A DNA stretch of 64,000 nucleotides from Azolla caroliniana. Lineage: Eukaryota; Plantae; Polypodiophyta. The notes below the pieces were generated by a model, which saw nothing but the letters and a program-made list of their open reading frames with translations, ran no database searches and was not told where the DNA came from. Each line of letters starts with the position of its first letter. The stretch's first letter is position 1. Below are positions 1 to 64,000 of this stretch, one piece after another. The position numbers and the translations under genes are program-made. The stretch is taken from assembly GCA_043228905.1 (NCBI GenBank), contig JBHGNT010000009.1, positions 13,268,001-13,332,000 on the forward strand, written 5' to 3'.

Positions 1-2093
1 AATGGCTTGGACGAAAGCATCTGTCTTCGAGTCCTCACGTATGGTATCGATAATGTGGGAATCCAAGGGCATACCGAAAACCTGCGTTGCTTGCAGTCGT
101 GCCGGTCCCAGGATTACTTGCTTTTGGTTACCGAAAGTTGGCTCGCTAGGACGTAGTGCTAGATACGAGCGCCGTGATAATGCATCTGCCTTCCCCAAAT
201 GATATGTAATTTTGAAGTCGAAATGAGTGAGGAATTGGACCCACCGAGCTTGACGTCGATTTAACACACAAGCATTCTGAAAGTAGGCAAGGTTTTTGTG
301 ATCACTGAATATGGTGTCTTGATGAGAAGATCCCTCTAGGAAATGCCTCCATTGCATAAAAGAGTATACTATTGCCAATAGCTCCTTATCATGAATTTCA
401 TAGTTGATTTCGGTGGCGTCAAACTTGCGTGAGTGGAAAGCCACAAGATGTAGCTTTTCATCATCGCCTTGTTGTGACAAAATGCTATGCAAGGCGAAAT
501 CTGACGCGTCTACTTCGATGATGAATGGTTTTTCCGGAGCTAGAATAGAAGCTGATGTAAATGCCTTCTTAAGACTCTCAAAAGCCATGTCTGCTTCTTC
601 AGAGCAAACGAATGATTGTTCCTTCCTAGTAAGTTGTGTGAGAGGCAGAACAAGCTTTGAGTAATCCTGTATAAACTTGTGGTAGAAATTGGCAAAGCCT
701 AAAAAGCATTGCGCATCTCGCAATGAACGCGGAGTCTGCCACTCTACCACGGTTTTGACCTTAGCTGAATCCATGGAGATGCCTTCCGAGGAAATGACAT
801 AGCCCAGAAATTCTACCTGGTTGCACTCGAAACTACATTTTTCCAGCTTTGCATAAAGACCATGTTCTTGAAGTCGTTTTAGTACTAACAGTACATGAGA
901 ATCATCCTCTTCTTGGGTCTTCGAATAAACCAGTAGATCATCCAAATAGATGATCAAACAAACATCCAAGAGATCTCGGAATATATCATTTGCCATGTGC
1001 TAGAAGACTATTGGCACATTAATGAGGCCAAATGGCATGACCGTATACTCGAAATGCCCATATCTGGTGCAAAACGCGGTCTTCCATTCATCTCCTAGTC
1101 GGATCCGTACGAGGTTATATGCTCCTCGTAAGTCGATCTTTGTGAAGAACCTTGCACCATTGATCTGTTCTAAAAGACTTGAGATAAGGGGAACTGCATA
1201 ACTATTCCTCATGGTGACCTTATTCAAGCCACGATAATCTACGACGAGACGAAGTGATCCATCCTTTTTCTTGACGAAGAAAATGGGTGTGCCGTCCGGA
1301 GATTTCGAATGTCGAATGAAACCATTTGCAAATTCTCCTCGATATAGACTCAAAGGACTTCTAGCTCAGTTGGTGACAAATTGTAGATTGGTCCCCATGG
1401 TGGCTTTTTTCCTGGTTGTAAATCAATGGGGCAATCATACGGTCGATGGTGAGGAAGCATATTGGCCTGTACTTTATCGAAGACATCGGCATAATGACGA
1501 TACTTCTCTGGAAGTTGAAGACTCCTCTTTAGTGGTGTTGGAGGGTTTTACTGATACTGCAAAAAGAAACATTTCTTTCTTGCATCCTTCCTCACACAAT
1601 TGATGTAGCGAAATGGTTGCAATCTTATTAGTAGATCCTCGGGTTTGTCGATACCGGATTTCTCTTGTTCTCCAATCTATGTCTGGGTTATGTAATTCAA
1701 ACCATGGTAATCCCAAAAAAATGGGATGTTTTGGGATACTAATTATATTAAAGGATACTACACATGCTAAATTATCTAGGACAATATTAACGGGCTCTGA
1801 CTCTTCTATGATATTTCCAGAAGCAATGGGATGACCATCAATGACTACTACAGAGGCTGGACACGAGATTTTTCTTAGGGATATCTGATGAGCTTGGGAA
1901 AAATTCCTATCCATGAAGCAAGAATTAGCTCTGGAATCTAGGAGTGTTGAGACATGTACTGGAGAGGTACTTTTAGTACTAACTGTTACTTGGGCTAAGA
2001 ACACATTGCTAACGTTCTTAGAGGGAATGGAACCACTAATGGGTTGCACAGATCTACGGATGTCCAACCAAACGGCTCCTATTTTGGCTAGAC
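1..2093 (-). pseudogene. pol: Chromovirus A pol (protease-RT-RNase H), disrupted
   Basis: ORFs 1474..2067 (aspartic protease) and 1000..1353 (RT) plus RNase H residues near 200-560; broken by stops and frameshifts. Confidence 0.88.
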
Positions 2094-3242
2094 TTAGTCA
2101 TTTAACTCTTCTTCTAACTGACTAAGGACATCAAATTTGTTCGATAGATTTGGGCTATTAGTACTATTAGGACTATCAGATATTCCTACTGAAATAAACT
2201 CGGGTTTAGTACAATTAGAACTAGCAACTATTTGGTTTACCTGTCTTCTTGGCCTATGGGGACAGTTCACTGCAATATGCCCTGGTCCACCGCAATAAAG
2301 ACATAGTCGATTTGCTCGACGTCATTGGTTTTCTTCTTCCGATAATGGTCCACGACGACGTGTAGTGTCAATTTCCATCAGAGTTGGAGTATTCACTAGA
2401 GATGCATTATATGACTCCCTTGGAAAATATTTTGCTACCACTAAGGTGTAGGTGGGCTCTGATCTTTCCCTTGGCATTTGGAACTGATGTTCCGAACGTC
2501 ATTCGAAAGGATGGTTGTTGCATCTCACCGCACGACTGATTGCTTCTATCAATGACTTTGGTTCTTCGGGGAAGGTCAAGAGTAAATCCTTGCCATCGTT
2601 ATGTAGACCATAACGAAATTTCTCCATTAGTGCTTGGTCATCCCAGGGGATATCGGAGGCGAGTAGGTGGAAATCTGCAGCGTATGCGGAGGCTGGACAA
2701 TCACCTTGACGTAATCATCGGATTTTGTTGATTGTTGTCCTGCTATCAGTATCTCCAAAACAGGCTTTAAACTCACTTAAAAACTCTTCAAAATTGTTTA
2801 ATAAAGGAAATTCCTTTTCTAACAATGGAGAGAACCATGCCAAAGTTGAGCCACTTAACAACGTGCCTACTAAACGCACTCGTGATGCATCGGTGGGATA
2901 TCGAGAAGGATGCATTTGAGTGACTAATCGTGCCTGATTAAGAAATCCTCTAAACTGCGATCGTGTTCCATCGAATTTCATGGGAAGGCCGATCTTGGGT
3001 TCTTTATGAATCCCTTGCGTACTGGATCCTTGTTGTTGCATCATTACTATGGTTGCTTTGAGTTGTTGCACACGTAATGCTAGTTCCCCATGTTGTTGTT
3101 GCGTCTGCTGCTTCTCTAAGGAGATTTGTTGAAGCTCCCCCAACAGTCGTTGATTTTCTTGTTCCAATGCGAGAAACTTCTCTTTAAAGCATTGCAACTC
3201 CAAGAAAACGGATTGATGTTCTTGAGCGCTAACAGTGGCCAT
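2094..3242 (-). pseudogene. gag: Chromovirus A gag, disrupted
   Basis: ORF 2715..3242 ends at a CGA>TGA-type stop; Gag homology to element B continues through the CCHC knuckle to TAA at 2094-2096. Confidence 0.88.
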
Positions 3243-3336
3243 AGTATGAGAGAAAAGAGGAATAAGAGATTAGTATGAAGGGAGTGAGAAGTAAGAAGAT
3301 AAGGAAGAGAAGGAAGGAAACAAAATCGGCTCAAAC

Positions 3337-3472
3337 TGTCCGCAACACTACTAAGACAGAGAAGTACTGTCAGGAACAGTACTAAGACAGAGAAGGAATT
3401 AGTACTAAAAGATGAGGATTAGTGCTAAGGGAGATGTAGAACTCTTGAGAGAAGGAAAGAGTGAGTGAGTGA

Positions 3473-3527
<55 letters not shown>

Positions 3528-3826
3528 TGATGATAACAAAATATATATATTATGTTAAGAGAATATACAATAGTAGCTAGGAGGCTTAAGACTGGCGTTG
3601 AACCGATTTGGTTCGAAATAATGCCTTGTGCCTCCTTTTATAGTGTTCTCAGGACTACTCCTGAAGTTTCTAGAATATTCTAGAGAAATTTGGAATATAC
3701 AATAATTTTCTATAGTAAAACCTAAATGAAAATAATATTTTTCGTATTACAACATATAGTCTAATGGTCAAGATCTCGACCCATGTAACATAAGGTCATG
3801 GGATCGAGTCTTGTCATATCATGACA
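3337..3826 (-). repeat. LTR of element A (shared with an upstream tandem copy)
   Basis: Minus-strand TGTCA...GACA termini, TATAAAA at 3642-3636, (GA)n/(GT)n in U5. A 31-bp duplication of the U5 end (3337-3364 / 3368-3395) makes 3368 an alternative boundary. Confidence 0.8.
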
Positions 3827-4091
3827 CTATCCCCCCTTTAACTCGACAAGTGTCACGAATCGTTTTGGATTGAGGATCCGGTTTGTCTGGATATTGACGA
3901 TGGAAGTACTCAAGAAGAGAACGAGCATTGGTCACATTCTCTATTGGTTCCCAAGTACGCTCGCTGGGACTATATCCTAGTAAAACTTAAATGAAAATAA
4001 TATCCTTCGTATTACAACATATAGTCTAATGGTCAAGAGCTCGACCCATGTAACATAAGGTCATGGGTTCGAGTCTTGCCATATCATGATA
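3827..4091 (-). mobile_element. Internally deleted upstream tandem copy of element A: 5' LTR stub + chromodomain tail + PPT
   Basis: 3978-4091 repeats the first ~114 bp of the LTR. 3980 to 3819 encodes LGYSPSERTWEPIENVTNARSLLEYFHRQYPDKP...GGIVS*. PPT AAAGGGGGGATAG at 3839-3827. Confidence 0.85.
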
Positions 4092-4187
4092 AGCGCTAGA
4101 GGAGTCGCAAGCCCGCTCCCATGGATACAGAAGGACCAGATCCGCATACTTCTCCAAACAAAGCAGGAACACTTTACAGTGCAGCTG

Positions 4188-4363
4188 CAAGTAGCCTTGG
4201 ACAAGGGATGGACCTGATGGGCAAAACAAGCGGCCGAAATCCACACCTACCGAGCAGACTGGCTAAAATTGGGGCCAAGTAGCCTTGGACAAGGGATGGA
4301 CCTGATGGGCAAAACAAGCAGCCGAACTCCACACATATCGAGCGGATTGGGAAAATCGGGGCA
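4188..4363. repeat. Two-copy 88-bp tandem repeat in an unclassified LTR-like segment
   Basis: CAAGTAGCCTTGGACAAGGGATGGACCTGATGGGCAAAACAAGC starts at both 4188 and 4276. Confidence 0.85.
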
Positions 4364-5019
4364 AAGAAGGTAAAGGCTTCTATAAGCTAAATGAAGAGAG
4401 CATTGCCGCGGTACAAGAGGACCTAACGCAGGACTATCACGTTGTCGTGTTGTTATGCTCACGCATATGAAATAAGGCGGGACCGCGGGGGCCCTGAACC
4501 GAGGAGCGAGAGAGAGAGAGAAGGAAGAGAGATTCGCAAAAACACAGAGAGGCCGAAACGAAAGAGTCAATTCCAATAACAGTACAGATTACAAAACTTG
4601 CAATGTTGCAACCGGCTTGCCCAAGCCGGTGACAGACTCTACACAGACAAACACACGCACTGAAACACGCGTTGGAGCCCCTACCGGAAGCACGTGGGCT
4701 TTCGCGTAGCAGAGGCAACCAACCTAACCCAAAATCCCTACAAAAACAACAACGATGGAGGAAAGAGCTCGGCTCCCAGTCCGACAACACTTCGTCCTCA
4801 TCCAAAAACGCGCGATCCCCCCTCAGGCCCTTTCTCCTCTCCTTTTATAGCACAAGGAGAGAGAGCCGTTTACAAACTGTTAAATCCCTGTTATTCTCTG
4901 TCCTTTCAGATAGAGATCCTCTTCGATTCCGTACTTAATGAATTAGTGCTACCTAGGATAATTACATCGCCGGCCTGTACTTAACTATGTATGTAAATAT
5001 ATCAAAACATGTGCCCGTG

Positions 5020-6188
5020 TGTAAGGGCCGGTTCACGCACACCATCTGCCAATTCCTCCTAGGGACGGTTTTCTCCACAACAACGCATTAGCCGACCGAC
5101 ACGCAAAGGAGATAGCACAACTGCTGGAAGATTTTGGCGAAAGTCAGGAAGATATCTTCCACCAGCTGTGCAGGATCGGAAGTGAGCATCAAAGGGCGGA
5201 GGAATTGAAGAGGGGGGGGGGGGGGGGCTATTACTGTCTAGGACAGCGACTCCGCGGAGCAAAACAAGTCTCCACCTGATCCTAATGACGCAATGTCGAA
5301 GGCCCCCACGCAAAAAACAGGCCTGGAAGAATCACACCCAGATGTTTGTCCATGCCCAGCAACAGAGCCACCAAGAAACGACGTTTCCTCGCCCACCACG
5401 GAAACGCCGCGAGAAGAGGACCAGGTCCCCATGCAAGAAATAGGCCCGGAGAGTCATGCCCAGATTCCGCAGAGCAGGACGAGACCCCTACCGAACAGGC
5501 AGGCATTCCGGAGATGACTACGACGACCGTACCCAACGACACAGTCCCAGCCACGACTGTTACTTCGGAGGAAGGAGTACAAGAAGAAATACGGTCGGAT
5601 CCACCCACGGAGAGACTACAAGCGGAAGCGCCGGTTGAGCCACAAAGTGACAGGGCCAACCACGTTACGACGCCACCAGTCACGACAAGTAATGACGGGC
5701 GCCCGGAGCCAAATATCCTTGATATTTTGGTACACGAGTAAAGGGAGGAAGGGTCTGACGTGCCAAGGCACTATCCCACAGGCTTGGCAGGTGTTGTCTG
5801 CCATAAGAGGACAAACGTAAATAATGCATAATAAAGAAGCGTATTAATTATAATAGAAGCGTTGAAGTAATGCGTGTAACGGTTCATGCGGGAAGCGTAA
5901 CCAACTAGGCCCTATGTATATAAAGGGCATATTAACATTGTAAAGGGTTAGCGCACTTTGGTGCACAGTCTTTTAATATAGTTTCTGTCTTCTTTGATTC
6001 CTGTCTCTTGTCTCTTGTCTTTTATCCCTGTCCGTGATTGTGTACGAGTAAGCGTAAGGTGAAGTACGTGTGCATATTTATGCACAGTAGGAGCTCGGTT
6101 GTAGTCATCTCCCATTACGCCGTTTTTATACGCTCTACCACATAAGTCCCTACATCCTACACGCTACGCCAACCTCCTCTCCCTTGCA
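5020..6188 (+). mobile_element. Putative solo LTR
   Basis: TGTAAGGG...CCCTTGCA inverted termini, TATATAAAG near 5917 followed by a pyrimidine-rich tail. Flanks CCGTG/ACATG match only 3/5, so the TSD is weak. Confidence 0.4.
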
Positions 6189-7201
6189 ACATGATCACCT
6201 TGATACCTACCTCGAAGGACTGAGGGTAGGTCGTGTTCTTAACCGGCAACAGTAGGGGGGGTCTAAAGAAAATTATAGATGAGGCCGATGCGAGCCACGT
6301 CGAAGTTATACACTATGTTGCATTCGCCGGTATAAGAATCGTTAAGGAGAAGCTTGGAATGATTAAGCCGGGAACGGGGTTTTGGCCGACCATCCTCGAA
6401 TACGAAAAAAAAGGGAAGATTAATTCGGATGATGCAAAGCTAGCCAACCTTTATGTACGAAACCTTACCGGGTGGGCGGATCTGGTTGATAACAACACGA
6501 TCTTTGCAGAGGTCATATGCGAAACCCACGAAGTGTTTATGGATGAGAAGCGGAAGAGGATGGATCTAGATGAAGGCCCTTCTAAGAAACATGACACAAG
6601 AAGCTTTAAGAAGAAGGAAGAGATGATGAAGACCACACGTCAAGAAGATGGAAGCTCAAACAAGAGAGCCGAGGAACCGACTTGACCCATTGAAGAGAAT
6701 GCCAAGAAGGGGAATGATAGATCAACGCCAACATACAAATTAAGGTCGGATATTGAACAAACAACTAACTTAAGAAAGGTTCTTGAAGAAGGAGTGCTCG
6801 ATAGCCGTATTGACCTTACATTGAGAGAACTACTTGGAATTGCAAAGAAGGAGTTCCATGAGACCATCATCGATCTTATCAAATGTAAAATGCAACAAGT
6901 GGATGAGGAAGAGGGAATTTCGACAAAGGTGACAACCAATGCCATAACTATGGCAAGAACGGAAGAGAAAGAAGAAGATCTAGTGGACAATCATTATACA
7001 CGACCCCATTGGGCGAGAGCGACAACGGAAACTCCGGTGAAGATTGGAGAGAAGAAAGAGACGGTTGTGGCCTTTAGGATCGGAGATTAACCTCATGTCG
7101 ACAGATTTCTACAAGAAGGGAAGATGGCCTATCAACACGAACCATGGATGGAAGATTCGTGCGGCGACGAAGGCAACGGAAGATCTTTATGGAGCATGTC
7201 C

Positions 7202-7653
7202 TGTTGAGAATCAAGCTCAACATAGCACAACATGCAAACACACCTTTTGAGAATCTATGATTACTCAAAGGCCAAGAGTCACACCACTACTCTCTACACA
7301 TTAACTATGTGTCATAGATTCATACTCTATGACACATAACTAATGAGTTACATATTCCCCATGACTATGAGTCTTCACATTCCCCAAGAGAGAGAGTGGT
7401 TGTTGTAAAGTTAATGAAGAGAGAGGGTGACTCTATATAAAGCACCCTCTTCATACTTCATACTAAGTCAGTTGTGAATCCTTGTTATGCTACATTTTGT
7501 AATTCTTATTCTACTTGTGAAATATACACCTTCTTCTTGAGTATTCCTTTTTCTATCTATCTTGTGTTCTCTCATCTCTCCTCTAATTCCTCTCACACAT
7601 ACACATTGCACACATCTCTTCCGCTACACAAGAATCACCAGCGATTCTTTACA
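7202..7653 (+). repeat. 5' LTR of Copia D
   Basis: Direct repeat of 17373-17824 (about 16 substitutions by eye); TATATAAA near 7434. Confidence 0.95.
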
Positions 7654-7820
7654 TGGTATAAGAGCGATTTGGTAGCTCAATCTAGCCCACTCGCCTTATC
7701 GTGATCGTGTGTTGTGCTCTACGCCAACGTTCAAGAAGAACCGGCTCATCGCTATCATAATACTACTACATAGCTCGTGTTCAAGAGAGAAGGAAAAGAA
7801 GAAAGGAATCTTAATCAACA

Positions 7821-10560
7821 ATGAATACTCAAATGGGGAGCGCTCTCCCTAGCGAGAAGTTGGATCGCAAAAACTTTGCATCTTGGGAGTACAAGATGCA
7901 TCAATACCTTGTCGGCCAAGGCTATTGGAGTTACATCAAAGGAGCACAAGAAAACCAACCAAACCTGAAAGACGTTGACTATGCAACTTGGGAGCAAGCG
8001 GCAAGCCGATTGATGTATTGCTTGCCGACATGTGTTCACGACCAAATGCTCCGCTACATTCGAGAAGCCGAGACGCCGAAGGAAGCGTGGGAGAATCTAC
8101 GAAAGATTTTTGCCGCCAACACTACCGCGAGAAAGCTTCAACTCCGCCAAGAGTTGAACAACATCCAACAAAGGGATATGTCCATCACAAGTTACACCTT
8201 GAAGATCAAGGAGCTTTGCGACTCGCTTGGCTCGATAAGCGTCAATGTGGACGATGATGAGATGGTGCAAATATGCCTCGGTGGCCTTGCACCACGATTC
8301 GGCGCGATGCGAACTGCCATACTAGCAAAGAGAATCCACCCTCCTTCTTCGATCTTCAATCTATGTTGTTGGTCGAAGAAAACCATGTTCGAACAAGGAG
8401 CAACGCCTTGGAAGGCCACATTCTCTACACGCATTCGGATGGAGGAAGAGGACGCGGCCGTGCAAGAAGAGGCCGATTCGGCCAAGGACGAGGCAGACGA
8501 GCCCCGACTTACAAAAACAACTCGCAATTTCGGCATCAAGATGGAAGCCATCGAGGAACCTTTGAAAGAAGGGGGAGCCACCATTCCGGTCCAAGTCGAC
8601 AAAACTCGGTCGACTGCGGATATTGCGGAAAAATCAGTCACCACGAAGAAGAATGTCGTAAGAAGATACGCAAGTCAGCTTCCACTAGCCAACAACTCAC
8701 CTACTACGCCATCAACTCCGACTATGATGATTGTGGCGGAATGTTCGTGATGAGACATAGATTGAATTCTATGTTGGCCTCTACTTCTACTAGTGCCCCC
8801 GGTCCGGAAGACGTATGGTTCGTCGATTCCGGTGCCTCGAACCATATGACATCACATCAAGAACGGTTCCGCGAACTTCGAGAGCCGGAACTACCCGGCT
8901 ATGTCGAAACCGGAGACGACACTATGCATCCAATTCGGCACATCGGCAATATTCCGTTCGGAGAAGAAGGTAAGCAAACTTACATTAAAAATGTCTTGCA
9001 TGTACCAATTATCATGAAGAATTTGATCTCCATTGGCCAAATTGTAGAGCAAGGAATGCAAGTACGATTTAATCAAGGTGATTGCTTCATCGAAAAAGAG
9101 GGCCGACTCATCGCTCGTGGACGAAGAGAGGGCCGAATGTTCATTCTTGACTCACACGAGATGAAATCGGCCATGTTTGCAAAGGGCATGAAAGCCGATT
9201 CCGACATAGAGTTATGGCACAAGCGGATTGGCCATATCAACCTCCAAAAGCTCAAGGCAATGCAATTGAAAGGAGTCGTCATCGGGCTCCCAACATTCAA
9301 CGAGAAAGAGATTGAAGGCGTGTGTGCCACTTGCCAATTTGGCAAGCAACATCAACACCCATTTCCGAAGGAGTCGTCAAAAGCTCAAGGCAATGCAATC
9401 GAAAGGAGTCGTCATCGGGCTCCCGACATTCAACGAGAAAGAGATTGAAGGCATGTGTGCCACTTGCCAATTTGGCAAGCAACATCAGCACCCATTTCCG
9501 AAGGAGCGGAACGTGAGCAAAGGCATACTCGACGTAATTCATTCTGATGTATGGGGTCTGGCTCAGACAACGACATTCGGCGGATGCCGATACGACATGA
9601 CCTTTATCGACGAATTCTCTAGGCAAACTTGGATCTATCCGATGCGGCAAAAGAGCGAAGTGTTCAGACATTTCCAAAAATTCAAGAGTGGACTCGAAAA
9701 AGCTACGAGGCGACATGTACGGTGCCTTCGGTCGGATGGAGGCAAGGAGTACGTCTCCGATGAATTTTTGGCGTTTCTACGGAAAGAAGGAATACGGCAA
9801 GAGTTTTCGTGTCGACATACGCCACGACAAAACGGAGTGGCCGAACGAAAGAATCTGCACATACTCAAAGTAGCACGGCCCATGATGAACGAAAAGCACG
9901 TGCCGAACTCGTACTGGGCAGAAGCGGCTAACACAGTCGTATACCTGATGAATCGGTGTACGACATCCAGCGTGCATGACTTCACGCCGCACGAGAAGTT
10001 TTTCAGAAAGAAGCCGGACCTAGCGCATGTTCGGATATTCAGCTCCATTGCGTATGTGCACATCCCCGACGAAAAGCGACAAAAGCTCGACCCGAAGTCG
10101 GAGAAATGTATCCTCATCGGATACTCACTGGAGCAAAAGGGGTACAAGTGCTACAACCCTTCGACTCGAAAATTTCACGTAAGTTGAGACGTCGTTTTTG
10201 ACGAGTCCCCATCCTGGTACGCACCAGAGACAACTTCGACTCTGATTCCGCTCGACCCGGAATCTGCCGAACAAGAGATAGAAGATGAAGATAGACTTAT
10301 GCACATGTTCGAAGAAAGTCCGATCACGACCCGGCTGAGCGGACCACAAGAGCCTCCGAGCGATCAAAGCACATCTCGATCGAGTTCGAAGCTAGATAAA
10401 GGGAAGGCCAAAATGTTGGACTATGAAGACGATCATTTCGACGGCATTGAATCGACTCACTCCCTCGATAGTGAGTTCGAAGGCCTTGACATCCGAACAA
10501 ATGGAGTGAAGAAAGCCTTAGAATCCGAAAACGAGAAGCTCTGTTGATCCACCCGTGAAA
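7821..10560 (+). pseudogene. Copia D gag-protease-integrase, frameshifted
   Basis: ORFs 7821..8750, 8273..9448 (CGYCGKISH, WFVDSGASNHMT, LWHKRIGH) and 9312..10187 (HSDVWG, LRSDGGKEY, QNGVAER). Confidence 0.92.
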
Positions 10561-10565
10561 AGAAC

Positions 10566-13500
10566 TATAAAAACAAATAGCGTGCGGAAGCAATAAGAAA
10601 CAGAAAACAGAGAACAAGTTTAACGAAGAGCTTAACAGTACGCGGGAGAGATAGAGAGAGCAAGAATCTCTATTCCAAAAATTATATCAATGCTCTGTAC
10701 ATCATATGTGTTCAACGAACACTTTTATACAAGTCCATATGGATTGACAGAACTACGGTGTACTTCAATGCTCACTCAGGCGTCTGATACTAACTACAAG
10801 AGTAATAACTCCCTAGTAGTCTAGCTCCTACTAAGCTTCCAGTTACTGATGGATCCGGCTAACCTGCTCCCCAACTCACCGGCTCTTTTGCTCATCGAGT
10901 GCTCACCGGCTCACCGATCTGTCTCACTCACCGGCTCAGGCTTATCTAGCTGATCCGGCTCCAATTGAGCTTGCTCGTGCTCCTCGTCCAGTCCGGTTCT
11001 GTTTGCCGCGACCCCTCTTGTTCTGCGCACCTCGACCTCCTCGGTCGGCTTGTTTGCTCAACAGGCCCAATTCAGCTCCCTCGTTGTTGTGACTTCGGCG
11101 CGTGCCGGTTCGCCAATTCCTTCGTGTTGGCGTCCACTTTCGCTGCCTTCTCGTCCTCTTGGCCTTGAATTGATCCGGTTCTTCTGAATTTGTTTGTTGA
11201 ACCAAATCGACTGTCTCCGATTCATTCCAGCTCTTGTCCGAATCGGTTGCTCCCGATTCGTCTTCTGGTTCCAGGCCCTTCACCACATCGGACCATGTCC
11301 AAGTCTTCGCCTTCTTCTTCCAGTCGGCTCTGTCCTTCTTGACTCTGCCCCCGCTGCCGCTTGTTCCGACTTGTTTGGATGTGTCGACTTCCTTTGTTGA
11401 CTCGGCTCCTTTCTTCTTCATGACTCTCCCTTCGTCGGTTCTTCCCTCACCGGCGCAATCGGCAATCTCTTTGCCTTTGCCCGTTCTGGTGACTTTGCTC
11501 GTTCTCCCCCTCAAGTGTGGCACGTCGAGATCTTGAACACCAAGCATTTTGGTGAAGTGCTACAACTTGTCTGATCCAAGTGGTTTGGTGAAGATGTCGG
11601 CAACTTGCCGATCCGTGTGAACATACACCGAAGTTTGACCTCACCGCTCAGGACATGCTCACGCACGAAGTGATAGTGCACTTCTATGTGCTTTGTGCGA
11701 GCATGGAATACGGGGTTCTTGGCGAGCTGCATGCTGCTTATGTTGTCACAGTAGATCAGAATCGAGGTCGGTACCTTGATCCGTAGGTCTTGCAGTAGTC
11801 GCCGAAGCCAAATGGCTTCACAGGTGGCAATGGTAGCGCCCCGATACTCAGCCTCAGTGCTCGACAAAGCAACTGTTGGCTGCTTTTTGCTGCTCCACGC
11901 AACAGCCGCGCTACCTAGGGAAAACATGTAACCGGAGGTTGATCGGGGATTTAAGGCATCGTCGGCCCAGTCGGCATCTGTGTAACTGACCAGCACTTCG
12001 GTTATACCGCGCCGGTATAACAGGCCCTGGTCCTTCGTGCCACTCACATACCACAGTATTCGGTGCGCACACTGAAGTGCTCTACGGTCGGTTTTTGCAT
12101 GAATTGGCTAATCACACCGACCGAATAGCTGATGTCGGGTCGGGTGATGGTCAAATATATAAGGCTTCCGACAATTTTTCCGAACCGTTTCTCATCGCAG
12201 GTCAGTCTGAAGTCGGGACGGAGCTTCTGGTTCCGGTCCAGGTGAGTAGAGATAGGCCGGCATTCCATCATGCCCAACTTGTACAACATATTCAACACAT
12301 AGTGCCTTTGTGAGAGCAATATGTCGTTGAGGGTTCGGATCAACTCGATCCCAAGGAAATAGTGAAGGTCCCCTAGGTCCTTCATCTCAAACGCATCCGA
12401 CAACTGGGACTTGACTCAGCTGATTTCATCGAGTCCAGGTCCAGTGATGACCAGATCATCAACGTACACCAAGATGCAAACCAGACCGTCCGGACCTTGC
12501 CGGATGAAAAACGAAGAGTCGGACTTGGAGGCCGCAGACCCCATCTTACGCAACCAGTGCGTGATCTTCGCAATCCAAGCTCGGGGGGCTTGCTTCAGGC
12601 CATAAAGTGACTTCTTCTCTGTCTGGAAACCAGGGGTTTGTATCATAAAGACCTCTTCTTCAAGATCTCCTTGAAGAAATGCATTCTTCACATCCATCTG
12701 GTGAAAATGCCACCCCATTACCGCAACAACCACCAGTACCACACGAACCGTCGTCATCTTCGCTACTGGAGCGAAGCTCTCGTCATAGTCGATTCCGTGG
12801 GTCTGTGCGTATCCCTTCGGTACTAACCGGGCCTTGTACCGGTTAACTGAACCATCGGCATTGTACTTTACCTTGTACACCCACTTGCATCCGATTGGTT
12901 TATTGTGACGGGGAGGGTCAACCAGGTCCCATGTATCGTTGGCATCAAGTGTCTGCATCTCTTCTTCAATAGTGGCACGCCAATGTTCATCCTTTGCCAC
13001 TTCTGCGTAGCTCTCCGGCTCACGCACTTCCGCCACCTTGGTCATGTACGCATAGTGATGCGCCATGTACTCATTGTACCCGTACCGCTTAACAGGTTCC
13101 TTTTGGCGGGTTGACCGGCGTAACCCACCGTTACCTGGTTTGAGGCCCTTCTTGGCCGGTTCGGTCTTCAGTGCCGAAGAACCGTCATTTTCCTTTCCGG
13201 AGTCGGATCCGCTCTGATCCGACTCATCATTACCGGTTTCATAATCCGACATCTTCTTCTTCCCCTTCTCTTTGCGCGTGAACCGTCTCCTCAGTTCCTT
13301 GCGCGGGGAAAGCACGGCAGAGTCTTCACTACTCGCCGGTTCTTCTTCTGACTGGTCGGATTGACCCAGTCTCTCGTACAACCCACTCAACCGAAACAAT
13401 TCCGGACTCTCTTCTTCAGTCCCAGACCGGAGTCATCATCTTCTATTTGGACCGGTTCAGGCTCACTAGCCTCATCCTCCGGTATTGGGTTGGGGTCAGA

Positions 13501-15622
13501 AGTCGGAGCTGGTAAGGCATACCATGATGCCGTCTCATCAAACTCAACATCGCGGCTAACTCGGACCTGCTTCGTCCGGGGGTTATAACACTTATACCCC
13601 TTTTGCTCATGTGAGTAGCCGATGAGGATGCACTTCTCTGATTTTGCATCCAGCTTACTCCGCTTCTCCTATTCGGTAATTGACATGGTCGATCCGCTTG
13701 TGCCATAGGTCGATGTCCGATTCGACCTACTGTCCTTTGGAGAACAAGGCGGCGCCGACGTCATTGGTGTCGAGGATGAACATCCTTCCATCTCTGCACC
13801 CTTGCGCAATAATCTGGCCCTCCTCCTCGATGAAGCACCCAGGGTGTGTAAACCGCACTTGCATTCCCTGGTCGACGATCTGTCCGACCGACACTGGGTT
13901 CTTCGTGATAGTCGGAATGTGTAATACGTTCATCAGCTTCCCCCTCTGTCCGACATGGCTCAAGGGAACTTCTTCGACATGCACGATTGGGTGAGGAGTC
14001 TCATCTCCGGTTTAAACAACTCCCGGTTGTTCCGGTTTCTCCAAGAAGGAGAACCACTCTTTGTGGCTCGTCATGTGATTTGATGCACCGGAATCAACGT
14101 ACCACACTTCCTCCGATTTGGAAGTGGTCTTCTTCATCGAGTTTGCCTCGTGCTTCATCACCAAGGCTAGCCCATTACTGGTCTTCCCGGTTCCAGATCG
14201 TCTCTATCCTTGTGCGTAGTACGAGCTTTGTCAGTTCTCCCGACCAGTTTTGTCGGATCCAGATCTGTCCGAATCGGCGCGCTTCTTCCAGCACTCGCTT
14301 TCTCTGTGGCCCTTTTTGCCACAATACCAGCATTTCGTGGCGGATTTGTCTTGCCGGCCTCCGGCACCACCTTGACTCCCCCTGCTTGTGGAAGTCCTTG
14401 AACTGTTGTCGGCACGGTCTCTGTGCCGTCGGTCTTGCCCTTGTCGGCCACCTCCATTGCGTGCCGACCCGCCTCGTCTACCATGCCCACGGGGCCAATC
14501 CACCTCCGTGTACAACATCCAGCTGTCGGTGGGTGCACTTGTTGACGCACCGGCGTGGTTCTCCTCTACAAGGACCATCGACTGTAAGTCAAAAAATGAC
14601 GGCGTATTCTCCCTCGTACATACTGTTGTCCGGAAAGCTCAGAACTTAGATGCCAGGCCGCCAAGACAGACCTGTACCATCTCGTCTTCCTCTACAACGA
14701 CATTGATAGAGGCAAGCGAGTCACAGATCTCTTTGATTCGGGTCATGTAATCAGCCACCGACATGTCCTTCTGTCGGACATTGCTCAACTCCTGTCGGAG
14801 TTGCAGCTTCCGGGCTGTGGTGCTTGCGGCGAACACCTTTTTCAGGTTTCCCCAAGCCTCTTTCGGTGTCTTGGCATCTCGGACGTGGCTCAGCAGCTGG
14901 TCTCCGACACTGGATGCAAAGCAGTACATCACTCTACTTGCCGATTGTTCCCACACTGGAAAGTCCTTGTGTGCCGCATCAGGTGTTGTGTCGTTAGCTC
15001 TGTCGACATAGCTCCAGTAACCATGCCTAAGCAAGTATTGGTGCATCTTGTATGACCAAGATGCGTAGTTGGATCTGTCGAGCTTCTCCACCGGAAGCAA
15101 GCTAGCCATTCCTCTATCCATTGTTTTTTTTTTTCTTCTGTTCTTTACAAAGGTTAGGTTTTCTTCTTGCGAAAGCGAATGTCGGCTGCAGAGGTTCTCA
15201 ACCCTCGCGCTCTGATACCATGTAAAAACAAATAGCGTGCGGAAGCAATAAGAAACAGAAAACAGAGAACAGGTTTAATGGAGAGCTTAACAATACGCGG
15301 GAGAGACAGAGAGAGCAAGAATCTCTATTCCAAAAATTATATCAACGCTCTGTACATCGTATGTGTTCAGCGAACACTTTTATACAAGTCCATACGGACT
15401 AATAGAAGTACGGTGTACTTCAATGCTCACTCGAGCGTTTGACACTAACTACGAGAGTAATAACTCCCTAGTAGTCTAGCTGCTACTAGGCTTCTGGTTA
15501 CTGATGGATCCGGCTAACCGGCTCTTTTGCTCACCGGGTGCTCACCCGCTCACCGATCTGTCTCGCTCACCGGCTCAGGCTTATCCAATCGATCTGGCTC
15601 CAATTGAGCTTGCCGCTCAACA
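10566..15622 (-). mobile_element. Ty1/Copia element E nested in D (integrase core deleted)
   Basis: TSD AGAAC at 10561-10565 and 15623-15627; 5' LTR 15221-15622; PBS TGGTATCAGAGC at 15220-15209; 3' LTR 10566 to about 10975; gag 14639..15121, RT 12416..13399 (YVDD), RH 11511..12047; jumps from LWHKRIDHVN to KLDAKSEKC near 13680. Confidence 0.95.
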
Positions 15623-17323
15623 AGAACCCTGTAAGTCGATTCAGCTACAATGATTATATGGCGTACCATTACGCCTTTATGATGAAGGTAGCAACAGTAC
15701 GGGAGCTGGAAACCTTTTCCAAAGCCACGAAGGACCCACGATGGATCGAGGCAATGAACGAGGAGATGTGTGCACTACGCAAGAATGAGACATGGGATCT
15801 CGTTCCCCACTCACCGCACAAGAAGGCAATTGGCTGTAGATGGATCTACAAGGTGAAGTATAATGCCGACAGCTCCGTAAACCATTACAAAGCTCGACTC
15901 ATAGCGAAAGGATATGCACAAACACGTGGAGTCGACTATGAAGAGACCTTTGCCGCGGTGGCAAAGATGACAACGGTGCGGACCGTGATCGCACTTGCAG
16001 TGGCAAAAGGGTGGCACCTCCACCAAATGGATGTCAAGAACGCCCTTCTTCAAGGCGAATTAGACGAGGAGGTGTACATGGTACAACCACCCGGCTTCGA
16101 ATCGCGCATTCATCCAAAAGCCGTATGCCAACTCATGTAGCCTCTCTACGGCCTCAAGCAAGCACCACGTGCTTGGAATTCGAAGATTACGCAATATCTT
16201 CATCAAATCAGCTTTCGAATGTCAAAATCCGACAACTCCCTCTACGTACGACACGACTCTAGAATCCTAATTATCATCATCCTATACGTGGATGATCTAG
16301 TCATTGGAGGTGAAAGTCTAGTCGACATCAACAAGGTGAAGTCCCTCCTCTCCAACAAATTCGAGATGACGGACATGAAGGAGCTTCATTACTTCCTAGG
16401 CATCGAGGTAATTCGGACTCCAGCCGGCATTATGATCTCCCAACGGCACAACATTCTCAACTTGTTATACAAGTTCTGGATGACTGAGTGCAAATCGGTC
16501 GCTACACCTCTCGATCAAAACCTCAAACTAGATGTTGACTCCGGCACAGACGAGTGCGAGCCAACCCAATATCGTCAACTGATCGGAAGTCTCATCTATC
16601 TCACGATCACTCGACCCGACCTTAGCTATCCAGTCGGACTCCTCAGCCAATTCATGCAAAAACCACACGACATTCACTTGGATTGCGTTAAGCGAGTATT
16701 ACGATACGTGAGCGGCACAATGGATTACGGCGTTCTCTACGCATTGGCCACACCAATACGACTCGAAGGGTAAGGCGAACTGGGCAGGCTACAAAGTTGA
16801 TCGACAATCGACCTCCGGATTTGTCTTCTCACTCGGTAGCGGAGCAATATCTTGTAGTAAGAAGCAGCCTATCATCGCACTTTCGAGTACAGAGGCCGAA
16901 TACAGGGGCGCAGCCGTAGCTGCATGTGAAGTCGTATGGCTCAAGAGGATTTTGAAGGATCTGGATGTCCCCATCAAGGATCTGACTCCCATTTACTACG
17001 ACAATATGAGCAGTATATATCTGGCTCGGAACCCGGTGTTCCACACACGCACAAAGCACATTGAAGTGCACTATCACTTCATTCGAGAGCACGTACAGGC
17101 CAGAGATGTCAAGCTTCAACACATCAACACGAATCTTCAAACGGCCGACATCTTCACCAAAGCCTTAGGAGCCGACAAGCTTCGGCAATTCATGTCAGAC
17201 CTTGGATTGACGATCCCTGACTTGCCAAGCTTGAGGGGGAGTACAAGCGAGAACCGGATACTGTCCGAACCGGGTACAAGCCGAAGAGAACACCGGAGAG
17301 TGTCTGAACCGGATACCAATTGA
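15623..17323 (+). pseudogene. pol: Copia D RT-RNase H, disrupted
   Basis: ORFs 15538..16140 (YKARLIAKGYAQ, QMDVKNA), 16219..16773 (LYVDDL) and 16952..17323 (HTRTKHIEVHYHF). Confidence 0.92.
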
Positions 17324-17372
17324 ATCGGACATAAATCGAAAGGAACCAACCCGAGTTGAGCTTGAGGGGGTG

Positions 17373-17824
17373 TGTTGAGAATCAAGCTCAACATGGCACA
17401 ACGTGTGAACACACCTTTTGAGAATCTATGATTACTCAAAGGTCAAGAATCACACCACTACTCTCTACACATTAACTATGTGTCATAGAATCATATTCTA
17501 TGACACATAACTAATGAGTTACATATTCCCCATGACTATGAGTCTTCACATTCCCCAAGAGAGAGAGTGGTTGTTGTAAAGTTAATGAAGAGAGAGGGTG
17601 ACTCTATATAAAGCACCCTCCTCATACTTCATACTAAGTCGGTTATGACTCCTTGTTATGCTACATTTTGTAATTCTTATTCTACTTGTGAAATATACAC
17701 CTTCTTCTTGAGTATTCCTTTTTCTATCTATCTTGTGTTCTTTCATCTCTCCTCTAATTCCTCTCACACATACACATAGCACACATCTCTTCTGCTACAC
17801 AAGAATCACCATCGATTCTTTACA
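17373..17824 (+). repeat. 3' LTR of Copia D
   Basis: Direct repeat of 7202-7653, preceded by GAGGGGGTG and followed by the TSD. Confidence 0.95.
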
Positions 17825-18924
17825 TGTCCCAATATTCAAGTCACAATTGGGGATGTAGAAATCGAACAACACTTTTTTGTGCAAGATTCGGCTTCCCATT
17901 CAGTGATTCTTGGGCAACCCTACATAACATCATCAAGGATGGAGACTAAGGTGTTCGATAGTGGAGCAACATTCGCTCGGATGAAGAGTCTTGATGGTCA
18001 AAAGTCGGTTCAATTCTTGACAGTGCGAGCTAATCATGAGAGGAACTGAGATAGCCTTGGAGATGAGGCCTCAAATTTTTAACACAGACTATTGAAGAAT
18101 GGGGCAAAGATAGTCCAAGAAAAAGTAAGTCCCCGAAAAGAAGAAAGAATCAAGAAGGAAAACTATATTTAGCACCTAACGGTGTGTGTGGGATGACTAC
18201 ACTCAATGAGAGAGAGAAGTGCCAAGTTCAAAGCTTTGAACATTGGTTAAAAGAACAAGGAATATTAGAAGAAGAAGACAACATATCATGGGTCATTAAG
18301 GAAGCCTCATTTAACGATACAATCGGAGAAATAGAGAGTATCGTGGACTTGAGCCCTCATGAGCAACAGACTACTCATATCAACTCCATCAACATGTATA
18401 CCACCATCAACGAATGCCGACGAGGAGTTATGGAGGAGTTGGTCAAAGTAAATACAAAATATAAAATAGTAGATAAGAAGGTCAAGCCGATAGCTATTCC
18501 TTTACCGGAGGATAGTTGGCAAAGAATGAAGGAAGTTACCAAGGATCCAAGTCACAGAGACCCAAAAGGGATAGGCCATACCTTCACTGACGAATCAAGA
18601 GGGAAACTCCAAGTCGGGAAGGATGACTTCCTTCTCCCCGAAGAACAAGAAAGGTTTCGGATGATGCTTGAGAGACATGGGAAAACCTTCGCCTTCTCTC
18701 CACAAGAAATTGGATGTGCCGACCCGAAGATGATAGAGCCGATGGTGATATTTACGGTGTCGCATGTACCTTGGAACCTCAAGCCAATACCAGTTCCAAG
18801 AGCTCGCATTCCAAAGTTGATTGAGCTTCTAAAGGAATGTTACGACACAGGTCCCTCCGGATGGGAAGGGAGAAGAACAGTGTCGACAGGTCCCTCCGGA
18901 TGGGAAACGGTACGAGGAGCACTC

Positions 18925-19165
18925 GGCTACGGAGAGCCGGATGATACAGGCCCGGTATGAACCGGATGAGGAGTACCCGGCTACGGAGAGCTGGATGATA
19001 CAGGCCCGGTATGAACCGGATGAGGAGTACCCGGCTACGGAGAGCCAGATGATACAAGCCCGGTATGAACCGGATGAGGAGTACCCGGCTACGGAGAGCC
19101 GGATGCCGGATGAGGAGTACCTGGCTACGGAGAGCCGGATGGTGCAGACCCGGTATGAACCGGAG
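18925..19165 (+). repeat. 54-bp tandem array in U3 of the F 5' LTR
   Basis: Unit GGCTACGGAGAGCCGGATGATACAGGCCCGGTATGAACCGGATGAGGAGTACCC x3 plus shorter variants; the 3' LTR (29237-29423) has one unit fewer. Confidence 0.92.
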
Positions 19166-21794
19166 GAAGAGACATATTCGTAAATATGTTTCTGAGAGCC
19201 CATTGTGGCTATATTTGTAAATAGCCGAAAAGTCATATTAGTATAAATATGACTTAGGGCAAAACTAATTATGTGGTTGTTACTTTTCTTGTTGGTGCAA
19301 AAAGAAGAGAGAGCACGTAATAGTGTACAGAGTGAGAGAGAGAGAGAAAGAGGTCGTTGCCTCTGTTGTAACCGCCGCCTGTGGCGAAGATCGTGAGCAC
19401 GAGGTCGTTGCCTTTGTGAACTCACTGTTTTTTTTGTACATTCCAACTTAGTGATAGTTTGCAGCCTGTGGGCTGCCGTGGTTTTTCCCTCTTTGGGTTT
19501 TCCACGTAAACATTCTGTGTACCCTTTTTTTTTTCTCTCCTTTGTGTCGTGTGTTTTTTCGTTTCCTGTTTCCTGTGTATTGAAGAGGCTTGGTTGTGGC
19601 CAAGTGTTGGGTATAAGGAGCGTTGAGTTCCCGACAAGTGGTATCAGAGCGAAATCGACACAGAAAATGGACGAATCATTTGGCGGCATGTTCAAGCTCA
19701 CCGGCTCCAACTATTCAGTATGGAAGTCGAAGATGAGGGACATGCTCGTTGTTAAAGACCTCTGGCTGCCGGTTCAGTTCGGGGACAAGAGACCGGACAA
19801 AATCGACGCCGCGATATGGGAGGTGATGCACATGAAGACAACGGCGTACATACGGTGCTTCATCGACATGAGCCTGTACAACAACTTCAATGAAGAGAGC
19901 AAGGCTCATGAGCTCTGGGAGAAGATCGGCATAATGTTCCAAAACAAAAATGTTGTTAATCAGGTTTCGGTATTCTGGAAGCTAGTAAGACTCCGGTACC
20001 AAGATGGCTCCAGCATGGCGGAGCACATGAATGCCTTCCAGGGGCTGAGCCACCAGGCAACTTCATTGGAAGTACCTCTCGCCGATGAGGTACTTGCGCT
20101 ACTCCTGCTCGGTTCCCTCCTGGATAGCTGGGAGACGTTGGTTGTCACTTTGGGCAACGCCGGGCCGGAAGGAAAGCGGTTATCCCTAGCAAGAGTAAAG
20201 TCGAGCTTGCTAGATGAGGAGGCGCGTCCGAAAGACAAAGATATGAGCTCCGACTCCAAAGCGCTCCTTATCGAATCAGAACGTGGAAGACATAGAAATT
20301 GACTGCATTTCCGTAAAGACAAGGAAACCAACGGTACCGATTTGAAGCAAACCCCGAACCGGAACGGTACAGACCGGAACGGTAAAGAACGGAGGGGGCC
20401 AGACCGGAAGGGAACGACGGCAATCACGGCAAGTGAAGAGGAGTTGATGCTTATCACCGAGGAGTGTGAGATAAACCTTGCCGGCGACGAGATGACCTGG
20501 GTGGTAGACTCCGGAGCATCGTTCCACCTTACCTCGGACCGGAAATGCTTCTCATTCTACTCAGCCGGTGACCACGGCTGTGTCCGGATGGGGAATGAAG
20601 GTACATGCCGGATTATCGGCATAGGAGACGTGTGGCTGTCAACACCAACCGGATGCAAGTTGCTGCTGAAGGATGTCCGACACGTTCCGGAAGTTCGTCT
20701 AAACCTGATATCAGCCGGTCGGCTAGATGATGAAGGCTACACGGGTAGCATCCGGAACGGTGTCATGAAGTTCAGCAAAGGGAGCCTGATTGTGGCTCGG
20801 GCCCGGAAGGTAAGCACATTGTACCTGATGAATGCCCGGTTATGTCCGGAAGAAGTGAACGTGGCATCCGACACTGCCGGTGAGCTGTGGCACAAGAGGT
20901 TGTGTCATATGAGCGAGAAGGGGATGAAGAGGCTTGCAGACGACAACCTCATTCCAGTGAAGAACGTGCACTTAGAGAAGTGCACTGATTGTCTGGCCGG
21001 TAAGCAGAACCGGACCTCCTTCCGACCAAGGCCATCGATGAGACGTAATGCACCATTGGAGTTGGTGCATACGGATGTGTGTCAAGTAGACACGAAGTCA
21101 CATGCCGGAGCGTAGTACTTCGTAACGTTCATAGATGACCACAGCCGGAAGCTGTGGGCCACACCATTGAAGACAAAGGATCAGGTGTTATCCGTCTTCA
21201 AAGAGCTCCACGCGAGAGTGGAAAGAGAAACCGGCCGGAAGCTGAAGGCGGTTCGAGCAGATAACGGAGGAGAGTACCGGGGGCAGTTCGAGGAGTACTG
21301 CCACTCGAAGGGAATCCGGCTCGAATTTACCGTGCCGAAGACGCCGGAACTAAATGGACTGGCCGAGAGGATGAACCGGACCATAATGGAGAGGGTCCGG
21401 AGTATGCTAGCGCATGCAAAACTAACCAAGAAGTTTTGGGCTGAGGCACTGTCGACGGCGACATACGTGATAAATAGATCACCCTGAGTACCCTTGGACG
21501 GAGACACGCCACAGAGAGTGTGGACCGGTAAGGAAGTATCCTACCGGCATCTGAAGGTGTTCGGGTGTCTCGCTTACGTGCATGTAGCTAAGGACCGGAG
21601 AGGTAAGTTAGATCCAAAGACCCGGCCATGCATATTCCTCGGTTACGGTGACGATGAGTTCGGCTACCGAGTGTGGGACCCGATCGACAAGAAGGTATTC
21701 CGGAGTCGAGATATTATCTTCATGGAGGACAAGACGCTCGCCGACTGGGAGTCGGAGAAGAAGATAATGAACTCCGAGTCGACCGGTAAGGATA

Positions 21795-24700
21795 TGTTGT
21801 ATGCGAGGAAGGTCATCAATGCGGAAGATCGAGAAGCATTCGATCCCTGTTTCTTCCCTGTGTATGATGGAATGTAGATCGTTGCACAGAGAGAGAGGGA
21901 GAGAGAGAGAGAGACACAAAAAAGACTCTTTTATTTCACAAAACAACAATACAACAGCCAACCTTACAAAAGGGTTACAAGGTCACTATATATAGTGACT
22001 GACTTAGGGCAACTACCCTTTATGCTAATTACATAAATGGCCAAAACGGGATAGTGTGAATACGTCCATTATACACATGTATTCGACACTCCCCCGTAAT
22101 GGGCGTATACATGGGTTATCTAAGATTACAGGTATAGACTCAGGTTCTCGGACATATCAGCTTTGTTCGAGTCGGCAGGGTCCGAAAGCAGAAGACCGAA
22201 CTGGTCGGGTCGGAACAGTTGAAGCCGATCATTAAGGAACTGATGTCGGTTGTCGGGAACCATCCTGCTCTGTGTCCGGCTCTAACCGGACTGGTTTGTC
22301 GTTACGCCCATCTGATGCCGAAGAGACCGAAAACGGTCTGCCGAAAGACACTTGGTCATTCCATCTGCGACATTGTCGGTTGTGGATATTTTCTCTAGAC
22401 CGATTTTCCCTGAAATGACGCAGTCCCGAACGAAGTGGTATCGAACGTCGATATGTTTGGAGGCGTTGTGGTGAACCGGATTTTTCGACAAGGCAACAGC
22501 ACCTTGACTGTCGCTGTAGACAACTGGAGCCGAGTCATGGTCGACTTGTCGAAACGTGTGCGCCAGCCGACCGAGCCACAAAGCTTCTTTTGCTGCGTCG
22601 GACGCAGCTACATATTCTGCTTCGGTCGTTGAGGTCGCTGTGCACTCCTGAAGTTTCGACTTCCACGAGATTGCTCCATTGCCGAATTTGAAGCAGTATC
22701 CGGTTGTTGATTTCCGACTGTCTATACAGCCGGCGAAGTCCGAGTCGGTGTAACCGACTACGCCTGAGGTTCGGTTCGGACCGAAAAGAATGCCGTGGTC
22801 TTTTGTGCCAGCCAGATATCTGAACACATGCTTGACTGCGTTCCAATGCGATCGGCCAGGATTGTGCATAAATCTGCTAACGACTCCTACGGCGTGAGAG
22901 ATATCAGGTCGTGTCGCGACCATCAAGTACATAAGGGAGCCGACTGCCGGTGCATACGGTACCGACTTCATATCTTCCCCCTCCGGGCCGGATGTCGGGC
23001 AGTCTCGCTGAGAGAGCCGAAGATTCATGGGGAGCGGGGTTGAAGCAGATTTGGCTGATTGCATGTTGAAGCGTTCTAAGACACGTCGGATATAGTCGGT
23101 CTGAGACAAAAAAAGATGTCGTTTATCGCGATGCCGACTAATCTTCATGCCAAGGATGTGTCGTGCCGGACCGAGGTCCTTCATGGCAAACTTCAACCGC
23201 AGTTGCCGAACGAGATCGGCAAGTTCGCCCGAGTGGCGTCCAGAAATTAGCATGTCGTCCACGTAAATGATGAGGAAGATGGGTGATCCATCTTGAGCTG
23301 TGTTGGTAAAGAGACAATGGTCCTCATCGCTTTTTGAGAAGCCGATCGATTGGATGAAGTCGTCGAACTTCTTGTACCATTGTCGCGGTGCCTGTTTGAG
23401 GACGTATAGACTCTTCCTGAGTCGGCAGACTAGATGTTCTTGGCCAGGTGCCACGAAGCCTTTTGGCTGCTCCATATAAATTTCCTCCTCGAGATCACCA
23501 TGGAGGAAAGCTGTTTTGACATCTAGCTGAATCAGCTCCAAGTTGTCGGCTGCCACTACGCCGAGTAGAAAACGAAGGGTTGTCATTTTCACCACTGGTG
23601 AAAAAATCTCGTCGAAGTCGACGCCATATTCTTGTCGGAAGCCCTTCGCAACTAATCTGGCCTTGTACTTTGGGGTGGTCGAATCAGACGTCTCTTTTAG
23701 TCGATAGACCCACTTGCAAGGAAGAGCACGTCGGTTCCTAGGTAATTCGACCAGATCCCAAGTCGTGTTTGCCCGAATGGAGTGCATTTCCGACTCCATC
23801 GCCAGATGCCAGGTGGCGGAATCGACAGATGTCGATGCTTCTTCGTAAGACGTCGGTTCGCCGGCGTCGGTGAAGAAAATTCCAGGAGAGTACCTCTCCG
23901 GAGGTTGCGACAGTCTCTCGGATCGTCGAGGTATGATTGGACTGGTCGCATCGGGTATCGTGGTCGGATGGTCCGAAAGCGAGTTGTTCTGCTGTGCCGA
24001 GTCGGAGTTGTCCGAGTCGGTAGAGTAAGGTTCAGCTACCCGTGAAGCTGACCGTGTGTTGAGAGCGGGGCCTTCTTGAAGGGTCGGCACATCGGAAAAA
24101 GTTACCCTTCGGACTTCGATTGGTTTTTCGACGGATGGGTTCATAGCCGACTCGTTGAACACAACGTCCGAACTTCGAACGATTTGCCTGCGTTCGGGGT
24201 CCCAGAGTCGGTATCCCATTTCGCCGTCGGATCCATATCCAAGGAAAATGCATTTCCTGGACCGAGGTGCAAGTTTTCGGCGATCATCTTTCGGAATGAG
24301 GGCGTACGCCTCGCATCCGAAGATCCTCAGTTTGTCGTAATTCGGCTTACTGCCGATCCATAGTTCCTGAGGAATTTGAAGTCCTAGAGGTCTACTTGGC
24401 GACATATTGATTATGTGTACTGCCGTGAGTAGAGCCTCTGCCCAGAAGCCATCCGACAGTCCGGAGTGTTGGAGCATGGAAACTGTCCGTTCTTGGATTG
24501 TCCGATTCATTCGTTCTGCAATCCCGTTTTGCTCCGGACTGTGTGGTGCCGTAAGTTCACGTCGGATGCCGCGTTGTCGGCAGAATTTGACGAATTCTTC
24601 GGATTTAAACTCTCCCCCGTTGTCGGTTCGAAAGCATTTCAGCTTTCGGTCGGTTTGATTTTCCACCATAGCGAGCCAATCGGTGAAGATCGAGGAAGGT

Positions 24701-27299
24701 CATCAATGCGGAAGATCGAGAAGCCACGAAGATCGAGAAGCCACGATCTTTGATTTTCCACCATAGCTCTGATACCAGATGTTGTATGCGAGGAAGGTCA
24801 TCAATGCGGAAGATCGAGAAGCCACGATCTTTGGTGCGAATTGGATAAGCCCACACCTTTCGAGTCGAATCGTCAATAAAACTGACGAAGTAAGAGGCAC
24901 CGCCTAGAGACTGATGCGGCATTGGGCCACAGACGTCCGAATGGACTAAATCAAGAGGTCTCGTTTCTCTTGGTGCTGATGTCGGGTGTGATGCGGCTGC
25001 TTGTTTGCCATACTGGCAATGCTCGCAGAATTGATGGTCGGAGAAGGAGAGTTTGGGAATGTATCCGGCTCTAGATAGGTGCGTGATGCCGGCCTTGCTG
25101 AGGTGTCCCAATCTTCGGTGCCATAGTGATGACACAGGAATATCCACCAAAAACAGGTTACCCTCTCTGAGCGTAACATGTAACGGATACAGGGAGTGTA
25201 TCTTGGGTCCTCTAGCAAGCAGGAGGTTCCCCCTGTGGAGTGTCCACCCTCCCGAAGAAAAACCGGCACGAATGCCGTCTTCATCTAGTTGTCCGACTGA
25301 GATCAATGGCCTTGAGAGCTCGGGTACATGTCGGACATTGTGGAGTACAAGTGTAGAGCCACCTGCAAGGTTGAGCTCTACTGTGCCGATTCCGATGATA
25401 TCACAGTGTTGTGAGTTGCCGACCCGAACTGAGTCGGAGTGACGGATCGTATATTGCCGAAATTGGGATCGATGAGGAGTCACGTGAAATGACGCGCCCG
25501 AATCTAAGAGCCATGTGCTCGATTCTTCAGTCGTGAGCAGAATTTCTGATCCGACTGGATTTTCGATTGATAGTATATTCGGGTCGTCCGGTAGTACATC
25601 AGCTGAGGAGCTGACGTAATTGATCTCCTCATGCCGGCCACTCTTCTTATTGTTCTTGTTCTTGAGTGCGCGGCAGTCGGCTTTGATGTGTCCGGGTTTC
25701 TTGCAATAGTTGCAGATTCGGTTATCCCGTGACTGGCTCCGTCTTCGCTGATTGTTCGGCGGTCGTGAGAAATCTCTTCCTCGTATGTTCGATCGGTCTG
25801 TCGAACCTTGTACTACGTAAGCGTCGTCTGTTGAGTCTTTGGCGAAAGACTTTCTCCGAGCTGCTTCGGTCAGGATTGCGCTTGTGACTTCGGAGTATTT
25901 GACAGCCGTGGTTGACGCGTTGCACACGGTTGTGACGAAAGTTTCCCATGATGAGGGAAGGCTGCTCATGAGTATCATTGCTCTGAGTTCATCCTCGATT
26001 GCCGTCCCCTGTGACGAGATTTGGGAGCTTATGCTTTCGTACTCATTGAGGTGTGCTTGAACCGAATCGGATTCTTTCATCCGCAAGTTGTAGAGGCGCC
26101 GGATCAGAAACATCTTCGTTGCGGCGACCTTCTTTTCGTAGGTGTCCGACAGTGTTTTCCACAGTTCGAATGCTGTCGTACACGATTGCACCGTAAAGTA
26201 TACCGATTCCGATAGGTGCATCCGAATCGTGGCGCGGACGATTCTGTCCAGCTTCTGCCACTCAATTGGTTTGTATCCTTCTGGAGGTTCTTCATTTTCG
26301 ATGGGATCGATTTGCCCCTTGACTATGAGATAGTCCTGCATTTGCTCCTTCCAGAAGTTAAAGTTCGAACCATCGAACTTTCGTAGACTCATTTCTGACG
26401 AGCCGGATGTTGATGCCATCAAATTGGGTTTCGGTTGACGAAGCTCGGTTCGGAGTTGACTACGAGCCTTGTTGGAGTGCAGCCGGTTGGCTCACCCGAT
26501 ATCGTTCTAGTCGGATTTGAGCCCGAGTCGGTTCGGCTTCGGAACTTGCTCGAATTGACTCCGGTAACTTGAGGGACAGAACCGACTGGTCTTCCCGAAT
26601 GTCGCCGAGTCGGAGTGAGCCCGGTTCGCTTCGGATATATGTGCCGAGTACCGATTATTGAAACCGATTATCTGGACCGATTCGGCTTCGGTTGACTGCA
26701 GCGATGAGAGAGACGGATCCGACTGATCCTCCCGAATGTCGATCAGCCAAATGAAGCACGAATTTGGGTTGTTGTCAGAGTTGCACAAGGGGATTTCACC
26801 TCGAGCGGTTACGATCACAGGGGACAGAGTACAACCTGCTGGCTTACTCCAAGCAAGGGGATCTAACGCGATGAGGTGCAAACCTCGTTTTTGTTCTTCT
26901 TCTCTCTTTCTTCGAATGACGCGAATACTGTGCAGGCCGTGTTGAGGTGAAGAACCGAATGCTGTGCAGGCGGTGATGACGGCCGAACCTGGCTCTGATA
27001 CCAGATGTTGTATGCGAGGAAGGTCATCAATGCGGAAGATCGAGAAGCATTCGATCCCTGTTTCTTCCCTGTGTATGATGGAATGTAGGTCGTTGCACAG
27101 AGAGAGAGGGAGAGAGAGAGAGACACACAAAAAAGACTCTTTTATTTCACAAAACAACAATACAACAGCCAACCTTACAAAAGGGTTACAAGGTCACTAT
27201 ATATAGTGACTGACTTAGGGCAACTACCCTTTATGCTAATTACATAAATGGCCAAAACGGGATAGTGTGAATACGTCCATTATACACATGTATTCGACA
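21795..27299 (-). mobile_element. Young Ty1/Copia element G nested in F
   Basis: 294-bp LTRs 21795-22088 and 27006-27299 (about 2 differences); TSD GGATA at 21790-21794 and 27300-27304; 18-nt tRNA-iMet PBS TGGTATCAGAGCCAGGTT at 27003-26986; PPT GGGGGAG at 22095-22089. Confidence 0.98.
22282..26419 (-). pseudogene. Copia G gag-pol polyprotein, intact except for one 124-bp frameshifting insertion in integrase
   Basis: ORFs 24605..26422 (gag, CNYCKKPGH, WLLDSGASFH, HSDVCGP) and 22282..24669 (RTDNGGEF, YVDD, RH). Removing 24695-24818 gives a continuous 1337-aa frame. Confidence 0.93.
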
Positions 27300-27717
27300 G
27301 GATAGACTCTATGATGAGCAGACCCAACCGGCAAGAGACCGGTTAGCACTCGAGGAACCAGCCGGTTACGGTGAGGATACCGAACCGACAGAAGAAGAAG
27401 TAGAGGAAGCTGAGACCGAAACCGGCCAAGACCCCGAATCGGATTCGGATGAAGAGCACATGGATGAGCCGGTCACCGAAGCCCAAAGACGGAGATATCC
27501 TCTCAGAGAGAGAAGGGCCCCCCGGAGATTTCCGGATGCAGAGCATGTTCTGCTGACCGATGAGGGGGAGCCGGAAAGCTTCGAAGAAATGAAGGAAGAC
27601 ACCCACAGCCGAAAATGGTTAAGTGCCATGCAGGACGAGATGGATTCCCTGCATGAGAACCATACATACGAATTGGTGGAGCTGCCAAAAGGAAAGCGGG
27701 CACTCCGAAACAAGTGA

Positions 27718-29139
27718 GTGTACAAGTTGAAACCGGGAGATGCCGGCAACCCTCTGAGATACAAAGCCAGGATCGTGGTGAAGGGGTTCCAACAGAAGAA
27801 GGGCGTGGACTTCGACGAGATATTTGCCCCGGTAGTAAAGATGACCTCCATCCGGACGGTGCTGAGTATAGCAGCAAGCATGGACCTTGAGGTAGAGCAG
27901 CTGGACGTGAAGATGGCATTCCTTCACGGCGACCTCGAAGAGGAGATCTACATGCAGCAACCGGAAGGATTTGTGGAGAAAGGGAAGGAGCACCTAGTAT
28001 GCCGGTTGAAGAAGAGCCTGTACGGACTAAAGCAGGCTCCCCGGCAATGGTACCGGAAGTTCGACTCCTTCATGACCGATCAAGGGTACCACAAGACACA
28101 GGCCGATCACTGTGTGTTTGTGAAGAAGTTCGAAGGAGGCGACTTCTTAATACTCCTCCTATACGTGGATGACATGTTGATCGTCGGACGTGACCAAGTC
28201 AAAATACGGATGCTGAAGAAGGCTCTCAACCGGACCTTCTCAATGAAAGACTTGGGTCCGGCAAGACAGATGTTGGGGATGCACATCATTCGGGACCGGT
28301 TAAAGAAGCAACTATGGTTGTCACAGGAGAAGTATGTGACAAAGGTGCTTCACCGGTTCAACATGTCAGAAGTGAAACTGGTCAGATCGACACTTCCGGC
28401 AAAGTGCAGGCTATCCGGCAAGCAAAGCCCGAAGACGAAAGCAGAGAAGGCGGATATGATGAAGATTCCATATGCCTCTGCCGTCGGGAGCTTGATGTAC
28501 GCTATGGTGTGTACCCAACCGGATATAGGATACGTAGTCGGAGTGGTGAGCCGGTTCATGAGTAATCCCGGCAAGGAGCATTGGAACGCGGTCAAATGGA
28601 TACTCCGGTATTTGAAGGGCACTTCAAATATGTGTCTCCGATTCAGCTCCGGAAAACCTCAACTGGACGGTTTCACCGATTCGGACATGTCGGCTGATGT
28701 GGATACCAACCGGTCTACATCCGGGTATGTGATGACATATGCAGGGGGAGCTGTTTCGTGGCAGTCGAGGCTGCAGAAGACGGTTGCATTGTCAACCACA
28801 GAGGCGGAGTACATGGCGGTTGTGGAAGCCGGTAAGGAAATTTTATGGATGAAGGACTTCGTCAAAGAGCTCGATATACGGCAAGAGGAATACCGACTCT
28901 ATTGCGACAGTCAAAGTGCCATCCACCTTGCTAAGAATGCGGCCTATCATTCCCGAACGAAGCATATCCAGCGGAGGTATCACTGGATCCGGGAAAGAGT
29001 AGATGACCAAGAGTTCGCACTGACGAAGATCCACACGGCCGAGAACGGGTCAGATATGCTGACCAAAGTGCTGACACCCGACAAGCTGGATGCATGCCGG
29101 AAGAGAATCGGACTGGAAAGACACCCCATGCCGGAGTGA
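27718..29139 (+). pseudogene. pol: Copia F RT-RNase H open segment
   Basis: 473-aa ORF with YKARIVVKGF, QLDVKMAFLHG, LLYVDDML and HSRTKHI; preceded by an in-frame TGG>TGA-type stop at 27715-27717. Confidence 0.93.
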
Positions 29140-31699
29140 AGGGGGAGTTTGTTGGGAGACAGGTCCCTCCGGATGGGAAGGGAGAAGAACAGTGCCGACA
29201 AGTCCCTCCGGATGGGAAACGGTACGAGGAGCACCCGGCTACGGAGAGCCGGATGATACAGGCCCGGTATGAACCGGATGAGGAGTACCCGGCTACGGAG
29301 AGCCGGATGATACAAGCCCGGTATGAACCGGATGAGGAGTACCCGGCTACGGAGAGCCGGATGCCGGATGAGGAGTACCTGGCTACGGAGAGCCGGATGG
29401 TGCAGACCCGGTATGAACCGGAGGAAGAGACATATTCGTAAATATGTTTCTGAGAGCCCATTGTGGCTATATTTGTAAATAGCCGAAAAGTCATATTAGT
29501 ATAAATATGACTTAGGGCAAAACTAATTATGTGGTTGTTACTTTTCTTGTTGGTGCAAGAAGAAGAGAGAGCACGTAATAGTGTACAGAGTGAGAGAGAG
29601 AGAGAAAGAGGTCATTGCCTCTGTTGTAACCACCGCCTATGGCGAAGATCGTGAGCACGAGGTCGTTGCCAAGTTAGTGATAGTTTGCAGCCTGTGGGCT
29701 GCTGTGGTTTTTCCCTCTTTGGGTTTTCCACATAAACATTCTGTGTACCCTTTTTTTTTTTCTCTCCTTTGTGTCGCGTGTTTTTTCGTTTCCTGTTTCC
29801 TGTGTATTGAAGAGGCTCGGTTGTGGCCGAGCGTTGGGTATAAGGAGCGTTGAGTTCCCGACAAGGAAAAGGTTAGGATGGGAATTCTTGAGTTGTCCAA
29901 TGCTCCCTACTCCAATAGATGGTTTATGGTGCCAAAGAAGAATGGGTCCTCACGCTTTATTCAAGATCTCCAACCCGTCAACAAGGTGACGATCCGAAAT
30001 GCCGGAATTGGTCCAAGTGTGGATGAATTTGCCGAAGCCTTTGTGGGAAGATCGATCTATTCCCTTGGTGATCTCTACTCGGGCTATGATCAATTTCAAA
30101 TGGCAGTCGATAGTAGAGACATTACAACAATGAGGACACTGATCGGGTTGGTAAGGATGTGCACCTTACCCCAACTCTATAGCCCACATGGTGAATGCCA
30201 TGAACAAAGTGTTAAAGGATTGTATTCCTGATATCACAATGCCTTTCTTAGATGACATTCCAATCAAAGGATGCTCAATGGAAGAAAAAGATGAATCAAA
30301 AGATGAAGATGGTTGCCGAAGATTGGTCATCGATCATATAAAGGATAGTGAGAAGGTGTTGCAAAAGCTTGAGGATGCAAATCTCACATTTTCGGGAGAG
30401 AAGCCCACATTCGATCAACCAGAAATATTGGTAGTAGGACACTTATGTGGATCTTATGGCCGGAAGCCATCTCTATCCAAGGTGAATGTTATCCAAGAGA
30501 TGAAAGAGGATTGTGAGTCCCAAACAAAGGTGAGAAGATTCTTGGGAGCATGTGCGTTCTACCACATATGGATTCCGCACTATGCCCATGTCGTTGAACC
30601 ATTGTATGTTGGTAGGGGAGGACAAAGACGGATGAAGAAGAGATTATGTCGAAGCTGATGGTTGATTTTGTGCAGGAAAGGCGTAACAAAGGAAAGAAAA
30701 CAAAGGTTGATAACCTTTGGCCTCACCACATCACTTTTTTTTGGCACATGCCGGAGGATGTGTGGTTTGGTGGGGGTGGATGTCGTGGTATGGCGTGTTC
30801 AGTGTGAGAAAGAACGAGGTTCCACACACATCTCATAAAGTCATGTATAAATGAAAAATAATAATAATAGATAATTTATAGTAGCCTAGAGGTTAGGCCT
30901 AATAAGCATATATAGAGAGGTGTAGAGTTGAAGTCTTTCTTGGTGCAAACCAAGGAGTATTTTGTTCCCCTTCCTTTTTTGTGACAAGGAAATAAAGAAA
31001 AAGCATGTAATGTTAATATAGGTGCCTCTATCCTCTATAAGAGGGGAGGAATAGGGCTTATTATGGGGTCGCCCATTTTGCCGTAGGGGTGTACCACTAG
31101 GGTTTCATCTTCTCCTCTTCTTCTTGGGTTAGGGTTTGGTAGCCTCCCTTTCTCCTTATCCCTTTCTCCTTCTTCTTTTCCTTCTAGGGTTAGGGTTTGA
31201 GAGCTTCTTCTTTAAACTTTTCTTCTTTTCTCCTCAACATACTAGAGTTAGGATTTTAGGGTTTGAGAGTTTTGCCTCTATTATACTTCTTACTCGAGAT
31301 ATTTTAGGGCTTGGATTCCTTATACATCAACTTCTTCGGCATCTCAGTGGTAGTCAACTCGGTGTACCGTTGCGGAAGGGAGGTTGTAGTGGCACGAGGG
31401 CTACTCCGAATCGAGGCAACATAGCCGTCGAAAGTAGTCGAGCTCGGAGCCCACTAGACTTGCCTTCGCTAGATTATTTTAGCCTTTGATTACTTCATAA
31501 TTGATTATTGTAAAAACCACCGAAATTGTGGTGTCAAGCTTAGCAATTCCAAAGAAAACAAAAACCTATTTTGATTCATAGCCGTTTTTTATTAATCATG
31601 AAACGGATTCTATGTAAAAAAAACCACCGAAATCGTGGTATTAAATCTAAATTGTGTATCAATTGACCATGTCTTTGTCTTGATCTCCCACTTCCTCAC

Positions 31700-33602
31700 T
31701 ACTTTTGTCTCCCCGTTCCAAGGCCCTGGCGGTCCCGTTCGAGCGACACACGCACGCGAAACTTCACGACAACGTTCTTCACCTCAGGAACTAGGTTGTC
31801 CTTGGCAAGCTTTTGCATCCCCTTCTAGCTCATATGGCACAACCTCCTGTCCCATAGTTCACCGACCGTGTTGGCAGCCACGTTTGCTTCCCCTCAGCAT
31901 ATTCGAGCATTCATTATGTACACTATGTTGGTCTTCCGAGCTCGAGCCACGTTCAGACTTCCTCGGCAGAACTTCATGATACCGTTTCGGATGCTACTCG
32001 TGTAGCCTTCATCATCTAGCTGACCGGTTGATATTAGGTTCAATGAAACCTCCAAAACGTGTCATACATCTCTCAACACGCGTTTGCACCCGGTTGAGGT
32101 TTCCAAACACACATCTCCAATGAGGACAATTTGGCATGCTCCTTCCTTTCCCATCTTTACGGATCCGAGATCTCTAGCTCTGTAGGATGAGAAGCACTTT
32201 CGGTCAAGGGTTAGGTGGAATGATGCACCTGAATCGGCCACCCATGTCGATTCTTCGCCAGCGAGATTCACATTGTTTTGCTCACTGATGAGCAACAACT
32301 CCTCCTCACTCGTGGCGATTGCTGAGGTGTTCTTTCTGTCGGGGATTTTCTTCAGCTCTACACCATCAACTCCCCCTTTCTCCTTTCGAAAGTGTCGGCG
32401 GTTTTTCTGGAAGTGCCCTGGGTTCCCACAATAGAAGCATGTGGGTCTCCCCCTCGACTTCGACCTAGTCCCTGATTTATCTCAATTCTGGGGACTTCGA
32501 TTTCGGCCTCTTCCCCGAATCGTGTCACCTTCTATAACTAAAGCCTTCTTGTTGGTATTGGACTCATGGTGCTTTCGGAGAGCTTCTTCATTCAGCAAGC
32601 TCGACTTCACCTGCTTTAGGGATAGATGCTTCCCTTCCGGCTCGGCGTTGCCCAAAGTGACAACAAGCATCTCCTAGTTGTCCGGAAGGGATCCCAACAA
32701 CAGTAATGCTAATACCTCGTCGGCCAAAGGTACTTCTAGAGAGGTGGTTTGGTTCATCAATCCTTGGAAGGCATTGATGTGCTCCGCCATACTAGAGCCA
32801 TGTTGATACCGGAACCTCGCGATTTTCGAAATACTGAGACTTGGTTCACGACGTTCTTGTTTTTTATCTTCTTCCATAGGACGTCTGCTTCTATTTCTTC
32901 GCTGAAGTTGTTGTATAGACTCATGTCTATAAAACACCTTATATATGCGTCCGCCTTCAGAATGCAACACTTCCCAAGTCGCTGCATCGATCTTGTCTAG
33001 TCTTTTATCTCCGAACTACACCAGCAGCCAGAGGTCTTTGCACACGAGCATGTCTCTCATCTTCGACTTCCATACTAAGTAGTTGGAGCCTGTTAGCTTA
33101 AACATGCCGGCGAACGAATCTTTCATCCCGCTGATACCACTGTGTTAGGAATTGACCGGCCACAACCAGTTATATGTTCTTGTTCATGTGCAAAAGCCAA
33201 GAACTAGTACACAAACAATGAAAACATGAAGACGCAGAGACACCGATATTTTACGTGGAAAACCCAAAATGGGAATAACCACGGGGGTCCACAAACCCCG
33301 AGAAAAACATATCACTATAGTAGAGAGGAAGTACAGATATGGAACTCGGAGGCAACGACCTTGAGTTTGTTGGGAAATCGGTCCCTCCAGATGGGATCCG
33401 GTGATGAATAAAGAGGACCGGTGAGAACCGGAAGAGATCCGGAAACCGGAGGAGACCCAGTGAGAACCGGAAGAGAAGACATATATGTAAATATGTTTTG
33501 AGTAAGCCTATTGAGGCTATATTTGTAAATAGCCCTAAGTTCATATAAGTATAAATATGACTTAGGGCAATCACTTTGGATGTTGTTGTTGTCATATTGT
33601 TG

Positions 33603-33649
<47 letters not shown>

Positions 33650-35229
33650 TACAGAGTGATACTCTGTTGTAACCGTTGGTTGGCGAAGAAACAGAGCTCG
33701 AGGTCGTTGCCGAGTCTCTGATTGTACCTTTCTCTTATAGTGATAGTTTGGAGTCTATGGGCTCCCGTGGTTTTTCCCTATTAGGGTTTTCCACGTAAAC
33801 ATTCTATGTATTTCCTTTGTGTACTCTCCACTTCCCATTTCTTTGTTTCATTCTCAATGAAGCGATTCAAGACTCGGTTGTGGCCGAGAAATATTCCGCG
33901 TTCTTCTCTTCAATCTGGTATCAGAGCAAACAACATAGGAAATCGAAGAATCTTTCGGCAGCATGTTCAAGCTCACCAGCTCCAACTACTCACTGTGGAA
34001 GTCGAAGATGAGTGACATGTTGGTGGTTAAAGATCTTTGGTTGCCAATTCAATTTGGGGACAAGAAACTGGATAAGATCGACGCCACAGTGTGGGAGGTG
34101 ATGCACATGAAGACGACGGCCTACATCTGGTGCTTCATCGACATGAGCTTGTACAACAACTTCAAGGAAGACAGCAAGGCTAATGAACTCTAGGAGAAGA
34201 TGGGCATCATGTTCCAGAACAAGAATGTTGTTAATCGGGTTTCGGTATTCTGGAAGCTAGTGAGGCTCCGGTTCCAGGACGGCTCCAGTATGGCAGAGCA
34301 CATGAATGCCTTCCAAGGACTGATCCACCAGGAAACCTCGTTGGAAGTACCTCTTGCTGATAAGGTACTCGCATTACTCCTACTCGGTTCCCTCCCGGAT
34401 AGTTGGGAGACGCTAGTTGTCATGTTGGGCAACCCCGAACCAGAAGGAAAGCAGTTGCCCCTAGCAAGGGTAAAATCAAGCCTGCTAGATGAAGAAGTTC
34501 GCCGGAAGGACCGGTAGTCCGGAACCGATCCGAAGGCCTTGGTCACAGAAGATGACCACAACTGGGGAAGAGGCCGGTATCGGAGTCCCCAAAACTAGGA
34601 CAAGTCGTGGATGAGGTCGAAGTCAAGGGGGAGGCCTACTTGCTTCTACTGTGGGAAGCCGGGGCAAGGTCGTTGCCTCCGAGTCTCTGATTGTACCTTT
34701 CTCTTATAGTGATAGTTTGGAGTCTGTGGGCTCCCGTGGTTTTTCCCTATTAGGGTTTTCCATGTGAACATTCTGTGTATTTCCTTTGTGTACTCTCCAC
34801 TTCCCATTTCTGTGTTTCATTCTTAGTGAAGCAATTCAAGACTCGTGGTGGCCGAGCAATATTCCACGTTCTTCTCTTCAGAGTTCTCCTTCGTTTGACA
34901 TACGGCTACAGAGTTACACTCTCACACACGGTTACAAAGGCAACTACCTCATTCTAACTTTTTAGTAATGATCAACTACCTCCTCCCATAAAGTTTTCCC
35001 TAGTTGCCTATAAACCAAAGCAACTTTCTGGCTATTTACAAGTATAGACCCTAGGAAAGGCTTCCATAACTATTTCGGTATTCGATTTCGATTTTGATTT
35101 CGGTTTTGGTTTCAATTTCGGTTTCGGTTTCGGTTTCGGTTTCGGTTTTTGATTTCAGTTTCAGCCTCGGCCAAGATACTCACCAACACAATACTTCTCC
35201 TCCCATCCGGAGGGACATGTTTCCCAACA
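31700..35229 (-). mobile_element. Copia element H (F-related), 3'-truncated; its 5' LTR (33143-35229) is interrupted by element I
   Basis: Minus-strand LTR start TGTTGGGAAACATGTCCCTCCGGATGGG at 35229; PBS TGGTATCAGC at 33139-33130; gag/protease remnants (WVADSGASFH 32062..32298; 32482..32987); (TTCGGT)n array at 35074-35165. Confidence 0.85.
33368..34880 (+). mobile_element. Internally deleted Copia element I inserted in the H LTR
   Basis: TSD GAGTT at 33363-33367 and 34881-34885; 5' LTR 33368-33912; PBS TGGTATCAGAGC 33916-33927; gag up to CFYCGKPG, fused near 34666 to the last ~215 bp of the 3' LTR. Confidence 0.92.
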
Positions 35230-37790
35230 TTCGGCTCCCAACGCGGGGATAGCACAACCGAGTCCCCACTACTCGCTGGCTCCTCATCCGACTTGTCCTT
35301 CCGACTCAGACTCTCATTCAACCCACTTAGTCGGAATGAGTTCGGAATCTCCTCTAGAGTGCCGAATTCTTCTTTGTCCATAGCCATGTCGGCGTCACTA
35401 ACCTCATCCTCAGAATTCGGAATGGAGTTGTCAGGGTTTGGAGGTGAAGGCAAGTATCACGAAGCTGACTCATCGAAAACGACATCTCGGCTTACTCGGA
35501 CCTCTTCTGTTCAGTGGTTATAACACTTATAACCCTTTTGCTCATCCGAGTAGCCGACGAGAATGCACGTCTCAGCTTTCGTGTCTAGCTTCCTCCGTTT
35601 CTCCTTCAACACATGCACATAGGCAATGTTGCCGAACACCCTGTGTCCCTGATTTGGCTTCTTCCCGAAGTACAACTCATGTGGTGACACTCCTGCATTT
35701 GCAGATGTCCGATTCTGCAGGTAGATGGTTGTTCGGACTGCTTCGGCCCAGTAAAACTTCGGCATATGCTTCTCCTCAAGCATTGCCTATGCCACCTCCT
35801 CTATAGTCTGATTCTTCTGTTCGGCTACACCGTTCTGCTCCAGTGTGTATCAGCAAGAGAATTCTCGTTGAATTCCTTCCTCCTACAAATAACTTGAGAA
35901 TTGGTCAGAAAAGTACTCTTTCCCGCCATCAAACCTTAGGCACTTGATTTTTCTGCCAGTTTCCTGTTCGGCAAGGCTCTTCACCTTCAAGAAGCAAGTG
36001 AAAACTTCGCTCTTCTTCGCGATCAAGCACGCCCAAGTGTGTTGAGTGTAGTCATCGATGAAGGTTACAAATTAACGGCTTCCTTCGATGCTCATGTTTT
36101 GTGCCAGTCCCTAAACATCCGAATGGATTAAATTGAGCCAGTTCCAGCTCTGATTTTGCTTGTTGGGGAATGGAAGTTAGTGCTGCTTCCTTGGTTGGTT
36201 GGCTTCGCAGACTTGGTAGTTTCGACCACTGAATTTTGGCAACCCGAAAACGATATTCTTCATCTGCATTTCTTGAAACCGTGGGAAGTTGACATGGCCA
36301 AACCACTTGTGCCATAGGTCGACATCTGACTCAAAATTTTTCCCTTTCACGAACGTTCCGACTTCATTGGTGTCGAGGATGAACATCCTCTCGTCCCTGC
36401 CATAATTTGGCCCTCTTCCTTGATGAAGCACCCAAGATGTGTGAATTGAACTTGCAACCCCGGGTCGATGATCTTCCTGACCGACACCGGATTCTTTGTT
36501 ATGGTCGGGACGTGCAACACATTCATGAGTTTTCCCTTCTGTCTGACATTATTTAAGGGAACTTCAGCGACATGTTCAATCGAGTATCGTCTCCGGTTTC
36601 AACCACTCCTAGTTGCTCCAGTTTCTCTGGATATGAGAACCATTCTTCATGACTCATCATATGGTTTGATGCTCCAGAGTCAACGTACCACACCTCATCC
36701 GATTGTGAGGTGGTTTTCTTCATTGAGTTCGCCTTGTGCTTCATCACAAAGGCTGACCCTTTTCCGGTATTTCCGGTTCCAAATCCTTCCGATCCTTCGG
36801 CATAGTGTGAGCTTTGTCGGATCCAGATTTGTCTGAATCGACGCGCTTCTTCCAGCACTCGCTCTCCTTGTGGCCTTTCTTGCCATAGTACCAGCATTCT
36901 GTGTCGGCCTTTGCTTGCCGATTTCCGGCACTGCCTTGACTCCCCTTGTTTCCGGAGGGTTCGGAATTGTTGTCAGCATTTTGATTATGCCTTCGGTTTT
37001 GTTTTAGGTTTGTCCATGCTTCCTTTGGTGTCTTTGCATCCCCGATGTGGTTGAGTAGCTGATCACCGACACTAGACATGAAGCAGTACATTACTTTGCT
37101 TGCCGCTTGTTCCCAAGCCAGGAAGTCCATGTGTGTCACATCCGGTGTTGCATCATTAGCTCCGTTGAGATAACTCTAGTATCCATGTCCGAGCAGGTAT
37201 TGGTGCAACTTGTACGACCAAGATGCGTAGTTGCTTCTGTCATGATTCTCCGTCGGAAGCGAGCTAGCCATTTCTCTTCTTGTCTGTTCTTACGGGGTGT
37301 TAGGTCTTGGTTTGTGTCAAAAGCTCTTGTTAGCAGCAAAGGATGTTCTAACCCTCGCGCTCTGGTACCATGTAAAAGTTATGGGCGAAAGTGTAGACAC
37401 AACCAGCTCAGCCGGATAGCAATAGAGAGACAGAGATGAAGGTTTAATGGAAGCTCGAGAATACACAGTACGCAGGAGAGACAGAGAGAGCAGAACATAA
37501 AACTCTATTAAAAAATAATGAGCACTTTGTCCATACAATGTGGTCAGTGAGCACTTTTATACAAGTCCTTAAAGGACTGATTGAAGTATTGACATGTACT
37601 TCAATGCTTGTACTGAGCGACTGACACTAACTCCTAAAAATATGCTTACGTACTAGGCTAGGATTGTAGGCCTCTAATGGCCTACCGGTTACCCCAATCC
37701 GGATTACGATCCGGCTCTTCATTCTAGAAACCGATCTGGCTCTTGGCTTATTCAGTCGATCTGGATCATGTTGACCTTGTCTGCCCAACA
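35230..37790 (-). mobile_element. Copia element J (E-related), 5' half only
   Basis: 5' LTR 37371-37790; PBS TGGTACCAGAGC at 37370-37359; gag (CWYYGKKGHKESEC), WYVDSGASNHM, integrase (FYWAEAVRT); ends in the INT-RT linker at the H LTR. Confidence 0.88.
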
Positions 37791-39255
37791 CTACTATATC
37801 GACACGGCATAGCTGAACAATTGTTCGGCTACACAAATGTCGATTGGGTCGAAGACACTACGGATCTCCGGTTGACATCAAGGTTCATGTTCTCTCTTAG
37901 GAGCGCAGCGATAGCGTACAGTAGCAAGAAGCAATCGACAATGGCCCCGTCGAGCACCGAGGTTGAGTATCGAGGAGCCACCATTGCTACATGCAAGGCC
38001 ACATGGCTCAAGAGGCTATTGCAGGATCTCCCAATGGACGTTGCCGATTTGAACCCGATCTACTATGACAACATCAATAGCATGCAGCTAACAAAGAACC
38101 TCATCTTCCATGCTCGCACGAAGCACATAGCAATGCATTATCACTTCGTGCACGAACAAGTCCTGAGTGGTGAAGTCGAACTGCGCTACACTCGAACTAA
38201 TCAGCAAGTTGCCGACATTCTTACCAAGGCACTCAAATTGGACAAGTTGCAACACTTCTCAGAGATGCTTGGGTTACAACATCTCGACATGCCACACTTG
38301 AGGGGGAGAATAGTTGGGAGATCAGGAAAAAACAAACGTGAAGAACCGGAGCAAGAGCCAGATGAAGGTAAGAGGAGTGTCAAAGGTGAAGATGAATCAG
38401 AGATAGCCAACTCGAGTAATGGAGACGATTCGGATGAGTCAAACCATGTAGACGCCAAATGGACAAGAAGGCAGCCAAAAACAACATCGATGGGTCGGAG
38501 AGCGCCAAAGTCGCAGAGGCAAGGAGAAGGCCCACGAGGGCCTTAGGAGCAGACAAGTCGACCGAGCAGGTTGAGTAGTGCAAAACCGAACAGGGAGAAG
38601 GCCCACGAGGGCCTTAGGAGCAGACAAGTCGACCGAGCAGGTTGAGTAGTGCAAAACCGAACAGGTCGCGGAGCGCAGGCAAGAAGGCAAGCATCCAGGA
38701 GATGTGGGAGCGGTAGACCAATTGGAGTTGACGAGGAACCTCAAGTTGAGCTTGAGGGGGAGTGTTGAGAGACAAGGTCAACATGGGTCGGATCGGATGA
38801 AGAAGCCGAGAGCCGGATCAGATGAAAAGTGATCGGCTAGGCTGAATCAGCTTGAGAAGCCGGTACGATGTTAGGGCCGATATTTCTATTCATAGTAATA
38901 GGAATATTTTAGGAGTTTGTGTCATAGGCTCTTTATGAGCGTTCAAGTACATGTCAGTACTTGTGTCAGTCCATTGTTAAGGCTTGTATGAAGATTGCCC
39001 TCTAAGCACAGTTCTGTTGAGAATCAATTCGTAAAACCACAAGATCAAACGATGTTGAAAATACACTACCCAGGCACACAACGACACAGTACACAGAGAT
39101 TTATGTGGAAACCCCAAAAAAATGGGAGAAAACCACGAGAGAGCAGAAACCTCACTATACATTGGATGTACAAGGTAGAGATTACAACACTCTGATTATG
39201 AGTGTATCACCCACACAGGGTTCTTGGCGTCTCCTGTTACACACACAGCTATGGC

Positions 39256-39298
<43 letters not shown>

Positions 39299-39789
39299 TC
39301 GTGTCTCTCTTACACACACTTCTATTGTCGTCACTTCTATATTTTGCCCTAGATGTATATATATATATATATATATATTGATACATCGTGTGGGCTATTT
39401 ACCATTGTAGCCACTACTACATATTATTACTATAATAATATTAATAATCTGTTTAAAGAATCAACTCTTTGTTGTCAACTCTTCCGAACAGTCGGCTATT
39501 TCCGAACAGTCGGTTCCTTCGACTCTTCGACTGTCGACTACTTCCCCTTCACTCCTATGGGAGGGAGTTAGTCAATCTTGTCTTCTGTCGACAGACTCTA
39601 AGTCTGTCCATAGGTAGGTTCTTCATGAGCATGTCGAATCCATTGTTATCCGTGTGGATCTTCACACGTGTAAACTCTCCTTCGACTTTCCCGCAACCAG
39701 TGATACCTTCTCTGTATGTGCTTGGTCCGGGAGTGATATGCAGCATTCTTGGCAAGATGTATGGCACTCTCGATGTCACAGTGAAGCAT

Positions 39790-39887
<98 letters not shown>

Positions 39888-40321
39888 CACGTCTCTCTTA
39901 CGCACACTTCTATTGTCATCATTTCTATATTTTGCCCTAGATGTATATATATATATATATTGATACATCGTGTGGGCTATTTACAATTGTAGCCACTGCT
40001 ACATATCAGTACTATAATTATTACTATAATAATATTAATAATCTGTTTAAAGAATCAACTCTTTGTTGTCGACTCTTCCGAACAGTCGGTTCCTTCGACT
40101 ATTTGACTATCGGCTACTTCCGAACAATCGGGTCCTCCCACTGGAGGGACATATCCCCAACAAGTTCATGTATAGAGTATTGTTTTCGAATTAAGTTTTT
40201 GATCTCACTCTATCTCTCCCGCTCTCGCATATTGTGAATCCATCTCTGTGTTTTCTTACTGTTTTTTTCCTGTTGTCCGGTTGAGCCACCTGTATTCGGT
40301 GTATATCCTTAAGCTTCCACA
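37791..40321 (+). mobile_element. Copia element K (E/J-related), 3' end only; its 3' LTR (38763-40321) is interrupted by element L
   Basis: RNase H (FHARTKHIAMHYHF) in ORF 37743..38546; PPT GAGGGGGAG 38754-38762; LTR TGTTGAGAGACAAGGTCAACA similar to the J LTR; 71-bp tandem duplication 38523-38664. Confidence 0.85.
39015..40162 (-). mobile_element. 1.15-kb deleted Copia derivative L (F/H/I-related) inserted in the K LTR
   Basis: TSD AGTTC at 39010-39014 and 40163-40167; TG..CA ends; partial LTR copies 39790-40162 and 39015-39540 flank an RNase H tail (FTRVKIHTDNNGFDMLMKNLP) and PPT GAAGGGGAAG. Confidence 0.88.
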
Positions 40322-41169
40322 TCAATTAGTTTACAAGACTCTACCTTAGTGACAGGGATGACGGTACACAAAGAAGACGGCAACGCCCGAGAAGGTGACC
40401 AGAGTGTTCAGTCACGCAGACAACAAGCTCTCAGGCTTGCAACGACGTGTGTGGGTTGAGGCTTGACCTATCTGGGTGGCTAGCACGCGAGATAGCCACA
40501 CAACGAACAAAGGTCTCTGTTAGACATAGCGACACCAACCCCCTTCCTTCCGATGGTTCCAGGGGAAAACAAACCGAGCGTTCAACCTCGCAGACGGCGA
40601 GCTCACGGGCTCACAACGGCGAGTGCAGGCTAAATCTTAACCTAGGCCAAACCTCCGGATGGTGAGCACACAAACTCGCTACGGCGAATAGAGGCTTGGG
40701 ACTAATGCTCTGTAGCCCTCCTGTGATGGAAGGCGCGTATGAGCATGAAGAAAAAAAAACAAGCGGGAGACAGACAGAAAGCAATCTATTGAAACAACTG
40801 ACCCCAAAACGATGAAAGAGCTCAATAAACATTGACCCTCCCCTTTTATAGCCTTCATGGGGAAAGGGAAGCATCATTACAACGTGATGGTCATGAAATT
40901 CTCCTCTTGTTAGAGAAGGACCTCTGCCACGATTCTTTCCTTGCTTTCCTCGCCCATCTCTCACTTTCACCTCCTAAATGCAAACCTAAGGACATACAAC
41001 CATTTTCTTTTCGGTGCACCTATTCACACTTTACATTTGACTACTCCTTTTTATACCATATTTACTTTTCCTAATAAGCACATGCACAAATATTCCTTCA
41101 TGTGCACATATTTGCACATGTCCAATTTACTCCCTTTTCGTAGATTTTCTCGCCGTTGCCAGAAATCTT

Positions 41170-41803
41170 CACGACAACGTTGAATTTGCCAGGTAGGCTG
41201 ACGGTAGGTTCAAGGATATATGGATGGGAAGGGGAAGTGGCTGGGCTAAGTGCCAAGAGGAGGTGAGGTTCGTGGGGTGCTGGGTTTATGGATGTGCTTG
41301 GTTGTAGCTCTTGTAATGATCCATGAAGGATTTTATTTTCTAGTTGAAGTTGTTGTAAGGTTATGATTACATGGTTTAGGTTGTCAACGGAGTCGGACAT
41401 GGTAGCAAGAATAGAAGGTGAACAAACTGTCACGAACGAGTAGAAGAGAGCAAACCAAGACAAGAGACTAAATACTAAAAGAGAGAAGAGGCAACAGAAA
41501 GATAAGTTAAACAGGAACTCAACTTATGCTTCTGTAACTTGTGTTGTTCACCTTGATTGGAATCAAGGTGCACCCAAGTATTTATACAAGAAGGTGGAGG
41601 TATGTATGCAAGCTCGGAAATTTTCTAGAGAATGCATGAGGATGCATTCGCTAAAAGTTTCTAGAAAGTTCTAGTGTTCAACATACAATGCATCAAGTTG
41701 AATTTTATACAAGGATGTCCCACATATGGTGTTCCATATACAAATTCCTAGTATAAATGTATCTTTAATGATACACCTTAATAGTCGTGTCAATGTTGTG
41801 ACA
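41170..41803 (-). mobile_element. Truncated chromovirus-like element C: 376-bp LTR (41428-41803) plus gag N-terminus
   Basis: TGTCAC...GTGACA termini, TATAAATA at 41586-41579; gag start MSDSVDNLNHVIITLQQLQLEN...EPTVSLPGKF resembles EPKISLPAKF of B and EPKIGLPMKF of A. Confidence 0.8.
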
Positions 41804-44800
41804 TGTGGAAGTTGAGGGGGAAACAACCAGTATGGGGGTTGGTCGTTCCACCTTAGGTTGTTTTTTCCTTCCGTCACCATTGGCGTGCTCCTCCATTTCT
41901 ACCAAAAACGTAAACGGGTCGTGATCACGTCTTCGGAGTGGTCGCAAACCTCATACAGTTGCCCTCGTAGGTAGTTGATAATCGTGAACCATATATCCGT
42001 GATCAGACTTATTTCAAGTTATCTCCTTGTTGAGAAGTGATTTTAAGCACCTCTATTAGAGAAAATGTGTACAAGGTTATCAAAAGACCCTTGGAGAGTA
42101 TTTAAATTAAAAAACTAGGGTGGAAACATATAGCTTCAATGAAGCGCATTGCTTTATCATGTGGGGTGAATAATTCCATAGGGCAAGTGTCTATTGCATT
42201 TAGATAATTGTTAATCCAGGTTATGTTCATAAAAGCCTATAGCTTGTTATTCCTTCTTTGTGGTTGAATGTTGAACAAGAGAGATAAGTTTTCTTAAATG
42301 ATTATGTTGTGCTTAACAATTAACTAAGTTTAAGTGAGTTGGCAACCAAGGGTTTTTTAGGATGTAAGGGTGAGAGTGAATTGAGAGTTTTCTATTGTAT
42401 TCAAGTTTTCAACTTATAATCTTTATCGTGACTCGTGAGTAATCTCCTTTTTGTAGACCTTAGCAATTTTCCGTACGAGGTAAATTTCTTGTGGCCCCAC
42501 TTTCATTTTGTTTTGTTTTGCTTTTATATTCATATCATCTTGTCATCAATATTGTAAATACTACTTCTATAAAAGAAAATAACTCTAGTCGAACAACATA
42601 TAGTGCCAAATGGTTATGATCACAATTGTATAATAGTGAAAAAAAAAGTCACAAGGTGACATATTGGCTCCTATTTGATCATTATACACAATTGCATAAT
42701 CTACACAAAATATGATCACAATGAGCATAAGTTAGAAAATGAATGAACAAAATCTCAACCTATTCTACAACCAATACATATTTATCATTAATTTATACTA
42801 ACATGAAAGTCCTTCGATATGCATACTATATGTCAAACTACTTTTCCATCTTTATAATACTTTAGATTGTATAAACTTCCATATTTAGCTAGAACCAACT
42901 ATAAACAAGCATGCATATTATAGATAGTAAAACTTCTATAATGCAAGATTTGAGGATTAAAACATAAGACATGCATAGAACAACCAAAAACTTGAAAACG
43001 GCTATGAGCATTTGTACCTTCAAAGTATATTTTCGAAGTCTATTTTGCAAGAAAAGCAATGTAATCTCCCTCAACATGAGTTTAGTTGTGGGCCCATTTT
43101 GGAAAAATGTTTTTTATGTTTTGTTCCTTTTACTTATATTTATATCTAAGGAAAAGGTATTATTAATATCCATGTGAATTTTATTATAGAAATATTTTTA
43201 AGAAACAAAATTACAAAAAACATCTAGAACGTTTGGTAGCATCCACTCTTATGGGAAAATATGTATGAGTTTGTTTTTGTCGGTATGAATATCACTTAGG
43301 ACCTATTCATGTTTCTAATCGTTCCAATACATATGTATTAACAACATTTTGGGCTCATTTCTAATGGCAAAATCCTTCAATTTTACACAGATAAAATTTA
43401 TTATTCACGAGACATACTTTTGAAATGATTATATGTCCTAAGTTCTAATCATGCAACACTTCTTTTTATTACGATGTAAGTATCATTTATGAAGTATTGG
43501 ACCAAAAATAATACCTTTCATTTATTGGGGATTTGGACTTCATGATGGAGTTCTAAACCATAGAAATGTTGTAAACATAATACATACATATGCTGCTATG
43601 CATAGGTCTTAGTCATTGACAAAAAAGAGACGAAGAAGTTTTGAGGGGGGCAAACAAAAACAAAAACAAATTGTCTTTTTAGTCTATGTCCTTTTTATTT
43701 CTTATTGGATATCCATAACGAGATCAAACATATATTTACATGATTTATATGAATGTATGCGTAAGCAAGACAAAATCTTATTTGCAATAGAAAAAGGGAA
43801 CATATCAAACTATCTTTGTGTTTTGTCGAACAATCTTGAATCTTGAGTATAATGTTATACAACCCAAAGTATAAGTGTGTGAATGTCGGGATTTTAGTTG
43901 CATAATAGACAAGTAGAGAATTTGTTCTTCATTCATTTTATTAACTACAAATGTTGTTGATGGTTTTATGTGAGTTACACAATGTCAATGTTCATTGAAA
44001 TTTTGTTTTTGTTGGCTCTCCAGTTTTAACTGCTTTGTTTGGTAACTAGTCTACTCTCATTTTCCATAGAAGTGATTATGGTATCTAGCTCCAACTATAC
44101 CCTCTTTAGTAATCTTCACTCGAATTATTGTCTTACTTAAAAAGTTAAGCTAATCAATTGTACGACTCATATCATGGATTTTATAGGTGTCATGAGTTGT
44201 TTGGTTGTATCTCATTAACATTGTTGTGGTTTAATGGTAATATCTCAATTTGGCCACATCTTCAACTACATGTATCACCACTTTGAGTGAGTCGGTTGTG
44301 CATGAAGAAATTTTATTGTATTTGGGATAAAAGTATCTTTTAGGTGGCTAGTTACCAACTATTTGCAATTTGCTTAAGATTATTCTTTCGTTCTTGAAAG
44401 TTCTACATCATTTCTTTTACCATTTGTTTGGTCTTCTTCATGCATCTATGTATCCAAAGGTTGAAACGTCACACGAGTTATCCCTCTCTATGGATACCAA
44501 TAATACTTTGCCTATTAATGGCTTTTTCTACGGATTACTGATAATGTATCTGCATTCTCCGTGTATAAAAATTAAGTTGAAACTATTCTTATTTTTCACC
44601 CTTGTAAATGCCTAGTAAGTTACTTCCAATGAAACTTGAAAAGGTGGTAAGAATATGTGTCTTTGTTGTGCACTTATGAAGTCAAAATAGTATTCATGGG
44701 TGAAACTTTGATGGTGGCTTTTATTTGCCTCACTGGCATCCACCTTACATATGCTCTTAGTGCTAGAACTGTTTACCATAATATGATTTGTTTTAGCATC

Positions 44801-46085
44801 AAGTTATATTCACATTAATCTTATTCATATGTTGGAATGTTTGACATGGTGGCATGTGGACCAATTAAGGCATCCTTATTATACGCATCCCACATACTCT
44901 TAACAAACAATTTAATTTGAGTAAACAGTGTAGACAAGCAAGCAATTCCATTTGTTTAGTTGGTAAAACATATCATTGTTCCTACAAAGTTGTTTTTTCA
45001 GAGGATCAAACGCAAAATTGATTAACCCAATGACTCCAACATATATTCAACATACTATCAAAGCTTGATTCTTTGGCATAGATGTCCATGGCCTACTATG
45101 TTGCAATCTTTCTTTATAAAATTTGTAGGTATCAAATGATTACTTACCATTGGATATTATTTAGATTGCATGTTCACTTAAACTCCTAACCTTTTTTGCT
45201 ACTTTTGCTTAGGCGACATTGATATTGAATATAAATTAATGAAACAAACTAGTGTTTGCATTCATCATGATGTTAGTACATGAACATAATCAATTGTTTC
45301 ACCCCAATTAACAGTGTCAATTTGATTCCTCTTCATGCTACTTTGTGTCATTTGTCCTCGTTAACAATGTAGTGATAAACTACAATAACGTTGTGGAATT
45401 TCCGATGTATGTACACTACAAGAAAACATACTTCATTCATAAAAAACTAGTGGTCCTTTCATGAATCTTGTTCTTATTGTAACTTGCACCTAATTTTGTT
45501 GATCATGATGTGCGCTTGTCTCACCACATTCAGAAGTCATATTTCGTAAATTATAATATCATGATGAATTAGTTAGTCAAATTAATATATAAAACTATTT
45601 TCGTCTCCATTATCTTATCTTTCATAGTCTATATGAGCCAAGTTTAATGCATTTTGTTAAGGAAACAAACATGAGTAACGTAAATTAATAAAAAAACCAC
45701 AAAAGGAAAACATCCTTCAAATTAGGCATGATTCCTTGTAATGAAGACATTAGGTGAAGAAGTTGACCATTCAAGAGCATTTCTTCAACATGTCTCACCT
45801 AATATTCCATCATCAATCTAAATATAACATCTTGAATCTTCATGTTGATCATGACCAAATGAATAGATATTTTAAAATAAAAATACTACTGAGAAAAGTA
45901 GGCATGCAAGATCACTAGTCGTTCTTCGACTCTCTCAATGAACACATAGATATATTTTTTTTATTATACACAAGAAATCGACTAGAATATATAGGATGAG
46001 CAAAAAATAACCGAAATTACACCCAAGAACCTTTAATCACAAATGCAACTTACCTAAGTTATAATTTAACATTAAAATTTAAGCC

Positions 46086-46776
46086 TTGTCTTGGCTTGGT
46101 ATTCCATTTGTTATTAACACATGCAAGCGTAATGTGCTTTCACAACTCTACCTCAACACATTGTTGATAATAGTAGTCATTCTTAAATTCCGTCTCATTT
46201 GTTGTTGTTTTTTTTTCTACTATGGTTATTCCCTTGTAGTACACCATAGTCTTTAATAACGTCCTCACACGCTTCACTAATTTACTAGTTAGCATTAGGG
46301 AATGTAGGGTTGAATGCATGACCTAACGGGTCTCTATTGTACAACCTTACAAACTACCCCCTCCTTCTCTGTCCCGTAGGAATCAAATTCATAAACTTGA
46401 GAGAACCCAAATTTGAATCATGTTGTGCATTGTCTTGGCTTGGTATTCCATTTGTTATTAACACATGCTAGCGTAATGTGCTTTCACAACTCTACGTCAA
46501 CACATTGTTGATAATAGTAGTCATTCTTAAATACCGTCTCATTTGTTGTTGTTTTTTTTCCTACTATGGTTATTCCCTTGTAGTACACCATAGTCTTTAA
46601 TAACGTCCTCACACGCTTCACTAATTTACTAGTTAGCATTAGGGAATGTAGGGTTGAATGCATGACCTAACGGGTCTCTATTGTACAACCTTACAAACTA
46701 CCCCCTCCTTCTCTGTCCCGTAGGAATCAAATTCATAAACTTAAGAGAACCCAAATTTGAATCATGTTGTGCATTG
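46086..46776. repeat. 344-bp two-copy tandem duplication in AT-rich intergenic DNA
   Basis: 46086-46429 is repeated at 46430-46773 with a handful of differences; TTG microhomology at the junction. Confidence 0.95.
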
Positions 46777-47509
46777 ATAAAAGGTTTGTAAGTGTTCGCA
46801 TACAATGAATTCTCAAGATGTTTGGCAAAATGCACAATAAGAATGGAAGAAGACAACTCATTATCACATGCATGGATGTAAGGTTGATCATACAAAAGAT
46901 GGAAGTAATCAACCAATTGATGGATTAAACATATGTTCCAAACTGTGAGGAAATGATGGGTTTACACAAAGTGATTAAATAAAAAATGGATCTAAATATG
47001 TAATTTACACACATATAATTATTTAAAGCATGGATACAAGGGATATCAACATAGATATTGATTTATTGATTCACTACCAACATTTATTTTAATCATCCCT
47101 CATTTTGCTAGCCAACAAATTTCTAAACCGTGTGTTCTATTGTGGTAGAATACTTTCATCTATGTTGACAAAATTATTATAATGTGATCATCCACTAGCC
47201 ACATGAACACAAATTCAACACTACATCTATCAAAAGATTGTTACAAGATACCTTAACTCTCCTAATTGTGTAGAGTGCCCACATGCAGTAGAATCAATAC
47301 GACACGCTTTGTGGGACTGCCCAATGTCCCATCGAATATGGCGGGGGGTTGGCCGCTTGTTGCAATTATGCCAGGTGCAAGGCTCAATCAAGTGGGGAAA
47401 TATATGTTGGCTATCATGGCAAACCGCAATTGGCAGATACGAGCATCAGGAGGAGGGGGTGACTTTGGTGATAAAAGCACAACAGGTCTTTTTCTCCTCC
47501 GGCGGCAAT

Positions 47510-47967
47510 TGTCATGATAATACTCACATCATGCATCAAAAGGATCATGACACTCACATTATGACTCGAAAGGATTTGAACCCACGACCTTGTTGTACAC
47601 ATGTCAAATCCTTAACCATTGTATTAATATTCTTATATGTATAGTCTCTAGAATATGAAATCTAATATCATAGGAATATTCTATATTACTCTACATTCTA
47701 GAATGACCTAGAATATTCTAGAGTGTTCTATACCACTAGAACCTTCTAGAATACTCTAGAGATCTTCTAGATTACTCTACAATCTAGGATAACCTAGAAT
47801 ATTCTAGAGTGTTCTCTATTACTTATAAATAAGGATCTACCACCCATCCCAAACCTAAATTGGTTCAACGCCATTTTGTAGCCTACTCTTTGTAATCCAT
47901 TTTACGCTTCAATATAATAATTCTCTTTCTATCTCTTTTTCTCTCTTTCTCTCTCTCAGTCTTGACA
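47510..47967 (+). repeat. 5' LTR of chromovirus B
   Basis: TGTCA...TGACA termini; TATAAATA 47824-47831; near-identical to 52192-52649. Confidence 0.97.
47696..47815 (+). promoter_or_regulatory. Heat-shock-element array in U3 of the B LTR
   Basis: Perfect aGAAccTTCtaGAAt at 47738-47752 and two copies of aGAAtaTTCtaGAg directly upstream of the TATA box; matches the nGAAnnTTCnnGAAn HSF consensus. Confidence 0.65.
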
Positions 47968-48054
47968 GTTTGAACCAATTTTTTCCTTTCATCTCTTTGT
48001 CTTCCACAAATTCTAACAAGTTCTCTTCTTCCTTCTCCTCTCCTCTCGTAAGCT

Positions 48055-49179
48055 ATGGAGTCCGTGAGCAAACAAGAATACATGCATGTTCTTTCTGAGC
48101 TCGACATGCTCACGAATAAATTTGTGGCATTAGAGCATGAGAATCAAAGGCTACTTGGAGATCTACAACACGTGAGTGCCGAAAAAGCTCAACAATATGA
48201 AGAGTTATCACAGCGGGTTCATCAACTCGAGGCGACTATATTGTCATTACGTGAGCAAGCGTCGGGGGCTCAGAACTCCCCTAGAGAGCCAAAGATCAGC
48301 CTCCCTGCCAAGTTTGATGGTACGAGGTCTTTATTTCGAGGCTTTTTGAATCAAGTTCGTCTAGTTATTCAGCTACATCCCAATCGGTATCCAACTGATG
48401 CTGCTCGTGTGGGATTAGTGGGAACTTTGCTATGCGGTACGACGTTAGCATGGTTCGCACCACTTCTCGAGAAGAAATCACCATTGCTGGAGGATTTCGA
48501 GGCATTTGTTAAAGAGTTTCAAGCTAGTTTCGGAGACACCGACAGCACTAGGACAGCGATAAACAAGATTTGAAGGCTCCGACAAGGAGATCGTCTTGCG
48601 TCGTCTTATGCAACCGATTTCCGTCTCTTGGCATGCGATATCCCTTGGGATGAGGCAGCTTTAATGGATCAATTCCGTCAAGGTTTGAGAAATGATGTCA
48701 AAGATCTTCTTCTTACTTTCCCTGAAGATCCGCAGTCACTTACAGAAGCCATTAGTCAAGCTGTGCGATGTGATAATCGCCTATTTGAGCGACGTTCTGA
48801 GCGCCAACAAATGTTACGCCGTCAACCTGAGCAGACTTACGCTTCCGTAGTCGCAACGCCTCCACAAGTTTCTAGACCCATTACAAGGGATGGCCCAACT
48901 CCGATGGAAATAGAGTCAACACAACGTCATGGGCCGTTATCAGATGCTGAGAAGCAACGACGTCGAGCGCATCGCCTCTGCCTGTATTGTGGCGGTCCAG
49001 GACATATAGCTGTAAATTGTCCACATAAACCTAGGTGTCAAGTATACCAAGTAAGTGCCCATGAAAACCCTACATCGAGTTCTATTGTTACTTTTAATAA
49101 CATAAATAAGCCTCATAGTCCATGCCATGAGAATAGATTCGATGTCTTGAGTCAATTAGAGGATGTGTTAAACGAGTAA
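48055..49179 (+). pseudogene. gag: Chromovirus B gag (one internal stop at 48571-48573)
   Basis: ORFs 48055..48573 and 48628..49179 are in the same frame; retrotransposon Gag domain, PTPMEI motif and CLYCGGPGHIAVNC. Confidence 0.92.
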
Positions 49180-49219
49180 GTCCGGCCAAAATAGGAGCCA
49201 TTTGGCTGGACCATCCTAG
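49167..49219 (+). promoter_or_regulatory. Predicted -1 ribosomal frameshift signal (gag/pol)
   Basis: G_TTA_AAC in the gag frame, 6-nt spacer, 11-bp stem GTCCGGCCAAA/TTTGGCTGGAC; the -1 frame is open into the protease ORF. Confidence 0.7.
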
Positions 49220-52199
49220 CTATGTAGAGTTAGTTCCTAGTCGTGGTTCCATTTCATCAAATCAAGTGAGTCGAGTTTTTTCAGCACAAGTCGAGCTTAC
49301 CACATCTGCATGTCATCGAGTCCTAGCCTCTACCCTTCTAGATTCTGGAGCCAACTCTTGTTTCATGGATCGTGAATTTGCCTTGTCACAAAACATCCTC
49401 TTGAATAAGCTTCCTAGCCCAGTAGCCGTAGGAGTCATTGATGGACGTCCCATAGCATCAGGAGATATAGTCGAGGAGTCCGAGCCAATTAGGATAGTTC
49501 TTGGCAATTTGGCAAGCATAATCTCTTTCAACATTATTCGTAGTCCGGAACACCCAATAGTTCTAGGTCTCCCCTGGTTTGAACTCCATAACCCGAAGAT
49601 TGATTGGATGAAAAGAACAATTGAGGAGACCCAGGAAAAAAGCACAAACGTGAGGCGGATATTAAACTACCAGAGAAATACAAGGAGTTTTCAGATGTCT
49701 TTGATAAGGTGAAGGCCAATACATTGTCGGAGCATCGGCCATACGACTGCCCTATTGACTTACAACCAGGGAAAGAACCTCCATGGGGCCCAATTTATAA
49801 TCTCTCCCCTATAGAGCTAGAAACTTTGCGGGAATATATTGATGAGAATCTGGCAAACGGATTCATTCGGCATTCTAGATCCCCTGCTGGTGCACCTATC
49901 TTCTTCGTTAAATGGTATTGCTATGGACCCCATGAAGGTACAAGCAATTTTAGAGTGGCAAACGCCCCTTTCAGTGCGTGATGTGCAATGTTTTCTCGGG
50001 TTTGCAAATTTTTATCGAAAATTTATTAAAGATTATTCCAAGGTTGTGCTTCCGCTTACTCAGCTCACACATAAAGATCGACCATTTATATGGAGTTCAG
50101 ATGCAGCCGAGGCATTCGAAAGCTTAAAATGAGCATTTACAACGGCACCTATCTTAGCACATGTCGACCCAACAAAACGCTTCATCCTCGAAGCCGATGC
50201 ATCCGATTTTGCACTAGGGAGTGTCCTCTCGCAGACCGGAGATGATGGACAACTACACCCTGTTGCCTTTCATTCACGAAAGTTTGAAGCTGCAGAGATC
50301 AACTATGAGATCCATGATAAAGAGCTTCTTGCAATCGTGGATTCGTTTCAACAATGGCGACATTTCCTAGAAGGTTCTTCTCAGCATATCATTGTCTACA
50401 ATGATCATAAGAACCTGACTTATTTCCAAAATGCTCGAGTCTTGAGTTGGTGACAAGCCCGGTGGGCGCAATTTTTGACTCACTTCGATTTTATCATCAT
50501 ATATCGCCCTGGGATGCAGCAAGGCAAAGCAGATGCTCTTTCTCGGCGCTCTTATATGGAACCTCGTCCAGGGGAACCTGCATTTGAGCATCAAAAACAA
50601 ATCCTTTTGGGTCCTAATCGATTACGATTAATGGTAGTTAACACCATAACAACTCTTGAAAATTCCACTCTTCTTGATTCCATTCGAGATCATATGACCA
50701 CTGATGATTTCGCCAAGGATGTTTTGGATCATATCGTCCCGGATCGTGCTTCTTACTCACGGTCGAAAAATCCTCGTAATGACTATTGTCAGTTCTATTG
50801 GCATGGTGGTTTTCTATTTCGACAAAATTTATTGTATGTTCCTGATGGTCCCCCACGGCTACAAGTTTTGCAACATTGCCATGACTCACCAATGGCTGGT
50901 CATTTTGGAGTTCACAAGACTCTAGAATTAATTTCTCGACGCTATTGGTGGCCTCGCCTTCGGCATTTTGTTGAGGAGTATGTTCGGAGTTGTGATATAT
51001 GTTGTCGATCAAAGAATCCTCGTCACCGACCCTATGGCTTACTACAACCACTTCCCATTCCGGAAACTCCTTGGAAGTCTATATCCTTGGACTTCATTAC
51101 TGATCTCCCTGTTTCAAAAGGTTTTGATGCAATTCTCACAGTGGTTGATCGATTTACGAAAATGGCACATTTCTTGCCATGTACAAAGTCGATTACTAGT
51201 CAAGAGGTGGTTGATCTCGTTATGCGGGAGGTATTTAAGCATCATGGTTTGCCGGATGATATTATTAGTGATCGTGGTCCACAATTCATCTCAAAGTTTT
51301 GGAAGCACCTGTTCAAACTTCTCCACATTTCAGTTAAGCTTTCATCGGGCTATCATCCTGAAACAAATGGCCAAACAGAGCGTACCAACCAGACATTGGA
51401 ACAATATCTTCGTTGTTTCATCAACTATCAACAAGATGATTGGGTTGCTTTTTTCCACTTGGCGGAATACTTCGCTTACAACAACTCAGCCCATTCTTCT
51501 ACAGGATATTCCCCATTTTTCGCAAATACGGGTTGTCATCCTCGGTGGACGATGAATGCGCATCCAGAAGTTCCTACCAACCCTGCTGCTGAGGATCTTC
51601 TTAGTCGCCTCCAAAAAATTCAAGCTAACATTCTCCACAATTTGCATGATGCTCAATTTACACACAAGAGGCTTGCCGATCGTCATCGTCTAGACTCCTC
51701 AAAAAAGTTCCACATTGGGGATCATGTATGGCTTCTCCAACACAACATCAAGACCACTCGACCTTGCAGTAAATTGGATTGCCAACGTTTTGGACCTTAC
51801 ATGATCACTGGTAAGATAAGTGATGTTGCATTTCGTCTTGACCTCCCTCCGCACATGCATCTTCATCCGGTGTTTCATGTATCCCTTTTGGAACCTTATA
51901 CTACAAGTTCAATTCTGGGCCGACTTACGACACCCCCACCACCTGTCGAGTTCTTGGACGGGCCTGAATTTGAAGTTGCTGTCGTTCTCGATTCTAAAAT
52001 CATGCGCAACAAGCTGTATTACTTAGTCGATTGGCTAGGTTATACCCCCAATGATCGAACTTGGGAACCCGCCGCAAATCTTTCCAATGCTGCAGAACTC
52101 GTCAATGCATTTCATCGCCAATATCCTTGTAAACCAGGTCCTAATACAAACCCTACGACCCATGAGACGTGTCATCGAAGAAGGGGGATAGTGTCATGA
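49180..52199 (+). pseudogene. pol: Chromovirus B pol: protease, deleted RT, RNase H, integrase and chromodomain
   Basis: LLDSGANSCFM; PIFFVK joined directly to GIAMDP near 49912; ORF 50475..52199 with HHCC zinc finger, SLDFITDLP, SDRGPQF, GQTER, GPY motif and YYLVDWLGYTPNDRTWEP chromodomain. Confidence 0.93.
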
Positions 52200-52649
52200 T
52201 AATACTCACATCATGCATCAAAAGGATCATGACACTCACATTATGACTCGAAAGGATTTGAACCCACGACCTTGTTGTACACATGTCAAATCCTTAACCA
52301 TTGTATTAATATTCTTACATGTATAGTCTCTAGAATATGAAATCTAATATCATAGGAATATTCTATATTACTCTACATTCTAGAATGACCTAGAATATTC
52401 TAGAGTGTTCTATACCACTAGAACCTTCTAGAATACTCTAGAGATCTTCTAGATTACTCTACAATCTAGGATAACCTAGAATATTCTAGAGTGTTCTCTA
52501 TTACTTATAAATAAGGATCTACCACCCATCCCAAACCTAAATTGGTTCAACGCCATTTTGTAGCCTACTCTTTGTAATCCATTTTACGCTTCAATATAAT
52601 AATTCTCTTTCTATCTCTTTTTCTCTCTTTCTCTCTCTCAGTCTTGACA
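52192..52649 (+). repeat. 3' LTR of chromovirus B
   Basis: Direct repeat of 47510-47967; the pol stop codon (GIVS*) lies in its first 8 bp. Confidence 0.97.
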
Positions 52650-53689
52650 ACAATGTCCACTCCACTCCTCTTAATGACAAATCTCAAGAGATGTTGGAAT
52701 TGGTCAGCCCAATAACTCTTTGGATTCTATGGAAACAACAATGTAGGTAAGTCTTCTCCAACCAAACCGCACATCCAACAAGGTTACAACAAGAGATATG
52801 GAGTGAAATTGTAGCCACTCTGAAGAGCCAATATGATGGCCTTAAGGGCGGCTCCGATGGAGTTGAAAGACAACGAATAGCCTTCATCCAACAATGGTCG
52901 TCCTCTCCCTTTCTTGAGTCAGTGGGCATCCACATAAGATGGAACTATCGCGTCCCTTCAGGGATTTGTACATAATCGTCTCATTTGTAAAATTTTATAA
53001 CTAATGGAAGGAGTTTTTTTTGGAAAAGAAGAAGATGAAGATTGTTACAAGATAAGATCATTTCCCATTAAATGGTGGTAAATTATAAAGGAACGTTAAG
53101 AATGGGCAAATGTGAAAGATCATATGTCGTCAATGCTACATTGAGCAACTAGGAAATATGCATATAGATTCTAAGCCCCGATAAGAAATTGATGCATGAC
53201 ATAGTTGTTATGTACATGTCCATGTACATATTATGTGTATATTAAGGGTTACAGGCATCACTAACCACTTTTCTCCATCCAACAACAATACATTGCTTAA
53301 AACGGAAAATCTTAACGTATTTCTCTTGATCTAATACTTGGTATGCATCTAGAAACACATGCAAAAAACAACTATGTGCAATCACCTATTCTCTTCCCTT
53401 TCTACACATATGTGATTCTTTCGAGCATTAAAAGGCCACTTATCAAACCAACACTACTATATGATACATTCCATGTCTTCTACTTTTAGGTAGAGCCAAA
53501 CACAAAGTCTGCAGATTGTCAAGGTCAATCTATCCTACAATTACCTTTATTATGTTGATCTCTCATGGCCTTTGTATGCCAAGATCCCCATACTTTACAC
53601 CGGGGCTTTCACTCATTTTCCCCTTGAACTCACAAACTTTAGATTAAGAAGGTAAAGTTTTATTCTATACTTTTCGTTCACGTACACAA

Positions 53690-53761
<72 letters not shown>

Positions 53762-55809
53762 AAACTTGTGGCCAAATTCACTCAAGTTCGTAACACGAGT
53801 TTGGGGGGCATGACCAATATCATTATTTGGATGAGCATCGTAACACTACATTGTACAAGTTTGTAGGGGGTTCTTTACTAAAGGAACATTGTGTAAATTT
53901 TTTATTCATTCTAGATGTACTTTCGACATATTAAGAAATAATAAAGTAGCAATCAACATGAGTACAAAAAATAAATGGACTTGGATGGTCAAGAAACTCT
54001 AATGATGCATTCATTATGAAGAAGATTATTATGGCATGCTTTGTGTTTGTTCATGTTGTTATTGATTGTTTTCTTGATGGAATAATCTATTCAACACCAT
54101 GAAGCAAAAAAAATTTGACGCCTATTGAACTATCACAAAGATGGACATTAATTGAACAAAACATAACATGCACTTGTTGTTAGGATTACTACCGCTTGTC
54201 TCTAATTGTTGGTGTTATTGTTTATGATTGTCTTGATGGAGAAATGATCCAATCAACTTTTCTAAAGGCAGTAAGTCCCTTTTGATCATCTGAAAATGGC
54301 CATTTCTTTGGTGGGTATCCCAAAATATGGTCAACAAATGTTACCATTTGGGTGTGCATTGTTTGCCTCAATCCATTCAAACATGTGTGTGCTTCATGTC
54401 TTGACCAATTGGCCATGGCTAAACAAATAGTTTTGTAAACAACCATAGGCTTGAGCAAAAATGGATTGCTTAGAAATGGACATATCCTCAAAAATTTCAA
54501 ATACCTTAAAGATGATCACATTGACTTCGATTGTTGTTGTAGACAATTTCTCACAGGAACCCTTGAGGGCAATTCATATGATTCTTCAAGAAACAACCAA
54601 GAATCATCCTCTCTCCCTCCCTTGCTAAACAACAAACCCATATTTAGGGGGGTAAATGTGGGACATCAACCATTTAGATATTGTCATGGTCACATAAAGC
54701 TACCTCACAACTAACTCCCCATGCTAAATGTGGGGTGGGACAGATGGTGTCATTAACACGCATGTGCTTGTATACTCTCGTTATGCTACCACATTGTTAA
54801 ATTTACTTGTGCTCCCCAATGGAGGTGTATGATATGTTCTACAAAGAGACATGGTTCCTCAATCTACCATGACTCTTAAAGGCAATTTTGAAGTTGGTTG
54901 GGTTCACACAAAGTACCCCAACCTTAATTTTTGCAGCAATCGAGATGGGAAGGTGGGTACCTTACACAATTGTACGGCGATGGAAAAGCTTCCATTGGAA
55001 ACATGTGACATTCCTTACGAGGTAGGGATTTGTGGATTCTCGCTTGCATCGACAAAGGATTCGAGGCCACATAACCTCTTCCAAACACCACAACCATGGT
55101 CATCAATAGAATCAATGAGCGGGCAAAAAAAGATGACAGTCGTTCACTAAGTATCGGATCGGGGTTGCGATTTTGGAATGTTTATAAATGGAGTGATTGT
55201 CAAGTCAATAATATGTTCAATATATCTCTATAAAACGTCACCTCCTCCCGATGCCTTGTGGGGATGTGTAACAGACGTGCGCCTCCTCTTCTTGCCAAAC
55301 GTTCATAAGCAACAACAATAACAACATCACTATCATTATCATCATCATCACGATTCATGCTGAAGCCACCGTCATGATCATTATGATTCATGCCGAAGCC
55401 ACAAAATAGCAGAGAGTAGCTTCTCATGTATGTATTATCTACATGTGTTGTGTCATCGGTATGTATGTATGTATGTATGCATGCCAGCAGCAACACAAGA
55501 AATAGAGAGAGAGAGAGAGCAATGACCAACCACGTGTGATTGATTATGGATGGTGGATGATGATTCATAGCATAACATAACATATATGTACATAACGCCC
55601 TTAGGACACACACACACACGCACGCACAAAGGTGATGAATATATGTATACATTATATGTATATATCATATTATATCAATATGTATAACAGTGTATCAATG
55701 TAATGTATAGTATGTATATGAATGCAAAACTGCAGCTGCAGCAATCGAAGCAGAAGCAGCGAAGCGACAGGAAAAGGAAGGGAAAGCAGAAAAAGCAGAA
55801 AGCACACAA

Positions 55810-55854
<45 letters not shown>

Positions 55855-55886
55855 TTCCGACAGACAGAAGACATACAGACAGACAC

Positions 55887-55929
<43 letters not shown>

Positions 55930-56070
55930 GGGGCACCCTCATCCTTCCGCCATAGCCCTCTCTCTCTCTCTCTCTCCCTCTCTCTCTCCCTCTCAGGAAC
56001 AGGAAGCACAGACACCAAGCTTCCTCTCCTCCTGCATTAAACACCTTCTTCTGACACCCGCTCTCATCAG

Positions 56071-56079
56071 AAACCCTAA
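56071..56079 (+). promoter_or_regulatory. Telo-box (AAACCCTAA) upstream of the QWRF gene
   Basis: Exact motif about 250 bp before the ATG, in a (CT)n-rich leader; function not shown. Confidence 0.35.
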
Positions 56080-56328
56080 TTCTGGAACCAAAACGTTCAC
56101 ACGCACACACAGATGAAGATGAAGATGAAGATGAAGATGAAGATGAAGATGAAGATGAGACAGAAAGTACAGGATCCTCCCTCCTTTAAACCGACGCTAA
56201 AACCTAAATTTAGGTATGGACTTACCTCCTGCTACTACTTGTAGAGCCTACCTCTCTCTCTCTCTCTCTCTTCCTGTCTCTGCGTATGTGCCGGTTAGTT
56301 TAGCTCAGCTAGTCAGTTATATGGGAAT

Positions 56329-58389
56329 ATGGTCGCTACTGCTACAGATCCATTCCCTTCTTCTTCTTCTTCTTCTGCTAACTCGAGGTCGCCATGGCAG
56401 CAACAACAGGAACTAGAGCACTACAACCACCATGGAACCCCAGACAACAATTACATTTTCCCCCACAAAAACTCTTCTCCGTCTCTTCCTCCATCTTCTT
56501 CTTCCTCGCCATCATTTCCTGTACCACCTGGGGCGCCCAATTCTATTTCGGTTCCCTCAAAGAAGAAGCCGTCTGCCCGAGAGATTTCCTCTAGATACAG
56601 GTCCCCTGCCCCTGCCCCTGCCCCTGCCCCTGCCCCTCCTGACCTCGTCTCATCCTCATCCAGGTACAGGTCTCCCCCGCCTCATCCTCGTTCTTCTCCA
56701 TTTCCATTTCCATCTCCCTCCACTTCCACTTCCACTTCCACAGCTGCAGCTCGCCGGTTCACATCTCCTTCTACTGGTCGAAACAGCAGTGGCATAGACC
56801 ATCATCATCCCAATTCCTCTTCCATCAAGCGATCCGTTTCTGCAGAGCGCCGAAGAGCCTCACCAGCACCAGCAGCAGCGCCTTCTTCCAAGACCTCCTC
56901 CACTGCTGCCAATTCTTCTGCTGTCATTGGTGATGGTGGCGGAGGATCACGACTGTCCATCGCATCTGCATCTGCATCTGCACCTGCCACCAGTCGACAG
57001 GATCTATTATGGCCATCCACAAGGAATTTACCGATTTCCTCCTCCTCCTCCTCCTCCTCCTCAATGCAGGCAGAAGCATGTACCCCGACTCAAACCCCAA
57101 CTTCTTCTTCACTACCAGCGTCCTCCAGAAGCCCAGCCAGAGCTCGTCCCCAGAGCAGGTCCAACACCAGATCTCTCAGCAATCTGGCCTCCGACCAAAC
57201 CCTAAAACCACCCCCAAATTCGGCTCCCACCCCCATGCCCACAGCTCCTGCTGCCACTTCCCAGATCAGACCTTATGACATCAGGAAGAAGACCCCCGAT
57301 CGGAAAGGGATGAACATCAGCCCTAGCCCTCTGAGAGGAAGAAGACATAGCCTTGTAGATCAAGCAGAGAATGCGAAGCCATCCACGGATACGAGCCTCA
57401 CAGAGCCTGTATTAAGACATCGATGGCCAAGCTCAACCAACCTCACCAACAGAAGCTTAATAAAGCTCAGCCATGGAAGTAGTGCATCTATGTCCTTATC
57501 CATGGATCTCACATCCTCTGCCCAAGATCAGAGGTCGTCTGCACGCTCTTCTTCTTCTTCTTCTTCGATTCATCATTATATGCTACAATCTAGACCCACA
57601 TCTTTCAGCAGTCAAGTGATTCCTCGCGTCTTCTCTCACACTATGAACAACGACGGCTCCGCCTCCTCTGCCCTACGCACTGCAGCTCGAAAGCTCAGCC
57701 TCGAAGCCAAACCTCGGGTCAGTGCTAGTAGTAGAGAATCTCCATTAAGAAGAGGAACTAATACTAATATTCTTTCTCATCATGTGAGAGAGACGGGTAA
57801 TAACAATTCTCGGGTAAATGCTTGGCCACATGCTGAACGGCCATCATCATCACCATCACCATCACCATCACCTTCACCATCACCATCATCTCAAGAGCCG
57901 TCTTTGCCTCTTGATGAAATGTTGATGAATGTCTCCACCATAGACTCTTCTTGTTCAAGAGCACAACCTTCCTCCTCCTCCAGAGTTGTACAAAAGCTTA
58001 TTAGTGCTTCTTTGGATAATGCCAGGGGAGAGCAGAGTATGGCAGATTCCCCAGCATCCTCCTCGTCGTGGCTTGGAACACCCACTAATAGTTCCTTATA
58101 TAAACCCTCCTACAATCAACTGCTTTCTCCCATGAAACCACTACATTTGAGTCCAATGCGGAGTTGGTCAAGCCCAACAAGGTCGAGAGTCTCAACTCAT
58201 TCACTTGGTAGAATAAGCTGGGGTTCTTCGATATTGCAATTTGGAGGTGATTTTAGGAGATCCAAGAGAAACCTCTCTCATGTCGAAGCTGCTTACTTGC
58301 ATCGGATCCTTCATAACCGATTGTTGCAATGGCGGTTCGTGAATGCTCGTGCTGATCATGCAAATATGACACAAAGACATGCGGGTGAG
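56329..58389 (+). CDS. QWRF: QWRF gene exon 1 (Ser/Pro-rich region and QWRF motif)
   Basis: Part of the 715-aa ORF; donor GAG|GTTGGT at 58389/58390. Confidence 0.92.
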
Positions 58390-58834
58390 GTTGGTCCATA
58401 CTCTCTTATACTTTTGGTGTTAGAACGCCATAAAAATCAGTTTATGACATTTAATGTAATTCAAAGTATTAGGTGAACAAAGCCTTTCTTAGGCATCAAG
58501 AAAGATTTTTGTGGACTATATTATATTTATATTATATGGGCTGAAAACTTTATATTATTCTTCATCTTCATGTGATACAGAATGATCGGGTCTCTGAATT
58601 GTGTTGAACTTTTACTTGCAGAAACTTATATTCAGTGTGTGGGCGAGAACGGCTGAGATCCGGAAATCTGTCACAACCAAGAGGCTAAAACTACAGCAAG
58701 CTCGTCAAGCACGAAAGATCAACTCTGTTTTAAGGACACAGGTAACCATTTTTTCTATGTGTGTACACACACACACACACACATCAGCCAAACTCAGAAA
58801 ATAGTCAGGTACTAGCGAGAAGATGAATTTGTTT

Positions 58835-58878
<44 letters not shown>

Positions 58879-60073
58879 CAGCCAAACTCGGAAAATAGTC
58901 AGGTACTAGCAAGAAGATGAATTTGTTTGTATACACACACACACACTACATACAACGTACATACAGTTCATATCATACATGCATATGATAAATACAAACA
59001 GTACATGCATTCAGACATATATGCATACACTACAATACATACAATATATACAAACAATACAATACCTACATACAGTACAATACAATACAATGTATACATG
59101 ATTGATGATATGGCTTTACAACAAAGTTTCTTTTGGTTTGGCAAGTTTGATCATATTATAGTCTGTCAACTTCTCTTATTCTTACTAAGAAAGCAAGCAT
59201 TGATGATTACATACATCGTTGCTTTACATGTGGGTGTTCCAGGGATCAAAGCTAGAGTATTGGTCTACCATTCAGCAAGAACATAGCAAAGCATTATCGG
59301 GGGCTGTTGAGGCCTTAGAAGCTGCAGTGTTAAGGCTTCCTGTAGACGAAGGTGTAAAGGTATGGTATTCTTGTGAAGATTGACATGATTTTCACTTCCC
59401 TAATAAGAGAGAAAATCCAAATTTCATGCATATTTTCTTTTGTGTTTTTGCATATGTGTTTCTTATGCATTTAGGCTGAGACTCAATCTGTGAAAGAAGC
59501 CATGACATCTGCAGTGGAAGTGGTGAATGCAGTGGAGTCTTCTATAAATCTTTTGCTCCCCAAGGTGAGTAATGGATGCTATATACACATGATATATATA
59601 TTTAGTGGTAATGGGTAATGGTTACAAAAACTAAGTAGGAAAGAAGCTAAAGTATATTGAAGAAAGAGGAAGATGTGTGGGTTATGTTCTTTACTACTAT
59701 TCCATGTGTGCCACATACACATAAACAGGTGGACAAATCCAATGTGTTGATATCAGAGCTTGCACAAATAGCCGATCAAGAAAGAACACTATTGGAAGAA
59801 TGTGGAGATTTGCTACTCATTGTTTCCTCACTAGAGGTTTGCTTTCTTTCATTCTTCTATCCCTGAAACTCTTCATTCAATATGCCATGCCGTGTTTTTC
59901 CCATTGTAAACCTCTTTTAACTGTCATTGTTGTTTCTTTGAAATTAACACGAAATGATGGATTAGGTCGAGGAGCGAAGCTTACGGATGCAACTCTTGCA
60001 ATGTGAACAAGAGAAAGCACGAGTCCTTGGACTCCTCATGGATGGCAATGGTACAGATTCTGGCCCTATATAG
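56329..60073 (+). CDS. QWRF: QWRF motif-containing protein (AUG8/EDE1/SCO3-like microtubule-associated family), 6 exons, predicted 867 aa
   Basis: Exons 56329-58389, 58622-58741, 59243-59359, 59475-59564, 59729-59836, 59966-60073; all introns GT-AG and phase 0. Motifs REISSRY, RWPS, SMDL, RILHNRLLQWRFVNARA, ALEAAVLRLPV, VEERSLR. Family-level call only. Confidence 0.93.
58622..58741 (+). CDS. QWRF: QWRF gene exon 2
   Basis: TTGCAG|KLIFSVWARTAEIRKSVTTKRLKLQQARQARKINSVLRTQ|GTAACC. Confidence 0.92.
58763..58931. repeat. Tandem duplication with variable (CA)n in QWRF intron 2
   Basis: (CA)n-TCAGCCAAACTC(A/G)GAAAATAGTCAGGTACTAGC(G/A)AGAAGATGAATTTGTTTGTA occurs twice. Confidence 0.85.
59243..59359 (+). 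CDS. QWRF: QWRF gene exon 3
   Basis: TTCCAG|GSKLEYWSTIQQEHSKALSGAVEALEAAVLRLPVDEGVK|GTATGG. Confidence 0.92.
59475..59564 (+). CDS. QWRF: QWRF gene exon 4
   Basis: ATTTAG|AETQSVKEAMTSAVEVVNAVESSINLLLPK|GTGAGT. Confidence 0.92.
59729..59836 (+). CDS. QWRF: QWRF gene exon 5
   Basis: AAACAG|VDKSNVLISELAQIADQERTLLEECGDLLLIVSSLE|GTTTGC. Confidence 0.9.
59966..60073 (+). CDS. QWRF: QWRF gene exon 6 (terminal)
   Basis: GATTAG|VEERSLRMQLLQCEQEKARVLGLLMDGNGTDSGPI*. Confidence 0.88.
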   Translation, partial: VEERSLRMQLLQCEQEKARVLGLLMDGNGTDSGPI

Positions 60074-62203
60074 TAAAAACTAAATGAAAAAAACCTGACA
60101 ATTGATTGCTGGAAACCAGAAGTATCGAATCGCCAATACCTGCATCCAAATTTAAAAACTCACTGTAACATTCATTAACCTAGTTAATTCGCCCATGGCC
60201 AAGTGTCGTTCTTACCTACCTGTGCATCAACGACCCTTAACCTTCTAGGTGGTTTAGGTATACTAGTAGAGACTGTTTTTGTTGAAAAATACACACATTT
60301 TCATCACTATCGTCATCATACATGGCTCCCTTTGTGAAGGGAGGACCCTTATATATATATGTATACATCCATTGAAAGAGAACAACAAGATACAAGAGAA
60401 ATTGTGCTGTAATAAATGTTGTACACATGCTGTGCACTATGTATTTCCCTTTGTGAAGGTTTTTATTTATTTATATTGATACATTGGCTCGAGAAAATCC
60501 AAAATCTCAGTGAAATTATATGTAACTGACTATTTATAGGTAATCCTTGTCAACAAAAGACAGCCCTTTTACATAGATATATGTATGTAAAGAACTAATG
60601 GGGCCAACCATGAATGAGGAAAGTTTGTAACTATGCATAAATGGAAAACTTGCTTTCATTTTGCTTGGGTGGAGTGCCCACAAAGTTTCCAATGATACTT
60701 TTGGGTTGAAACTTGTGTAGGTTGTATATATATTGTATATGATTCTGACAAAAAAATTCAATCTATGATGAATATGAGCATCATGCCCCATGCTTACCGC
60801 CAATCCCAAAACTTCTGAAACAGCCCCTAGTGGGACCGGAAGCATTTTTACATTTCTTTGTATGGCTTTCTTGCAAAGCGTCATTCCCATCTTGATATTA
60901 ACGTAAAGCCATGATGGGCGATATAAAAGCTCTCAAGTGGATTGCACCATGATACCATGATACACGATTAAATGGACCAAAATTTCATTTCTTGTTTCAA
61001 TCTATTATGTCAACCAATATGTTACTGTCATCTTGTATCAAATGTTGTAGCAATTGTTGTGATGGCTTTGTTAGGAGCTTGTTCTCACTGTAATCCATAT
61101 AGATGCTGCATAGATATTTGTTATGTCAATGTCAAATTGCAAGTGGTGACTCTGAAGGTGATGCTTTTAGGAGCAAGTTGTTAGTTTACATACTCTTAAT
61201 TGGTATAATGAGCACAATTTTTGTTTCGCTGAAAAAATGTAACAATGACAATGTTGCACAAATATCTTTCTAGAAGCATATTGCTACTATTGCATCATCT
61301 CAAACTAAATTTAATGTGCATAATGTATAAAGATAACATCAAATGTCTTATTTGTAGATAGCTTTTAGGGAATTCTCACTTATTTATGGATATTTTTATG
61401 CACTTGTCAATCTTTTCTATATACAGGAGTACAAAAATGAAATATTTTTTACATTGTGTGGGCCAAAAAAAATGAGTGAAGAAATGTTATGCATCTTACA
61501 CATGGTTGTAAACAATCAATCTCCAGGGTGGGCATCATCCCTTTGCTCTCTTATTTATGTCACCTCAAGTTGAATTGGTAGACGTTCTTAAGAATATTGA
61601 TGAAAACATAGTCAAGTGATTTATTCACCAATCAACGTCATTGGTCATAATGGGGAAGATGATAGGACTAGTTTTCAGAATGAATAACTCATGAAATGTT
61701 ACCCTTGTAAAGCTAGCAAATTTACCGAGATTCATCTAAATGGAGCAAATAATTTAGTTGGGATTAGAGAAGGGGAAGTTTATATACAGAAGGTACGGTA
61801 ATTTTGAATGTCACTTGGTCTTTTCAGTTTACAACAATGACTCCAACATCAATTTAGACTAGTTGGAAGACTTTTGGTAATCTACCTTGATGATAGCAAT
61901 CGGCCATGGTTCTCTTCTGTTTGGTTTGGTTCGAGAGTGTCAAACTCAAACCATTAAAAAAATTTGAAATTTAAGCCGAACCGAACCACAAAACCATTTA
62001 AACTGAACAGGAACAGGAGTAGGAGCAGGAACATGAACAGGAACAGGAACAGGTGCAATGGCTTGTCAAAGGAGGGGGAGCATTTGTTGGAGAAAGAGCT
62101 CCAAAGTGGAACTATCCATGTTGACAGGTTTCGAATGGACATCAATGGATGATTCTGGTGGGAGGTGAGGGTTACACCCATAGAGTGCTCGAAATGGGTT
62201 GAT

Positions 62204-62470
62204 TCATGTTAACGCTTGTACAGATGTATTGTAGGTGTGGGTGACGAAAGGCAAGATTTGATCCCAGGTTTTGTGGCATGGATCGATGTAAGTGACAATC
62301 TCCTTCTTGAGGGCCTTGTTGAGGCATCCGGTGAAGCCATTTGTCTGAGGATGGTATGGGGACTTAAACACATGTTGGACACCTAGTTGAGCTGCAATGA
62401 CGTTGAGGACATCCTTGTGGAACTGGCGGCCCTGATCACATAATAGTTGGATGGGGCTAGTGGCGAAAAA
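62204..62470 (-). pseudogene. Ty3/Gypsy integrase core remnant
   Basis: LLCDQGRQF...SPYHPQTNG...WDQILPFVTHTYNTS in ORF 62204..62503. Confidence 0.8.
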
Positions 62471-62483
62471 CGAGCTAGCAATT

Positions 62484-62850
62484 GGCGGATAGAGATCAAT
62501 CACTGATGTGGCCTGAGGGCCACTTGGACTTGGCTGAGGTGGGCGACAGGAGGGCTATCGTGTAGGAGGGGGATCAGGGGAAGATCAATTGGCGAAGAAA
62601 GATCAATTGCTCCTGTGAAGTGAGGGCCACCCGAACTTGGCTAAGGTGTGGGACAAGAGGGCTATCGAGGAAAGATCAATTCGTTGAGAAAGATCAATTG
62701 CTCATGTGGACTGAGGTCTAGTTGGACTTAGTTGAGGTGGGGGATAGGAGGGCTATAGGCGGATAGAGATCAATCGCTCCTGTGGACTGAGGGCCACCTG
62801 GACTTGATTGAGGTGGGGGACAAGAGGGCTATTGTGCAGGAGGGGGATCG
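62484..62850. repeat. Degenerate 75-120-bp tandem array next to the integrase remnant
   Basis: About four copies of AGATCAAT..CTC.TGTG..CTGAGGGCCAC..GGACTT..CTGAGGTGGG.GACA.GAGGGCTAT. Confidence 0.7.
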
Positions 62851-63073
62851 GAGAAACTCGTGGGACAAGAAGTTTGTGGGCAACCTAAGGTGAGGGGGAA
62901 GAGGTGGATGCTTGGATATGGGGGACTGGTGGCCGTCATCTCCACCAATATGTGAAATGCACATAAGAGATCAAAACCAGTCTACTTAGCTTCTTACTTC
63001 TTGCTCAATTTATACTTCTTGACCTAGTTGGTAATAATGTAATAAGATTGATGAAGGTCCTTATTAATTTGGT

Positions 63074-63431
63074 GGTTGATCATCAATAAAATGATATAGT
63101 TCACCAACCCATAGAGTCATCACTAATGAACAAATTCTTGTGAATGCACACATAGACACTCAAAGGTCACACCACCTTGTAACATAATTGATGTGTCATA
63201 GAGTTATATTCTATGACACATAGTTAATGTGTTTTCCAAGATTGAGAGAGAGAGTGGGAGTTTTAGTGAGAGAATGTAGAGAGAGGGCGACTTTATATAA
63301 AGCACCCTCTTGCCTCCTTTGTAGTGGTTGTTTATTCTTATTCCTTGTTAATATACATTTTAGTTTTCTATCACCTATCTATCTTGTGTCTCTCCTCTCA
63401 CACACACATATCTAATATATTCCACTTAACA
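63074..63431 (+). mobile_element. Old solo LTR related to the Copia D LTR (boundaries approximate)
   Basis: Shares ATGTGTCATAGA..TCTATGACACATA, GAGAGAGAGTGG, TATATAAAGCACCCTCT and CTATCTATCTTGTGT with 7202-7653. Confidence 0.7.
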
Positions 63432-64000
63432 TAATTACACATGTAATTATTTACACTTTATGATTGTTATTTTGCCAAAATCCATGTTTTGAAAAGTAGG
63501 GAAAGATATAAAAATGGAATCTCAATGGAGATATGAAGAGAAGAATTAGTATAATGATATGGCCCACCATCTTTCAACTACTCCCCGAAGAATCAAAGAC
63601 AAATAGCCCACAAGCTCTAGGTTCATACAAGTTCATAGAAAATATTTATCACCTCCCACACCTATATATCATAGATTAGTTGTAAAGGAGGTATGTAATT
63701 ATGGTAGTTGTCTTGAACAACTATGAGGAAACAATCAATGAAGTAAACTCCTAGAAAGGAGGGATTACACAAGCTTCCTTTTAACTAAGGCACTACCAAC
63801 TAGCTTTGTAGGACACCTTAATCACAAGATTCATAACACTCAAATCCACACTAAGGATGCTTAAAACTCAAGTAGACATGTACATAATGCTGGGCTAAAA
63901 GTTCTACTCACACCATTGTATGTCCTAGTGTGAACACTCCTTGGAGTTAGGGCTAAGGGAGTTCTATCATGTTAGGGGCCATCCCTCCATGTACAATGTT

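What the first reader, a model, noticed from the sequence alone, without database searches (positions are those of the whole stretch)
3757..4076. tRNA-derived Pol III promoter module embedded antisense at the U3 edge of the element A LTR
Seen on the plus strand (antisense to the element) in both LTR copies: A-box-like TAGTCTAATGG (3757-3767; 4022-4032) and B-box-like GG(A/T)TCGAGTCT (3801-3811; 4066-4076). Box starts are 44 nt apart (tRNA spacing), with a tRNA-like AAGGTCATGGGTTCGAG run and a D-stem GTCT/AGAT in one copy. Acceptor and anticodon stems are absent; the segment instead folds as one long hairpin (TGGTCAAGAGCTCGACCCATG / CATGGGTTCGAGTCTTGCCA). Established: Cassandra TRIMs carry 5S rRNA-derived Pol III sequence in their LTRs. 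Inference: a coding, self-priming chromovirus has captured a tRNA-type promoter, possibly acting as a TFIIIC insulator, an outward Pol III promoter or an antisense-RNA source.
Basis: partly seen in the sequence, partly recalled or inferred. Interest (0 to 1): 0.8.

Follow-up and report, generated by a model that had tools for sequence, protein, structure and literature searches.

The report
Backwards tRNA promoter in retrotransposon ends
A dozen diverged families of protein-coding jumping genes, likely from mosses or another non-seed plant, keep a back-to-front copy of a tRNA gene's two promoter boxes at the outer edge of their end-repeats, which likely binds the RNA polymerase III factors and would shield the element's own promoter from silencing.

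Summary
The A box (3757, 4022) and B box (3801, 4066) lie antisense at the U3 edge of a self-priming Tcn1-type chromovirus LTR, at exact tRNA spacing. A second, diverged element in the window (47510-52649) has the same module. So do 13 of 14 scorable relatives from one metagenome accession series; 0 of 40 other relatives do. Across 12 families the tRNA-invariant bases are kept (B box 0.72, AGGT loop 0.75 column identity) while the spacers fall to background (0.32-0.37). This points to selection on a Pol III type-2 promoter, not to a copy-specific SINE insertion. The long hairpin is real in family A but not general. No terminator is conserved and there is no cloverleaf, so a DNA-level role (TFIIIC/TFIIIB-bound barrier beside the Pol II promoter) fits best. 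Binding and transcription are untested. Correction: the two copies are a 114-nt LTR stub and a shared middle LTR of a tandem, not the 5' and 3' LTRs. Closest known: Helenus TRIMs (non-coding, sense-oriented). The scan noted tRNA-type LTR boxes before in fungal genomes.

The parts
3757..3767 (+). A box (tRNA positions 8-19) of the module in the full LTR of element A; antisense to the element, 70 nt inside the LTR edge
3793..3797 (+). AGGTC, tRNA variable-loop equivalent; AGGT kept in 13 of 16 carrier rows, 0 of 40 non-carriers
3801..3811 (+). B box, 15 nt from the LTR edge; the off-consensus letter at 3803 is particular to this copy (98-99% of laid depth reads T in 4 runs)
4022..4032 (+). A box in the LTR stub
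4058..4062 (+). AGGTC variable-loop equivalent in the stub
4066..4076 (+). B box in the stub, no mismatch to the consensus used
4029..4082 (+). long hairpin pairing the bases after the A box with the T-arm/B box (family A; weak or absent in most other families)
3978..4091 (-). LTR stub (first 114 nt of U3), cut by a deletion that joins it to the integrase tail
   Evidence: loose ends at 3975/3980 show other copies continue into LTR or integrase there
3822..3980 (-). chromodomain tail of an upstream copy; the frame runs through the PPT and stops inside the LTR
   Evidence: Pfam Chromo E 1.3e-5
3827..3839 (-). polypurine tract
3337..3826 (-). full 490-nt LTR (TG...CA), shared middle LTR of a tandem
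3636..3642 (-). Pol II TATA box, 115 nt inward of the A box, pointing away from the module
3598..3609 (-). predicted self-primer at the R start, complementary to the PBS
   Evidence: Tcn1 self-priming predicted in PMC6317226 (passages)
3322..3336 (-). primer-binding site complementary to 3598-3609 (one G-U), not a tRNA PBS
1..3269 (-). gag, protease region, RT and RNase H of element A, with stops and frameshifts; runs off the window
47572..47626 (-). same module (A box 47626-47616, B box 47582-47572) antisense in the 5' LTR of element B
52254..52308 (-). same module in the 3' LTR of element B
47510..52649 (+). element B: diverged Tcn1-type chromovirus, 458-nt LTRs 99.8% identical, target-site duplication gcaat/acaat, self-priming PBS

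Best explanation
The module is a tRNA-derived A-box/B-box pair kept at the outer U3 edge of Tcn1-type chromovirus LTRs, and it likely works as a bound RNA polymerase III promoter that would act as a chromatin barrier for the element's own Pol II promoter. Shown: position (B box 15-62 nt from the LTR edge), fixed antisense orientation, 43-45 nt box spacing, invariant tRNA bases with spacers decayed to background, an AT-rich stretch on the A-box side, no conserved terminator or cloverleaf. Inferred: TFIIIC binds the boxes and places TFIIIB on the AT-rich stretch, between the module and the Pol II TATA box 115-200 nt further in. This would hold a nucleosome-poor boundary between flanking heterochromatin, where chromodomain integrases are thought to aim, and the LTR promoter. 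Facing outward, any Pol III transcription runs away from the genomic RNA start. Outward transcripts of variable length are a likely by-product.
For: Conservation pattern over 12 families: column identity B box 0.72, variable loop 0.75, A box 0.58 against spacer 0.37, inner U3 0.36, after-B 0.32. The same anchoring on 40 non-carrier LTRs gives 0.36 and 0.26; AGGT, which was not in the search pattern, is in 13 of 16 carrier rows and 0 of 40 non-carriers. Family A against L010: module 51 of 55 identical, inner U3 94 of 114, TATA-R 53 of 56. A-box variants above 4% in the three large runs fall on R, Y or N positions, apart from A14>G at about 4% in one run. Both boxes are kept, and the 45 nt upstream are 76-93% AT in 11 of 11 families with full sequence; TFIIIB is recruited to such AT-rich DNA within 50 nt (PMC13578239, passages). 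T4 lies inside the LTR in only 4 of 12 families; the first T4 is 54-585 nt from the A box and absent within 900 nt in L011, so no defined small RNA is conserved. TFIIIB/TFIIIC barriers are known in yeast (PMC9540200, passages). The chromovirus RLG1 of Physcomitrium sits in heterochromatic islands yet is transcribed (PMC7466625, passages).
Against: No binding, chromatin or transcription data. PMC9540200 states that no homologues of animal or yeast barrier elements have been reported to act so in plants. Successful relatives lack the module: 40 other LTR starts and, read by eye only, Physcomitrium RLG1 and Selaginella SM-Tcn1. The fixed spacing and the invariant AGGT are more than a B-box barrier should need and could reflect an RNA constraint. 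In family A the hairpin arm varies only in ways that keep pairing (4039, 4042) while the loop varies. A-box-to-TATA distance is not fixed (115-198 nt). L020, inside a carrier clade, keeps only a B-box core (6 mismatches).
Confidence: 0.45

Rival explanations
1. The selected product is a Pol III antisense RNA: a SINE-head-like transcript read outward, which from the 3' LTR crosses the PPT into the integrase tail and tunes copy number or acts as a decoy.
For: Both boxes, fixed spacing and AGGT kept. Hairpin strong in the A group and L079. Fixed-register pairing 65.7% of cells against 27-50% for slid registers, with 9 pairs changed on both sides. Foamy viruses make Pol III hairpin RNAs from LTR A/B boxes (PMC3993851, passages).
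Against: No conserved terminator or length. Hairpin not significant in 11 of 16 rows and only marginal against shuffles (22 of 500). z of -1 or weaker in 6 of 8 modules folded. Antisense RNA to its own 3' end would be expected to feed silencing (inference).
Confidence: 0.25
2. The sequence is kept for a fold in the genomic RNA 3' end or in minus-strand DNA, just after the PPT and the pol stop codon, aiding plus-strand priming or RNA stability; the tRNA look is only ancestry.
For: Position next to the PPT. The sense strand folds nearly as well in family A.
Against: The invariant columns are the promoter bases, not a pairing pattern. Distance to the edge varies from 15 to 62 nt. The hairpin is not general. 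The sense-strand B-box complement does not match the self-primer across families (L011, L020).
Confidence: 0.1
3. The boxes steer integration: TFIIIC on the cDNA end tethers it to Pol III sites, or integrated LTRs serve as landing pads for Pol III-targeting elements.
For: The module sits at the very end of the linear cDNA. An earlier scan note reports landing pads in fungal LTRs (e1-10420520, unchecked).
Against: No tRNA gene in the 64 kb around either element. No nested insertion in front of the A box in the LTRs printed (not a systematic test). The stub's junction 44 nt upstream of the A box is a deletion into the chromodomain, not an LTR end.
Confidence: 0.1
4. Neutral relic of an old SINE or tRNA insertion, carried along in the LTR.
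For: No cloverleaf. Window copies score no Rfam hit. Some copies are worn (L020, L028, L032). All metagenome carriers come from one accession series, so they are not independent hosts.
Against: Neutral decay would erode boxes and spacers alike, but spacers are at background while T8, T16, A44, G46, T47, G53, T54, T55 and A58 equivalents are invariant in 12 of 12 families. Carriers fall in two integrase clades.
Confidence: 0.1

Closest known systems
Helenus / TRIMp3 (Kojima 2024, PMC10886601; parts 1-4 of 6 read, passages and supplement passages searched)
   Same: tRNA-derived sequence inside an LTR, conserved around boxes A and B, no functional tRNA, no role in priming; includes a Selaginella family.
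   Different: Helenus are non-coding TRIMs under about 1.3 kb with a tRNA-type PBS, and their module reads in the sense direction in the supplement LTRs seen. Here the hosts are gag-pol-chromodomain elements with a Pol II TATA box and self-priming, and the module is antisense at the outer edge. The paper notes that other Repbase LTRs also resemble tRNA but analysed only TRIMs.
Cassandra and Ajax TRIMs (as described in PMC10886601)
   Same: Pol III internal promoter in an LTR; tandem arrays occur.
   Different: 5S-derived, non-autonomous; in Cassandra the promoter drives the element's own RNA.
Foamy virus LTR Pol III miRNA cassettes (PMC3993851, passages)
   Same: Autonomous LTR element with A/B boxes and hairpins inside the LTR beside a Pol II promoter.
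   Different: Those have terminators and defined miRNAs shown by experiment; here there is no conserved terminator or hairpin, and the sequence is recognisably tRNA-derived.
Plant Tcn1 chromoviruses (PMC6317226, PMC2864245; passages, SM-Tcn1 supplement read)
   Same: Chromodomain integrase, self-priming, 5-bp TSD, TG...CA LTRs, moss and club-moss range.
   Different: No tRNA-like LTR module is mentioned in the passages searched; SM-Tcn1 and RLG1 LTR starts show none by eye.
tDNA/TFIIIC barriers and B2 SINE boundaries (PMC9540200, PMC8136502; passages)
   Same: tRNA-type boxes at chromatin boundaries; mobile in the case of B2.
   Different: Known from yeast and animals; here built into a plant LTR and untested.

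Membership tests
Helenus / TRIMp3 | tRNA-derived sequence with conserved A and B boxes in the LTR | tested here: met
Helenus / TRIMp3 | non-autonomous TRIM, short, no coding region | tested here: not met
   gag, protease, RT, RNase H, integrase and chromodomain present across elements A and B; B is 5.1 kb
Helenus / TRIMp3 | promoter oriented to transcribe the element | tested here: not met
   antisense in all 16 carrier rows; Helenus LTRs seen are sense
Helenus / TRIMp3 | tRNA-primed PBS | tested here: not met
   PBS pairs with the element's own R start
Pol III type-2 promoter | A box and B box at tRNA spacing | tested here: met
   0-4 mismatches at 43-45 nt in 15 of 16 rows plus L012; 11 of 640 shuffles reach 4 or fewer
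Pol III type-2 promoter | AT-rich upstream region; CAA start motif | tested here: inconclusive
   AT 76-93% in 11 of 11, but this U3 is AT-rich throughout; CAA within 12 nt in 4 of 12
Pol III type-2 promoter | downstream T-run terminator | tested here: not met
   T4 inside the LTR in 4 of 12 families; position not conserved
Pol III type-2 promoter | TFIIIC binding and Pol III transcription | not testable with these tools
   needs ChIP/CUT&Tag and stranded nascent RNA
functional tRNA gene | cloverleaf with acceptor, anticodon and T stems; Rfam score at or above 29 bits | tested here: not met
   ARAGORN 0 in the window and 30 loci; anticodon stem 28.8% paired; best RF00005 scores 15.8 bits (L008) and 11.6 (L061); none for window copies or L079
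SINE insertion | copy-specific, with own TSD and 3' tail | tested here: not met
   family-wide; no flanking repeat or tail visible; no SINE database was available
Tcn1 chromovirus | chromodomain integrase | tested here: met
   Pfam Chromo in A and B
Tcn1 chromovirus | self-priming PBS | tested here: met
   12-nt complementarity of PBS and R start in A and B
Tcn1 chromovirus | placement with reference Tcn1 RT sequences | not tested
   no named reference was in the trees

The most novel reading that the evidence does not exclude
Two lineages of autonomous chromoviruses in one non-seed plant group have each fixed an outward-facing tRNA-type promoter at the LTR edge and use host TFIIIC as a portable heterochromatin barrier, making these high-copy LTRs the first TFIIIC-type insulators in plants and a large class of mobile Pol III sites in the genome.
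Probability: 0.3. Interest if true: 0.85.

Novelty: new variant of a known kind. Interest (0 to 1): 0.62.

Why it matters
Small-RNA promoters in LTRs are described for non-coding TRIMs, where they are thought to drive the element. Here protein-coding elements that already have a Pol II promoter keep such a promoter backwards, under apparent purifying selection, in two integrase clades. That asks for another function. If it is a barrier, it explains how an element that lands in heterochromatin stays transcribable, and it gives plant biology a candidate insulator sequence; a 2022 review (PMC9540200) calls plant barrier factors largely elusive. It is directly testable with a 55-nt mutation in a reporter. 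The module may also inflate pseudo-tRNA counts in such genomes.

Tried and rejected
No whole genome is held, so no genome-wide copy survey or insertion-site analysis. ARAGORN and Rfam found no tRNA in the window copies. The PPT-LTR pattern in viral contigs gave 1 chance match in a phage-like contig; the protein scan there gave 3 distant loci that did not bear on the module. Sequencing runs: no RNA holder listed; 8 contigs of one run guessed to be RNA lay on the module but show neither strand nor expression. The absence of listed variants at 4055-4089 was not used, because places within about 30 nt of the stretch ends appear to be masked. Cloverleaf conservation rejected (251 of 500 shuffles as high). 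A general hairpin rejected. A link between the sense-strand B-box complement and the self-primer rejected (no match in L011, L020). One origin of all carriers is weakly rejected (AU p 0.028; LG+G4, 31 rows picked after seeing the 80-row quick tree, L005 counted as carrier though its LTR is cut). The QWRF gene did not fix the host: best hit a fern protein at 46%. Literature: nine searches listed no paper on antisense tRNA-type boxes in autonomous plant Tcn1 LTRs. The library lacks most subscription journals and Repbase entries.doc supplements of PMC2864245 and the cut sequence cells of PMC7466625 could not be read and may bear on this.

Full report
Observation. In tRNA numbering (recalled) this is T8 to G53 = 45, the canonical distance. 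The segment folds as one hairpin (z -4.4 and -4.2; 0 of 200 shuffles as stable). ARAGORN finds no tRNA and Rfam no tRNA match at E<=10.

Context. Element A lies on the minus strand. Its LTR runs 3826 to 3337 (TG...CA), with a TATA box at 3642-3636, a predicted self-primer at 3609-3598 and a complementary PBS at 3336-3322, then gag, RT and RNase H. Upstream are a PPT and a chromodomain tail (Pfam Chromo), and before those a 114-nt LTR stub (4091-3978). The two module copies are thus a stub and the shared middle LTR of a tandem with a deletion; contigs in four runs continue into integrase or LTR at this junction. Chromodomain plus self-priming fits the Tcn1 clade, reported from mosses and club mosses (PMC6317226, passages). 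The host is probably a non-seed land plant; this was not fixed.

A second family in the window. Element B (47510-52649, TSD gcaat/acaat, LTRs 99.8% identical) has a largely unalignable U3 but the same antisense pair at the same spacing in both LTRs. Of 5 A+B hits in 64 kb (shuffled mean 1.3, max 4), 4 are these Tcn1 modules.

Relatives, collected without regard to the module. An LTR start with at least 90 nt was found automatically in 52 and by hand in 2. The other 26 were dropped: no start found 21, too short 3, no chromodomain end 2. Of the 14 scorable loci from one accession series, 13 carry the antisense pair with 0-4 mismatches at 43-45 nt spacing, the B box ending 15-48 nt from the LTR edge (62 in element B); L020 keeps only a B-box core. 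Of the other 40, none has fewer than 5 mismatches antisense at 42-46 nt spacing, and one has 4 on the sense strand. With spacing relaxed to 39-52, L053 reaches 3 (antisense) and L069 1 (sense). Shuffled carrier LTR starts reach 4 or fewer in 11 of 640 trials. A sequence-only model of the module, searched over all 84 sources, found the training copies, their duplicates and one weak new site at window 30873-30945, and nothing below E 0.8 in non-carrier loci. Two relatives give weak full-model Rfam tRNA matches at the module (L008 15.8 bits, top of 2 hits; L061 11.6 bits, third of 3; threshold 29); L079 gives none.

What is conserved. Over 12 families, one row each, mean column identity is 0.72 in the B box, 0.75 in the variable loop and 0.58 in the A box, against 0.37 between the boxes, 0.36 in the inner U3 and 0.32 between B box and edge. 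Anchoring inflates box values, so the same procedure was run on the 40 non-carriers: 0.36 and 0.26. AGGT was not in the search pattern and is present in 13 of 16 carrier rows and 0 of 40 non-carriers. Within family A the module is as conserved as the TATA-R region (93% and 95%) and more than the inner U3 (82%). Among 703-1,954 contigs laid per large run, A-box variants keep the consensus, apart from A14>G at about 4% in one run. [quoted passage not shown]

What is not conserved. Cloverleaf pairing equals its shuffles (55.2 against 55.1%; anticodon stem 28.8%). The hairpin register is paired in 65.7% of cells against 63.2% shuffled (22 of 500) and 27-50% for slid registers. With the boxes fixed it is significant in 5 of 16 rows: W_A1, W_A2, L010, L071 and L079. 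A T4 terminator lies inside the LTR in 4 of 12 families, and the first T4 ranges from 54 to 585 nt from the A box. So the constant feature is a promoter sequence, not an RNA of fixed length or shape.

History. Carriers fall in two integrase clades: 13 rows with the window elements' relatives, and 4 rows sister to six non-carriers (quick tree of 80 rows). In a careful 31-row tree both branches are well supported and one clade of carriers is weakly rejected (AU p 0.028). Two captures, one capture with losses, or LTR exchange within a host all remain open. By eye, the LTR starts of Physcomitrium RLG1 (first 400 nt) and Selaginella SM-Tcn1 lack the motif. All metagenome carriers come from one accession series, so host breadth is unknown beyond the four coded organisms whose runs hold family A.

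Mechanism. Shown: an outward-facing A/B pair at the LTR edge, AT-rich DNA behind the A box (76-93% in 11 of 11), and a Pol II TATA box 115-198 nt further in. Inferred: TFIIIC binds and places TFIIIB on the AT-rich stretch (PMC13578239, passages), making a boundary between the flank and the LTR promoter, as TFIIIB/TFIIIC do in yeast (PMC9540200, passages). The chromodomain is thought to aim such elements at heterochromatin, and RLG1 is transcribed from such a setting (PMC7466625, passages). I put about 0.75 on a selected, factor-bound Pol III promoter and 0.45 on the barrier role in particular. Against it: no such barrier is reported in plants, relatives thrive without the module, and the fixed spacing, AGGT and family-A hairpin could mark an RNA function (0.25), with foamy virus LTR cassettes as precedent (PMC3993851, passages). 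Replication fold, integration steering and neutral relic get 0.1 each.

Comparison and novelty. It works like a TRIMp3 or SINE-head promoter in sequence but fails Helenus membership on three tested features: coding capacity, orientation (sense in the Helenus LTRs seen) and priming. Nine literature searches listed no description of this arrangement; Kojima notes unanalysed tRNA-like LTRs in Repbase, which I could not see. A single mosquito element with a tRNA dimer at its PBS is a different, copy-specific case (PMC3286476, passages). PMC11899658 (passages) reports that tandem LTR structures are common, so the tandem here is ordinary. Earlier notes of this scan describe tRNA-type boxes in fungal chromovirus LTRs as landing pads and an antisense tRNA relic in a probably fungal LTR (unchecked); no note matched this sequence or place.

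Verdict. Real, family-wide, apparently selected and not found in print; function untested. New variant of a known kind, interest 0.62.

Noticed in passing
L012:1063 and L012:6386 (minus strand): A second antisense tRNA-like A/B pair lies inside the protease-RT linker of pol in both diverged pol copies of this locus; nhmmer support is weak (E 0.73).
   Followed up: partly
L021:270-535 and L021:3680-3869: Three worn tRNA-like modules on both strands in an unidentified repeat, one with the same A-box type as L006/L007; also a solo LTR of the L032 family carrying a worn module.
   Followed up: partly
window:30873-30945 (+): Worn module-like stretch in a different LTR-like region next to a non-chromovirus RT; E 3.5e-4 with model R1 but 0.28 with the core HMM, where the reversed control reached 0.24.
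   Followed up: partly
window:3819-3830 (-) and 52185-52199 (+): The pol frame runs through the PPT and ends at a stop codon inside the first bases of the LTR; several related proteins end the same way.
   Followed up: no
window:3593-3603 (-) and 47862-47872 (+): The self-primer region reads GGTTCAACGCC, a B-box look-alike on the sense strand; the GGT start is not kept in L011 or L020, so probably coincidence.
   Followed up: partly
window:47510-47575 and 49860-49915: Element B has a short tandem duplication between the LTR edge and the module, and lacks much of RT (P0001 residues 229-373 missing) despite near-identical LTRs.
   Followed up: no
window:31715-31745: A stretch ending in CGCCA on the minus strand resembles a tRNA 3' end near a non-chromovirus Gypsy piece; earlier notes on this genome describe such sites in place of a PPT.
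   Followed up: no
window:21794-27299, 7202-17826, 56299-58476: A Copia element with 295-nt LTRs 99% identical, a nested Copia region with 454-nt LTRs 96% identical, and a QWRF/augmin-family coding region whose best hit is a fern protein at 46%.
   Followed up: partly
L069:6185-6245 (+): A sense-strand A/B pair with 1 mismatch at wider spacing in the LTR of a distant relative; chance not excluded.
   Followed up: no
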